Positions 1-32,000 of a DNA stretch of 32,000 nt are shown here, piece by piece. Source of the stretch: an uncultured Bacilli bacterium (GTDB taxonomy: Bacteria; Bacillota_I; Bacilli_A; RF39; UBA660); NCBI GenBank assembly GCA_934096315.1, contig CAKOLT010000006.1:13083-45082 (forward strand), read 5' to 3'. The position numbers and the translations under genes are program-made. Numbering within the stretch: position 1 is the first letter of the stretch; each line of letters starts with the position of its first letter. Below the pieces are notes generated by a model. That model was not told where the DNA came from and ran no database searches. It worked only from the letters and a program-made list of their open reading frames with translations.

Positions 1-1
1 T

Positions 2-625
2 TATAAGGGTGGTGCCTTCCCTATTATTTTAGGAGGTGACCATAGTTTAAGTATTGGATCAGCATTAGCGTCTTTAAATTATTATCATAGTGTTGGAATA
101 ATTTGGATAGATGCTCATGCTGATTTTAATACGTTTGAAACGACTGAAACTGGTAATATACATGGATTACCTCTTGCTTGTATTTGTGGATATCATAATG
201 ATGTGCTTAGAATTTATGATGGTTATATTGACCCCAAGAGGTGTGTTGTTTTAGGAGCTAGAGCTATAGATAAGATAGAAAATCAAAATATTTTAGAGGC
301 TGGTATTAATATGATTGATAACAGTTATGTTAAACAAAATGGAATTAAGGATAGCTTGAATAAAGCTTTTGAATTACTTAAGGATACTGATTATATACAT
401 ATTAGTTTTGATGTTGATGTAATTGATCCCACTATCGCGATGGGGGTGTCTGTTGCCGAAGAGAATGGAATTAGTGATAAAGATGCTTATACTATAATAG
501 AAATGATTAAAAATAATCCGAAAGTTGTGTCTTTAGATATTGTAGAGTTTAATCCCTTGAATGATATTAATGGTAAAACGAAATTATTAGTTACTAATTT
601 GATTAATACTTTTATAAAGAAATAA
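2..625 (+). CDS. rocF: arginase (ureohydrolase family), 5' end cut by window edge
   Basis: The frame is open from base 2; track ORF 203..625 is only its GTG-initiated internal part. The translation carries the ureohydrolase Mn-binding motifs GGDHS, IWIDAHADFNT, GNIHGLPLA and SFDVDVIDP. TAA stop at 623-625, followed by a hairpin. Confidence 0.85.
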   Translation, partial: YKGGAFPIILGGDHSLSIGSALASLNYYHSVGIIWIDAHADFNTFETTETGNIHGLPLACICGYHNDVLRIYDGYIDPKRCVVLGARAIDKIENQNILEAGINMIDNSYVKQNGIKDSLNKAFELLKDTDYIHISFDVDVIDPTIAMGVSVAEENGISDKDAYTIIEMIKNNPKVVSLDIVEFNPLNDINGKTKLLVTNLINTFIKK

Positions 626-641
626 GTTTTATTTAAATATT

Positions 642-675
642 AAAAAACTGTAAAATTGGTGTTACAGTTTTTTTA
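642..675. terminator. bidirectional rho-independent terminator between convergent genes
   Basis: AAAACTGTAA (644-653) pairs with TTACAGTTTT (662-671) around an 8-nt loop, with an A-run on one side and a T-run on the other. It lies between the + strand stop (625) and the - strand stop (673). Confidence 0.7.
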
Positions 676-1233
676 ATATTTAAGTTGTACAGCATCAACT
701 TTTAAAGTTCCGGTAATCATTTTACCCTGTTCTTCATTTTGATTATAGTTTTTGTTGTCTAACCATATTAGTAGTGTATAATCACATGTATCATTGCGTC
801 CTAGAAAAGTATTTGCTATTATATTTATATTACCGCTTTGAGGAACATATCCGAGACCTATTTTTACACCTTTGGAGTTATATAAAGAATATTTTAGACT
901 TTCTTTAGAGAACTCATTTGTGTTTATGTTTAAACTTACAGTTATAGTTTGGTCTAAGGTACTCTTACTTATTACTGAAAAATTATTTCTATATATATAA
1001 GAAGAATAATCATTATAACTTGGTTCGCTCATTGGCCATAATCTTGGATTGTCTATATATACTCCATCTTTAAAATTTATTTCTAGTTTTCCAGTATATA
1101 ATTCTGTACTGTCTTTTTTATTACTAAAGACCATATTGTATATAGAAATAGTAACTCCAACGATTAGAATAACTAATGTCATAACGGAGACAACTATATA
1201 AAATATTTTCTTAGAATCACTTCCGTTCCACAT
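673..1233 (-). CDS. hypothetical membrane-anchored protein (one N-terminal TM helix, beta-rich ectodomain)
   Basis: 186-aa ORF with ATG preceded by AGGTGA. Hydrophobic segment IFYIVVSVMTLVILIVGVTISIY. No catalytic motif recognised. It loosely resembles the N-terminal modules of the 15404..17302 and 28960..31416 proteins. Confidence 0.55.
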   Translation of the reverse strand: MWNGSDSKKIFYIVVSVMTLVILIVGVTISIYNMVFSNKKDSTELYTGKLEINFKDGVYIDNPRLWPMSEPSYNDYSSYIYRNNFSVISKSTLDQTITVSLNINTNEFSKESLKYSLYNSKGVKIGLGYVPQSGNINIIANTFLGRNDTCDYTLLIWLDNKNYNQNEEQGKMITGTLKVDAVQLKY

Positions 1234-1271
1234 AACGTCACCTACCCTATAGTAATAATATCATAAGTATT

Positions 1272-1310
1272 AAAAAAAAGCAATAAATTTTAATGATAAA
1301 AATTTATTAC
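1272..1310 (-). terminator. putative weak intrinsic terminator after the glycosyltransferase gene
   Basis: On the - strand AATAAATTTT / AAAATTTATT form a 10-bp all-A/U stem (7-nt loop) followed by GC and T8. The stem has low stability. Confidence 0.4.
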
Positions 1311-1324
1311 CTACATACTAGATA

Positions 1325-2470
1325 CTAATTTTTTTCTATTTCTTTATATTTACTTAATAATATTTTAACTGCCTTATCCCATGTTATATATATATCATTA
1401 AATGCTTTTTCAGATACTTCCTTATATAGTTTATCGTCTTGGAGAATGCTTACTATTTTTTTACCATAATTCTTTGTTCCTTCTTTACTTATGAATCCAT
1501 TAACATTATCTATTACATTAGATGCTGTCGGAGATGATGCAATAAATACAGTAGGAGTTTTTTGGCTAGTGGCCTCTACTTGGACTAAACTTGAAGTATC
1601 AAATACTGATGGAAATAAGAATAGATCTGCACGTACATAGAAGTAACTTAGTAATTCTCTATCCGTTATCTTACCTATTACTTTTACAGAATCTCCGAGA
1701 TTGCATTCTTTAATTTTATTATTTAGTTTATCTCCATCTTCAAGAGGTCCGACAAAAAGCATTTTGAAAGGGATATTACTTTTTTTAACCTCCTTTAAAG
1801 ATTCTGTTAAAAGAAGTATGTTTTTTACAATATTGATCCTTCCCACAAAAAGAAGTACTTTATCGTCCTTGTTTATATTATAAGTATCATTAATATAATT
1901 AATCGCTTTTTCTTTATCTTTTACTGGTTTTAATTCTGTGGCATTAGGTATAATAGATATTCTTGGTTTTATACCGTAATCTATATATATTTTTTTTATT
2001 GCTTCATTTACTGTGTAGCATTCGTCACATCTATTATAAGTATTAATTACAAATTCCATTAACCATTTGTTAATCATTTTAGATTTAATTAAACGCTCGA
2101 ATTCGTAGTTAAATCTTGTATGGATAGTGCCTACTACAGGGATGTTACATTTTTTAGCAATGTGAATACCTAGTCTTCCCATTATGAATGGAGAATGAAT
2201 ATGAATAATATCAAAATTTTCTTGAATTAGTTTTTTTGTAAGTCCACGGTCAAACCATGGTGTTGAAAAGGAATACCCTACTTTTTTCATTTTTATACTG
2301 GAAGTTCTAATTACTCTATAGGGGAATTTATCTTTATAGTTTTTATCTATTTCAGGGACTATTACAACTACTTCACATGATTTACCAAGTAGTTTAGCAT
2401 AGTTGTCCATTACATAGATAACACCATTCATGCTAGGGAAATAATCATCCATGAAAAAACCTATTTTCAT
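1325..2470 (-). CDS. glycosyltransferase family 4 (GT-B fold)
   Basis: 381 aa. N-terminal FFMDDYFPSMNGV and HIHSPF motifs, C-terminal FLFPSVFDTSSLVQVEA (E-x7-E-like) typical of GT4. The start overlaps the folD stop (ATGA), indicating an operon. Confidence 0.8.
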   Translation of the reverse strand: MKIGFFMDDYFPSMNGVIYVMDNYAKLLGKSCEVVVIVPEIDKNYKDKFPYRVIRTSSIKMKKVGYSFSTPWFDRGLTKKLIQENFDIIHIHSPFIMGRLGIHIAKKCNIPVVGTIHTRFNYEFERLIKSKMINKWLMEFVINTYNRCDECYTVNEAIKKIYIDYGIKPRISIIPNATELKPVKDKEKAINYINDTYNINKDDKVLLFVGRINIVKNILLLTESLKEVKKSNIPFKMLFVGPLEDGDKLNNKIKECNLGDSVKVIGKITDRELLSYFYVRADLFLFPSVFDTSSLVQVEATSQKTPTVFIASSPTASNVIDNVNGFISKEGTKNYGKKIVSILQDDKLYKEVSEKAFNDIYITWDKAVKILLSKYKEIEKN

Positions 2471-3306
2471 TTTTCTTCCTCCTTTAACATATATGCATTA
2501 TACAAATTTAGTGCTAAAGAGGTTACTGTTAAGGGTCCGACTCCTCCGGGTACGGGGGTTATATATTTTGCTTTGTTTTTGCAATTATCAAAGTCGACAT
2601 CTCCTTTTATACTACCACTTGCATCTCTCGTTATACCAACATCAATAATGATTGAGTCTTTTTTTATCATATCTTCTTTAATAAGGAATTTTTTTCCTGT
2701 GCATGAAATTAAAATATCTGCATTTCTAGTATATTTAGATAAATCTTTTGTTTTAGAGTGACATAGTGTAACTGTAGCATCCATGTTAGTTAGTATATTT
2801 GCTAGAGGTTTTCCTACGAGATTACTGCGACCTACGATTACTACATTTTTACTACTTAAATCTATATTTAACTCTTTTAATATAATTGTTATTCCCAGTG
2901 GTGTACAAGGAACTAGACAGTTTTTGTTATGTAATAGTTTTCCAGCATTTATATCTGTTAGGCCATCTACATCCTTCCTATAATCAATATTATTTAGTAT
3001 TTCCTTTTCATCCAAATGTTTAGGTAGTGGTAATTGAATGAGTATTCCTGTTATACTTTTATCATTATTTAATTCTTTAATTTTATTTATAAGTTCTTCT
3101 TTTTCTACATTATCATCATATTTAATATGTTTAAAAAGGTATCCGATAGTATTGCAGATTTTTTGTTTCTGCGCTATATATATGTTACTTTCTTCAATAT
3201 TACCTACTTGAATTACTGCTAATGTTAATTTTTTAGGAAGAGCTTCTACTTTAGGTATTAATTCATTTATTTTTCTTTCTCTTATTTCTTTACCGTTAAT
3301 TATCAT
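2467..3306 (-). CDS. folD: bifunctional methylenetetrahydrofolate dehydrogenase/cyclohydrolase
   Basis: Motifs VVIVGRSNLVGKPLA (NADP Rossmann) and YITPVPGGVGPLT. I prefer the internal ATG at 3306 (MIINGKEI, with GGAAAGGAAG about 8 nt upstream) over the track start at 3327. Confidence 0.9.
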   Translation of the reverse strand: MIINGKEIRERKINELIPKVEALPKKLTLAVIQVGNIEESNIYIAQKQKICNTIGYLFKHIKYDDNVEKEELINKIKELNNDKSITGILIQLPLPKHLDEKEILNNIDYRKDVDGLTDINAGKLLHNKNCLVPCTPLGITIILKELNIDLSSKNVVIVGRSNLVGKPLANILTNMDATVTLCHSKTKDLSKYTRNADILISCTGKKFLIKEDMIKKDSIIIDVGITRDASGSIKGDVDFDNCKNKAKYITPVPGGVGPLTVTSLALNLYNAYMLKEEEK

Positions 3307-3310
3307 TTTT

Positions 3311-5056
3311 TTACTTCCTTTCCTCATTTTCCTCTTCTAGAGTTTTATAAGAAACTTTACCCACTAGAGTTTTTGGAATTTCTTCTCTAAATTCATATTC
3401 ATATGGTAATGAATATTTAGCTAAGTGTTTTTGGCAATGTTCTCTGATACTTTTTTTAATGCTACTATTTAATTTTATACCGTCTTTAAGTACGATGTAT
3501 GCTTTAGGGACTTGCAATTTATGGGGATGAGGAATTCCAATTACTACAGAAGTCTCTACACATGGGTGCATATCAAGTACTTCTTCTATATTTGAGGGAT
3601 ATATGTTATAACCAGATGATATTATCATTCTTTTGATTCTTTGTTTAAAGTATATAAATCCGTTTTCATCCATGCATCCGACATCTCCGGTATGAAGATA
3701 TATTTTACCATCAGAGTGTTTTTGTAAGGCATTTTTAGTTTCAGCATCGTTATCTAAGTAACCTTTCATAACTGTGGGACCTGATATACATATTTCACCA
3801 TCCATATTGGGTCCTAATTCTTTGGTGGTTCCTATTTCTACTATTTTATAAATCATATCTGGAAAAGGAATACCAATACTTCCCTCTTTATAGAATTTTC
3901 TGGGGGTTAGGCAGGATGCTCCGGTACATTCTGTTAAGCCATATCCTTCTCTAATTTTAGTTTTTGAGTTGTGTTTTTCTAAAAAGTCATCTATTTCTTT
4001 TTTTAAATTAGACGGAAGTGTGTCTCCTCCAGATACAAGACAGGATACAAATGATAAATCTTTTATATTACTTTTTATTAAGCTTTCAAATAAACTTGGT
4101 ACCCCAACGATAAAATTTGGATGATATTTTTTTATTAGTTTATTAAATTTTTTATGACTAAAGTTAGGAATTAGTATGCATTTCATTCCTATATATAAAG
4201 GGGTGTGAATACAGACTCCAAGTCCAAAACCATGAAATATTGGCATAATAGATAATACCGAATCTCCTTGTTTAGAGGGATCACACATTAAATGACTTTG
4301 AATAGCTAAGGCATTAAAGTTGTTGTCGGTTAGAACGACTCCTTTAGGGGTTCCTGTTGTGCCACCACTGTAAAGTATTACTGCTTCTTTATCTAAGTTT
4401 CTATGATATGGTTTTAGTGACTCTGCCTCTAGTCCTAGTTTTACGAAATCTTTCCAAAAAATAGATTTTTCATCACTTTCTATTTTGTTTTTTCTTCCGG
4501 TAAAAAACCAGTATAGAAAGTGATTGGTATTACTCATATCAGTACTTACGGCACTTACTATTATTTTCTCTAGAAAAGTATTTTCTTCTATTTCTTTGAT
4601 TTTATCATAAACGAAGTCTATTACTAATATATATTTACTTTTTGATGTGTTTAAATATCTTTCTATTTCTTTACTAGCAGATAATGGATGAATCATATTA
4701 GCAGTTGCTCCGATATAGTTTATTGCATAGAACATAATTACACTACTTGGGGTATTAGGCATGCATATGGTTACTCTATCATCTTTGGTTACTCCGAGTT
4801 CTATTAGACTACTGGCAACTTTAATTATCTTGGTATTAAATTCTCTATATGTGATTTTTTTACCGAAGTATTCTAGAGCATAGTTATATGGATAATGCTC
4901 ACATGTTTTATTTATTAATTCATATATTGATAATTTTGGGTATTCTAGGTGTTCTGGTACACTACCGTAGAAATTATACCATGGTCTTTTGGGAAAGAAA
5001 TAATGGTATAACCTACTTATTTTACTTTCTACCTTATTATAAATCCACTCTATCAT
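3311..5056 (-). CDS. AMP-dependent acyl-CoA synthetase (long-chain fatty acid-CoA ligase-like)
   Basis: 581 aa with the adenylate-forming signatures YSGGTTGTPKGV, GYGLTE and TGDVGCMDENGFIYFKQRIKR. Confidence 0.85.
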   Translation of the reverse strand: MIEWIYNKVESKISRLYHYFFPKRPWYNFYGSVPEHLEYPKLSIYELINKTCEHYPYNYALEYFGKKITYREFNTKIIKVASSLIELGVTKDDRVTICMPNTPSSVIMFYAINYIGATANMIHPLSASKEIERYLNTSKSKYILVIDFVYDKIKEIEENTFLEKIIVSAVSTDMSNTNHFLYWFFTGRKNKIESDEKSIFWKDFVKLGLEAESLKPYHRNLDKEAVILYSGGTTGTPKGVVLTDNNFNALAIQSHLMCDPSKQGDSVLSIMPIFHGFGLGVCIHTPLYIGMKCILIPNFSHKKFNKLIKKYHPNFIVGVPSLFESLIKSNIKDLSFVSCLVSGGDTLPSNLKKEIDDFLEKHNSKTKIREGYGLTECTGASCLTPRKFYKEGSIGIPFPDMIYKIVEIGTTKELGPNMDGEICISGPTVMKGYLDNDAETKNALQKHSDGKIYLHTGDVGCMDENGFIYFKQRIKRMIISSGYNIYPSNIEEVLDMHPCVETSVVIGIPHPHKLQVPKAYIVLKDGIKLNSSIKKSIREHCQKHLAKYSLPYEYEFREEIPKTLVGKVSYKTLEEENEERK

Positions 5057-5891
5057 TTATATGTTCCTCCAGAAGTTCGGGGTTATTTAATATATATTCA
5101 AATAAGTTTACTGCCTTGGCAAAATAATAACCATCTCCGATTCTTTCATCTATTGTAATTCCAAAATCACAGACATCTCTTATTTCTTTTTTTCCGTCAA
5201 TGACTAATACTTCTTTATGTATTTTTCCAATAGTCATGATTACGCTGTTGGTACCAAAGTTAGTTAGATGGTGATATATACTAGGGCAATTTATGCTACC
5301 TAGGTTGGATACTAGAATGCTACAGTGGTAGACACTATTATTTGTAAGTGTTTGTGGTAATAGATCATGGTTATCCATAAATTTAATTATTTTCATAATT
5401 ATACATCTTAATATTTTAGGTAATTTTCCGATAAATTCTATAGCACTATCTGTATCATTGTTTTTATTACTTCTGATTTTTTTGACATCACCAGATATTT
5501 TTTTACTTATACTATTTATGGTATCTTTTTCCTCTACCTTAATTACATTAAGGCATTCTTTAGCAGAATCTGTAAATGATGTTTTAGCTACAAAACCAAT
5601 GCTAATATCATTTCTTTTGTAAAATGATCCGCCGATTATGAATTTATTCATTGAGGGATAGTTATAAATGCTTCGTCCAATTGCAGTTGAAAATGCATGA
5701 AAATAAGTTATCTTACTGTCTTTTTTCTTTTTTTCTTCAATGTATTTTACTAAATTAGTTACATCTATTGTTTTATTTAAATAAGTTTCACTCTCTGTTC
5801 TTTTAGGGAGTATATTAAGCATTAGTTTATGTACTCCATCAGTTTTTAGTTTTTCCCCGTCTCTTCGATCTGTAAATTTTTTCTTTTTCAT
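5037..5891 (-). CDS. stand-alone 2-oxoacid dehydrogenase acyltransferase (E2 catalytic domain)-like protein
   Basis: 284 aa. C-terminal SILVSNLGS ... ITIDERIGDGYYFAKAVNLFEYILNNPELL parallels the E2/CAT-fold motif DHRxxDG ... P..L. There is no lipoyl domain. It overlaps the downstream acyl-CoA synthetase start by 20 nt. Confidence 0.6.
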   Translation of the reverse strand: MKKKKFTDRRDGEKLKTDGVHKLMLNILPKRTESETYLNKTIDVTNLVKYIEEKKKKDSKITYFHAFSTAIGRSIYNYPSMNKFIIGGSFYKRNDISIGFVAKTSFTDSAKECLNVIKVEEKDTINSISKKISGDVKKIRSNKNNDTDSAIEFIGKLPKILRCIIMKIIKFMDNHDLLPQTLTNNSVYHCSILVSNLGSINCPSIYHHLTNFGTNSVIMTIGKIHKEVLVIDGKKEIRDVCDFGITIDERIGDGYYFAKAVNLFEYILNNPELLEEHINDRVDL

Positions 5892-5988
5892 ATAACACCT
5901 CTTATAGATTAATTTTACTTTAATTTTATTTATATGTCAATAAATTAGGGCAAACATATTATATTTCTTTTTCTATTATATAATATAT

Positions 5989-6023
5989 AAATACCAGCAA
6001 AAAATGAAATTTTGCTGGTATTT
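5989..6023 (-). terminator. intrinsic terminator downstream of the M48 peptidase gene
   Basis: AAATACCAGCAAAA (5989-6002) pairs perfectly with TTTTGCTGGTATTT (6010-6023) around a 7-nt loop, with U-rich flanks. Confidence 0.65.
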
Positions 6024-6072
6024 AGTTTTAGTTTTTAATTATTTGCTTGCTTGTTTGTTTTAATATTTCTCC

Positions 6073-6699
6073 TTAGTTTCTTAATTTTTTTCTTATTTCT
6101 TTATAGTTGGGAATATATATGCTAACTTCATTCCAAAACTCTTTGGAGTGGTTAAAGTATATGAAATGTGATAACTCATGGACAATAACATAATCAAGGC
6201 AATCAATGTCATACTTAATTAAATTGCTATTTAAAGTAACATTATTGTTTTTTATATTACATACTCCCCACCTACTTTTCATATTTCTTATTTTTAGGTT
6301 TGGGTTTGGTATTTCTTTTTCATATCTGTTATACCAATAATCTAAATGTTCTTTAAACGTCTTTTTTATAAGATTATTTAAATATTTATTTAAGTTGTTT
6401 TCATCCTTGACGTATATTTTATTATCCATTATGGAAACATCTGAGAAAGATCCATATATAACATCGTATCTTACCCCGAAGATATATAATCCATCATCTT
6501 TTTTGTTTTGTTTGCTTGTTTCTATCCAGCTGTTTATTAGAGATTTATTATCAGAAATTAGTTTATTTATTCTTTTATCAGATACCATATAGTTAGTAGT
6601 TACTACGATACTATTGTTTTTATATCTAATATACGTGTTTTTTATTCTTTTTCTTATAATAGTAACTGGATATTCTTTTTCATCATAAATGTATTTCAT
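6073..6699 (-). CDS. M48-family / YgjP-like (DUF45) metal-dependent hydrolase
   Basis: 208 aa. C-terminal VIVHELSHFIYFNHSKEFW contains HExxH in the context typical of DUF45/YgjP proteins. Confidence 0.8.
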   Translation of the reverse strand: MKYIYDEKEYPVTIIRKRIKNTYIRYKNNSIVVTTNYMVSDKRINKLISDNKSLINSWIETSKQNKKDDGLYIFGVRYDVIYGSFSDVSIMDNKIYVKDENNLNKYLNNLIKKTFKEHLDYWYNRYEKEIPNPNLKIRNMKSRWGVCNIKNNNVTLNSNLIKYDIDCLDYVIVHELSHFIYFNHSKEFWNEVSIYIPNYKEIRKKLRN

Positions 6700-6716
6700 A
6701 GATGCCTCCCCTGAAA

Positions 6717-9056
6717 TTAATTTTCTATATATTCTAGTAGACTTATAAACATAGTTATGAATTTAGATTCAAGATTCTTTTTTCTAAGTTTTCTAATAGC
6801 TATTCTTTTCTTTTTAACAGATAAGTCACTAAATATTATTTTGTCTATATCTTCTTTTAGACTTGTTGTTATCTCTAGATCCTCAAGAATACTAGCAATT
6901 TCTTCATTAATAACTCTTTCTATACTTATTTCTGTATTTATACCACTTATAGAAACTTCAATAACTCCGGCGGTTGATACTCTTTCTAATTCTATTATTA
7001 AATCATTACGATCGCTGTAACTTCTAAATTGGTATGGACTGTTGTTGTAAGTTACAGATATTGATTCTGTTAGTTTAATATTTTTAAATCTAAAAACATA
7101 TTTACGTGATGGTAAAATGCTGGCATTACCCTCTTTTGGTTTAAGGGATAACTTGTAGTTATCTTTTTGATATTTATATGATATCTCTGTAGTTAGATGG
7201 ATATTATTATTATCTTCATAAAAATTATATGTGTTATCCATTCCTGGGAATATTTGTATTTCTAATTTATCTGGAATATCAGTGTTATCATTAAGTGATA
7301 GTGGTAAAATAGTGCCTGCAATGCAGAATACGGGATAGTCTTCATCCTTATAAAAGCTTGTATAGTATTTTCCACCATTATATTTTTTACCAGTAAAATA
7401 GTCATACCAAGTACCATTTGGTATATATAGTTTTTGGACTACTCTATTCATTACACTATTTTTCTTCTTTGTAATTGGGGCTATTAACATTTGACTTGTG
7501 AAATAGTACTGATTACGATATAATGGCTCATCATATATTTTAGGTTCCATGTAATATAATGGTTTTATAATTGTTTTACCTGATACTGCATAATAGTGTC
7601 CTTCGGAATATAAATATGGAACCAAGGAATTACGTAGTTTCATATATTTTTTAATTACACTTAATATTAAGCTATTCCATTTCCATGGTTCTCTTTTATA
7701 GTATTTTCCCCCTTCACTTGCTAGTATGAATATAGGGCTAAATGTTCCAAACTGGATATACCTTATATATAGTTCGTTATTTTCTATTCCATTATGGTAT
7801 CCGCCGATGGCATGAGCTACAAAGGAAACTCCGATATTAGCACATGATAAGTTATAGAATGGTAAAATGTTTAGTATATTCCAACTGATATTTGTTTTGC
7901 CTGTGTACATAACTGGATATCTATGAGGGGCTATACCACTGTTTAGGCTTAGAATTAGGCCATTTCCGTATTTTTGACTACTGGTATATAAATAGTGTTG
8001 TAGTAGCCATAGGGTGTTTTTATCATTTTTATTGTTATAATCTATATTGAATAGTGATACTCCGACTTGTTCTAGGGATGAGATATAATTATTGTAGAAT
8101 ACAAGCATTTTATTAGAATCTAAGGGAACTAGATTTATATCTTTAGTAGTATTTAACAGCTGGCTAACATGGGGGTATTTACTGTCATTTACGTTTATAC
8201 CGAGACTAGGATTTATGGTAAGACCTAGTCTTATTTTGTTTTGATAAAGATAGTTTGCTACTTCTCTGCCACTACCTAGAGTGGTTTTATCTATTTCATA
8301 ATTATTTGGAGCTTTATGCCATTTGTCTCCGAGTAGAAAAATTGATATTGGTATTTCGTTTTCTTTGAATTTTTTTACTACATTTACAATATCTACTGCA
8401 TTATATTCTTCGTTTTTATACCACCATGCTCCGAGTGCATAACGTGGTACCATACTAGGATAAGATGTTAATTTATAATAATCGTCTAGACAAAGTCCAA
8501 AATCTCTTTTATACATAAATAGATAGATGTCTATGTTATTTCCTTCTCTATTTGTGTAAAAGCCATTTTCATTTAATATCATACTATATGAGTCATCGAT
8601 TGATACAAAGCCATCAATAGAATATAGTCCTTTATCTAACTTAAAATTATTTGTTATGTTCTCTAAGGAGAATGATGATCCACCATAGTTTCTTACTTCT
8701 GGATGTCCATAATACCATTCTTTATCTGTTCCATTTAGAACTACTTTTAGGGTGGAAGAACCAGCGATCTTTCCTACCTTAAATGGTTTATCTTTGACAT
8801 ATGTGAGTGTGAAATAGTTAGTTTTTATTTCTAGTAATATTTGGCTTTCTGTGACATTATATTTGTTTGGATCGAAATCACGAAAGACTACTAGACTTGT
8901 GGGATTATTTATAAAGTTTCCCTCTTTGCTATATTCAAGTCTTATTAATCTTGGGGATAGTATAGTAAATCTATATTTAGCCCCTTGGACTATATTTGCA
9001 CTTTTAGCTACAGCTTTATTATAGTTTTTTGTAAAACTGTTATTGATATTATTCAT
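6717..9056 (-). CDS. glycoside hydrolase family 31-like protein
   Basis: 779 aa. GH31-like blocks PRYALGAWWYKNEEY, EIPISIFLLGDKWH, GVSLFNIDYNN (nucleophile Asp region), YTGKTNISWNIL and GVSFVAHAIGGY (aligns with the GLSFWSHDIGGF-type block). RBS AGGTGA upstream of the ATG. Confidence 0.75.
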   Translation of the reverse strand: MNNINNSFTKNYNKAVAKSANIVQGAKYRFTILSPRLIRLEYSKEGNFINNPTSLVVFRDFDPNKYNVTESQILLEIKTNYFTLTYVKDKPFKVGKIAGSSTLKVVLNGTDKEWYYGHPEVRNYGGSSFSLENITNNFKLDKGLYSIDGFVSIDDSYSMILNENGFYTNREGNNIDIYLFMYKRDFGLCLDDYYKLTSYPSMVPRYALGAWWYKNEEYNAVDIVNVVKKFKENEIPISIFLLGDKWHKAPNNYEIDKTTLGSGREVANYLYQNKIRLGLTINPSLGINVNDSKYPHVSQLLNTTKDINLVPLDSNKMLVFYNNYISSLEQVGVSLFNIDYNNKNDKNTLWLLQHYLYTSSQKYGNGLILSLNSGIAPHRYPVMYTGKTNISWNILNILPFYNLSCANIGVSFVAHAIGGYHNGIENNELYIRYIQFGTFSPIFILASEGGKYYKREPWKWNSLILSVIKKYMKLRNSLVPYLYSEGHYYAVSGKTIIKPLYYMEPKIYDEPLYRNQYYFTSQMLIAPITKKKNSVMNRVVQKLYIPNGTWYDYFTGKKYNGGKYYTSFYKDEDYPVFCIAGTILPLSLNDNTDIPDKLEIQIFPGMDNTYNFYEDNNNIHLTTEISYKYQKDNYKLSLKPKEGNASILPSRKYVFRFKNIKLTESISVTYNNSPYQFRSYSDRNDLIIELERVSTAGVIEVSISGINTEISIERVINEEIASILEDLEITTSLKEDIDKIIFSDLSVKKKRIAIRKLRKKNLESKFITMFISLLEYIEN

Positions 9057-9079
9057 GGTATCACCTATCTTCTAGTATA

Positions 9080-9108
9080 ATTTTACCATATTTGTCTTTT
9101 TATTACAA
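9080..9108 (-). promoter_or_regulatory. candidate sigma-A promoter for the GH31 operon
   Basis: - strand TTGTAA (9103-9108), 17-nt spacer, TAAAAT (9080-9085), about 25 nt upstream of the GH31 ATG. Such motifs arise by chance in AT-rich DNA. Confidence 0.35.
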
Positions 9109-9308
9109 TATAAATTATTATTAAAAATTATTTTATGTCTTAACTGGAAATATTAATATTATCTTATCATTAAATGTCTATATTGTCTTTGGTTAATTCG
9201 ACATAAATTTTGGTGTTACTTCTAACGAGACTATTTTTAATGCAGCATAACTCCCAAAAAATCAATATTTTTTTGACTTTTTAGGAGTTATATCTTGTTT
9301 TTTCTATA

Positions 9309-9974
9309 TTAGTTAATAATTTCTTCTATTTGTTTGATATCTTCTTTAATCTTGTTTATTTCCTTTGTATTACTCTCTGGAATTTCTTTTAGTATATTTT
9401 TGTTTTTAGATTTTAGTACATTTAAATATTCTATGAATGTACTTGGTCTTTCTTTTAGTAACACTGGTCCATACTTGTATTCTAAATTTGTATATGTTTT
9501 TTTACCTCTTTGGAATTTAATTATTACATAGTATATATTATTATCCTTTATGATATATTCTTCTTCTATGTAAAAGCCTAACTTAGTAACTTCTCTTCGT
9601 AGTGTTTCTTGATGATTATTACTTTGCAGGATAATAGTGTTTATATTTTTGATTTTGCTATTATTTAATATATTAGTTATTGTGCTTGTTCCCAGACCGG
9701 AAATTATTATAACATCTACATCTTTAGTATCTATGTTATTTAGTCCATCAGATAATACGGTTTTAATGATATTAGTTTTACCATATTTATTGATGTTTTT
9801 AATTGCCATGTTAAGAGCATTTTTATTAATATCACTAGCTATTATTTTTATGTTATTTTTGACTTCTGATAAATAAATATCTAAGATGGCGTGATCGCAT
9901 CCGATATCTACGATAGAAGAGTTATCCGGAGTTATATCTCCGAGTAGTTTTAATCTTTTAGATATTTTAATCAT
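9309..9974 (-). CDS. trmK: tRNA (adenine22-N1)-methyltransferase
   Basis: 221 aa. N-terminal [30 protein letters not shown] matches the TrmK signature (DIGxDHA). It sits just after rpoD, as in Bacillus. Confidence 0.8.
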
Positions 9975-11067
9975 TAAGAAAATCCTTTAGTTTTCTACTT
10001 CTTGATGGGTGTCTTAGTTTTCTTAAGGCTTTAGCTTCAATTTGTCTAATTCTTTCTCTAGTTACTCCGAACATTTGTCCTACTTCTTCTAGTGTTTTGC
10101 AAGAGCCATCATCTAAACCAAATCTTAGTCTTAGTACTTGCTCCTCTCTTTCAGTTAGAGTTAATAGTACATCAAATATTTCATCTTTAAGCATTTCATG
10201 GACAGTAAATTCTTCAGGTGACATTGTTCTTTCATCTTTGACAAAGTCTCCGAGATGGGAGTCGTCTTCTTCCCCGATAGGAGTTTCTAGAGAAACTGGT
10301 TCTTGAGCTATTTTAATTACTTCTCTAATTTTTTCAACAGAAAGGTGCATCTTTTTAGATAGTTCTTCTTCAGTGGGTTCTCTATTTAATTCAAGGGTTA
10401 GTTGTCTTTGATAACGTGATAGTCTGTTAATGGTCTCTACCATATGTACAGGTACCCTGATTGTTCTTGCTTGGTCTGCTATTGCCCTTGTTATGGCTTG
10501 TCTTATCCACCATGTAGCATAGGTTGAGAATTTGTATCCTTTAGCGGCATCAAACTTTTCAACTGCTTTCATAAGTCCAATGTTACCTTCTTGGATTAAA
10601 TCTAGAAATAGCATACCTCTTCCGACATATCTTTTAGCAATACTAACTACTAATCTTAGGTTAGATTCTGCTAATATGTTTTTTGCTTCTTCGTCTCCTG
10701 CTACTATTCTTTCAGATAAGGCAGTCTCTTCTTCTAAAGAAAGTAAGCTTATTTTTCCTATTTCTTTTAAATACATTCTAACGGGGTCGTTAATTGTTAA
10801 TTCTTTGGCTAGATTACTGTCTTTAAGTAAATCTTCGAACCCATCTTCATCTTCTCCCTCGTCTTCAGAACCAGATATTTCATCATCGGTTACTACTTGA
10901 ATATTATTTTCCATTAAACTATTATATAAATCATCTAAGGAATCGCTATCAAGATCTAAACCTTTTAAAACTTTGGCAATTTCTTCATAAGTAACATAAC
11001 CTTTTTCCTTACCAATATTAATTAACTCATCTTTTCTTTCTTCAAAACTTTTAATTTCTTCAATCAT
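9967..11067 (-). CDS. rpoD: primary RNA polymerase sigma factor (sigma-70 / SigA)
   Basis: 366 aa. Acidic region 1, region 2 [27 protein letters not shown], region 4 [30 protein letters not shown]. Overlaps the dnaG stop by 4 nt. Confidence 0.95.
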
Positions 11068-12776
11068 ATTTTCACTCCTTTAATTTTCATTATTTTACTT
11101 AAAATGCTTGCCTTTTTTAGGGGATCTGGTTCTTTTTTTAACTCTTCCTCTAAAGACATTATTTTACTTTTTTTAGGATATTCATTTATTAAATATATAT
11201 AGTCATCTATTTCTTCAAATGTGTATTCTTCTTTAAGATTCATAGTTGTTATTTCTTTAAATAATTTGAATAGTTCCTCATTAGATATTAAATAAGTTAT
11301 AAAATCTGCGACTACTAGAATACCATATTTATGATAAAATGTAAAGATTTCATTGACTAAATATCTTAAATTATCATTTGGGAAATAAGATAGTTTATCT
11401 TCTACATACTCTAAAACTTCTTTATCTTTAATCATATAGTATATTAAATATCTTTGTGCTTTATCATATTTACCATATTTTACCTTGGTTTTAACCAAAG
11501 GTTGTATATCATTTTTGGGGATATTTAAATTAATACTGTCATATTTTTCTTTTAGTTTTTCGTAGGAGATGTTATACTCTTTTTCCATTTTCTTTAAAGT
11601 AAGTTCTACTAGTAGGTCATCCTTAGATTTTGTTAATTCTTTTAGGGAATAATTTATATATTTTGATATATCTTCTAAGTCTGTAAAATTTGTGGAATTT
11701 TTATATATATTCATTTTATATTCTATAGCATTTAAGGGAGAATTTATTTTAGCTATAAAACTGTCTTTTCCTCTGTTTAAAATATATTCATCTGGATCTA
11801 GGTTATCTTCGAGTCTTATTACTTTAACTATTACTCCGAGATCTTCAAAAATGCTAATAGCGTTGTTTGTGGCTTCTTCTCCAGCTTTATCTCCATCAAA
11901 GCATAATATTATATTATTTGCCATTTTCTTTAGGGTTAAGGCGTTTTGTTTTGTTAAAGCAGTTCCCATTGTGGCTACACAGTTATTTACTCCGATGGTG
12001 GATGCTCTAATTACATCCATAAATCCTTCCATAACTATTATAGTGTCATTCTTTTTTAAATGCTCTTTGGCATTGTGATAATTATATAATATGTTTCCTT
12101 TTTTAAAGATACTTGTTTCTTTGGTATTTACATATTTACTCCCTTCTTTGGTATTGTATCTTCTTCCTGAGAAGGCTACTATTTTACCAGATAAATCAAA
12201 TAAGGGAAACATGATTCTTCCAGTAAATATATCACTAGCAGAGTCTGTTGTTAAACCTATATCAATTAATTTATCTAGGGAATAACCTCGGCCTAGTAGA
12301 TAATCTGTTATAGATACTCTTGTGATTGATAATCCTATTTTAAATTTATTTATTGTCTCATCATCTATTTGTCTACCATGCAAATAGGCTAAGGCGTTTT
12401 TTCCTAGAGATGTGTTTAGGTTATTTTGATAGTATTTGCAAGCGTTTTCGTATATTTCATAGGCTATGTCTTCTACTTTTTCTTTGGCAGAGGATAGATT
12501 GTAGCCTATATTACTGCCTAAAAGTTTTACGGCTTCGAAATAGGATATGTGTTCGAAGTCTGCGACAAAGTTAAATACATTACCTGAAGCTCCACATGAA
12601 AAACATGTATATATTTGTTTTTCAGGAGATACACTCATACTTGGAGAATGGTCATCATGGAATGGACAGACTCCAAAATAATTTTTACCTTTTTTTTCAA
12701 GAGATACATATTTAGATATTAACTGTACTATGTCTGTTTTATTTCTAATGTCTGTAACTATTTGGTTATCTATCAT
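11064..12776 (-). CDS. dnaG: DNA primase
   Basis: 570 aa. Zinc ribbon [13 protein letters not shown]...CFSCGASGN and TOPRIM block [11 protein letters not shown] ... [13 protein letters not shown]. Confidence 0.95.
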
Positions 12777-12795
12777 AATGCACCCCTTTCTAATA

Positions 12796-13821
12796 TTATT
12801 TTATAAACATAGAGTCTCCAAAAGAGAAAAATCTATACTTATTTTCTACTGCACTTTTATAAGCATTTAGTATTATATCTCTTGAGGTAAAGGCACTAAC
12901 TAACATTATTAAAGTTGATTTTGGTAAATGGAAATTAGTAATTATTCCTTGTACCGCTTTAAACTTGTATCCAGGATATATAAATATATCAGTCCAGCCA
13001 CTTGTGGGGATAAATGAATTATATTTATTCATTACAGTCTCTAGTGTTCTGGTAGTAGTGGTACCTACAGAAATTATTTTTCTGCCTTCTTTTTGGGCTT
13101 GATTTAAAATATCTGCGGTAGTTTTTGAAATACTGAAGTACTCGCTGTGCATTTTATGCTTAGTTATATCTTCTTCTGTTACTGGTCTAAATGTACCTAT
13201 TCCCACGTGAAGTGTTATATAGCATATTGTTACACCTTTATCAGATATTTGTTTTAATAATTCTTTTGTGAAATGAAGTCCAGCGGTAGGAGCTGCAACA
13301 CTTCCGACATTTTTCGCATATACAGTCTGGTATCTATCTTTATCTTTTAGTTTTTCTTTGATATATGGAGGAAGGGGCATACTACCTAGTTTATCTAGTA
13401 TTTCCATTAAAATTCCATCATATATTAATTCAAACTCTTTGATACCATCTTCTTCTTCTTTTATACATTTTGCTTCAAGTAATCCTGATCCGAAGGATAC
13501 AATTGTACCTACTTTAACCCTTTTAGCGGGTTTAACTAGTGCTTTCCATGTTTTATCATGGACATTATTTAATAAAAGTAGTTCTATATTTGCTAAGGTA
13601 TCTTTTTTTATACCTATTATTCTTGCGGGTAATACCTTGGTATCATTAAGTACAAGGATATCACCCTTATTTAAATAGTTAATAATATTTTTAAATTTTT
13701 CATGTTTTATTTCTCCAGAAGTTTTGTCTAGAACCATTAATTTAGAGTCATCCCTATTTTCAAGGGGAGATTGAGCAATTAATTCTGGAGGTAAGTTATA
13801 ATCAAAATCTTCTATATTCAT
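12796..13821 (-). CDS. queA: S-adenosylmethionine:tRNA ribosyltransferase-isomerase
   Basis: [40 protein letters not shown] and [12 protein letters not shown] motifs. The track start (13842) is a TTG; the ATG at 13821 (MNIEDFDY) has AAAGAGGA 7 nt upstream. Confidence 0.93.
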
Positions 13822-13924
13822 AAATAATCCTCTTTCAAACAAATATATTATAACACATATTTTCGTAAAAACGTAAAATAAATTACTTAAAAGTTAATTT
13901 TTATTGTAAATATATTAAATGAAA

Positions 13925-13952
13925 GTAAAAAATATGGAAAATTCTCCATATT
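13925..13952 (-). terminator. intrinsic terminator after dgkA
   Basis: - strand ATATGGA / TCCATAT stem (13932-13938 with 13945-13951), 6-nt loop, followed by a T-run (A-run 13926-13931 on the + strand). Confidence 0.65.
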
Positions 13953-13958
13953 TATATA

Positions 13959-14333
13959 CTACTTAAATATATTTAGTATCTTAGGTAAAAATATTATTAC
14001 TCCGATAATTGCTGAGAATATAGACATAATTAGGACGGAGGAAGCAGATACATCTTTTATAATTTTTGCAAGACTATTATATTTAGTAGTATATAAGTCT
14101 ACTACTTTCTCTAAGGCGGTATTTATTAATTCCAAGATTAATACAAAGTTAATGAGAAGTAGAATTATAATAAATTCAAATGTAGAGACTTCTAGAAGAT
14201 ATGCTAGTGATAAGGCAATCATACCTATAATTATTTCTCTAACAAAGTTTTTTTCGTGAGCAAGTACAAAGTTTATACCGTCTATACAATTTCTAAAACT
14301 ATCTTTAAATGTTCTTTTACCTTTTAATTCCAT
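13959..14333 (-). CDS. dgkA: diacylglycerol kinase family protein (DgkA / undecaprenol kinase type)
   Basis: 124 aa, three TM helices. Motifs HEKNFVREI and ELINTALEKVVD match the prokaryotic DAGK signatures (E-x-N ... E-x-x-N-T-A-x-E). Follows ybeY, as in Bacillus. Confidence 0.8.
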   Translation of the reverse strand: MELKGKRTFKDSFRNCIDGINFVLAHEKNFVREIIIGMIALSLAYLLEVSTFEFIIILLLINFVLILELINTALEKVVDLYTTKYNSLAKIIKDVSASSVLIMSIFSAIIGVIIFLPKILNIFK

Positions 14334-14757
14334 AATTATCTAATAGCTCCCTTTGTTTATCAAACATTTCTTTTTCTTCTTCTTCAGTTAAGTGATCATA
14401 CCCAAGAAGATGTAATATACCATGAGTTGCTAAAAAGCATATTTCTCTTAGAGTGGAATGCTGATATACTTTAGCTTGATTATATGCAGTGTCCACTGAT
14501 ATATAGATGTCTCCAAGGGTTCTAAATGGTTTATTTATATTTTTTTCGCCTTCTTCAAAGGCAAAGGATATTACATCAGTTGCTCTATCTACATTTCTAT
14601 ATTCTTTATTTATTTTATGTATTTCTTCATCAGTCACAAATGTTATATCAAATATACAGTTAGATAAGTTTAATTTTTTTATTACATATTCTATATAGTT
14701 AGAGACTTCTGGTAACTCTGGTATTTCTTTATTAGTGTTATTAATTACTTCGTACAT
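14317..14757 (-). CDS. ybeY: rRNA maturation endoribonuclease YbeY
   Basis: 146 aa with the zinc motif HGILHLLGYDH and an upstream TDVISF block. Confidence 0.9.
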   Translation of the reverse strand: MYEVINNTNKEIPELPEVSNYIEYVIKKLNLSNCIFDITFVTDEEIHKINKEYRNVDRATDVISFAFEEGEKNINKPFRTLGDIYISVDTAYNQAKVYQHSTLREICFLATHGILHLLGYDHLTEEEEKEMFDKQRELLDNYGIKR

Positions 14758-14770
14758 GGTTCCTCCTTTT

Positions 14771-15385
14771 TTATGACGTTAGTCCAAATAAATTAATATC
14801 AAATCCATAGATAACTATTATAACAATAATTGCTATAATAAGCAAGTTTAAAATACTATTATTTTTTAATCCTGGTATTTTACTCTGGAGAACGTCTACT
14901 ACTACATATAGGAGGAAGCCTATTATTCCCCCGATAACATTTAGTATTATATCATCTATATCAAATACTCTACCTATATAGTACTGGACTGTTTCTATAG
15001 TGCATGTTAGTATTATAGTTAGAATAAGGGGTAGTGTTAGTTTTTTGCTTTTTAAGAAGTAAGAGGCAAAGAATCCAAAAGGGATAAACATTATTATATT
15101 GCCTACTATATTTTTTATGAATTTAGGGGTTCCAAAGTCATAACGGAATATTTCTTTAAATGGGATAAAGTTGTTGGTACCAAAATTTACATCTTGGTAA
15201 GTTACTACATGGAATAAGCATAAAGCATATATTATAAATATTAACATTAATAGTTCTTTATATAAGACTATTTTCTTTTTTCCTTTGAATAAGTATGCAA
15301 GTCTTAGGGATACTGCAATTACTATAGCAATTAGTATAGTAGGCCATGTATCACTAAATACATCTAGAAAGATATTTTTAAACAT
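14771..15385 (-). CDS. VanZ-like membrane protein
   Basis: 204 aa, multi-TM. IETVQYYIGRVFDIDDIILNVIGGIIGF matches the VanZ family block (E..Q...GR.FD..D...N..G). Confidence 0.75.
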   Translation of the reverse strand: MFKNIFLDVFSDTWPTILIAIVIAVSLRLAYLFKGKKKIVLYKELLMLIFIIYALCLFHVVTYQDVNFGTNNFIPFKEIFRYDFGTPKFIKNIVGNIIMFIPFGFFASYFLKSKKLTLPLILTIILTCTIETVQYYIGRVFDIDDIILNVIGGIIGFLLYVVVDVLQSKIPGLKNNSILNLLIIAIIVIIVIYGFDINLFGLTS

Positions 15386-15403
15386 TATATTACCCCTTTC
15401 TTA

Positions 15404-17302
15404 TTAATTAGATACTGTGTATGGGTTAGAACTTGTGCCTGTTCCTCCGGTAATCATGATGTCTTTATTTAAATAGAATGTTGGATACACAAAGCTACCA
15501 GACCTAGTGCCGTCAACATTGTCAACAACATTACCTGGTGAGGCAACAGCGAATGCACGAGAATCAACGGACGAAGATGGTGTCAATAACCACTGCAATT
15601 TTGATGTATCTATCAACCAATTCATATTCTTACAACTTGTTTTGTAGTCACTTAAATTAGTGCCCGTTGCACATGTTTTTCCTGCCGCATAGCCATAATC
15701 TGATGGATACATCAAGGCTATCTTTCCTTCCCAATAATATGGTCTACTATCATTGTATCTTCCATTACGGTATCCTGTACGAGTTCTTTCATATGTATAC
15801 ATTGTTGTTGTTGTTATTTCTGATGTATTATGTCCTGCTAGATAATATCTAGTATCTCCTACTAACCCTTTTGCAGTACTACTTAACTTATAATTAGTAA
15901 AATCTACACTTATTCCGCTTTTATTATAATAGTCATATACCTTCCCTTTATGAACATCATCACTCCACCAGATACCAGCATTAAGTATCATCATAAGATA
16001 ACTGCCAGTTATAGTTTCATTACTATAGTTGGCTATAATATTATTTCTTGTATCTGTTGGTGCTGCCCATATATTTTTAGATGTTCCACTTGAATCATAG
16101 TCCCATGCAAAGGTATTTACTGTACCATCTGTAAGAGGTGTTGCTTTTTTTAACTTTAATCTATTAGTACTTGCTAACTCATCATAGATACTACCTATTA
16201 TTCTATATAAATGTTTATCTGGACATGTTGTACTTCCTTCATAATCTAAACATATATAGTTATCAGGATTAGCCCCATAATATCTATAATCATCTACCGC
16301 AGGTATTACTTCTCCGGTAACACTATCAGTACTACTTATTTCATCATGGTGGACTTTATATACTCCATTTCCATTATCACCACTTGTTCCATCATCTAGA
16401 GTTTTTACTAAGTCTACAGCTTTTACTGAACCCCATTCATATTTAGATATTGTTTTAGATGATGAGGTAGTAATATTTAATTGTTTGACTGAGTTATTAC
16501 TTATTGTAAGATTATTATTAGTAGATGTATAATCACTTCCTTTAGATAAACTGAAATTACCACTTGCTATAACTGTATTAGCATTATTTTTGACTTCTAT
16601 AGTATGGTCCCCTACTGGAACATCATATAATACATATTTTCCTTCACTATCGGTAGTAGTAGTTATTGGATCACTATGGACAGTAATAGTAGCATTAGGT
16701 ATTGGGTTATTACTACTGTCAAGTAGGTTACCCATTATTGTATAACTGTCTTTAAGTACAGCGTTTTCTCCACTTGCTCCGAGAATGAAGTTAAATGATT
16801 TACCTCCCATAGTACTTGGGTTATCTAAATTACCATTTATGTAGATATATAGTGTATATTTACTTGTTACACCGTTTGTTAATGTAGTGGTATCTAATAG
16901 TGTATATACTGTATCAGTGGTAGCACTTGCAAAATTTCCACTACTTACTGGGGTAGTAGTATCGTTTTTGTCATATAACTCCCATACAAAGCTAGAATCT
17001 TTTAATTCGTCATCAATAGATACTACTTTTAGGGTAAGTCTTGCTGTTACATCACTACATTCTGGGGTCATACTAATATCTTTTGATATTACATTGTTAG
17101 TATCATCTTTTGATAAGGCGGGTCCAAAAGATTTACCAGAAATGTTTACTCCAGCATTATATACTATATCACATGATTCAATATTAAATGTTACGTTTGT
17201 TCTACTGCTACTCCACTTAAGGTAAGCATAGCTTGCAGATAATGCTAGAGATATTATGAGTGCTAATAAAATTATTAATTTAATATTATTTTTAGTCTTC
17301 AT
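15404..17302 (-). CDS. secreted/anchored surface protein, non-diversified paralog of the DGR targets
   Basis: 632 aa. N-terminal signal/anchor (IKLIILLALIISLALSASYAYL) and a CarboxypepD_reg-like segment (ATITVHSDPITTTTDSEGKYVLYDVPVGDHTIEV). The C-terminal 330 aa are collinear with both DGR targets (DDYRYYGANPDNY...YRIIG ... WLLTP ... YPTFYLNKDIMITGGTGTSSNPYTV). Confidence 0.7.
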   Translation of the reverse strand: MKTKNNIKLIILLALIISLALSASYAYLKWSSSRTNVTFNIESCDIVYNAGVNISGKSFGPALSKDDTNNVISKDISMTPECSDVTARLTLKVVSIDDELKDSSFVWELYDKNDTTTPVSSGNFASATTDTVYTLLDTTTLTNGVTSKYTLYIYINGNLDNPSTMGGKSFNFILGASGENAVLKDSYTIMGNLLDSSNNPIPNATITVHSDPITTTTDSEGKYVLYDVPVGDHTIEVKNNANTVIASGNFSLSKGSDYTSTNNNLTISNNSVKQLNITTSSSKTISKYEWGSVKAVDLVKTLDDGTSGDNGNGVYKVHHDEISSTDSVTGEVIPAVDDYRYYGANPDNYICLDYEGSTTCPDKHLYRIIGSIYDELASTNRLKLKKATPLTDGTVNTFAWDYDSSGTSKNIWAAPTDTRNNIIANYSNETITGSYLMMILNAGIWWSDDVHKGKVYDYYNKSGISVDFTNYKLSSTAKGLVGDTRYYLAGHNTSEITTTTMYTYERTRTGYRNGRYNDSRPYYWEGKIALMYPSDYGYAAGKTCATGTNLSDYKTSCKNMNWLIDTSKLQWLLTPSSSVDSRAFAVASPGNVVDNVDGTRSGSFVYPTFYLNKDIMITGGTGTSSNPYTVSN

Positions 17303-17606
17303 TTTCTATTTCTCCCTTTTTATAATTATATATGAATGTATTGTTATTATATTGAAGTTTTACTTTTTCTTCATCTATTATTTCTGCTACTATTGGGCAA
17401 GAAGATGTACATTTATACTTAGAGAGATAATTGTTTATATTTTTTTGAGTAGTACATAAATTTTCTTTACACATATAAAAATATAAATATTCTTCTTTGG
17501 TTTCTTTTCCTTCCCAAGTAACTTTATATATAATAACTATGTAGAGTATAACTATTAATAAAACATATATACCTAATTTCCATAGGCCACTAAAAAACTT
17601 ATTCAT
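17292..17606 (-). CDS. small membrane-anchored Cys-containing hypothetical protein
   Basis: 104 aa with a TM helix (LGIYVLLIVILYIVIIY). Its 3' end overlaps the start of the 15404..17302 gene by 11 nt, suggesting translational coupling. Confidence 0.5.
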   Translation of the reverse strand: MNKFFSGLWKLGIYVLLIVILYIVIIYKVTWEGKETKEEYLYFYMCKENLCTTQKNINNYLSKYKCTSSCPIVAEIIDEEKVKLQYNNNTFIYNYKKGEIENED

Positions 17607-17661
17607 ATTCCACCTACTTATCTACAATAATCTTATCATATTTATAAGTTTTTGTAAACTA

Positions 17662-17695
17662 AAAATAAGAACTTTTATCTAAATGTTCTTATTTT
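17662..17695 (-). terminator. hairpin terminator overlapping the stop of the HAD gene
   Basis: AAAATAAGAAC (17662-17672) pairs with GTTCTTATTTT (17685-17695) around a 12-nt loop that contains the stop codon. The 3' flank on the - strand is U-rich. Confidence 0.55.
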
Positions 17696-18262
17696 GGGTT
17701 TCATACATTTGTAATCTATTGCTAATAAATCTATTAGGGAGTTTATAGTTAGAAATGTGTAATCTATATTGTCTTTAGTATAGGTTTTCTCTGTAAATAC
17801 TTGACTATCTTCATCAAATAATATTCCTATACCTCCCTTTTTAGTAAACTCTATTAAATTAGGAGCATAGTCGTCTACTAAAATACTATTTTTAGGATTT
17901 ACTACATCTGATTTTGATATGTGTTTGGCTACAAGAGAGACTGGTACTTCGTTTAGTTTTTCTTTGAAGAATCTTTTTTTAGCAATACCTTCCCCAACAG
18001 AATTGATATGGGTAAGTATTGACAAATGTTTAAAGTTTCCTGTAGCAGATATTTTTTTAATATCTTCAATACTATTATTTATTGGGTTTGCTATTGTTAA
18101 TAGTTTTTCCCAGTTTATAGTAGAATAATATAGTTTTATTTTACTTTCCATGCCTGCATATGGTTTATAGTTTTCATCTATTAAGCCTTTTTTAATAAGA
18201 TTTTCATATGTTATTTTTATGGTGTCTAATATTACACCATCACAGTCTATATATAAATTCAT
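17675..18262 (-). CDS. HAD-superfamily hydrolase, 5'(3')-deoxyribonucleotidase-like
   Basis: 195 aa. N-terminal HAD motif I LYIDCDGVILD and a late VDDYAPN motif. The size and layout are typical of small nucleotidases. Confidence 0.6.
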   Translation of the reverse strand: MNLYIDCDGVILDTIKITYENLIKKGLIDENYKPYAGMESKIKLYYSTINWEKLLTIANPINNSIEDIKKISATGNFKHLSILTHINSVGEGIAKKRFFKEKLNEVPVSLVAKHISKSDVVNPKNSILVDDYAPNLIEFTKKGGIGILFDEDSQVFTEKTYTKDNIDYTFLTINSLIDLLAIDYKCMKPKIRTFR

Positions 18263-18282
18263 TTAAATCCCCCTTTCTTTTA

Positions 18283-18804
18283 TTAACTATTTAGAAATGC
18301 AGATATACTGTCTTCTCCTTCAAAGTAGGATATTATTTCGTCATTTTGGACTTTGATTAAAGTTGGTGCTTTTACTTTTAATTCTTCAAGTACTTTAGCA
18401 CTTGGATTACTCTCTTCGCTTACATAATTGGTATTTAAAGCATCTTTTGTATTTACTCTATATACTTTATCATCTAATTTACCAATACTGTTTTCAATAT
18501 CAGATATTTTATTATCAAAATCATAGTAATATACGTAGTATACTTCTTCAGTTTGTCTGAATGTATTTTTTGCTAATATATTATTTTGTACTTGCACATT
18601 AGTCTCATTATTTTCTTTCTTACTTCCTAAGTTTATTTCTTTAGTTATGAATATAGCAGATAGTAAATAGAATATAAAGGCTACTAGTAGGACTGCTAGG
18701 ACTACTATAATATATTTTTTAAAAGTTTTGTCATCTTTTGGGGTCATTTTGCTTATATCTTTGCCGTATTTTTTTGCGTATTTTCTTTTTTGTTCTCTTC
18801 CCAT
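18283..18804 (-). CDS. hypothetical membrane-anchored protein
   Basis: The track start (18819) is a TTG. The ATG at 18804 (MGREQKRKY) lies 8 nt after GGAGG (18813-18817). Basic N-terminus, then a TM helix (YIIVVLAVLLVAFIFYLLSAIFI). Confidence 0.6.
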   Translation of the reverse strand: MGREQKRKYAKKYGKDISKMTPKDDKTFKKYIIVVLAVLLVAFIFYLLSAIFITKEINLGSKKENNETNVQVQNNILAKNTFRQTEEVYYVYYYDFDNKISDIENSIGKLDDKVYRVNTKDALNTNYVSEESNPSAKVLEELKVKAPTLIKVQNDEIISYFEGEDSISAFLNS

Positions 18805-18823
18805 ATTTTTTACCTCCAAGAGT

Positions 18824-18852
18824 ATTATACATAAAAAGTATTAGTTTGTAAA
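18824..18852 (-). promoter_or_regulatory. candidate sigma-A promoter
   Basis: - strand TTTACA (18847-18852), 17-nt spacer, TATAAT (18824-18829), then GGAGG and the ATG at 18804. Confidence 0.45.
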
Positions 18853-19010
18853 GAGTATTTTATTCTTTTTGCGTTGCATTTTCTTGCCTATTCTAGGGTA
18901 AGGATATAATACTGATTCATATTTTGTATCTTCAAAAAGTGGCAAAAAAGTGGCAGATCTATCTAACCTTCCAACTGATTCAATCTTTAAAACCTAAAGT
19001 ACTCTACACT

Positions 19011-19583
19011 CTACTTTCTATCATCCTTATAAAGTACCCTCTTCTTAACTTTTAAATTATCTTGTTTATTTTGTAATTCTTCTAAAAAATCATTTTCCAT
19101 ATTCTCTATATCAATACTACGTACTTTTCGTTTGGTAATTTCTTTATCTTGAGTTATCTTTTTTTCTTGTATTTTTTCATTTTTTAATTTTTCTATCATT
19201 TCTTCGATAAGCTGTATTTGAAACTCAGAAACTAATAATTTTCTACTTATTACTTTTGATACAACATCCATTGCTATTAATACTGGAAGACTTAATATTA
19301 CAAGTAAACATGCAAAAAATAAGTCATGTGTCGCCATAAATAATGCTGATAAGATAAAAACGAAAGTTGATGCTTTACTTGCGAAATAAATGTCTTTTAG
19401 TAAGTCTCTTTTCTTATTAAAATATATTTCAAACATCTCTTTATATTCATAAAGTAGTTCCATTTTGTTTTCTTTAGTTAATATTTCTTTTATGTTTTCA
19501 TAGTTTTGTCTAATACTTATTTCTCCATCATCACTAGTTACTATGATTAATTCATTATTTAATTCTACGTAATTTTTATTCAT
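19011..19583 (-). CDS. hypothetical membrane protein with C-terminal charged coiled-coil-like tail
   Basis: 190 aa. Two central hydrophobic helices (STFVFILSALFMA, LFFACLLVILSLPVLIAM). Overlaps the tsaC stop by 8 nt. Confidence 0.5.
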   Translation of the reverse strand: MNKNYVELNNELIIVTSDDGEISIRQNYENIKEILTKENKMELLYEYKEMFEIYFNKKRDLLKDIYFASKASTFVFILSALFMATHDLFFACLLVILSLPVLIAMDVVSKVISRKLLVSEFQIQLIEEMIEKLKNEKIQEKKITQDKEITKRKVRSIDIENMENDFLEELQNKQDNLKVKKRVLYKDDRK

Positions 19584-20607
19584 TTACTGCACTCTCCTTA
19601 TATATATAATTATGGTTACATGATCTAATTAGTCTATTCATAATAGCAAGACCTAGTCCTTCTTTTTTTACTCCCTCGATTATTATTATATCAGGGTTAT
19701 ATGTATCTGCTTTTCTAAGTAAGGTAAATATGTTATGGGATATTTCTTTTAAGTTATCTCCATAGTATAAGAATTTTTTACAAGGGATGTTTTTTAGAAT
19801 AGAACTACCTATAATTACAGAATCTTTTGTAGATATATTTTTTATATTATTAATTATCTCTTCTTTATTAGATATATATATTACCTTGCATGATGCTTTT
19901 GGAGCATAGTGTTTGTATTTCATACCTGGGGATAAGGGTTTGTTTACGTCTTTGTTAAAGATATTGTCATCTACTTTTACATTGTTAATAACTTTTTCTA
20001 TGTCTTCTTTGGTAATGTAACCAGGTCTTAGTATTACAGGCTCATTATTAATTACTCTAACTACAGTGGATTCTAAACCTATGTCTGTACTTCCTCCATC
20101 AATAATATAATCTACTTTATCTTTAAATTCTTCGTATATATCATTTATGTTAGTGCCTGAGGGGCGACCGGATATATTAGCAGATGGTGCTGCTACAGGG
20201 AACTCTAAATGTTCTAATATGGCATGGATAGTTTTTTCTTTAGGGACTCTTATACCAACGGTATCTAGTCCTCCGGAAGTATTCATGGGTATTATGTCTT
20301 TCTTTCTTAAAATGATAGTAAATGGTCCCGGCATAAATGTTTTTATTAGTTTTCTTTCTATTTCATTATCTATATAAGCATATTTTCCTATGTCCTCGAT
20401 ATTCTTTAGATGGACTATTAAGGGGTTATCTCCTTTTCTATTTTTAGCTTCAAATATTTTACTTACTGCTAATTCATCTAAGGCGTTTGCTCCGAGGCCA
20501 TATACTGTTTCAGTGGGGAAAATTACTAGACCACTATTTTTTAGGGATATTGCTATTTTATCTAAAATATAAGGGGATATTTCCTTATTTACTTTAATTA
20601 ATTCCAT
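19576..20607 (-). CDS. tsaC: L-threonylcarbamoyladenylate synthase (Sua5/YwlC long form)
   Basis: Motifs PTETVYGLGA, PLIVH, AAPSANISGRPS, plus a Sua5 C-terminal domain. I prefer the ATG at 20607 (MELIKV, with GGAGG 5 nt upstream) over the track start at 20619. Confidence 0.88.
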   Translation of the reverse strand: MELIKVNKEISPYILDKIAISLKNSGLVIFPTETVYGLGANALDELAVSKIFEAKNRKGDNPLIVHLKNIEDIGKYAYIDNEIERKLIKTFMPGPFTIILRKKDIIPMNTSGGLDTVGIRVPKEKTIHAILEHLEFPVAAPSANISGRPSGTNINDIYEEFKDKVDYIIDGGSTDIGLESTVVRVINNEPVILRPGYITKEDIEKVINNVKVDDNIFNKDVNKPLSPGMKYKHYAPKASCKVIYISNKEEIINNIKNISTKDSVIIGSSILKNIPCKKFLYYGDNLKEISHNIFTLLRKADTYNPDIIIIEGVKKEGLGLAIMNRLIRSCNHNYIYKESAVNE

Positions 20608-20676
20608 ACTTGCCTCCATTTGATATATATTTTAACATAAAACTTATATTTTGGAAAGATTAAACTTTCAATTATA

Positions 20677-20701
20677 GTAAAAAAACCACTACTTGTGGTT
20701 T
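20677..20701 (-). terminator. intrinsic terminator closing the HerA-to-DUF11 gene string
   Basis: - strand AAACCAC / GTGGTTT stem (20695-20701 with 20683-20689), 5-nt loop, followed by a T-run. Confidence 0.6.
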
Positions 20702-20825
20702 TGTCTAAAGAAAGGACAAGCACATCCTAAATAATCTTTATAAAATCTATTTATTGGACTTACTACTACGGCTTCGGTAGATTCTAGGTGTTCTCCGTTA
20801 TTATAAGTTAACATGCACTTACTTC

Positions 20826-21140
20826 TTAATATGAAAAAGTTGTTATATTTTTTTTGACACGGAATGTAATAGTAGTCTTTGATGATGGGGCAATATTTTC
20901 TAAAGTTATTTTTAGGGTATGAGACTCCTTATCATAATTATACTGACTTTCCGTGGCTACAGTATCATTTATTATTACACTTCCTTCTAAAAACTCTACT
21001 AGGTTAGTGTCTATAACATCAGTTATAACTGGGTTTTCATATGTTTCATCAGCTTGGTTATCTAACTCTATAGTATAGGTTAAGTCTCCAGTATATGTTC
21101 CCGTGGCAAGGGCTGTATTGTTTAATTCGTTCATAGTCAC
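20826..21140 (-). CDS. small DUF11/CARDB-like beta-sandwich domain protein
   Basis: 104 aa. The pattern YTIELDNQADETYENPVITDVIDTNLVEFLEGSVIIND...TLENIAPSSKTTITFRVK resembles the conserved-repeat (DUF11) domain consensus. No signal peptide is visible. Confidence 0.45.
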   Translation of the reverse strand: MTMNELNNTALATGTYTGDLTYTIELDNQADETYENPVITDVIDTNLVEFLEGSVIINDTVATESQYNYDKESHTLKITLENIAPSSKTTITFRVKKNITTFSY

Positions 21141-21170
21141 CTTCCTACAATAATATATGTAAAGATGAGT

Positions 21171-22022
21171 TTATCTATGTTTATAATTATTTTTATTTAA
21201 TAGTTCCATTTTTATGTTATCACTACAAAATAGGTTATTTAGAGGAAAGTTATGAGGGAGTTTTAATCCATAACTACTCTCTAGACTGCTTAAGTTGATA
21301 TATCCTTTTATTATAGTATTTGATAAGTCTAAGTACTCTGCGTCTTTTAGTCTGCCTAGGTTAACTTTACCTAGGACTACTAGAGGCATTACTACGTCTT
21401 TGGAGTTAATTTTATTACTTAAGTCTAGATCTGTTAAAAGGACTTTAGTCTTACCCATAGTGTATTCTTCTTTGGTAAGGGCTACTTCTTCTTCTTTTAT
21501 GTTAAATATTAGACTGTAGTCTTTTCTTTGGTTTCTTTTTGATTTAATTAGTTCTATCTCTGGGTCTTTTTCATGTCCAAAGCCTTCGATATCTTTATCT
21601 ATTTCATATAAGAATCTTAATTCTTCCCTAGATAATTCTGTGTTTTCTTCTTCTTTTTTCTTAATACTAATTAGTTTGGATATATCAGATACTTTAGTAT
21701 AGGCTTCTTTACTAAAGGGAAGCGTTTTTAGTTTGCCCATTAATACTTGTAAATATTTATGTTCTAGGTTTTGGGAGTGTGATGTTCCTCTTATTTCTGC
21801 GATGTTATTTCCTTCCATTCTAATACCTATTTTAGGTATATAGTCGTCTTCTTTTTGGATATAGTAGACATAGAATGTTCCCTCTTCGACTTGTCTTTTA
21901 GCTATATTTATATCTCCGGAAGTACACCATCCGGTGTGTTTATTTTGAAGAGAGTTAAAGAGTTTAATGTAATCATCACCCATTTTATATGTAATCCATT
22001 TACCTTGGGTAGTATCTTTCAT
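21171..22022 (-). CDS. hypothetical protein (unknown N-terminal domain with HTGWCTSG motif, leucine-rich C-terminal part)
   Basis: 283-aa ORF in a tight string with its neighbours (20-30 nt gaps). The C-terminal LLTDLDLSN...VNLGRLKDAEYLDLSNTIIKGYINLSSL looks LRR-like. No family recognised. Confidence 0.5.
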   Translation of the reverse strand: MKDTTQGKWITYKMGDDYIKLFNSLQNKHTGWCTSGDINIAKRQVEEGTFYVYYIQKEDDYIPKIGIRMEGNNIAEIRGTSHSQNLEHKYLQVLMGKLKTLPFSKEAYTKVSDISKLISIKKKEEENTELSREELRFLYEIDKDIEGFGHEKDPEIELIKSKRNQRKDYSLIFNIKEEEVALTKEEYTMGKTKVLLTDLDLSNKINSKDVVMPLVVLGKVNLGRLKDAEYLDLSNTIIKGYINLSSLESSYGLKLPHNFPLNNLFCSDNIKMELLNKNNYKHR

Positions 22023-22042
22023 ATTGTATCACTTCTTTCTTT

Positions 22043-23692
22043 TTATTCGAAGTAACTTCCTCCGATGAATTCTCTTAATATAGATGTGTCTGGTACAGCA
22101 TCACTTGGAATTGGTAATACATACTGAAGCAAATCTATTAGTCTAAGTGCAGTGTCATAGGCTGGATCATCTTGTTTTACAGAAAATAGTAGTGGTTCTG
22201 CATATGTTTTTAAGACTCCGAGTTCGTATGCTAGAGAGGAGTTGAATATTTCATCACATACATCTTGGAATGGGAAGACATATTTTTCTTCTCCCTTTCT
22301 AACGTCTTGCCATGTATTTATGGTATGTGTTGGAGTGTATCCTCGTACTCTGTTATCTCTTACTATTCTTCTAAGTAATCTAATATCAGTCATATTTATT
22401 CTGTTATCATTGTCTATATTTAAATATGCAAGAGGGCTTATATATATTTTGTATTTTCTTTTTTTAGGGATATCTTTAAGTAATTCTTCGTTTAAGGCAT
22501 GTAGTCCCTCAATAATTAGGATGTCATTACTTCCTAGTTGCATATTTTTATTATATGTTTTTTTACCTGTAATGAAATCATAGGTAGGTATTGTTACTTT
22601 GTTTCCTTTTAATAGTTTAGTTATTTGATTATTGAATAGTTTAACGTCAATAGCTCTTAGGCTTTCGTAGTCTGGTTTACCATTTTCATCTAGAGGGGTA
22701 TCTTCTCTATTTAAGAAGTAGTCATCTAGTGATAATGGTTTAGGGTTTAGTCCTAGTGTTTTTAGGTATAGAGCTAGTTTCTTAGAGGTTGTAGTTTTTC
22801 CTGAAGATGAGGGACCTGATAGTAGTACTACTTTTATGTCTTCTTTATTTAAGACTATTTTTTCCGCAATACTAAGGAGTTTATAGTCTTGTATTATTTC
22901 TGATAGTTTTACTACTTCCCCACTTTTACTTGCTATTATTAAGTCATCTAGGTCTCCGACGGTGTTCATGTTTAAGACATTACCCCAGCTGGAGTATTCT
23001 TCAATTGCTTTAAAGTATTTTTCATGATGGGTGTATTTAACTATTTTACCATTATCATACATAGAGGGAAATCTTAATACTATTCCTTTTTCTAAAAGTG
23101 TTAAGTCATAGTATTTAAGATAACTACTGTCATAGGGAAGGTCTCCGAGAATATAGTCATACATACCATCAAATTTATATAGTGTTATAAATTTAGCAGT
23201 GTCATAACATAATGTTTTTACTTTGTCTAATCTATTTATGTTTTTAAAGTAGTTTATCGCCTCCATACGGGATGTTTCTATTTTTTGGAAGGGAATTGCC
23301 TTGTTAATCATTTCATCCATTATTTCTTTTATTTTAGGGATATCTTTTTTGTCTAGGGGGGCTTCTATTTCATAGTATACTCCCTTATCAATAGAGTGCC
23401 TTACTCTAAAAGAGATGTCCTTTCCGTAATATTTTAAGATAGCTCTTTTAAAGAGGATGGATAATCCTTTTTCGTATAACATATTACCTCTTTTGGTATT
23501 TATGTCATAAAGTTGTAGGGTACCACTTTTTTCTATAGCGTCATCACACCCGATAAATTGGTTTTTAAATTTACCACTTATAATATCAAATTTATATTCT
23601 TTTTTTACATCATTTATAATGTCTAGGAATTTTATTCCTTTTCGGTATTCTTTCTTTTTACCGTTTTCAAAAGTTATAGTTATTGTATCCAT
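22043..23692 (-). CDS. uridine kinase-family nucleoside kinase fused to a ThrRS-like N-terminal (TGS/second additional) region
   Basis: P-loop LLSGPSSSGKTTTSKKLA, ILIIEGLHALN, RRIVRDNRVRG (uridine kinase/PRK family). The N-terminus ITITFENGKKKEY is TGS-like. I prefer the ATG at 23692 (MDTITI, with AAGGGG 7 nt upstream) over the track start at 23731. Confidence 0.8.
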   Translation of the reverse strand: MDTITITFENGKKKEYRKGIKFLDIINDVKKEYKFDIISGKFKNQFIGCDDAIEKSGTLQLYDINTKRGNMLYEKGLSILFKRAILKYYGKDISFRVRHSIDKGVYYEIEAPLDKKDIPKIKEIMDEMINKAIPFQKIETSRMEAINYFKNINRLDKVKTLCYDTAKFITLYKFDGMYDYILGDLPYDSSYLKYYDLTLLEKGIVLRFPSMYDNGKIVKYTHHEKYFKAIEEYSSWGNVLNMNTVGDLDDLIIASKSGEVVKLSEIIQDYKLLSIAEKIVLNKEDIKVVLLSGPSSSGKTTTSKKLALYLKTLGLNPKPLSLDDYFLNREDTPLDENGKPDYESLRAIDVKLFNNQITKLLKGNKVTIPTYDFITGKKTYNKNMQLGSNDILIIEGLHALNEELLKDIPKKRKYKIYISPLAYLNIDNDNRINMTDIRLLRRIVRDNRVRGYTPTHTINTWQDVRKGEEKYVFPFQDVCDEIFNSSLAYELGVLKTYAEPLLFSVKQDDPAYDTALRLIDLLQYVLPIPSDAVPDTSILREFIGGSYFE

Positions 23693-23715
23693 AATATAAC
23701 CCCTTTCTATTTTAT

Positions 23716-25467
23716 TTATTTTATATACCATACTTCATTTATGTTAACACTCTGACTATTAGGAGCTGGGTTTGGTTTATCCATTTTAACAATAACTGGT
23801 ATTTTAAAGGCATTACCAAATATCATACATACCCCAGGATTTAGACTTTTAATCATTCTGATTTCTCCTTCACTTACGTCTGGAATGATATCAGAGACGA
23901 ATTTTAGGTCTTTTGGGTGAAACATTTTAAAGACTAAGAAGTTACTGCACTGACTTACGGCAGTCTCACTTAATTCAAATGGTCTTTGGCTAATTAGTCC
24001 TAGAATACATCCATATTTTCTTCCTTCTTTGGCTATTCTATCAAAGATATTGTATCCGAGGATATTTACGTCTATATCATTTTGGACATATCTATGGGCT
24101 TCTTCTAAGACTATGTGGAATGGTAGACTACCTCTTATTTTTAATTTAGCTATATAGTCAAAGAGTATTCTAGAGTATATTTTAACTAGTCCTTTAGCAA
24201 ATCTATCATCTACATAGTTTATGTTGAAGTTAATTACTTGGGCTTTATTTCCTGTTCTTGAAGTTAATAACATTTTGATATATCCATCCATATCTATATA
24301 TCTATCAAAGTTAAAGTATATAGCATAATCTCCCTTACAAAGGGTATATAGTCTTATTTTAAGAACGTTTGCATAGTTATATACTTTATCACTATTGAAT
24401 ATACCTTCACTAATTAGGGCAAACTCTAATGAGTAATAGAAGTCATCCATGGTATACATATAACTACCACTAGGAAGAACAAGAGGTATATCAAAGTTTT
24501 CGAACTTCTCTAGGTATTTAATTATTAATTCTATGTCTGCAAACCTACCACCTTCTTCAATAGATATACACTGTCTAAAGGTTCTAACCCATCCCCCTTT
24601 ACTTAATTTTATATCTAAGTTTATTTCTCCGGTTTGAAACTTTGTTAGTATAGATATTATTTTATTTCTAGCTTCACTTACATTCTTACTTGAGAATATT
24701 GTATCAAGGAGGCTCTTAGCTATTATACTGTTTTTATAGTTATCAATACTAGCATCTTCACTTGCAAAGTAGTTTACATATTTAAGGGCTTTTTCTATTA
24801 TGGGTAGTTGTCTAACATCATCTACTCCGAGAAGAATAGCTATATCATCAGCATTTAGTAACCAAAATGGTATTATTAGTTTTTCGTTTTCAGTGTCATT
24901 TAGGTTAGTGGTATATACTTTATAGTTTATGTTTTCATTAGTACTTCCTATTTCTTTGAAGGCTTGTTGGTATTCACCATAAGCATCAAAGAGGAATATA
25001 TTAGTTCTAAAGGGAAGGTATTTAGCTTCGTAGAAGATACTTTGTAGTATCTTTGCTACAGAGTAGCTTTTACCACTTCCTGTATTACCTAGTATAGAAA
25101 AGTGGTTGGAGAAAAAGCTATTTACATTCATATTTATGTTATAGTCATTATATATATAACTAGTACCTAGTTTTATATAATTGTCATTACTACTAGTGGA
25201 ATATACTATATCTAATTCTTCTTTAGTTATTAATCTTACCTCGCTATTAAAACTAGGGGGTACAATACTTCCATAAATAAATTTACCATTTTCAAATAGT
25301 CCGATTAGTTTAATGGTTAAGTGTTCTGTATCTACATTACTAATAGTACCTACGATAGTATTATTAAATACTACATACTTACCATTAACATTACCTATTT
25401 CATATATATTAATACTTAGTTTTACTTTAACTATAGTGTCTTCAACACTTATTATATTACCTAACAT
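23716..25467 (-). CDS. HerA/FtsK-like (DUF87) P-loop ATPase
   Basis: 583 aa. N-terminal HAS-barrel-like beta region, Walker A ILGNTGSGKSYSV, Walker B FHIVLEEAHRYV, GLISQRP sensor block. Confidence 0.8.
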   Translation of the reverse strand: MLGNIISVEDTIVKVKLSINIYEIGNVNGKYVVFNNTIVGTISNVDTEHLTIKLIGLFENGKFIYGSIVPPSFNSEVRLITKEELDIVYSTSSNDNYIKLGTSYIYNDYNINMNVNSFFSNHFSILGNTGSGKSYSVAKILQSIFYEAKYLPFRTNIFLFDAYGEYQQAFKEIGSTNENINYKVYTTNLNDTENEKLIIPFWLLNADDIAILLGVDDVRQLPIIEKALKYVNYFASEDASIDNYKNSIIAKSLLDTIFSSKNVSEARNKIISILTKFQTGEINLDIKLSKGGWVRTFRQCISIEEGGRFADIELIIKYLEKFENFDIPLVLPSGSYMYTMDDFYYSLEFALISEGIFNSDKVYNYANVLKIRLYTLCKGDYAIYFNFDRYIDMDGYIKMLLTSRTGNKAQVINFNINYVDDRFAKGLVKIYSRILFDYIAKLKIRGSLPFHIVLEEAHRYVQNDIDVNILGYNIFDRIAKEGRKYGCILGLISQRPFELSETAVSQCSNFLVFKMFHPKDLKFVSDIIPDVSEGEIRMIKSLNPGVCMIFGNAFKIPVIVKMDKPNPAPNSQSVNINEVWYIK

Positions 25468-25548
25468 ATTTTGTATCCTTTCTTTATATATTATATATAA
25501 GTATATAAGGCCACAGGAGGTTAGAGTCCTCCTTTGTCCTTATATTTA

Positions 25549-26568
25549 CTATGAGCATGTGTCACATCCAAGGGTATATGGGTTATCAAAGGAACCGCCT
25601 CCTCCGGTTACATAGACACTGGATTTTAGATAGAAGGTGGGGCGGGCGGCAGGAGGAACGTTCGTGCTATAGCGATACACGTCGCCAGAACTGACGCGCC
25701 ACACGCGATTCGAGCCAGAAGCATAAGGTGTTATTGTCCACTCATATCCTTTATATAACCAATTATTATTTCCAAAGTAATGTGCACTTTGAGTTGTTGT
25801 ATCAGAACTTGAGTAATAACCACTTGCGTATAGGTAATCACTTAAGTACATTAGACCTACTGGAGCGTCTGTTGTAGGACTGTAAGAACCTGATTTTGCA
25901 GAGGTACAAGAGTTTCCTCCTCTTTCACATAAGTACCAGTTTTGTTTACTCTGGTCTGTACCACTACCGTATAGGTACCACGTTACTGTTTCTATATAAC
26001 TTCTTAGGTTATCTGCTATTCCATAGCCTACTATAGGAGTGCAGTTATTAGTCCTATAATTAGTATTACTACTATAGTATGTCCAAGTACTACAATTACC
26101 ATAGGTATCTGATATATCCTTTTTATTATAAAAGTATTCATTAAGTAAAATATTAAGGTTTCCTCCTACCCAATTGTTGTTATACTCAGAGTATGTACCA
26201 CTAGTATTTGAACTATTACGTACTCCCCAAGAATATCCTCCAAGAGAACGGGCTCTAATTAATTTAACCATTTCTACTCCTGTTTTACCATGGGAATTAG
26301 AATCAAAGACTCCTATTATACGATACATATCATTATTAAACTTAACATAGTTATTAACTTCTGCTCCTACATATCTATATTCATGAGAATTAGTATAGTA
26401 TACTCCACTAGCCCCACTTGACCAACTAGAGCCTTTATTTAAGGCTTTAACTGTATCTACTAGAGTTGTGCCTACGGCATAACTCTTTTTAGAGTTTACC
26501 TGAAATACTACTATAACAAGTGTAACTAGTATTAAAGATACTATTATAATTATTTTCTTTTTACTCAT
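25549..26568 (-). CDS. DGR variable protein 2 (signal-anchored, C-type-lectin-like C-terminal domain carrying VR1)
   Basis: 339 aa. N-terminal anchor IIIIVSLILVTLVIVVF. The body is almost identical to the C-terminal 300 aa of the 28960..31416 protein. VR1 encodes ASGSNRVWRVSSGDVYRYSTNVPPAARP near the C-terminus. Confidence 0.85.
   Translation of the reverse strand: MSKKKIIIIVSLILVTLVIVVFQVNSKKSYAVGTTLVDTVKALNKGSSWSSGASGVYYTNSHEYRYVGAEVNNYVKFNNDMYRIIGVFDSNSHGKTGVEMVKLIRARSLGGYSWGVRNSSNTSGTYSEYNNNWVGGNLNILLNEYFYNKKDISDTYGNCSTWTYYSSNTNYRTNNCTPIVGYGIADNLRSYIETVTWYLYGSGTDQSKQNWYLCERGGNSCTSAKSGSYSPTTDAPVGLMYLSDYLYASGYYSSSDTTTQSAHYFGNNNWLYKGYEWTITPYASGSNRVWRVSSGDVYRYSTNVPPAARPTFYLKSSVYVTGGGGSFDNPYTLGCDTCS
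25640..25722 (-). repeat. DGR variable repeat VR1
   Basis: Gap-free 83-nt alignment to the TR. 18 differences fall at TR adenines (coding strand) and 3 at non-adenine positions. It ends in the GC-only run GCCGCCCGCCCC. Confidence 0.9.
25723..26103 (-). repeat. 381-bp segment identical to 29119..29499 (copy A)
   Basis: A base-by-base read shows no mismatch over 381 bp directly abutting the VR. Identity decays beyond 26104/29500 and downstream of the VR. Confidence 0.85.
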
Positions 26569-26849
26569 TCATTACCATTCCTCTCATTTAATTTCTTATT
26601 TATATTATTTAAAATATAGGCTAGTTTATATTTTAAATAATATAAATTATACTTATTATCCACATACTCTTTCTTATGTACATTTAAGTTATCAATTACT
26701 ATATAGTTAATATGATACTCCCTTAATTTATCTATCTTTTTAAAGTTTACTCTTTTATCATTTATATAAGTATATAACTTACCTTTCTTTGCTATTAATA
26801 TTACATAGTTATTATACCACAGTTTAGCCATATTGTATCTATTTTTCAT
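26565..26849 (-). CDS. hypothetical 94-aa protein translationally coupled to DGR target 2
   Basis: ATG preceded by AAGGGAG (6-nt spacing). The stop overlaps the target-2 start (ATGA). Lys/Asn/Tyr-rich, no TM segment, no recognised family. Confidence 0.5.
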   Translation of the reverse strand: MKNRYNMAKLWYNNYVILIAKKGKLYTYINDKRVNFKKIDKLREYHINYIVIDNLNVHKKEYVDNKYNLYYLKYKLAYILNNINKKLNERNGNE

Positions 26850-26877
26850 ATCTTACTCCCTTGTTATGTGTCTTGTA

Positions 26878-26899
26878 GGGACTTTATAAATAAAGTCCC
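26878..26899 (-). other. perfect 10-bp hairpin in the noncoding segment 3' of the TR
   Basis: GGGACTTTAT AA ATAAAGTCCC. It lies about 100 nt downstream (- strand) of the TR and about 30 nt upstream of orf94. No U-run follows, so it is not a canonical terminator. Confidence 0.45.
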
Positions 26900-27002
26900 G
26901 TCCACATACTGTCTTTAGGGTTTAACCCAAGGATAGTCTATGTTACTTATATCTATCAAAGTATATCCTTAAACATACAGTCTCCCAAATATAAGAAGCT
27001 AA

Positions 27003-27085
27003 GGGCGGGCGGCATTAGGATTGTTCGTGTTATTTTTATTGACGTTGCCATTACTGACGTTCCACGCATTATTCGAGTCAGAAGC
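27003..27085 (-). repeat. DGR template repeat (TR)
   Basis: Noncoding, 24 nt downstream of the RT stop. In the VR frame it reads ASDSNNAWNVSNGNVNKNNTNNPNAARP, with 11 AAY codons and 28 adenines. It ends in GCCGCCCGCCC, matching both VRs. Confidence 0.9.
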
Positions 27086-27109
27086 CCATTAAAGACTACC
27101 CTATAATAG

Positions 27110-27967
27110 TTAGTTATATCTATCTATTATATTATTTATCTTTTCTCTATTATATTTAAATGTATATTTATAGTTATTTACACTACTAAATCTCTTCTCA
27201 AAGGTTATATAACCTTTGAGAAATAATTTCTTGTTTTTTCTAGTAGTTCTTTTTATCTTATTCATAGTCTCTGATCTTAAGTTCACTATGGTTTTATTAT
27301 TTATTACTCTATACCTATAACTTAGAAATACAAACCCTTCTTTAGAACTTACTATCATAGTCTTTTTCTTATTTATTTTTAATTTATATTCATTTAAGAG
27401 TATAAATTCTATTTCCTTTAGACACTTCTTTAAATACTCTTTATCTGGGTGCATTAATATATAATCATCCATATAGACTACTAGATGCTTTATTTTTAGT
27501 TTATGTACTATATAATTATGTAATTTATATAGATAGAATATAGCAAGAAACTGATTGGACAAGAGTCCAATGGATAATCCTTTACCTTTGTTATACAAAG
27601 GTAAAGAGTTTATCTCATCCCTATGGGATGGGTTTCTTTCGGATTCCTTCTCCTTAAGTTTTATTATAGTATCATTTACATAACCTTGGTTAGTGGACTC
27701 TAGTATTAAGTTTAGATATCTATATTCTTCTTTAGTAACTTTATCTTTAATAAGACTCTTTAATACTTCATGGTCTATATTATAGAAATATTTAGATATA
27801 TCTAACTTAAGTATATAGAATTTATTATTTCTTTTTTCTTCTTCTAGATACTTCATAACTAATTTATGAGCATAACTAGAACCCATACCCTTTCTAGTGG
27901 CAACATTCCTAATGTCTAAATACCTTGATAAGAAATATATTGTATTTAGGCATTGGTATGGTGCCAC
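27110..27967 (-). CDS. DGR-type reverse transcriptase, main (C-terminal) reading frame
   Basis: RT motifs ATRKGMGSSYA (motif 2), YILKLDISKYFYNIDHEVL (3), GLSIGLLSNQFLAIFYL (4, the DGR-like I-G-x-x-x-S-Q region), VVYMDDYILM (5, YxDD) and KINKKKTMIVSSKEGFVFLSYRY (6/7). It has no ATG start and continues from the 27909..28106 frame after a 1-nt shift. Confidence 0.85.
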   Translation of the reverse strand: MAPYQCLNTIYFLSRYLDIRNVATRKGMGSSYAHKLVMKYLEEEKRNNKFYILKLDISKYFYNIDHEVLKSLIKDKVTKEEYRYLNLILESTNQGYVNDTIIKLKEKESERNPSHRDEINSLPLYNKGKGLSIGLLSNQFLAIFYLYKLHNYIVHKLKIKHLVVYMDDYILMHPDKEYLKKCLKEIEFILLNEYKLKINKKKTMIVSSKEGFVFLSYRYRVINNKTIVNLRSETMNKIKRTTRKNKKLFLKGYITFEKRFSSVNNYKYTFKYNREKINNIIDRYN

Positions 27968-28106
27968 TTTCTATATTCTCATTAATTGAGGTTATGTATT
28001 CCATTTTCTGTGTTTCAAACTCATATAACCTTCTTTTGTTCTTTGCTTTCTTACATAACTCTTTTTCGTATATGTCTAATAACCTCTGGAGATTAACATT
28101 ATTCAT
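27909..28106 (-). CDS. N-terminal fragment of the DGR reverse transcriptase (separate frame)
   Basis: 65 aa, MNNVNLQRLLDIYEKELCKKAKNKRRLYEFE...IESGTIPMPKYNIFLI, like the usual DGR RT N-terminus (L..A...A.KGK ... G.Y.P..Y..F.I). It stops at 27909-27911 and overlaps the avd stop by 8 nt. Confidence 0.7.
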   Translation of the reverse strand: MNNVNLQRLLDIYEKELCKKAKNKRRLYEFETQKMEYITSINENIESGTIPMPKYNIFLIKVFRH

Positions 28107-28443
28107 TTGCTTTTATCCATCCCCTTGTTATTTTATTAATCTCTGTTAATTTATTGGTTCTTTCTTTAAGTTGTTTTTGACTAATATATTTATATATATA
28201 CATTCTCTCTAAGTAGAAGTCTACAACTTTAAGGCTTACTATTACTAATTCTTGTAAATGTAATCTTCTTTCTTTATCTGCCTTTATTAAGTTAGCATTA
28301 TAAATATTTCTTAATATATTAAGTAGTTCTTCTCTAATTTGATCTCTATTATATAAATCTTTTTTGGGGATATTCTCTAAAAGAGGTTCCATAGTTAATA
28401 TAAATTCTTTTACTTTCTTAGCTAGTATAAAGTTATCATCCAT
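28099..28443 (-). CDS. avd: Avd-like accessory variability determinant (four-helix-bundle protein)
   Basis: 114 aa, basic and all-helical by composition. LAKKVKEFILTMEPLLENIPKKDLYNRDQIREELLNILRNI resembles the Avd / four-helix-bundle family (F..l...lp..e...l..Q.). It lies immediately upstream of, and overlapping, the RT. Confidence 0.7.
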   Translation of the reverse strand: MDDNFILAKKVKEFILTMEPLLENIPKKDLYNRDQIREELLNILRNIYNANLIKADKERRLHLQELVIVSLKVVDFYLERMYIYKYISQKQLKERTNKLTEINKITRGWIKANE

Positions 28444-28873
28444 GAATAATCACGTCTTCGATAACAGTTAATATTTTCTTTAGAGTCTCTTCACTTTCAA
28501 TATTGTAAATTTTATTTACAATATTGTCTACTCTTTCTTTATTTTCCATTTGTATTAGTGCCTTTTTTAATATCTTGTAATAATTATTTAAATTCTTAAA
28601 GTTTACGGTTACTGGTTCGTGGTCTCTATATAGTATGGAATAGTTTATTTTGTGTTTTTCTAAGGCGTTTACTACTTTATTTAGTGATGTTTCAGGAAAG
28701 CCCACGGTGCCAGTGAAACTTATTTTATACCCAAAGAGATAGTTTAATATTTTACTATCATCATTATACGAACTGAAAAAGGCACCATTTTTATAGACAC
28801 GCAAAACCCCCTTATTATTCTCTCTCTGTTCGCTCGCTCTCTCTGTTCGCTCGCTCTCTCTGAGAGCGTCCAA
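28436..28873 (-). CDS. MutS domain-I-like small accessory protein
   Basis: VLRVYKNGAFFSSYNDDSKILNYLFGYKISFTG..TVGFPETSLNKVVNALEKHKINYSIL parallels the MutS N-terminal mismatch-binding domain ([32 protein letters not shown]...[25 protein letters not shown]). The track start is a TTG and the N-terminus is uncertain. Confidence 0.55.
   Translation of the reverse strand: MDALRESERTERASEQRENNKGVLRVYKNGAFFSSYNDDSKILNYLFGYKISFTGTVGFPETSLNKVVNALEKHKINYSILYRDHEPVTVNFKNLNNYYKILKKALIQMENKERVDNIVNKIYNIESEETLKKILTVIEDVIIHG
28822..28868. repeat. GC-rich 17-bp tandem repeat (2.4 copies) ending in a 7-bp palindrome
   Basis: CTCTCTGTTCGCTCGCT at 28822-28838 and 28839-28855, then CTCTCTG. CGCTCTC (28852-28858) pairs with GAGAGCG (28862-28868) around a 3-nt loop. 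Confidence 0.8.
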
Positions 28874-28959
28874 TATCTTTTTCTTCTTTCATTTTTAATC
28901 ATTCCTTTCTTGGTCAAGGAAGAGTAAACCCTTCCCTGCCCATTTATTTTTTATATTAT

Positions 28960-31416
28960 TTATTCTATTACATATGGGTCATCAATTGTTCCGTCTCCCC
29001 CGAGTATTGAGACTGTAGATTTTAGATATAAGGTAGGGCGGGCGGCATAAGGAGGGTTCGTGGCATAGTCATTCACGTAGCCACTACTGACGTGCCACAC
29101 GCGAATCGAGGCAGAAGCATAAGGTGTTATTGTCCACTCATATCCTTTATATAACCAATTATTATTTCCAAAGTAATGTGCACTTTGAGTTGTTGTATCA
29201 GAACTTGAGTAATAACCACTTGCGTATAGGTAATCACTTAAGTACATTAGACCTACTGGAGCGTCTGTTGTAGGACTGTAAGAACCTGATTTTGCAGAGG
29301 TACAAGAGTTTCCTCCTCTTTCACATAAGTACCAGTTTTGTTTACTCTGGTCTGTACCACTACCGTATAGGTACCACGTTACTGTTTCTATATAACTTCT
29401 TAGGTTATCTGCTATTCCATAGCCTACTATAGGAGTGCAGTTATTAGTCCTATAATTAGTATTACTACTATAGTATGTCCAAGTACTACAATTACCATAT
29501 GTATCTGATGTATCCTTTTTATTATAAAAATATTCATTAAGTAAGATATTAAGGTTTCCTCCTACCCAATTATTGTTATAACTAGAGTAAGTACCACTAG
29601 TATTTGAGGAGTTATGATTACCCCATGAATATCCTCCAAGAGGATTAGCCATTATTAACTTAACTAAATAACCATCTTTACCATGAGAATTAGAGTCAAA
29701 GACTCCTATTATTTGATACATATCATTATTAAACCAGACATAGTTTTTAGGTTCTGCTCCTATATATCTATATTCATGGTATTTCACTGTACCATCAGTA
29801 TCAGTATACTTATTAGTAGCATATAATCCTTCTGCCCCTGACTCCCATGTATCTCCTTGATTTAACTTAATAATCTTACTTACGGCATTTTCTTTAATAG
29901 ATACTTTCTTATAATATTTATATCTATTACCATTATTGTCTTCTAAAACATATATAGCATTAACAGAACCATTAATACTCTCTGATGTAGCTGGTTTAAC
30001 TAATACTATCTTACAACCTGTTCCATTGTCTTTACAAGTAACTAGGTCTTTTAAGGCTACTATTGGTTCTTTTTCTATACCTACACTACTTGTATCTATA
30101 CTTGGAACAGTAGATGATAATGTTGTAGAAGTTATCCTTGCATAACCATTACCAGAGTGTCCTGTTTCACTTGTTCCTGATGTACCTGTAAAGGAAGTAT
30201 TTCCTCCCACTGTAGCGGCATCTGTTAAGTAATAACTACTAGTTAATTTAACACCTGATGGATAGTTTGAGGCTGTACTAGAAGTATATACATATCCAGA
30301 ACCTCCTCCACCGGCATAGTTTTCGGAAGACCCTCCAGTACCACCGTACCATCCACTTCCACCACCACCACATTCTCCACTAGAATATGTAGCATTTCCA
30401 CCACTACCAAAACTAGAACCAGATGTTGATGTTCCTCCAGACATACTTCCAGCTCCTCCAGAGGTACCTCCTCCATAGCCACCATTAGCATCATCAGAAC
30501 CTCCGCCTCCGCCTCCAGCGACTATTACTCTGGAATAGAGATTATCTTCAGATATTCTAATATCAGAGGCTCCTCCGCCTCCACCACCATTGTGACTTGT
30601 ACCATTCCAAGCAACTCCAGAACCTCCGCCATTAAATCCTCCAGCAAGGGTTGCTTCCGAACTAAAAGAACCATCATCGTTTGTTCCTTGACCCCCTACA
30701 TAGATAAATATATTAGTATCTTTTGTTAGTGTAAGTGTTCCATAACTATAACCACCCATTCCCCCCGGATGTGATGATGAACCTCCACCTTGAGCACCCC
30801 ATACTTCTAATTTATGGGTACCACTTTTAAGTGTAGCTGTTTGCACTGCTCCAGTATAATTATAATCAGTAGTAGTTGTTTTTGTCTCTGTCCCACCTTC
30901 AGGTACATTTCCTGTATTAAATGTCTCTGTAACAATATATTTACCTTGTTCTAACCCTAACTCATTAGAGTCTGCTCCTGCTACTCCAATATTTATGGTT
31001 ATTTCACTACTGGTATTATTTATTATTAATAATTCTACTGGTAATTTCTCGTCATTATTAATAGTACCTACTGTAGGGTTAGTACTCCAGTCTATTTTAT
31101 AAATTCCTATATCATCACTTTTAGTACTAGGATTAACCATTTCATAAAATACTCCGTAGTAAATACTTTTACCAGTATCATTGGATACATTAACTATTAC
31201 TGATCTATTGTTTCCTGCGGATACTTTAACTTGTTTATATTCAAACACCTTTAGGGTTGTTTGTATATCACTTGCACTCTTCATGGTTATTATATCTTTA
31301 GTGGTAGTCTTCTCTAAGGAGAAGAGTGCAAATGATGAGTACATACATAGGGATAGTATCCCTATGATTATTATTAGTAATAAATAGTTTTCTTTTATCA
31401 TATATCTATCTTTCAT
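28960..31416 (-). CDS. DGR variable protein 1 (anchor + beta module + ALK/LTK-type glycine-rich domain + lectin-like domain with VR2)
   Basis: 818 aa. GGAGG lies 6 nt before the ATG. N-terminal TM helix LLLIIIIGILSLCMY. Residues about 184-430 are glycine-rich (LEVWGAQGGG, IFIYVGGQG, GGGGGGASDIRI, RVIVAGGGGGG). The C-terminal 300 aa are paralogous to 25549..26568. VR2 encodes ASASIRVWHVSSGYVNDYATNPPYAARP. Confidence 0.85.
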   Translation of the reverse strand: MKDRYMIKENYLLLIIIIGILSLCMYSSFALFSLEKTTTKDIITMKSASDIQTTLKVFEYKQVKVSAGNNRSVIVNVSNDTGKSIYYGVFYEMVNPSTKSDDIGIYKIDWSTNPTVGTINNDEKLPVELLIINNTSSEITINIGVAGADSNELGLEQGKYIVTETFNTGNVPEGGTETKTTTTDYNYTGAVQTATLKSGTHKLEVWGAQGGGSSSHPGGMGGYSYGTLTLTKDTNIFIYVGGQGTNDDGSFSSEATLAGGFNGGGSGVAWNGTSHNGGGGGGASDIRISEDNLYSRVIVAGGGGGGSDDANGGYGGGTSGGAGSMSGGTSTSGSSFGSGGNATYSSGECGGGGSGWYGGTGGSSENYAGGGGSGYVYTSSTASNYPSGVKLTSSYYLTDAATVGGNTSFTGTSGTSETGHSGNGYARITSTTLSSTVPSIDTSSVGIEKEPIVALKDLVTCKDNGTGCKIVLVKPATSESINGSVNAIYVLEDNNGNRYKYYKKVSIKENAVSKIIKLNQGDTWESGAEGLYATNKYTDTDGTVKYHEYRYIGAEPKNYVWFNNDMYQIIGVFDSNSHGKDGYLVKLIMANPLGGYSWGNHNSSNTSGTYSSYNNNWVGGNLNILLNEYFYNKKDTSDTYGNCSTWTYYSSNTNYRTNNCTPIVGYGIADNLRSYIETVTWYLYGSGTDQSKQNWYLCERGGNSCTSAKSGSYSPTTDAPVGLMYLSDYLYASGYYSSSDTTTQSAHYFGNNNWLYKGYEWTITPYASASIRVWHVSSGYVNDYATNPPYAARPTLYLKSTVSILGGDGTIDDPYVIE
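29036..29118 (-). repeat. DGR variable repeat VR2
   Basis: Gap-free 83-nt alignment to the TR. 15 differences fall at TR adenines, plus the same 3 non-adenine differences seen in VR1. Confidence 0.9.
29119..29499 (-). repeat. 381-bp segment identical to 25723..26103 (copy B)
   Basis: Same as copy A; constant offset of 3396 nt. Confidence 0.85.
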
Positions 31417-31443
31417 CTAATTACCTCCGTAGTATCTATAATA

Positions 31444-31472
31444 ATTATAGCATATGAAATAATAAAACACAA
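31444..31472 (-). promoter_or_regulatory. candidate sigma-A promoter of DGR target 1
   Basis: - strand TTGTGT (31467-31472), 17-nt spacer, TATAAT (31444-31449), then GGAGG (31424-31428) and the ATG at 31416. The -35 element lies inside the upstream terminator arm. Confidence 0.4.
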
Positions 31473-31504
31473 GAAAATTGAAAATATTTTTCTTGTGTTT
31501 TATT
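31461..31504. terminator. strong hairpin terminator (17-bp stem)
   Basis: AATAAAACACAAGAAAA (31461-31477) pairs perfectly with TTTTCTTGTGTTTTATT (31488-31504). T/A-runs on both sides insulate the DGR from the upstream gene. Confidence 0.7.
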
Positions 31505-31611
31505 ATTTAGTAATTATCTATAATACCTACTGAGGTAAAATATTGTAAATGTTATACTAAGTATTAACTATTATATCTATGGTTATACCATGTATAGTAT
31601 AAATTAAAATT

Positions 31612-31636
31612 AGACCCATATAATATATATGGATCT
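31612..31636 (-). terminator. putative terminator after the Rpn-tail-like gene
   Basis: 11-bp stem (AGATCCATATA / TATATGGGTCT on the - strand, one G-U pair), 3-nt loop, followed by AATTTTAATTT. Confidence 0.45.
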
Positions 31637-31673
31637 ATGTAGAGATAAATTTTATTTTAATTAATAAGTTTTA

Positions 31674-31967
31674 CTATTTTATGTTATTTATTTCTGCTAC
31701 TGTATGACCTGTAATTTTAGATATTATTTTTTCGTCTAGTCCTTCTTTTAGCATAGCTTTTATTGTTTTTACTGCCTCAGCTTGTTTTCCTTTTTCTATT
31801 CCTTGTTCTATACCTTGTTCTATTCCTTGTTCTATACCTTCCCTAAGTCCTTTTTTTCTTGCTTCCTCGGCAAAGTATTCTCTTTCCTCTCTAGCTAGTT
31901 TCTCTTGGTCATAGGGATTTATACAAACATTACTATTTTTATATTCCTCAAAGTAATCACTAAACAT
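31674..31967 (-). CDS. small protein resembling the C-terminal tail of Rpn/YhgA-like (PD-(D/E)XK transposase-like) proteins
   Basis: 97 aa. Strong RBS AAGGAGG 6 nt before the ATG. REGIEQGIEQGIEQGIEKGK...AVKTIKAMLKEGLDEKIISKITGHTVAEINNI is the repeat plus helix-turn-helix-like tail typical of Rpn-family C-termini. The nuclease domain is absent. Confidence 0.55.
   Translation of the reverse strand: MFSDYFEEYKNSNVCINPYDQEKLAREEREYFAEEARKKGLREGIEQGIEQGIEQGIEKGKQAEAVKTIKAMLKEGLDEKIISKITGHTVAEINNIK
31789..31848. repeat. 12-bp in-frame tandem repeat (GIEQ units)
   Basis: CCTTGTTCTAT(A/T) three times at 31801-31836, flanked by degenerate copies. Encodes (E/K)QGI repeats. Confidence 0.8.
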
Positions 31968-32000
31968 TTTAACCTCCTTATCATATCTTCCATCCTCTGT

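Follow-up and report, generated by a model that had tools for sequence, protein, structure and literature searches.

A chromosomal two-target diversity-generating retroelement with an apparently inactivated reverse transcriptase in an uncultured gut Bacilli bacterium

The combination of a reverse transcriptase (RT) gene with a repeat that recurs in two flanking genes raises the question of whether the locus analyzed here is a diversity-generating retroelement (DGR) and, if so, whether it can still diversify its targets. The locus was studied within a window of 32,000 nucleotides, which is the whole stretch of DNA that was analyzed. It was found to be a genuine chromosomal DGR that is not phage-borne. 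It belongs to a type that is known and common in gut bacteria, and this copy has decayed.

Gene content and chromosomal setting

All parts of the DGR, located as ORFs and repeats in the window, lie on the minus strand between positions 25549 and 31416, which agrees with the earlier note that had placed them on one strand within 5.9 kb. The gene order is target, msl, avd, RT, template repeat (TR), a small ORF, and target. The individual features are the following:

25549-26568, minus strand: downstream target, 339 aa (ORF; AF2 model; weak DUF6273 matches)
25639-25722, minus strand: variable repeat VR1, in the downstream target (differs from the TR at 18 of 28 TR adenines and at 4 of 56 other positions)
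26565-26849, minus strand: conserved ORF of 94 aa; its stop and the start of the downstream target overlap (ATGA)
26865-27102, minus strand: predicted structured DGR RNA around the TR (RNAalifold and pair counts, 14 loci)
27002-27085, minus strand: TR, 84 nt, noncoding (repeat alignment)
27110-27967, minus strand: C-terminal fragment of the apparent RT pseudogene, 285 aa (motifs 3-7 and thumb; RVT_1, E 9e-12)
27909-28106, minus strand: N-terminal fragment of the apparent RT pseudogene, 65 aa (out-of-frame tail VFRH, then stop)
27923-27931, minus strand: deletion junction in the RT (DNA-level comparison with the sister strain L006)
28099-28443, minus strand: avd, 114 aa (bAvd PF22296, 2e-8; NF033474, 7e-11; both under curated cut-offs)
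28436-28873, minus strand: msl, MutS-domain-I-like, mechanically called ORF of 145 aa (MutS_I, E 0.004)
28820-28862, minus strand: perfect tandem repeat in the msl leader, 17 nt x 2.5 (TRF)
28960-31416, minus strand: upstream target, 818 aa (ORF; PF12810, E 5e-46; paralogy alignment)
29035-29118, minus strand: VR2, in frame with the ORF of the upstream target (differs from the TR at 15 of 28 TR adenines and at 3 of 56 others)

No phage or integrase genes were found in the 32-kb window, as had been stated for the immediate surroundings of the DGR, and the remainder of the window is made up of housekeeping genes, among them rpoD, dnaG, queA, ybeY, folD, sua5, and trmK. Both proposed neighbors were recovered: profile matches place a HerA gene next to the cassette, and hairpins lie 3' of the small gene at 31674-31967, which had been described as terminator-insulated. 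The orthologous site of a sister lineage is also located beside HerA, and the RT is intact there. This chromosomal setting and the presence of two membrane-anchored paralogues agree with the earlier view of a cellular DGR with surface-type targets.

A related RT is encoded at at least 423 loci in metagenome-assembled genomes (MAGs) of uncultured gut 'Bacilli'. Essentially all of the 87 related loci fetched possess the msl-avd-RT core, and the full two-target layout recurs in the closest relatives. The accessory set and layout had been considered unusual; they are not, and match the MSL-containing Architecture D described below.

Within the core, msl precedes avd in 85 of the 87 loci, and reading frames overlap by 8 nt both between the msl stop and the avd start and between the avd stop and the RT start. 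The true msl start is likely a TTG at 28804 that follows AAGGGGG, resulting in a protein of 122 aa, as in relatives. The Pfam family MutS_I was matched by 16 of 23 Msl family members (best E-value, 9e-7), and a search of the PDB with the Msl profile returned MSH6 alone, at an E-value of 0.74. The mismatch-binding motif of MutS is Phe-X-Glu. In the alignment of Msl proteins, the Glu of this motif is replaced: the window protein reads FFS at this place, and its relatives read FYN or FYS. The tandem repeat of the msl leader follows ATG codons (at about 28892 and 28902) that are preceded by Shine-Dalgarno sequences, and it comes before the conserved Msl core; close relatives carry arrays of 17-, 14-, or 5-nt units at the same place. 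As for the Avd-like protein that had been proposed, it was detected by both the bAvd and the DivGenRetAVD (NF033474) models, at scores below their curated cut-offs, and the avd orthologues at related loci carry precomputed PF22296 annotation. The 94-aa ORF is present in 44 related loci, and a collection of 1.84 billion proteins contains 38 representative clusters of it, with lengths of 80 to 113 aa in nearly all cases. Its comparison with the Msl family (hhalign; 87% probability, E 4e-6) suggests that the ORF probably encodes a shortened paralogue of Msl.

Template repeat, variable repeats, and surrounding RNA

The 84-nt repeat is present in three copies, namely, the TR and the two VRs, and a degenerate pattern in which the TR adenines were masked has exactly three sites in 32 kb, for a chance expectation of 0. 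The TR starts 24 nt past the RT stop codon and is intergenic, consistent with the noncoding repeat of 83 bp noted earlier, whereas the VRs lie about 90 nt ahead of the stops of the 339-aa and 818-aa ORFs, that is, near the 3' ends of paralogous genes, where they had been placed. Alignment of the TR with the VRs, which had been suggested as a check, revealed a strong adenine bias of the mismatches (Fisher p = 5e-8 for VR1 and 1e-6 for VR2). Of the 28 TR adenines, 27 occupy codon positions 1 and 2 of the VR frame, in which the TR holds 11 AAY codons. Between VR1 and VR2 there are 16 differences, one of them at a boundary base; because the other 15 fall on TR adenines, the comparison shows that both repeats have evidently been rewritten independently by DGR mutagenesis.

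The GC-rich 3' end of the TR, GCCGCCCGCCC at 27003-27013, is common to the TR, VR1, and VR2 and is a candidate IMH-like element. Directly 3' of it the sequences part, and the TR continues with TTAGCTTCTTAT and the VRs with CACCTTCTATC or TACCTTATATC. As to the non-adenine mismatches, the same three positions separate the TR from both VRs, and the TR of L006 has the VR-type base at all three. The TR therefore appears to have acquired changes at three non-adenine positions, and probably at a fourth, following the last full-length homing. Such TR drift alone is not diagnostic, since it is also seen at two related loci: three non-adenine TR/VR mismatches are present in the downstream VR of L009, which has an intact RT ORF, and more than three were found at L008.

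The TR is predicted to be embedded in a structured RNA, in which a 10-bp duplex (27093-27102 with 26930-26939) brackets the TR; a short stem-loop (26918-26928) and an adenine run come next. Immediately 3' of the TR are two helices (26991-26997/26944-26950 and 26972-26983/26958-26967), and in a distal hairpin 26903-26908 pairs with 26865-26870. Over 14 loci, the 37 pairs of these five helices are formed in 98.3% of cells, and compensatory changes were observed in 15 pairs, compared to 1 to 4 in slid controls. Matching elements have been described for the bRT RNA, namely, the 'cPRT Stop' duplex with a neighboring stem-loop and adenosines, and of 278 Avd-containing DGRs, 207 were predicted to have them as well.

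Evidence for activity of the family comes from the relatives. L001, L002, and L004 were obtained from different samples and encode the same RT protein; their VRs differ at 14 to 20 of 87 positions, at TR adenines in the alignments displayed, with merely 0 to 3 differences in the 1426 nt of avd and RT. These adenine-only differences between samples in relatives with an intact RT point to an active family. In some other relatives the RT is frameshifted or the whole cassette is lost.

According to an alternative reading, the locus is not a DGR, and the repeats are remnants of paralogue duplication or gene conversion beside an unrelated RT. The RT does match the NCBIfam group II RT model TIGR04416 (58 bits, for a cut-off of 300) and the PADLOC DRT/UG models (at most 62 bits). 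These are weak generic RT matches, no Rfam family was found in 25000-32000, and an identity as retron, group II intron, or DRT/UG element was rejected. The family placement that had been recommended favors a DGR, as the RT family profile matched bRT (8ub7) with an E-value of 9e-27 and a group II intron RT, the next best, with 1e-11, a preference of 15 orders of magnitude. Together with the adenine-specific mismatch spectrum (p about 1e-6 or below in both VRs), the noncoding middle repeat with its AAY codon design, the avd gene adjoining the RT, and the adenine-only VR differences among relatives, this preference refutes the alternative, which retains next to no probability.

The reverse transcriptase lesion and its consequences

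The RT had been reported to possess YMDD and a DGR-like motif 4. This holds for the motifs, since the C-terminal fragment retains YMDD and IGLLSNQ. The latter corresponds to an IGxxxNQ form (S to N in the sub-clade); more distant family members have IGxxxSQ, such as IGNMTSQ, and the published DGR signature is [I/V/L]GxxxSQ. It does not hold for an intact enzyme, as the two RT ORFs are in different frames and 32 residues are missing. The RVT_1 match of the C-terminal fragment covers HMM positions 53-204 only, and homology to intact relatives begins at about 27922. The sister strain P0001/L006, with 96.3 to 96.6% DNA identity to the window, has an intact RT of 95% protein identity. At the junction, the window contains a single 9-nt TTATCAAGG, whereas L006 has TTATCAAGG, 86 nt, and TTATCAAAG. 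The net loss amounts to 95 nt, flanked by imperfect 9-nt direct repeats, and leads to a frameshift and to the removal of the 32 residues, which contain finger motifs 1-2.

The missing segment is highly conserved. The stretch DPKYRIIMSVSIYDKLINHYYSKMVLDKKLSK, absent from the window RT, was kept in 10 of 10 intact homologues aligned, and the 32 residues in all 86 alignable loci of the 87. Across 11 intact family members, 10 columns of the lost PKxRxI...DKxxxH finger motifs are invariant and 7 more are nearly so, and the segment corresponds to bRT residues ~70-102, including Arg74, which is predicted to contact the incoming dNTP. Among the 87 loci fetched, 84 encode a single-ORF RT, and a further 2 possess one long RT ORF. 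As judged from these comparisons, the RT of this strain is a pseudogene, destroyed by the 95-nt deletion and frameshift, and the claim that all defining parts of a DGR are present does not stand. Because of this inactivation, present-day autonomous diversification appears very unlikely, and the DGR in this strain is most likely frozen. The accessory genes, TR, RNA scaffold, and both targets are intact, which implies that the inactivation is recent or compensated.

The retained YMDD and DGR-type motif 4, as well as the intact RT of the sister strain, would be compatible with a fully functional autonomous DGR in which the RT is split only through an error of assembly or sequencing, or in which the enzyme tolerates the deletion. 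This possibility is considered highly improbable: the exact truncated RT ORF, with the identical 65-aa and 285-aa split, recurs in 6 contigs that represent at least 3 samples and two contig-naming styles, the lesion of 95 nt is no homopolymer error, and it removes the conserved finger motifs and the counterpart of bRT Arg74.

Alternatively, the locus could remain active without a working RT of its own: an RT (and Avd) encoded by another, paralogous DGR elsewhere in the genome would serve its TR RNA and VRs in trans. Seven related MAGs have 2 to 3 loci of this RT family apiece, for example, CAKOSA01 (L008 and L009) and CANRHS01 (L037, L053, and L060), and the RNA downstream of the TR is nearly identical in the co-resident L008 and L009. 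The intactness of msl, avd, the 94-aa ORF, and the remaining parts in the window also fits this idea. A second RT was found neither in the 32-kb window nor in the 45-62 kb contigs of the strain, and no heterologous DGR RT is known to use a TR of this family. Furthermore, both VRs carry the same three non-adenine differences, so that the change in the TR was not followed by full rewriting of either one. Service in trans is therefore rated as unlikely. The VRs of the window strain are identical across 5-6 near-clonal assemblies, an observation that carries little weight because the VRs are equally invariant in clonal assemblies of an intact-RT sister lineage.

We favor, with good confidence, the reading that the locus is a vertically inherited chromosomal Avd- and Msl-encoding DGR that was formerly active and in which a slippage deletion in the RT froze both VRs. 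In the intact state, the overlapping frames would be translated into Msl, Avd, and RT. By analogy with the Bordetella system, the TR would be transcribed within the structured RNA, the duplex bracketing the TR and the downstream helices placing the RNA on RT-Avd. The RT would then copy the TR into cDNA with misincorporation opposite adenines, and the cDNA would replace the VR in the 3' end of either paralogous target, with the shared GC-rich GCCGCCCGCCC as a putative mark of the 3' boundary. The product would be a recoded ligand-binding face on an enlarged C-type-lectin-like surface domain. The RT of this strain would then have lost 95 nt by slippage between the imperfect direct repeats, leaving the locus devoid of its own cDNA synthesis and the two VRs frozen.

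Target module and comparison with known systems

Both targets have an N-terminal hydrophobic or membrane anchor, found in the upstream and downstream protein, respectively. Residues 193-430 of the upstream target form an ALK/LTK-type glycine-rich domain (PF12810), and its C-terminal module of ~310 aa has a paralogue in the downstream target. The 381 nt that immediately precede the VRs are 100% identical in the two genes. The AF2 model of the downstream target is of medium confidence (pTM 0.72, pLDDT 60.7). Its best and only significant PDB match is 9qa6, the cryo-EM structure of the Thomasclavelia ramosa IgA peptidase (E 5.9e-4, 311 columns, for which the structure tool gave no residue range in 9qa6). 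In the N-terminal domain of this peptidase, the C-type-lectin-like core is described as twice as large as usual (PMC12237041). Canonical C-type lectin domains gave E-values above 1 against the model, and DUF6273 and DUF1566 matched weakly by sequence or fold, DUF6273 below threshold. The model thus suggests an enlarged C-type-lectin-like (DUF6273-like) fold with the VR at its C-terminal end. At the sequence level, no PDB chain was found to resemble the target, and the T. ramosa domain is not known as a DGR target.

Among solved RTs, that of the Bordetella phage BPP-1 DGR (bRT, Avd, TR, and Mtd), bRT 8ub7, is the closest relative. Both systems have Avd, adenine-specific mutagenesis, a GC-rich 3' end of TR and VRs, and an RNA duplex between the regions upstream and downstream of the TR that is followed by a stem-loop and adenosines. 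They differ in that the order is avd-RT-TR here and avd-TR-brt in the phage, and in that the present locus is cellular, has two targets, the Msl protein, and the 94-aa ORF, and carries a broken RT. A hairpin or cruciform 3' of VR1 or VR2 was looked for, and in this respect as well the locus differs from BPP-1, as none was detected.

The closest overall likeness in gene content is to the MSL-containing 'Architecture D' DGRs (Wu et al. 2018, NAR 46:11, PMC5758913) and to the Msl-encoding DGRs of Bacteroides (Macadangdang et al. 2024, bioRxiv 10.1101/2024.11.15.621889). The present locus departs from these in its host, an uncultured gut 'Bacilli' lineage, and in its extra 94-aa ORF, msl-leader tandem repeat, and RT pseudogene. 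In common with them, it combines a DGR RT with avd and a small MutS-domain-I-like gene, and it has a TR located 3' of the RT, a chromosomal location on one strand, a VR at the C terminus of a putatively lectin-like surface protein, and more than one target; in the survey of Wu et al. 2018 (PMC5758913), two-target cassettes accounted for 13% of DGRs.

One template repeat and two diversified target genes

ORF calling of the window placed every relevant gene of the diversity-generating retroelement (DGR) on the minus strand, in the order listed below. Neighbouring reading frames overlap by 8 nt (msl and avd), 8 nt (avd and the reverse transcriptase, RT) and 4 nt (the 94-aa ORF and the downstream target).

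Features of the DGR locus in minus-strand order, with the basis of each assignment
28960-31416, minus: upstream target, 818 aa (ORF)
28436-28873, minus: msl, 145-aa ORF (ORF, weak MutS domain I match)
28099-28443, minus: avd, 114-aa ORF (bAvd and DivGenRetAVD matches)
27909-28106, minus: RT N-terminal fragment, 65-aa ORF (ORF and alignment)
27110-27967, minus: RT C-terminal fragment, 285-aa ORF (RVT_1 match and alignment)
Between the 285-aa and the 94-aa ORF: gap of 260 nt
26565-26849, minus: 94-aa ORF (ORF, alignment to the Msl family profile)
25549-26568, minus: downstream target, 339 aa (ORF)

A repeat finder returned a single family of three 84-nt copies (25639-25722, 27002-27085 and 29035-29118), and a degenerate pattern in which the template adenines were masked recovered these three sites and no others from the 32 kb, where none is expected by chance. 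On the minus strand, the middle copy, the template repeat (TR), is non-coding and adenine-rich (28 A in 84 nt); the outer copies, the variable repeats VR1 and VR2, lie in the reading frames of the two large genes, close to their 3' ends. VR1, in the downstream target, differs from the TR at 18 of the 28 adenines and at 4 of the 56 other positions (Fisher p = 5e-8), and VR2, in the upstream target, at 15/28 and 3/56, respectively (Fisher p = 1e-6). This adenine bias in both VRs bears out the proposal of an earlier note on this DNA that it contains a DGR with one TR and two VRs in paralogous genes. The 16 positions that differ between the two VRs comprise 15 TR adenines and one boundary base, and 27 of the 28 TR adenines occupy codon positions 1-2 of the VR frame, with 11 AAY codons. 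Between the paralogues, the 381-nt tracts that immediately precede the VRs (25723-26103 and 29119-29499) show 100% identity, and the 90 nt that follow the VRs have diverged. Given that nearly all differences between the VRs fall at TR adenines and that the sequence is identical upstream but divergent downstream, we infer that a single template served to rewrite each VR independently of the other, the hallmark of mutagenic retrohoming. Each of the three copies terminates in GCCGCCCGCCC, beyond which the TR and the VRs diverge, as an IMH/IMH*-like boundary would predict; a search for hairpins or cruciforms downstream of the VRs gave none beyond chance (z = 0.44 and 1.74). Among the few SNPs that separate near-identical assemblies of the window's strain, the same C/T exchange is present at equivalent positions of the paralogues (25782 and 29178, offset 3396), inside the identical 381-nt tract, which suggests either that gene conversion between the paralogues is ongoing or that the repeats affected the assembly.

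Both targets possess N-terminal hydrophobic anchors. Residues 193-430 of the 818-aa target form an ALK/LTK-type glycine-rich domain (PF12810, E 5e-46), N-terminal to the diversified lectin-like module, and this domain is also found in 815-860 aa orthologues at related loci. A first AF2 model, built for the entire 339-aa target from 25 close homologues, was unusable (pLDDT 34). The second, run on residues 30-339 (the C-terminal module that both targets share) with a 40-sequence alignment of greater diversity, reached a pTM of 0.72 and a pLDDT of 60.7, and matched a single PDB entry significantly, that of the T. ramosa IgA peptidase (9qa6, E 5.9e-4, 311 columns), the N-terminal domain of which is described as a double-size C-type-lectin-like domain (PMC12237041). 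Weak matches to DUF6273, DUF1566 and the canonical C-type lectin domain appear to point in the same direction as this predicted structure. The search of PDB sequences with the target profile found nothing, Pfam and NCBIfam gave no match to the window's lectin-like target at E values up to 1, and distant target relatives gave DUF6273 matches that were all sub-threshold.

The rest of the window is occupied by housekeeping genes (glycosyltransferase, folD, acyl-CoA ligase-like, GH31, trmK, rpoD, dnaG, queA, dgkA, ybeY and sua5), and a phage search of the window gave no match except one that is nucleotidase-like, in agreement with the claimed absence of phage neighbours. The HerA-like ATPase also named as a neighbour was recovered directly downstream of the small target (PADLOC HerA model, 1e-106). 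This 583-aa ATPase is encoded within 22043-25467 (minus), and its gene overlaps by 16 nt that of a 562-aa protein whose C-terminal half is uridine-kinase/PRK-like. The pair may represent a defence-type module; the HerA partners SIR2, DUF4297 and NurA were not seen at 22043-25467. The HerA gene adjoins the small target in sister lineages, too. Within 31457-31967, a 97-aa ORF shows similarity to the C-terminal portion of recombination-promoting nucleases of the Rpn family (TIGR01784, 7e-9, below cut-off); after it come a hairpin that resembles a terminator (31611-31637) and a perfect inverted repeat of 21 bp (31457-31508). A comparable small Rpn-C-like gene is located upstream of the DGR in the related locus L007.

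The reverse transcriptase pseudogene and its template

The earlier description of a chromosomal DGR holds for the locus, but that of an RT does not: the RT gene is a pseudogene that has suffered a 95-nt deletion and a frameshift. Pfam RVT_1 covers only model positions 53-204 on the 285-aa ORF, and searches with the two RT fragments joined retrieved homologues of 361-365 aa. Their alignment revealed that DPKYRIIMSVSIYDKLINHYYSKMVLDKKLSK is missing from the window's RT and that the N-terminal fragment reads into an out-of-frame stop. The closest relative of the window, locus L006, possesses an intact RT gene (P0001) that is 96.3-96.6% identical at the DNA level. There, the stretch missing from the window is flanked by TTATCAAGG and TTATCAAAG, which start 95 nt apart, and the window retains a single repeat copy at 27923-27931. 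One copy retained of two direct repeats is the signature of a putative slippage deletion, and the loss of 95 nt is at the same time a frame shift. According to a profile alignment to the Bordetella phage RT (bRT), the lost segment corresponds approximately to bRT residues 70-102, which include the EPKPRLI...DRLVQH motifs and Arg74. This arginine is predicted to contact the incoming dNTP and was shown to promote adenine mutagenesis. Since the RT is a pseudogene, the locus is currently non-autonomous.

The exact 285-aa product was found in 6 contigs, and the 65 + 285 split in contigs from at least three samples that follow two contig-naming styles; this recurrence makes an assembly artefact very unlikely. 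Of the 87 related loci that were fetched, 84 have a single-ORF RT, 2 more have one long RT ORF, and L007 is the only one with a split RT. At positions 9960-10000 of L007, a Hadza gut metagenome contig, one C was lost in a CCC run, converting GACCCTAAG into GACCTAAG. This lesion, which splits the RT into 66 + 296 aa and was seen in 5 contigs, is independent of that in the window and affects the same region.

The TR has diverged as well. At TR positions 18, 20 and 45, both VRs share the same three non-adenine differences, and the TR of L006 has the VR-type base at all three; position 51 is a fourth such site if the C common to both VRs is ancestral. The present TR is therefore not the exact template of either VR. 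Such drift fits a stalled element without proving it: L007, the other locus with a broken RT, has at least five non-adenine mismatches to the TR that are common to both VRs, but among loci with an intact RT, one VR of L009 departs from the TR at three non-adenine positions, and L008 shows a larger number. Between the window (27002-27085) and L006 (1255-1338), the TRs differ at 7/84 positions, whereas the structured RNA of about 190 nt 3' of the TR is identical except for one indel and the RTs are about 96.5% identical, so that the TR evolves faster than its flanks. Invariance of the VRs across assemblies was considered as a sign of inactivity and dropped, because a clone with an intact RT is equally invariant.

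Activity and loss of the cassette in the family

Species-representative genomes contain at least 423 loci of the RT family. Almost all of these come from animal-gut MAGs labelled uncultured Bacilli, Tenericutes, Clostridiales or 'CAG', often with 2-3 loci per MAG. The closest RT among GTDB representatives is 76-78% identical to that of the window. Essentially all 87 fetched loci possess msl-avd-RT (tblastn), and the closest ones share the two-target layout with the small ORF, situated among spoVA, rnf, proS and similar genes. An automated scan of all loci found TR/VR pairs in about 25; it was not used for statistics because non-adenine mismatches were over-counted at window edges.

In one species, loci from different samples with an identical RT protein differ at 14-20 of 87 VR positions, as compared with 0-3 of 1426 nt in Avd and RT, and their aligned VRs show 0-2 non-adenine mismatches to the TR. 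This change in VRs next to near-constant Avd and RT genes indicates that the family is active in nature. At the window's chromosomal site, a sister lineage (L095-L104) has the large target, msl, avd, an intact 364-aa RT, the small ORF, the small target and HerA. At the same site, 17 contigs from several cohorts that carry P0164 (the L105-L114 set) have both targets only 30 nt apart, with HerA downstream, and the whole 2.5-kb core of msl, avd, RT, TR and small ORF is absent. Their large-target VR differs from a related TR at 19/27 adenines versus 6-7/57 other positions, which implies that the core was lost after a period of activity. Cores that decay or disappear while the targets are kept are thus a recurrent outcome, and the window is one such case.

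For DGRs, the literature searched contained no description of decay states that form an explicit series at a single chromosomal site. What makes the locus valuable is that it provides a natural and well-documented RT-null allele from a family in uncultured gut Bacilli that is very large and undescribed. Here, the same chromosomal cassette can be compared in its intact, frameshifted, internally deleted and fully excised forms, and this comparison offers a direct handle on how often bacteria turn off targeted hypermutation yet keep the diversified proteins.

Accessory components and comparison with known DGRs

The 114-aa ORF is Avd-like (bAvd 2e-8, DivGenRetAVD 7e-11, both below curated cut-offs). 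The 145-aa ORF has a weak MutS domain I match (E 0.004), and in its family such a match was obtained for 16/23 homologues (best 9e-7); against PDB, the family profile retrieved only MSH6 (E 0.74). This ORF is the MSL of Wu et al. 2018 (PMC5758913), found there in 16/372 DGRs and always with avd, and the Msl encoded by Bacteroides DGRs (Macadangdang et al. 2024, bioRxiv 10.1101/2024.11.15.621889). Its true start is likely the TTG at 28804, giving 122 aa as in relatives.

Two candidate components deserve attention, namely, the 94-aa Msl-like ORF and a repeat in the msl leader. The former is kept in 44 related loci, and its family forms 38 representative clusters of similar length among 1.84 billion proteins. 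It aligns to the Msl family profile as a shortened version (87% probability, E 4e-6), its search against PDB sequences gave chance EGFR matches only, and no description of such an ORF in DGRs was found in the literature searched. The latter is a perfect 17-nt x 2.5 tandem repeat (28820-28862, minus) between ATGs preceded by Shine-Dalgarno sequences and the conserved Msl core. Eleven close loci (within L001-L012) have arrays in the same place, of 14 nt x 2.8-4.9, 17 nt x 2.2-2.5 or 5 nt x 8-9, and none of these unit lengths is divisible by three. Two further scaffolds contain N-gaps within the array.

As judged from sequence, the repeat may be a phase-variable switch or simply an upstream-ORF leader. 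The former idea rests on two loci of the same species: with 4.8 copies (L004), an ATG is in frame with msl and yields a 164-aa product, and with 2.8 copies (L002), there is a 26-aa upstream ORF and msl lacks an in-frame start codon. It is weakened, not removed, by the invariant 2.5 copies in ten samples of a sister clone, and two exact-pattern scans of JGI metagenome contigs found no further alleles; the case for a repeat-based switch is thus weak. No frame-shifting tandem repeat in an msl leader was found described for DGRs in the literature searched. We consider it rather unlikely that this gut-Bacilli clade combines two undescribed DGR features, a fourth gene (the 94-aa ORF) and a frame-shifting leader repeat that makes hypermutation switchable, with the window's RT-null allele as one of several off states. 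If so, changes in copy number would move the SD-ATG in and out of the msl frame, possibly also affecting the overlapping avd and RT, and the off states in the clade would range from repeat change through RT frameshift and RT deletion to loss of the whole cassette.

The non-coding sequence flanking the TR is strongly conserved across loci, and RNAalifold together with explicit pair counting in 14 loci supported five helices: a 10-bp duplex that joins a site just 5' of the TR to one about 60 nt beyond its 3' end; a short stem-loop immediately after this duplex, followed by adenosines; two helices that adjoin the TR on its 3' side; and a distal hairpin. In this model, the share of paired cells is 98.3%, and compensatory changes are present in 15 pairs, versus 1-4 in slid controls. 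Rfam gave nothing significant for 25000-32000. The structure of the bRT-Avd-RNA complex contains a 'cPRT Stop' duplex, a stem-loop, A-minor adenosines and stem-loops 3' of the TR, and such elements were predicted in 207/278 Avd-containing DGRs. The duplex, stem-loop, adenosines and 3' stem-loops of the predicted RNA in the window correspond to these, and all are intact.

The window thus contains a real DGR locus in which every component is of a known kind. Its accessory gene set and layout had been thought unusual, a view that did not hold, since the combination is the MSL-containing layout that Wu et al. 2018 published as Architecture D, and cassettes with two targets are common. As a type, the locus contributes little new to DGR biology, given that chromosomal DGRs with Avd, Msl and two lectin-like targets have already been catalogued.

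What the first reader, a model, noticed from the sequence alone, without database searches (positions are those of the whole stretch)
27003..27085. Adenine-specific TR to VR substitution pattern and an AAY-rich template
In a hand alignment (83 nt, no gaps, coding strand) the TR has 28 adenines. Of these, 20 differ in at least one VR (18 in VR1, 15 in VR2). Every VR1-versus-VR2 difference falls on a TR adenine. In the VR frame the TR reads ASDSNNAWNVSNGNVNKNNTNNPNAARP with 11 AAY codons. VR1 encodes ASGSNRVWRVSSGDVYRYSTNVPPAARP and VR2 encodes ASASIRVWHVSSGYVNDYATNPPYAARP. AAY codons are the classic DGR design because they diversify widely without creating stop codons. TR and both VRs are also local GC-rich islands in very AT-rich DNA.
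Basis: seen in the sequence. Interest (0 to 1): 0.85.

Follow-up and report, generated by a model that had tools for sequence, protein, structure and literature searches.

The report
Decaying diversity-generating retroelement in gut bacterium
The adenine-only differences are real and mark a textbook diversity-generating retroelement that rewrites the tips of two surface proteins, but in this strain a 95-base deletion has broken its reverse transcriptase, so it is probably a frozen relic.

Summary
The template repeat (TR, 27085..27003, minus strand) has 28 adenines. 18 of 21 mismatches to VR1 and 15 of 18 to VR2 fall on adenines. All 15 VR1-versus-VR2 differences fall on TR adenines (p = 3e-9). 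There are 11 AAY codons.

This is a chromosomal diversity-generating retroelement (DGR) in an uncultured low-GC gut Bacilli genome. The gene order is target2(VR2), a MutS-like gene, avd, RT, TR, a structured RNA, a second short MutS-like gene, then target1(VR1).

- **Broken RT.** A 95-nt deletion between 9-nt direct repeats removes RT motifs 1-2 and shifts the frame. Six independent assemblies carry the same junction, and all have identical TR and VRs.
- **Drifted TR.** The three non-adenine mismatches, and the odd AAA codon, are later mutations of the TR. Against the TR of the closest strain with an intact RT, both VRs differ only at adenines (17/17 and 14/14).
- **Conserved RNA.** A 137-nt structured RNA follows the TR. 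It shows strong covariation in 83 related copies and has no Rfam family. It resembles the RNA elements described for the Bordetella phage DGR.

Verdict: a known kind of system, a new member, probably inactive in this strain.

The parts
28960..31416 (-). Target gene 2 (818 aa). It has an N-terminal membrane anchor, an ALK/LTK-type glycine-rich domain, and a C-terminal variable domain that carries VR2.
   Evidence: ORF. PF12810 E 5.3e-46. The C-terminal ~310 aa are 79% identical to target 1.
29036..29118 (-). VR2, a variable repeat that ends 75 nt before the stop codon.
   Evidence: 18 mismatches to the window TR, 15 at A. 14 of 14 at A against the ancestral TR of L091.
28436..28873 (-). MutS-like (MSL) accessory gene, ORF145.
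   Evidence: A homolog lies upstream of avd in about 80 of 86 related loci. 16 of 31 family members hit Pfam MutS_I, best E 4.8e-6. The family profile's best PDB hit is MSH6 domain I, E 0.017. The window protein alone gives only E 0.004, below the Pfam cut-off.
28099..28443 (-). avd, the accessory variability determinant (114 aa).
   Evidence: Pfam bAvd 2e-8. NCBIfam DivGenRetAVD 6.9e-11. phrog_3206 'Avd protein of DGR' 1.8e-17.
27909..28106 (-). N-terminal fragment of the RT gene (65 aa), ending in a frameshift-induced stop.
   Evidence: 91% identical to residues 1-61 of the intact ortholog P0001.
27923..27931 (-). Deletion junction: the single remaining copy (TTATCAAGG) of a 9-nt direct repeat. 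95 nt are lost here.
   Evidence: In the intact relative L001 the repeats lie at 316-324 and 411-419, which is 95 nt apart. The same junction occurs in 6 independent assemblies.
27110..27967 (-). C-terminal part of the RT gene (285-aa ORF). It holds RT motifs 3-7 including YMDD but lacks motifs 1-2.
   Evidence: RVT_1 E 8.7e-12, covering profile positions 53-204 only. The alignment with 14 intact RTs shows that 'DPKYRIIMSVSIYDKLINHYYSKMVLDKKLS' is missing, including 10 residues invariant in 14 intact RTs.
27093..27101 (-). Upstream strand (GGGUAGUCU) of a long-range RNA duplex that brackets the TR.
   Evidence: It pairs with 26939..26931. Compensatory changes occur across 14 loci.
27002..27085 (-). 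Template repeat (TR). It is non-coding and has 28 A. It carries four derived point changes at 27068, 27066, 27041 and 27035.
   Evidence: The derived state is polarised by L091, L001 and both VRs.
26863..26999 (-). Structured RNA module directly 3' of the TR, with these parts:
- P1: 26995-26986 paired with 26955-26946.
- P2 hairpin: 26978-26961.
- Duplex strand: 26939-26931.
- P3: 26928-26918.
- P4: 26908-26903 paired with 26870-26865.
- P5, a 9-bp stem with a tetraloop: 26899-26878.
   Evidence: Covariance model R1 finds 83 full-length matches in 85 sources. 90.7% of cells are paired, against 64% when shuffled and 37-52% when slid. All 38 pairs show double changes. Independent single-sequence folds of 14 sequences give the same layout. 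Coordinates were checked. No Rfam match.
26565..26849 (-). ORF94, a second short MutS-like accessory gene. Its stop overlaps the start of target 1.
   Evidence: Homologs occur in 77 of about 83 related loci. Profile-profile match to the ORF145/MSL family: probability 89.8%, E 1.8e-6. No Pfam, NCBIfam or PHROG hit.
25549..26568 (-). Target gene 1 (339 aa). It has an N-terminal membrane anchor and a variable domain that carries VR1.
   Evidence: ORF. In the family alignment, variation concentrates in the VR segment. Relatives weakly hit DUF6273.
25640..25722 (-). VR1, a variable repeat that ends 91 nt before the stop codon.
   Evidence: 21 mismatches to the window TR, 18 at A. 17 of 17 at A against the ancestral TR.

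Best explanation
This is a chromosomal DGR of an uncultured, low-GC gut Bacilli bacterium. In its working form, the cassette makes an RNA that holds the TR bracketed by a long-range duplex and followed by a structured module. The RT, together with Avd, copies the TR into cDNA and misincorporates opposite adenines. The cDNA then replaces the homologous 83-84 nt near the 3' ends of two paralogous surface-protein genes. About 27 adenines, mostly in 12 AAY codons, can give up to about 1e16 protein variants without creating stop codons.

This happened in the recent past of this lineage, at least once after the two target genes duplicated. In the strain in the window, a 95-nt slippage-type deletion between 9-nt direct repeats has removed RT motifs 1-2 and shifted the frame. 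The element most likely no longer diversifies. VR1 and VR2 are frozen, and the TR has picked up four ordinary point mutations.

- **Shown:** the sequence pattern, the gene identities, the deletion and its occurrence in independent assemblies, the polarity of the TR changes, the RNA covariation, and VR variation among intact-RT relatives.
- **Inferred:** the biochemical steps (by analogy with the Bordetella phage DGR), the loss of activity, and the roles of the two MutS-like proteins.
For: - **Adenine specificity.** p is 1e-6 to 1e-8 for TR against each VR, and 3e-9 for VR1 against VR2. Against the ancestral TR of L091, all 17 VR1 and all 14 VR2 mismatches are at A.
- **RT and Avd.** Both are identified, and 1829 RT homologs were found, the closest intact ones about 363 aa long.
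- **Deletion.** It is mapped to the base and flanked by TTATCAAGG/TTATCAAAG. It removes residues invariant in 14 intact RTs: P63, K64, R66, M69, I73, K76, H80 and others.
- **Independent assemblies.** The same junction occurs in assemblies from at least 6 samples, with identical TR, VR1 and VR2.
- **Intact relatives vary.** Strains that encode the identical Avd protein but have an intact or uninterrupted RT (L091, L092, L094/L096) keep the ancestral TR, or carry other VR2 sequences that differ at TR adenines. Three sister-species samples with an identical RT protein have three different VR pairs.
- **TR drift.** 4 of 11 window-lineage-specific substitutions lie in the 84-nt TR (Fisher p = 0.0027). 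One of them, AAC to AAA, creates the only TR codon that can mutate to a stop.
- **RNA.** A conserved RNA module and a long-range duplex are present. They match the element types reported downstream of TRs by Handa et al. (bioRxiv 10.1101/2023.10.23.563531): a 9-bp tetraloop stem-loop and a duplex that pairs sequences upstream and downstream of the TR.
Against: - **Weak test of frozen VRs.** The deletion lineage is nearly clonal, with 1-3 SNPs per 9.8 kb. Identical VRs across samples therefore say little about inactivity.
- **Trans supply not excluded.** Only 32 kb of the genome is visible. A second DGR RT elsewhere could act in trans, and some related genomes hold several DGR loci (three contigs of one MAG).
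- **TR excess may be smaller.** The four TR changes fall in two tight pairs, so they may reflect only two events. That would weaken the p = 0.003 excess.
- **Fold untested.** Both structure predictions for the variable domain failed (pLDDT 34 and 41).
- **No VR hairpin.** No hairpin is evident downstream of the VRs, unlike the Bordetella phage element.
Confidence: 0.85

Rival explanations
1. The DGR is still active in this strain. Either a second DGR reverse transcriptase elsewhere in the genome supplies RT activity and uses this TR RNA, or the two RT fragments somehow still work.
For: - Avd, both MutS-like genes, both target genes and the whole RNA module are intact. The RNA module is identical to that of the intact-RT relatives (163.2 bits in window, L001 and L091).
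- Related genomes can carry several DGR loci.
Against: - The deletion removes RT motifs 1-2, including residues invariant in 14 intact RTs, and it shifts the frame.
- Both VRs keep the ancestral bases at all four positions where the TR has since changed, so no homing from the present TR is recorded.
- VRs are identical in 6 assemblies.
- In the Bordetella phage system, the RNA elements bind their own RT-Avd complex intimately (Handa et al., bioRxiv 10.1101/2023.10.23.563531). This makes promiscuous use in trans less likely, though that is an inference.
Confidence: 0.1
2. The broken RT is an assembly or sequencing artefact, and the element is an ordinary, intact, active DGR.
For: Short direct repeats can cause local misassembly. 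Close relatives have an intact 363-aa RT.
Against: - The identical junction appears in contigs from at least six samples, from several studies and assemblers: MERR22 scaffolds, Hadza SPAdes, k141 contigs and Logan.
- It always comes with the same four derived TR bases, which the contigs with an intact RT (L091, L001) lack.
Confidence: 0.03
3. This is not a retroelement product. The three repeats are ordinary paralogous or gene-conversion copies whose differences happen to fall on adenines.
For: The two target genes are paralogs, about 89-90% identical over 800 nt.
Against: - The adenine bias has p of 1e-8 or lower.
- The flanks of the two VRs are 100% identical for 70 nt upstream, while the 83-nt core differs at 15 sites, all on TR adenines.
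- The TR lies outside any ORF, next to RT and avd.
- The same pattern recurs in dozens of related loci.
Confidence: 0.01

Closest known systems
Bordetella phage BPP-1 DGR (mtd-avd-TR-brt), the prototype
   Same: - Adenine-specific TR-to-VR transfer, an AAY-rich TR, and a VR at the 3' end of the target ORF.
- An Avd partner for the RT, and a G+C-rich 3' end shared by TR and VR.
- Structured RNA directly 3' of the TR, with a 9-bp tetraloop stem-loop and a duplex pairing sequences on both sides of the TR. These element types are described by Handa et al. (bioRxiv 10.1101/2023.10.23.563531; PMC6182149).
   Different: - The element is chromosomal, not in a phage.
- The gene order is avd-RT-TR, not avd-TR-RT.
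- There are two targets and two extra MutS-like genes.
- The TR is short (83-84 nt), and no hairpin follows the VRs.
- The RT is disrupted in this strain.
MSL-containing DGRs ('Architecture D') and the avd-RT-TR order ('B2') of Wu et al. 2018 (PMC5758913), which include the Legionella DGR
   Same: A small MutS-like accessory gene co-occurs with avd. All genes lie on one strand. The TR follows the RT.
   Different: - Here a second, shorter MutS-like paralog (ORF94) is also conserved in 77 of about 83 related loci. I did not find this described, though I did not search for it specifically.
- The host clade is uncultured gut Bacilli, labelled 'Tenericutes' in some records.
DUF6273-type, C-type-lectin-like DGR target proteins of gut Bacillota phages (PMC10743442, PMC11792537)
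   Same: - The VR lies at the C-terminal end of the domain.
- The same sequence signature surrounds the VR (W-T/L-x-T/S-P ... V/A-R-P-x-x-x-L).
- 5 of 12 related targets weakly hit DUF6273, best E 0.0031.
   Different: - The window's own proteins do not reach any Pfam threshold.
- They are cellular, membrane-anchored proteins rather than phage tail or decoration proteins.
- The fold could not be confirmed here.

Membership tests
Diversity-generating retroelement (DGR) | A TR/VR repeat pair whose differences are concentrated at TR adenines. | tested here: met
   18 of 21 and 15 of 18 mismatches at A, p 1e-8 and 1e-6. 17 of 17 and 14 of 14 against the ancestral TR.
Diversity-generating retroelement (DGR) | A reverse transcriptase gene next to the TR. 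| tested here: met
   The RVT_1 domain ORF ends 24 nt upstream of the TR. The intact ortholog matches phrog_1423 (RT) at 4e-52. The gene is present but disrupted in this strain.
Diversity-generating retroelement (DGR) | The RT is intact, with all catalytic motifs (needed for an active member). | tested here: not met
   A 95-nt deletion removes motifs 1-2 and shifts the frame. Motifs 3-7, including YMDD, remain.
Diversity-generating retroelement (DGR) | The RT belongs to the DGR clade of prokaryotic RTs rather than retron, group II intron, Abi or DRT clades. | tested here: inconclusive
   No DGR-specific RT model was available. There are only weak, sub-threshold hits to group II RT and generic or DRT RT models. 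The motif-4 region reads IGLLSNQFLAIFY, and IGxMTSQFL in relatives, which from memory resembles the DGR signature. No phylogeny was made.
Diversity-generating retroelement (DGR) | The VR is located inside, and near the 3' end of, a protein-coding target gene, in frame. | tested here: met
   VR1 ends 91 nt and VR2 75 nt before the stop codons of intact ORFs.
Diversity-generating retroelement (DGR) | An Avd accessory protein (present in most but not all DGRs). | tested here: met
   bAvd 2e-8, DivGenRetAVD 6.9e-11, PHROG 'Avd protein of DGR' 1.8e-17. All are below the curated cut-offs but agree with each other.
Diversity-generating retroelement (DGR) | Evidence of actual diversification: different VRs among close relatives that share the same TR and RT. 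| tested here: met
   This is met for intact-RT relatives: L002, L003 and L005 share an identical RT and have three VR sets; L092 and L094 differ from the window. It is not seen within the deletion lineage.
Diversity-generating retroelement (DGR) | A target variable domain with a C-type lectin (or Ig-like) fold. | tested here: inconclusive
   Two AlphaFold2 runs gave pLDDT 34 and 41, so no fold search was made. Only weak DUF6273 hits were found in relatives.
MSL (MutS-like) DGR accessory proteins (Wu et al. 2018) | A small protein with similarity to MutS, encoded in a DGR cassette together with avd. | tested here: met
   ORF145 is 145 aa and lies directly upstream of avd. Family hits to MutS_I reach 4.8e-6. 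The best PDB hit is the MSH6 mismatch-binding domain, E 0.017. It is conserved in about 80 of 86 loci. Direct comparison with the published MSL sequences was not possible.
DGR RNA elements of Handa et al. (Avd-binding stem-loop; duplex pairing sequences upstream and downstream of the TR) | A stem-loop of about 9 bp with a tetraloop downstream of the TR, and complementarity between the sequences flanking the TR. | tested here: met
   P5 is GGGACUUUA-UUUA-UAAAGUCCC, and a 9-bp stem with a UACG loop in other clades. The duplex GGGUAGUCU/AGACUAUCC has compensatory changes in 14 loci. Protein binding itself cannot be tested here.

The most novel reading that the evidence does not exclude
The window belongs to a large, so far undescribed subclass of DGRs in uncultured gut Bacilli. 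Three things would define it: a conserved 137-nt RNA module absent from Rfam, two MutS-domain-I-like accessory proteins, and, in some members, arrays of 3-4 TR-plus-RNA units served by one RT.

The strain in the window would also be a natural knock-out, with the RT deleted and everything else intact. Its frozen VRs and fast-drifting TR would show how a DGR decays, and how quickly the template loses its no-stop-codon design once homing stops.
Probability: 0.4. Interest if true: 0.5.

Novelty: new member of a known kind. Interest (0 to 1): 0.33.

Why it matters
As a DGR this is ordinary. The adenine-specific, AAY-rich template is the textbook signature, and such elements are known to be very common in gut bacteria.

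Three things give it modest added value:
- **A natural knock-out.** It is a clearly documented natural loss of function. The exact lesion is known, the ancestral template can be recovered from a sister strain, and two 'fossil' VRs remain. This allows comparison of diversifying and frozen lineages of one species in public metagenomes.
- **An RNA test set.** The 83 covarying copies of the RNA module next to the TR give an independent, sequence-based test of the RNA elements proposed from the Bordetella phage structure.
- **Accessory proteins.** Two MutS-like accessory proteins are consistently present. This points to an unstudied step, perhaps handling of the mismatched cDNA-target heteroduplex, in a large clade of gut DGRs.

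Tried and rejected
- **Structure prediction.** The target variable domain was predicted twice, with 28 and 72 sequences of 53-80% identity. pLDDT was 34 and 41, so no fold search was run.
- **Profile search for the target domain.** A profile search of the target family against PDB sequences found nothing meaningful.
- **RNAalifold.** On a raw MAFFT alignment of 14 TR-downstream regions it predicted no structure. The structure became clear only from single-sequence folds, clade-wise folding and a hand-built covariance model.
- **Rfam.** There was no match at gathering thresholds over the whole window. Only chance-level hits (E above 3) appeared near the TR.
- **Phage database.** Megablast of 20 kb against phage records found no match. 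The flanking genes are housekeeping (DnaG, RpoD, QueA, Sua5), so a prophage context was rejected.
- **Hairpin after the VRs.** None was found; the z-scores were positive.
- **TR search in relatives.** My first TR search looked only downstream of the RT and missed many loci. The covariance model later showed that the TR module lies upstream of the MutS-like gene in many relatives.
- **ORF94.** It has no hit in Pfam, NCBIfam, PHROGs, PADLOC or PDB. Only the profile-profile link to the MSL family was found.
- **Programmed frameshift.** I considered whether frameshifting could rescue the RT. I rejected this because 31 codons holding invariant motif residues are physically absent.

Full report
**1. 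The observation**

I read the three stretches and aligned them without gaps on the minus (coding) strand.
- The TR (27085..27003) has 28 A, 23 C, 16 G and 16 T.
- VR1 (25722..25640) differs from it at 21 positions, 18 of them TR adenines (Fisher p = 1.4e-8).
- VR2 (29118..29036) differs at 18 positions, 15 of them adenines (p = 1.4e-6).
- Twenty adenines are changed in at least one VR.
- All 15 differences between VR1 and VR2 lie on TR adenines (p = 3.1e-9).
- 27 of the 28 adenines sit at codon positions 1 or 2.
- GC content is 47%, 64% and 60% for TR, VR1 and VR2, in a window of about 29% GC.

The repeat finder recovers the same three-copy family and no other. The 70 nt upstream of the two VRs are identical to each other and unrelated to the TR flank. 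The variation is therefore confined to the repeat. Both VRs share these.

**2. What surrounds it**

Every sizeable ORF in this part of the window is on the minus strand. In reading order the cassette is:
- **Target 2** (31416..28960, 818 aa). It has a membrane anchor and an ALK/LTK-type glycine-rich domain (PF12810, E 5e-46), with VR2 near the C-terminus.
- **ORF145** (28873..28436).
- **avd** (28443..28099). It matches bAvd at 2e-8, NCBIfam DivGenRetAVD at 7e-11, and PHROG 'Avd protein of DGR' at 1.8e-17.
- **A reverse-transcriptase gene in two pieces** (28106..27909 and 27967..27110; RVT_1 at 8.7e-12).
- **The TR**, 24 nt after the RT stop codon.
- **A non-coding stretch of about 150 nt.**
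- **ORF94** (26849..26565).
- **Target 1** (26568..25549, 339 aa) with VR1.

The rest of the window encodes housekeeping genes: DnaG, RpoD, QueA, Sua5, a glycoside hydrolase, a HerA-like ATPase and a uridine-kinase-like protein. Nothing matches phage records. The element is therefore chromosomal. RT relatives come almost entirely from MAGs labelled uncultured Bacilli, Tenericutes or Mycoplasma. These are from human (Hadza), rabbit and ruminant guts.

**3. The RT is broken**

The closest homologs are about 363 aa long. The nearest, P0001, is 96% identical. The window lacks its segment DPKYRIIMSVSIYDKLINHYYSKMVLDKKLS. This segment holds RT motifs 1 and 2 and ten residues that are invariant in 14 intact relatives.

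At the DNA level the window aligns to the intact contig L001 in two blocks that skip 95 nt. These 95 nt lie between the direct repeats TTATCAAGG and TTATCAAAG, and one copy remains at 27931..27923. Because 95 is not a multiple of three, the frame shifts and the N-terminal fragment ends after 65 codons. This looks like a slippage or microhomology deletion.

It is not an assembly artefact. Looking up the window's Avd protein returned contigs from at least six samples, several studies and several assemblers, all with the identical junction (L087/L097, L088, L089, L090, L093, L095). It also returned others with the same Avd protein but an uninterrupted RT (L091, L092, L094).

**4. The non-adenine mismatches are TR drift**

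L091 is 98.4-98.9% identical to the window and has a 363-aa RT. Its TR differs from the window's at four positions: AAC GTG instead of AAT GCG, GTG instead of GTC, and AAC instead of AAA. At all four, both window VRs carry the L091 base or, at the fourth, a base consistent with it. A pattern made from the L091 TR with every A masked matches VR1 and VR2 with zero mismatches, and it misses the window's own TR. Against that ancestral TR, all 17 VR1 mismatches and all 14 VR2 mismatches are at adenines.

A three-way comparison with L001 as outgroup assigns all four changes to the window lineage. Of the 11 lineage-specific substitutions in 1430 aligned columns, four fall in the 84-nt TR (Fisher p = 0.0027). 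They fall in two tight pairs, so they may reflect only two events, and I treat the excess as suggestive.

The ancestral TR had 12 AAY codons and no codon that adenine mutagenesis could turn into a stop. The derived AAA codon can become TAA.

**5. Evidence of diversification, and of its absence here**

All deletion-bearing contigs have identical TR, VR1 and VR2. They are also nearly clonal overall, with 1-3 SNPs in 9.8 kb, so this is only weak evidence of inactivity. The stronger argument is that neither VR has copied any of the derived TR bases.

Strains with the same Avd protein and an intact RT behave differently. They carry other VR2 sequences that differ from the ancestral TR at adenines in 14 of 14 positions (L092) and 16 of 18 positions (L094). 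In the sister species (RT 79% identical), contigs from different samples encode the identical RT protein but three different VR pairs (L002/4/6, L003, L005). Their mismatches are at adenines in 12 of 14 up to 20 of 20 positions. The target family also splits into very many 90% clusters that differ mainly in the VR segment.

**6. Accessory genes**

- **ORF145.** It has a homolog directly upstream of avd in about 80 of 86 related loci. 16 of 31 family members hit Pfam MutS_I, best E 4.8e-6. The family profile's best PDB match is the mismatch-binding domain of MSH6 (E 0.017), aligned over the G-x-F-Y...GFP core. This fits the MSL (MutS-like) accessory genes and 'Architecture D' of Wu et al. 2018. 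That paper also lists the avd-RT-TR order as 'B2' (PMC5758913).
- **ORF94.** It is conserved in 77 of about 83 loci. It has no library hit, but it matches the ORF145 family profile (hhalign probability 89.8%, E 1.8e-6). It looks like a shortened paralog of ORF145.

The role of both proteins is unknown. Handling the mismatched cDNA-target heteroduplex is a guess.

**7. The RNA next to the TR**

The 113 nt after the TR are 100% identical between the window and L001, although the rest of the region differs by 3%. Single-sequence folds of 14 divergent loci give the same layout:
- a long stem P1 that starts at the 3' edge of the TR and encloses a hairpin P2;
- a conserved single strand ending in UAUCC;
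- a small hairpin P3;
- a stem P4 that encloses a 9-bp hairpin P5, capped by a tetraloop (UUUA here, UACG in other clades).

A covariance model built from four sequences with this structure finds 83 full-length matches in 85 sources. On the resulting alignment:
- 90.7% of cells are paired, against 64% in shuffles and 37-52% when partners are slid;
- all 38 pairs show compensatory changes;
- 786 cells show a double change, against 239 expected.

The alignment was fitted to the model, which favours the structure. The inner part of P1 is poorly supported (47-61% paired).

The conserved single strand (AGACUAUCC, 26939..26931) is complementary to GGGUAGUCU, which lies just upstream of the TR (27101..27093). 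Both strands change together across 14 loci. Examples are GGGUAAUCU/AGAUUAUCC, GGGUAGGAU/AUCCUAUCC and GGGAAGUUU/AAACUUUCC.

Handa et al. (bioRxiv 10.1101/2023.10.23.563531) report two element types downstream of TRs in 207 of 278 avd-containing DGRs. One is a stem-loop of about 9 bp with a tetraloop that binds Avd. The other is a duplex pairing sequences upstream and downstream of the TR. The elements here match both descriptions. Rfam has no corresponding family.

**8. Target domain**

The two targets share a C-terminal domain of about 310 aa. The signature around the VR is NWLYKGYEWT-x-TP...[VR]...ARPTFYLKS, and it is conserved in targets of distant relatives. Five of twelve relatives weakly hit DUF6273. 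Two papers describe DUF6273 as a C-type-lectin-like DGR target domain with the VR at its C-terminal end (PMC10743442, PMC11792537). The window proteins themselves reach no threshold, and both structure predictions failed. The fold therefore remains an inference.

**9. Verdict**

The finding is real and correctly interpreted. It is a DGR of known type in a poorly studied host clade, so it counts as a new member of a known kind. In this strain the element is most likely a recently inactivated relic: the RT carries a deletion, the VRs are frozen and the TR is drifting. I cannot exclude that another RT acts on it in trans. Interest is modest. The side findings are the natural knock-out, the strongly covarying RNA module, the two MutS-like genes and the multi-TR arrays in relatives. 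These are worth a note rather than a headline.

Noticed in passing
window 26565-26849 (minus strand): ORF94 lies between the TR-associated RNA and target 1. It is conserved in 77 of about 83 related DGR loci and is a shortened paralog of the MutS-like accessory gene ORF145 (hhalign probability 89.8%). This DGR clade therefore carries two MutS-domain-I-like genes.
   Followed up: partly
L016 7100-9180; L019 2230-4115; L021 1010-5115; L051 550-1400: Some related cassettes hold 3-4 tandem units. Each unit has an upstream GGGUAA duplex strand, an AAY-rich TR and the 137-nt RNA module. The TR copies differ from one another at non-adenine positions, so one RT appears to serve several templates.
   Followed up: partly
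L027, L037, L078 and many other loci: In many relatives the TR plus RNA module sits upstream of the MutS-like gene, avd and RT, rather than downstream of the RT as in the window. The ORF94 homolog then directly follows the RT. The module has moved within the cassette during evolution.
   Followed up: no
window 28960-31416 (minus strand), residues 193-430: Target 2 carries an ALK/LTK-type glycine-rich domain (PF12810, E 5e-46) between its membrane anchor and the variable domain. The same region matches several PHROG families of unknown function (E 1e-34).
   Followed up: no
window 27002-27085: The window lineage has about ten times more lineage-specific substitutions in the TR (4 in 84 nt) than in the flanking cassette (7 in 1346 nt). 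That flank includes the RT pseudogene, which should also be unconstrained. The four changes form two tight pairs. The cause is unclear; possibilities are chance, two multi-base events, or recombination.
   Followed up: partly
L002-L006 compared with window 22000-32000: The cassette of the sister species (RT 79% identical) has the same internal gene order but lies in a different chromosomal neighbourhood: SpoVA, Rnf and ProRS genes rather than HerA-like ATPase, uridine-kinase-like protein and Sua5. AAA_14/DUF4143 ATPase genes flank it there and also lie upstream in L087.
   Followed up: no
window 22043-25467 (minus strand): Directly downstream of target 1 lies a gene pair with overlapping ends. 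One encodes a HerA/DUF87-type ATPase (583 aa). The other encodes a 562-aa protein with a uridine-kinase/PRK domain. Their function and any link to the DGR are unknown.
   Followed up: no

What the first reader, a model, noticed from the sequence alone, without database searches (positions are those of the whole stretch)
28436..28873. MutS mismatch-binding-domain-like protein encoded as the first gene of the DGR accessory operon
Residues about 23-85 align by eye with MutS domain I, including the aromatic-rich G-x-F-(Y/F) strand (NGAFFSSYNDD versus [11 protein letters not shown]) and the G(I/F)P...L...L...G motif. The rest is a short helical tail, with no ATPase domain. The gene overlaps avd by 8 nt, and avd overlaps the RT by 8 nt, so all three are co-expressed. 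As far as I recall, a MutS-like (MSL) accessory class has been noted in DGR surveys, but I know of no assigned function. A stand-alone mismatch-binding module beside an engine that deliberately creates A-site mismatches is mechanistically suggestive. It might protect or recognise the cDNA:target heteroduplex, or block host mismatch repair.
Basis: inference. Interest (0 to 1): 0.7.

Follow-up and report, generated by a model that had tools for sequence, protein, structure and literature searches.

The report
MutS-like accessory gene of a retroelement
The gene encodes a small protein made of the mismatch-recognition domain of the DNA-repair protein MutS; it belongs to a known but functionally untested class (MSL) of helper genes of diversity-generating retroelements, and here it begins with a length-variable DNA repeat that may switch it on and off.

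Summary
Window 28436-28873 (minus strand) encodes a 145-aa protein. Its residues about 17-95 are a MutS domain I and the rest is a two-helix tail. This rests on a weak single-sequence Pfam hit, 62 of 70 relatives hitting MutS_I, a profile hit to MSH6, and a confident AlphaFold model whose 50 best PDB matches are all MutS/MSH. It is the first gene of a real DGR cassette and overlaps avd by 8 nt.

This is the published MSL accessory class (Wu et al. 2018), so it is a new member of a known kind. No held paper tests its function. All ten sampled relatives with enough flanking DNA lie in DGR cassettes.

The mismatch-stacking Phe is invariant, but the repair-licensing Glu is lost. My best guess, which is inferred, is that MSL binds the mismatch-rich cDNA:VR heteroduplex and shields it from host MutS.

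Three caveats or extras:
- This copy's RT carries a 95-nt frameshifting deletion, so the DGR is probably dead.
- The MSL 5' end holds a copy-number-polymorphic tandem repeat whose unit length is not a multiple of 3. It is a candidate phase-variation switch.
- A second, minimised MSL paralog (orf94) follows the TR.

The parts
28436..28873 (-). MSL ORF as flagged (145 aa from TTG 28873): MutS domain I (about residues 17-95) plus a C-terminal helical hairpin (98-144).
   Evidence: An identical protein (P0174) is found on 9 public contigs.
28436..28804 (-). Alternative 122-aa form starting at in-frame TTG 28804 (codon 24). This is the start that gene callers use in the L005 lineage (P0002, MRVYKNGAFY...).
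   Evidence: The upstream ORF from ATG 28892 stops 10 nt before this TTG, and the same spacing occurs in L005.
28820..28862 (-). 17-nt tandem repeat GAGAGAGCGAGCGAACA, 2.5 copies, followed by a (GA)n run, at the 5' end of the MSL ORF. Copy number differs among close relatives.
28815..28892 (-). Short upstream ORF (25 codons) starting at the ATG best spaced from the Shine-Dalgarno AAAGGA. It reads through the repeat in another frame and ends 10 nt before TTG 28804.
   Evidence: It is fused in frame to MSL in relatives with fewer repeat bases (L015/L016, P0178).
28911..28942 (-). Conserved stem-loop between the target-1 stop codon and the MSL ribosome-binding site (GGGCAGGGAAGGG-UUUA-CUCUUCCUUGACC).
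   Evidence: z -3.8 for the 161-nt stretch. Compensatory changes occur in L005 and an analogous hairpin in L011. No T-run follows it.
28099..28443 (-). avd (114 aa), overlapping the MSL stop by 8 nt.
   Evidence: bAvd E 2e-8 and DivGenRetAVD E 7e-11.
27110..28106 (-). DGR reverse transcriptase, disrupted. A 95-nt deletion (junction 27923|27922) removes ...DPKYRIIMSVSIYDKLINHYYS...KKLSK and shifts the frame.
   Evidence: RVT_1 E 9e-12. Alignment to the intact RTs of L005 and L011. The 96-98%-identical strain L015 is intact across the junction.
27002..27088 (-). Template repeat (TR), 28 adenines in 88 nt.
29035..29118 (-). VR1, at the C-terminal end of target gene 1 (28960-31416, 818 aa, ALK_LTK_GRD glycine-rich domain).
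   Evidence: 15 of 21 mismatches to the TR are at TR adenines (binomial p 2e-4). Pfam.
25639..25722 (-). VR2, at the C-terminal end of target gene 2 (25549-26568, 339 aa, a paralog of the target-1 C-terminus).
   Evidence: 18 of 25 mismatches are at TR adenines (p 4e-5).
26565..26849 (-). orf94, a conserved small gene between the TR and target 2. It is a minimised, Phe-less remote paralog of MSL.
   Evidence: Same position in L005, L011, L013, L014, L019 and L021. 121 clusters found. hhalign against the MSL family gives probability 97.5% and E 5e-12. AF2 pLDDT is 91 and the best PDB match is the MSH3 chain of MutSbeta (MutS-family; TMq 0.53, E 0.09).

Best explanation
Identity (shown). The ORF is a member of the MSL (MutS-like) class of DGR accessory proteins. 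It is a stand-alone MutS domain I followed by a family-specific two-helix hairpin. It is encoded immediately upstream of avd, overlaps it, and sits inside a target1-MSL-avd-RT-TR-orf94-target2 cassette.

Mechanism (inferred). MSL keeps the aromatic residue that MutS wedges against a mismatched base (Phe32 here, aligned with MutS Phe36). It has lost the Glu of the Phe-X-Glu motif and every part of MutS that turns mismatch binding into repair: the connector, clamp, ATPase and MutL-recruiting surfaces.

I therefore think it is made together with Avd and RT. It would then bind the adenine-mismatch-dense heteroduplex formed when mutagenised cDNA pairs with VR. Either alone or tethered to the Avd-RT particle, it would occlude the mismatches from host MutS/MutL. 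The new sequence would then survive instead of being rejected or repaired back. This would be a natural counterpart of the dominant-negative MutL used in engineered DGR systems.

In this sub-clade, translation of MSL passes through a slippage-prone tandem repeat, so production may be stochastic. In this particular genome the RT is deleted, so the cassette is probably no longer active.

Confidence in identity is about 0.95 and in the anti-MMR mechanism about 0.4.
For: Identity:
- MutS_I hits come from single sequence, family, PDB profile and fold.
- The class is described in PMC5758913.

DGR context:
- TR/VR pairs show adenine-specific mismatches.
- avd and RT are identified.

Association with DGRs:
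- Relatives sampled from the hit list lie next to bAvd and/or an RVT_1 RT in L001, L005, L009, L011, L017, L019, L021, L143 and L144. With the window that makes 10 independent lineages.
- The same cassette also recurs on further contigs of the window and L005 lineages: L012-L016.

Residue pattern in 136 aligned relatives:
- The Phe aligned with MutS Phe36 is present in 97% (100% of non-gap residues).
- The Glu38-equivalent position is Glu in only 9% (Ser here).
- The GFP motif is 90/100/96% conserved.
- Median pI is 8.9.

MutS E38A/Q/T mutants still crystallise on a G.T mismatch (PDB 1wbb, 1wbd and 1wb9 are listed).

Biological rationale from papers:
- Deleting host mutS raises retrohoming 5-10 fold in a Bacteroides DGR that lacks Msl.
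- E. coli DGR engineering adds dominant-negative MutL, or deletes mutS, to keep the substitutions.

Physical linkage hints:
- The 8-nt overlaps suggest translational coupling.
- P0093 is one MSL-bAvd fused ORF.
Against: - No experiment on any MSL exists in the held literature.
- An isolated MutS domain I lacks the clamp domain that gives MutS most of its DNA affinity (established knowledge of MutS structures).
- The Phe is also kept in subunits that do not contact the mismatch, for example MSH2 (from memory), so its conservation may be structural.
- The beta-hairpin loop that contacts DNA in MutS is shortened here.
- The three Msl-bearing Bacteroides DGRs are the quiescent ones, and the Msl-less ones are highly active, so MSL is not needed for high activity.
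- The BPP-1 DGR works without MSL and independently of MutS.
- I could not check whether these Bacilli hosts have mutS/mutL.
- In this window the RT is broken. In L015/L016 MSL itself is frameshifted, which shows relaxed constraint in this lineage.
Confidence: 0.45

Rival explanations
1. MSL is a structural or nucleic-acid-handling subunit of the Avd-RT-TR RNA particle and has nothing to do with host mismatch repair. It might hold the RNA:cDNA hybrid, the primer-template, or the cDNA during hand-over to VR. The MutS_I fold would be reused only as a nucleic-acid or protein-binding scaffold.
For: - MSL is always adjacent to avd and usually overlaps it.
- One MSL-bAvd fused ORF exists (P0093).
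- MutS_I motifs are fused to RT C-termini (PMC5758913).
- A second MutS_I gene sits directly upstream of the RT in L001.
- A Phe-less paralog, orf94, lies in the same cassette, and an orf94-MSL fusion (P0047) exists. This suggests a multi-subunit assembly.
- The Glu of Phe-X-Glu is not conserved, and median pI is 8.9.
Against: - BPP-1 RT-Avd alone performs adenine-mutagenic cDNA synthesis (established literature, from memory), so no extra subunit is intrinsically required.
- The near-absolute conservation of the mismatch-stacking Phe is not predicted by a pure scaffold role.
Confidence: 0.3
2. In this genome the gene is a relic. The DGR is dead, so MSL currently does nothing here, whatever the family does elsewhere.
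For: - A 95-nt deletion removes part of the N-terminal region of the RT (about 32 residues, DPKYRIIMS...KKLSK) and shifts its frame. L005, L011 and the near-identical L015 are intact there.
- Both VRs agree with each other against the TR at three internal non-adenine positions. In intact relatives, 5 of 6 TR/VR pairs have at most one non-adenine mismatch, and the sixth has three of 16.
- Neither Shine-Dalgarno-proximal ATG is in frame with MSL.
Against: - The MSL, avd and orf94 frames are all still open.
- The identical MSL protein occurs on 9 public contigs.
- The RT deletion could be strain-specific or an assembly error.
- In-frame TTG starts exist at 28873 and 28804.
Confidence: 0.4
3. MSL recruits or redirects host repair, rather than blocking it, so that the cDNA strand is used as the template and the mutations are fixed.
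For: Only the MutS_I homology and the conserved Phe, together with the 'all-or-nothing' repair behaviour of VR heteroduplexes in Bacteroides.
Against: - MSL lacks every MutS region known to signal to MutL or the clamp (145 aa only).
- Host MutS lowers retrohoming rather than raising it.
Confidence: 0.07

Closest known systems
MSL (MutS-like) DGR accessory proteins, Architecture D of Wu et al. 2018 (PMC5758913); Msl of the Bacteroides Bfr/Bth/Bun DGRs (bioRxiv 10.1101/2024.11.15.621889)
   Same: It is a small protein of 145 aa (or 122 aa), within the published 112-283 aa range. It lies inside a DGR cassette, co-occurs with avd, and has detectable homology to the MutS mismatch-recognition domain. 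Its function is unknown.
   Different: - This Bacilli sub-clade is basic (median pI 8.9), whereas the published set averages 7.2.
- It carries a copy-number-variable tandem repeat at its 5' end.
- It is accompanied by a second, minimised paralog (orf94).
- I could not compare it directly with the published MSL sequences, because the supplement is not held.
MutS domain I (Pfam PF01624) of bacterial MutS and eukaryotic MSH6/MSH3
   Same: The fold matches (Foldseek probability about 1.0 over 59-102 alignment columns). The G-x-F-Y...D-A and G-[FI]-P motifs are shared. The Phe aligned with the mismatch-stacking Phe36 (MSH6 Phe432) is invariant.
   Different: - There are no connector, core, clamp or ATPase domains.
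- The Glu of Phe-X-Glu is not conserved (Ser34 here; Glu in 9%).
- The loop before GFP is shortened.
- A C-terminal helical hairpin (98-144) is added, with conserved N96 and Y98.
- The window protein alone scores 17.8 bits, under the Pfam cut-off of 20.6.
Dominant-negative MutL(E32K) or mutS deletion used in engineered DGR and recombineering systems
   Same: If the hypothesis is right, the job is the same: to stop mismatch repair from erasing substitutions carried by an annealed cDNA/ssDNA.
   Different: Those act on MutL or remove MutS. MSL would act at the mismatch itself, and nothing has been shown for MSL.
Simple-sequence contingency loci, for example the tetranucleotide CAAT tracts in Haemophilus lic genes (from memory)
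   Same: A tandem repeat lies just after the start codon with a unit not divisible by 3 (CAAT x7 in L144; 14-mer and 17-mer elsewhere). Copy number is polymorphic among near-identical strains and moves the start codon in and out of frame.
   Different: - Most units here are long (14-17 nt) and copies are few.
- Alternative in-frame starts exist in the 'off' states.
- Within-clone switching was not observed.

Membership tests
MSL class of DGR accessory genes (Wu et al. 2018) | The gene lies within a DGR cassette (RT plus a TR/VR pair with adenine-specific differences). | tested here: met
   RVT_1 RT. The TR at 27002-27088 pairs with VR1 and VR2, with 15 of 21 and 18 of 25 mismatches at TR adenines.
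MSL class of DGR accessory genes (Wu et al. 2018) | Small protein (112-283 aa) with homology to MutS. | tested here: met
   145 aa. MutS_I similarity is shown by Pfam, PDB profile and fold.
MSL class of DGR accessory genes (Wu et al. 2018) | Co-occurs with avd, and no HRDC gene is present. | tested here: met
   avd is immediately downstream. No HRDC hit was found among the cassette ORFs scanned.
MSL class of DGR accessory genes (Wu et al. 2018) | Direct sequence relatedness to the 16 published MSL proteins. | not testable with these tools
   The supplementary sequences are not held.
Pfam MutS_I (PF01624) | Whole-protein score at or above the gathering threshold (20.6 bits). | tested here: not met
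   The window protein scores 17.8 bits, E 0.004. Many relatives pass: 62 of 70 at E<=0.01, best 2.3e-11. P0004 has a precomputed PF01624 hit.
Pfam MutS_I (PF01624) | MutS domain I fold. | tested here: met
   AF2 pLDDT is 93.5. The top 50 PDB matches are all MutS/MSH, probability 0.99-1.00. BFVD matches are named 'MutS domain I'.
Mismatch-recognising MutS subunits (MutS, MSH6) | A complete Phe-X-Glu motif. | tested here: not met
   The Phe is present and invariant. The Glu position is Ser34 here and is Glu in only 9% of 136 relatives.
MutS-family mismatch repair proteins | Connector, core, clamp and ABC ATPase domains. | tested here: not met
   The protein ends at residue 145. After domain I there are only two helices, and there are no other Pfam hits.
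Slipped-strand phase-variable (contingency) genes | A repeat tract within or just after the translation start, with unit length not divisible by 3. | tested here: met
   17-mer x2.5 in the window and L005. 14-mer x6.8 in L011. (CAAT)x7 in L144-146. A 10-nt unit is inferred from the peptide periodicity of P0101.
Slipped-strand phase-variable (contingency) genes | Copy number differs among near-identical strains and changes the frame relative to the start codon. | tested here: met
   Window lineage: 2.5 copies (window, L012, P0174) versus about 1.5 (L015/16, P0176, P0178). L011 lineage: 1.8, 3.8, 4.8, 6.8 and 7.8 units with alternating start frames. A repeat-free control cluster is uniform in length.
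Slipped-strand phase-variable (contingency) genes | Reversible high-frequency switching within a clonal population, with loss and gain of the product. | not testable with these tools
   This needs read-level data or reporter fusions.

The most novel reading that the evidence does not exclude
In this Bacilli sub-clade, the tandem repeat between the ribosome-binding site and the MutS_I core is a slipped-strand contingency switch. It would turn MSL on and off and, through the 8-nt overlaps, possibly the translationally coupled Avd and RT as well. Targeted hypermutation would then itself be phase-variable.

When on, MSL would work with its minimised Phe-less paralog orf94 as an asymmetric MutS-like pair, in the manner of MSH6/MSH2 domain I. 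This pair would mask cDNA:VR mismatches from host repair.
Probability: 0.3. Interest if true: 0.7.

Novelty: new member of a known kind. Interest (0 to 1): 0.45.

Why it matters
MSL is the least understood recurrent DGR accessory protein. Recent work shows that host MutS cuts DGR retrohoming 5-10 fold, and DGR engineers have to disable mismatch repair. A DGR-encoded mismatch-binding decoy would explain how natural elements get past repair. It would also give a compact, portable anti-MMR part for DGR- or retron-based in vivo evolution.

This analysis supplies several things:
- A large family: 953 clusters at 50% identity.
- A confident structural model.
- The residue pattern (Phe kept, Glu lost).
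- Intact relatives (L005, L011) suitable for a clean epistasis test.

If the 5' repeat is a real switch, it would be a new way of regulating DGR activity. How DGR activity is regulated is an acknowledged open question.

Tried and rejected
- **Chance resemblance to MutS:** rejected by the family-level Pfam, PDB-profile and fold results.
- **Phage origin:** blastn of 25000-32000 and tblastn of the window MSL and P0004 against 50,697 phage records gave nothing. Two viral-contig scans also gave nothing. The rest of the window is chromosomal (DnaG, Sua5, GH31).
- **The search for related loci with the 70-sequence alignment:** The 4-sequence alignment gave only 4 genome loci.
- **Metagenome scans:** the conserved 26-mer downstream of the repeat gave no match. 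The repeat core CAGAGRGAGCN{4,7}CAGAGRGAGC gave 120 loci, and none encodes an MSL. This was a dead end.
- **Programmed ribosomal frameshifting across the repeat:** considered and set aside. The shift that would be needed differs between lineages and between the two ATGs.
- **The hairpin at 28911-28942 as an intrinsic terminator:** no T-run follows it, and the scan does not list it.
- **A separate promoter for MSL:** promoter-like matches are not above the shuffle expectation.
- **Supplementary MSL sequences of Wu et al.:** not held.
- **orf94 by Pfam:** no meaningful hit. Its relation to MSL appeared only in the profile-profile comparison.
- **One relative without visible DGR neighbours:** P0121 on L142, a 1.7-kb contig whose flanking ORFs are an unknown 129-aa protein and a pilin-like fragment. 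The contig is too short to decide.
Full report
**What is at the coordinates.**

Window 28436-28873 (minus strand) is an open frame of 145 codons starting at TTG. It lies in a minus-strand cassette with this order:
- Target gene 1 (28960-31416, 818 aa), with an ALK/LTK-type glycine-rich domain and a C-terminal variable region.
- The flagged ORF.
- avd (28099-28443; bAvd E 2e-8, NCBIfam DivGenRetAVD E 7e-11).
- A reverse transcriptase (RVT_1 E 9e-12).
- A template repeat at 27002-27088.
- A 94-codon ORF (26565-26849).
- A second target gene (25549-26568).

The TR differs from VR1 (29035-29118) at 21 positions, 15 of them TR adenines. It differs from VR2 (25639-25722) at 25 positions, 18 of them adenines. 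The TR is 32% A (binomial p 2e-4 and 4e-5). This is a diversity-generating retroelement. The rest of the window is ordinary low-GC (29.5%) bacterial chromosome with DnaG, Sua5 and glycosidases. The nearest genome record is an uncultured gut Bacilli MAG.

**Is it MutS domain I?**

- On its own the protein hits Pfam MutS_I only weakly: E 0.004, 17.8 bits against a cut-off of 20.6, residues 17-74 on profile positions 11-76.
- An exhaustive HMMER search with a 4-sequence profile found 953 cluster representatives at E<=1e-3 and 287 at E<=1e-10. The best 150 are all short, 76-225 aa.
- Of 70 aligned relatives, 62 hit MutS_I at E<=0.01 (best 2.3e-11), and no other family recurs.
- The family profile finds MSH6 domain I at E 1.8e-6, Taq MutS at 0.02 and E. 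coli MutS at 0.06 among 177,635 PDB sequences.
- An AlphaFold2 model built on the 70-sequence alignment is confident (pLDDT 93.5, pTM 0.80). It has an N-terminal helix, a beta/alpha core over 23-90, and two long helices at 98-123 and 128-144.
- All 50 best Foldseek matches in the PDB are MutS, MSH6, MSH3 or MSH2 chains, with probability 0.99-1.00 over 59-102 alignment columns.
- The best viral-library matches are small phage proteins named 'MutS domain I' and giant-virus MutS proteins.

**Is it known?**

Yes. Wu et al. 2018 (PMC5758913) defined MSL, 'MutS-like', as one of four DGR accessory gene classes. It was found in 16 of 372 DGRs, at 112-283 aa, always with avd and never with HRDC. They also noted MutS_I motifs in three RT C-terminal extensions. 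Macadangdang et al. 2024 mention Msl in three Bacteroides DGRs. A 2026 preprint cites 'many MutS-like homologs' as its reason for suppressing MMR. Searches of the held library found no paper that tests MSL function. The features that define the class are all met here. The one thing I could not do is compare directly with the published sequences, because the supplement is not held.

**Association with DGRs.**

I looked up the genomic context of relatives spread through the hit list.
- With the window, ten independent lineages have MSL next to bAvd and/or an RVT_1 RT: L001, L005, L009, L011, L017, L019, L021, L143 and L144.
- Usually MSL overlaps avd by a few bases, with the RT on either strand.
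- The same cassette also recurs on further contigs of the window and L005 lineages, L012-L016.
- The single exception, L142, is a 1.7-kb contig that is too short to judge.
- L001 carries a second MutS_I gene directly upstream of its RT.

**What the residues say.**

In 136 aligned relatives:
- The Phe that aligns with MutS Phe36 / MSH6 Phe432, the residue that stacks on the mismatched base, is present in 97% (all non-gap rows).
- The position of Glu38 is Asn/His/Lys/Tyr/Glu/Arg, with Glu at only 9% and Ser34 here.
- G30, D39, Y49, G58-F59-P60, K66, Y78, N96 and Y98 are 85-100% conserved.
- Median pI is 8.9.

The loop preceding GFP, which is a DNA-contacting hairpin in MutS, is short and variable. 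E. coli MutS E38A/Q/T variants are in the PDB bound to a G.T mismatch (1wbb, 1wbd, 1wb9; listed). Loss of the Glu is therefore compatible with mismatch binding that does not authorise repair; that interpretation of Glu38 comes from established literature and is cited from memory.

**Most likely mechanism (inferred, about 0.4).**

MSL looks like the sensor of MutS without the engine. Host MutS lowers retrohoming 5-10 fold in Bacteroides and appears to act all-or-nothing on VR heteroduplexes. Engineered DGRs need dominant-negative MutL or delta-mutS. A DGR-encoded protein made with Avd and RT that sits on the mismatches and cannot recruit MutL would protect the new sequence.

Against this:
- An isolated domain I lacks the clamp.
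- The Phe is also conserved in non-contacting subunits (MSH2, from memory).
- Msl-bearing Bacteroides DGRs are the quiescent ones, while Msl-less ones are very active.
- BPP-1 needs neither MSL nor MutS.
- I could not check whether these hosts have MMR.

The main rival (about 0.3) is that MSL is a subunit of the Avd-RT particle acting on RNA:cDNA or on hand-over. This is supported by the tight gene linkage, one MSL-bAvd fused ORF (P0093), the RT-MutS_I fusions of Wu et al., and the paralog described below.

**State of this particular locus.**

- The RT is not intact. Relative to L005, L011 and the 96-98%-identical L015, the window lacks 95 nt (junction 27923|27922). The missing stretch encodes DPKYRIIMSVSIYDKLINHYYS...KKLSK, and its loss shifts the frame.
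- Both VRs agree with each other against the TR at three internal non-adenine positions.
- In the intact relatives L005, L011 and L013, five of six TR/VR pairs have at most one non-adenine mismatch (12/12, 10/11, 13/13, 10/10, 12/12 at adenines). The sixth has 13 of 16.

This DGR is therefore probably inactive, unless the deletion is an assembly error. 'Co-expressed' can apply only to MSL and avd here.

**The 5' end of the gene.**

The TTG start lies just 5' of a perfect 17-nt tandem repeat (GAGAGAGCGAGCGAACA x2.5, 28820-28862) followed by a GA run. The two ATGs next to the only good Shine-Dalgarno sequence (28902, 28892) are both out of frame with MSL. The ORF from ATG 28892 ends 10 nt before an in-frame TTG at 28804. 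That TTG is where gene callers start the 122-aa form in the L005 lineage, and L005 has the same 10-nt spacing.

Copy number varies among near-identical strains:
- The window, L012 and P0174 (9 contigs) have 2.5 copies.
- L015/L016 have 19 nt fewer, which fuses ATG 28892 to MSL.
- P0176 (MIKNERRKRYWTLSEIASEQRENNKGVLRVYK...) fuses ATG 28902.
- P0178 is a third in-frame variant.

Repeats occur at the same place in related lineages:
- In the L011 lineage (41% identical protein) the repeat is a 14-mer related to the 17-mer (GACCAGAGGGAGCA). Members of one 90%-identity cluster carry 1.8, 3.8, 4.8, 6.8 or 7.8 units. The Shine-Dalgarno-proximal ATG (MNNNYTNLNGSM...) is in frame at 1.8, 4.8 and 7.8 units, and out of frame at 3.8 and 6.8.
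- In L144-146 (37% identical) the tract is (CAAT)x7 after AAAGGAGGAG-N7-ATG, one unit away from being in frame.
- P0101 shows a peptide periodicity that implies a 10-nt unit.

Controls:
- Repeat-free MSL loci have ordinary ATG starts.
- A repeat-free cluster is uniform in length, with 9 of 11 members at 128 aa.

Units of 4, 10, 14 and 17 nt at the same place, all polymorphic and none divisible by 3, look like a contingency tract. I found no paper linking DGRs to slipped-strand phase variation.

Caveats:
- Alternative in-frame starts exist in the 'off' states.
- The commonest state in two lineages has no ATG in frame.
- Several of these cassettes carry other lesions: the window RT deletion, a 1-nt RT insertion in L144, and a 1-nt MSL deletion in L015/16.
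- Within-population switching is untested.

I put about 0.3-0.4 on a genuine switch.

**A second MutS_I-derived gene.**

orf94 (26565-26849) occupies the same position, after the TR and overlapping the start of target 2, in L005, L011, L013, L014, L019 and L021. It has 121 clusters of relatives, all 61-143 aa (mostly 85-120 aa), with no Pfam family and the name 'hypothetical protein [Bacilli bacterium]'.
- Profile-profile comparison with the MSL family gives probability 97.5% and E 5e-12 over 83 columns. Helix 1 and the first two strands align (KKGKLYTY versus KNGAFFSSY, so the Phe is not kept). The YLFGYK...GFP segment is deleted. The INYIIID strand and the DN.Y-helix align again.
- Its AF2 model (pLDDT 91) has the MSH3 chain of MutSbeta (a MutS-family protein) as best PDB match (TMq 0.53, rmsd 2.7 A, but E only 0.09) and E. 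coli MutS further down the list.
- P0047 is an orf94-like domain fused to a full MSL.

This suggests that the two proteins act together. An asymmetric pair reminiscent of MutS dimers is possible but speculative.

**Verdict.**

The finding is real and correctly interpreted, but it is a new member of a published class. Its interest lies in three things: MSL's unsolved function, which is now testable; the candidate phase-variable tract; and the minimised paralog.

Noticed in passing
window 27110-28106 (junction 27923|27922): The DGR reverse transcriptase carries a 95-nt deletion that removes about 32 residues of its N-terminal region and shifts the frame. The intact relatives L005 and L011 and the near-identical strain L015 do not have it.
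   Followed up: yes
window 28820-28862; L005 8008-8049; L011 4732-4826; L144 4063-4092: Tandem repeats with units of 17, 17, 14 and 4 nt lie between the ribosome-binding-site ATG and the MutS_I core of MSL. Copy number is polymorphic within >90%-identity clusters and moves the ATG in and out of frame. This is a candidate slipped-strand switch. The 14- and 17-nt units share the core GACCAGAGRGAGC.
   Followed up: partly
window 26565-26849: orf94 is a conserved small gene after the TR and a remote, shortened, Phe-less paralog of MSL (hhalign probability 97.5%). P0047 is an orf94-like domain fused to MSL.
   Followed up: partly
window 28911-28942; L005 about 7905-7935; L011 4619-4652: A conserved stem-loop lies between the target-1 stop codon and the MSL ribosome-binding site, with compensatory changes between lineages. 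No T-run follows it. It may be an mRNA element or a DGR target-side hairpin.
   Followed up: partly
window 27002-27088 versus 29035-29118 and 25639-25722: Both VRs agree with each other against the TR at three internal non-adenine positions (T>C, C>T, C>G). This implies TR drift since the last homing. Five of six TR/VR pairs in intact relatives have at most one non-adenine mismatch.
   Followed up: yes
window 28960-31416: DGR target 1 carries a strong ALK/LTK glycine-rich domain (PF12810, E 5e-46) upstream of its variable C-terminus. Target 2 (25549-26568) is a shorter paralog of the C-terminal third.
   Followed up: no
window 22043-25467: Directly downstream of target 2 are a HerA-like DUF87 ATPase (23716-25467) and a 562-aa protein with a PRK/uridine-kinase-type NTPase domain and a weak nSTAND3 hit (22043-23731). 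This may be a defence-type gene pair.
   Followed up: no
L144 about 5000-5015 (also L145, L146): The RT of the (CAAT)7-bearing cassette has a 1-nt insertion that splits it into 72-aa and 272-aa frames, in three samples.
   Followed up: partly
L015 and L016, MSL codons about 33-35: A 1-nt deletion after GAFY frameshifts MSL in two samples of a strain 96% identical to the window. In that strain the start ATG is in frame and the RT is intact over its first 203 codons.
   Followed up: yes
L143 1-958; P0093: Two fused arrangements occur in MSL-bearing DGRs: a 444-aa bAvd-RVT_1 fusion protein (L143) and a 187-aa ORF that joins a truncated MSL to bAvd (P0093).
   Followed up: no
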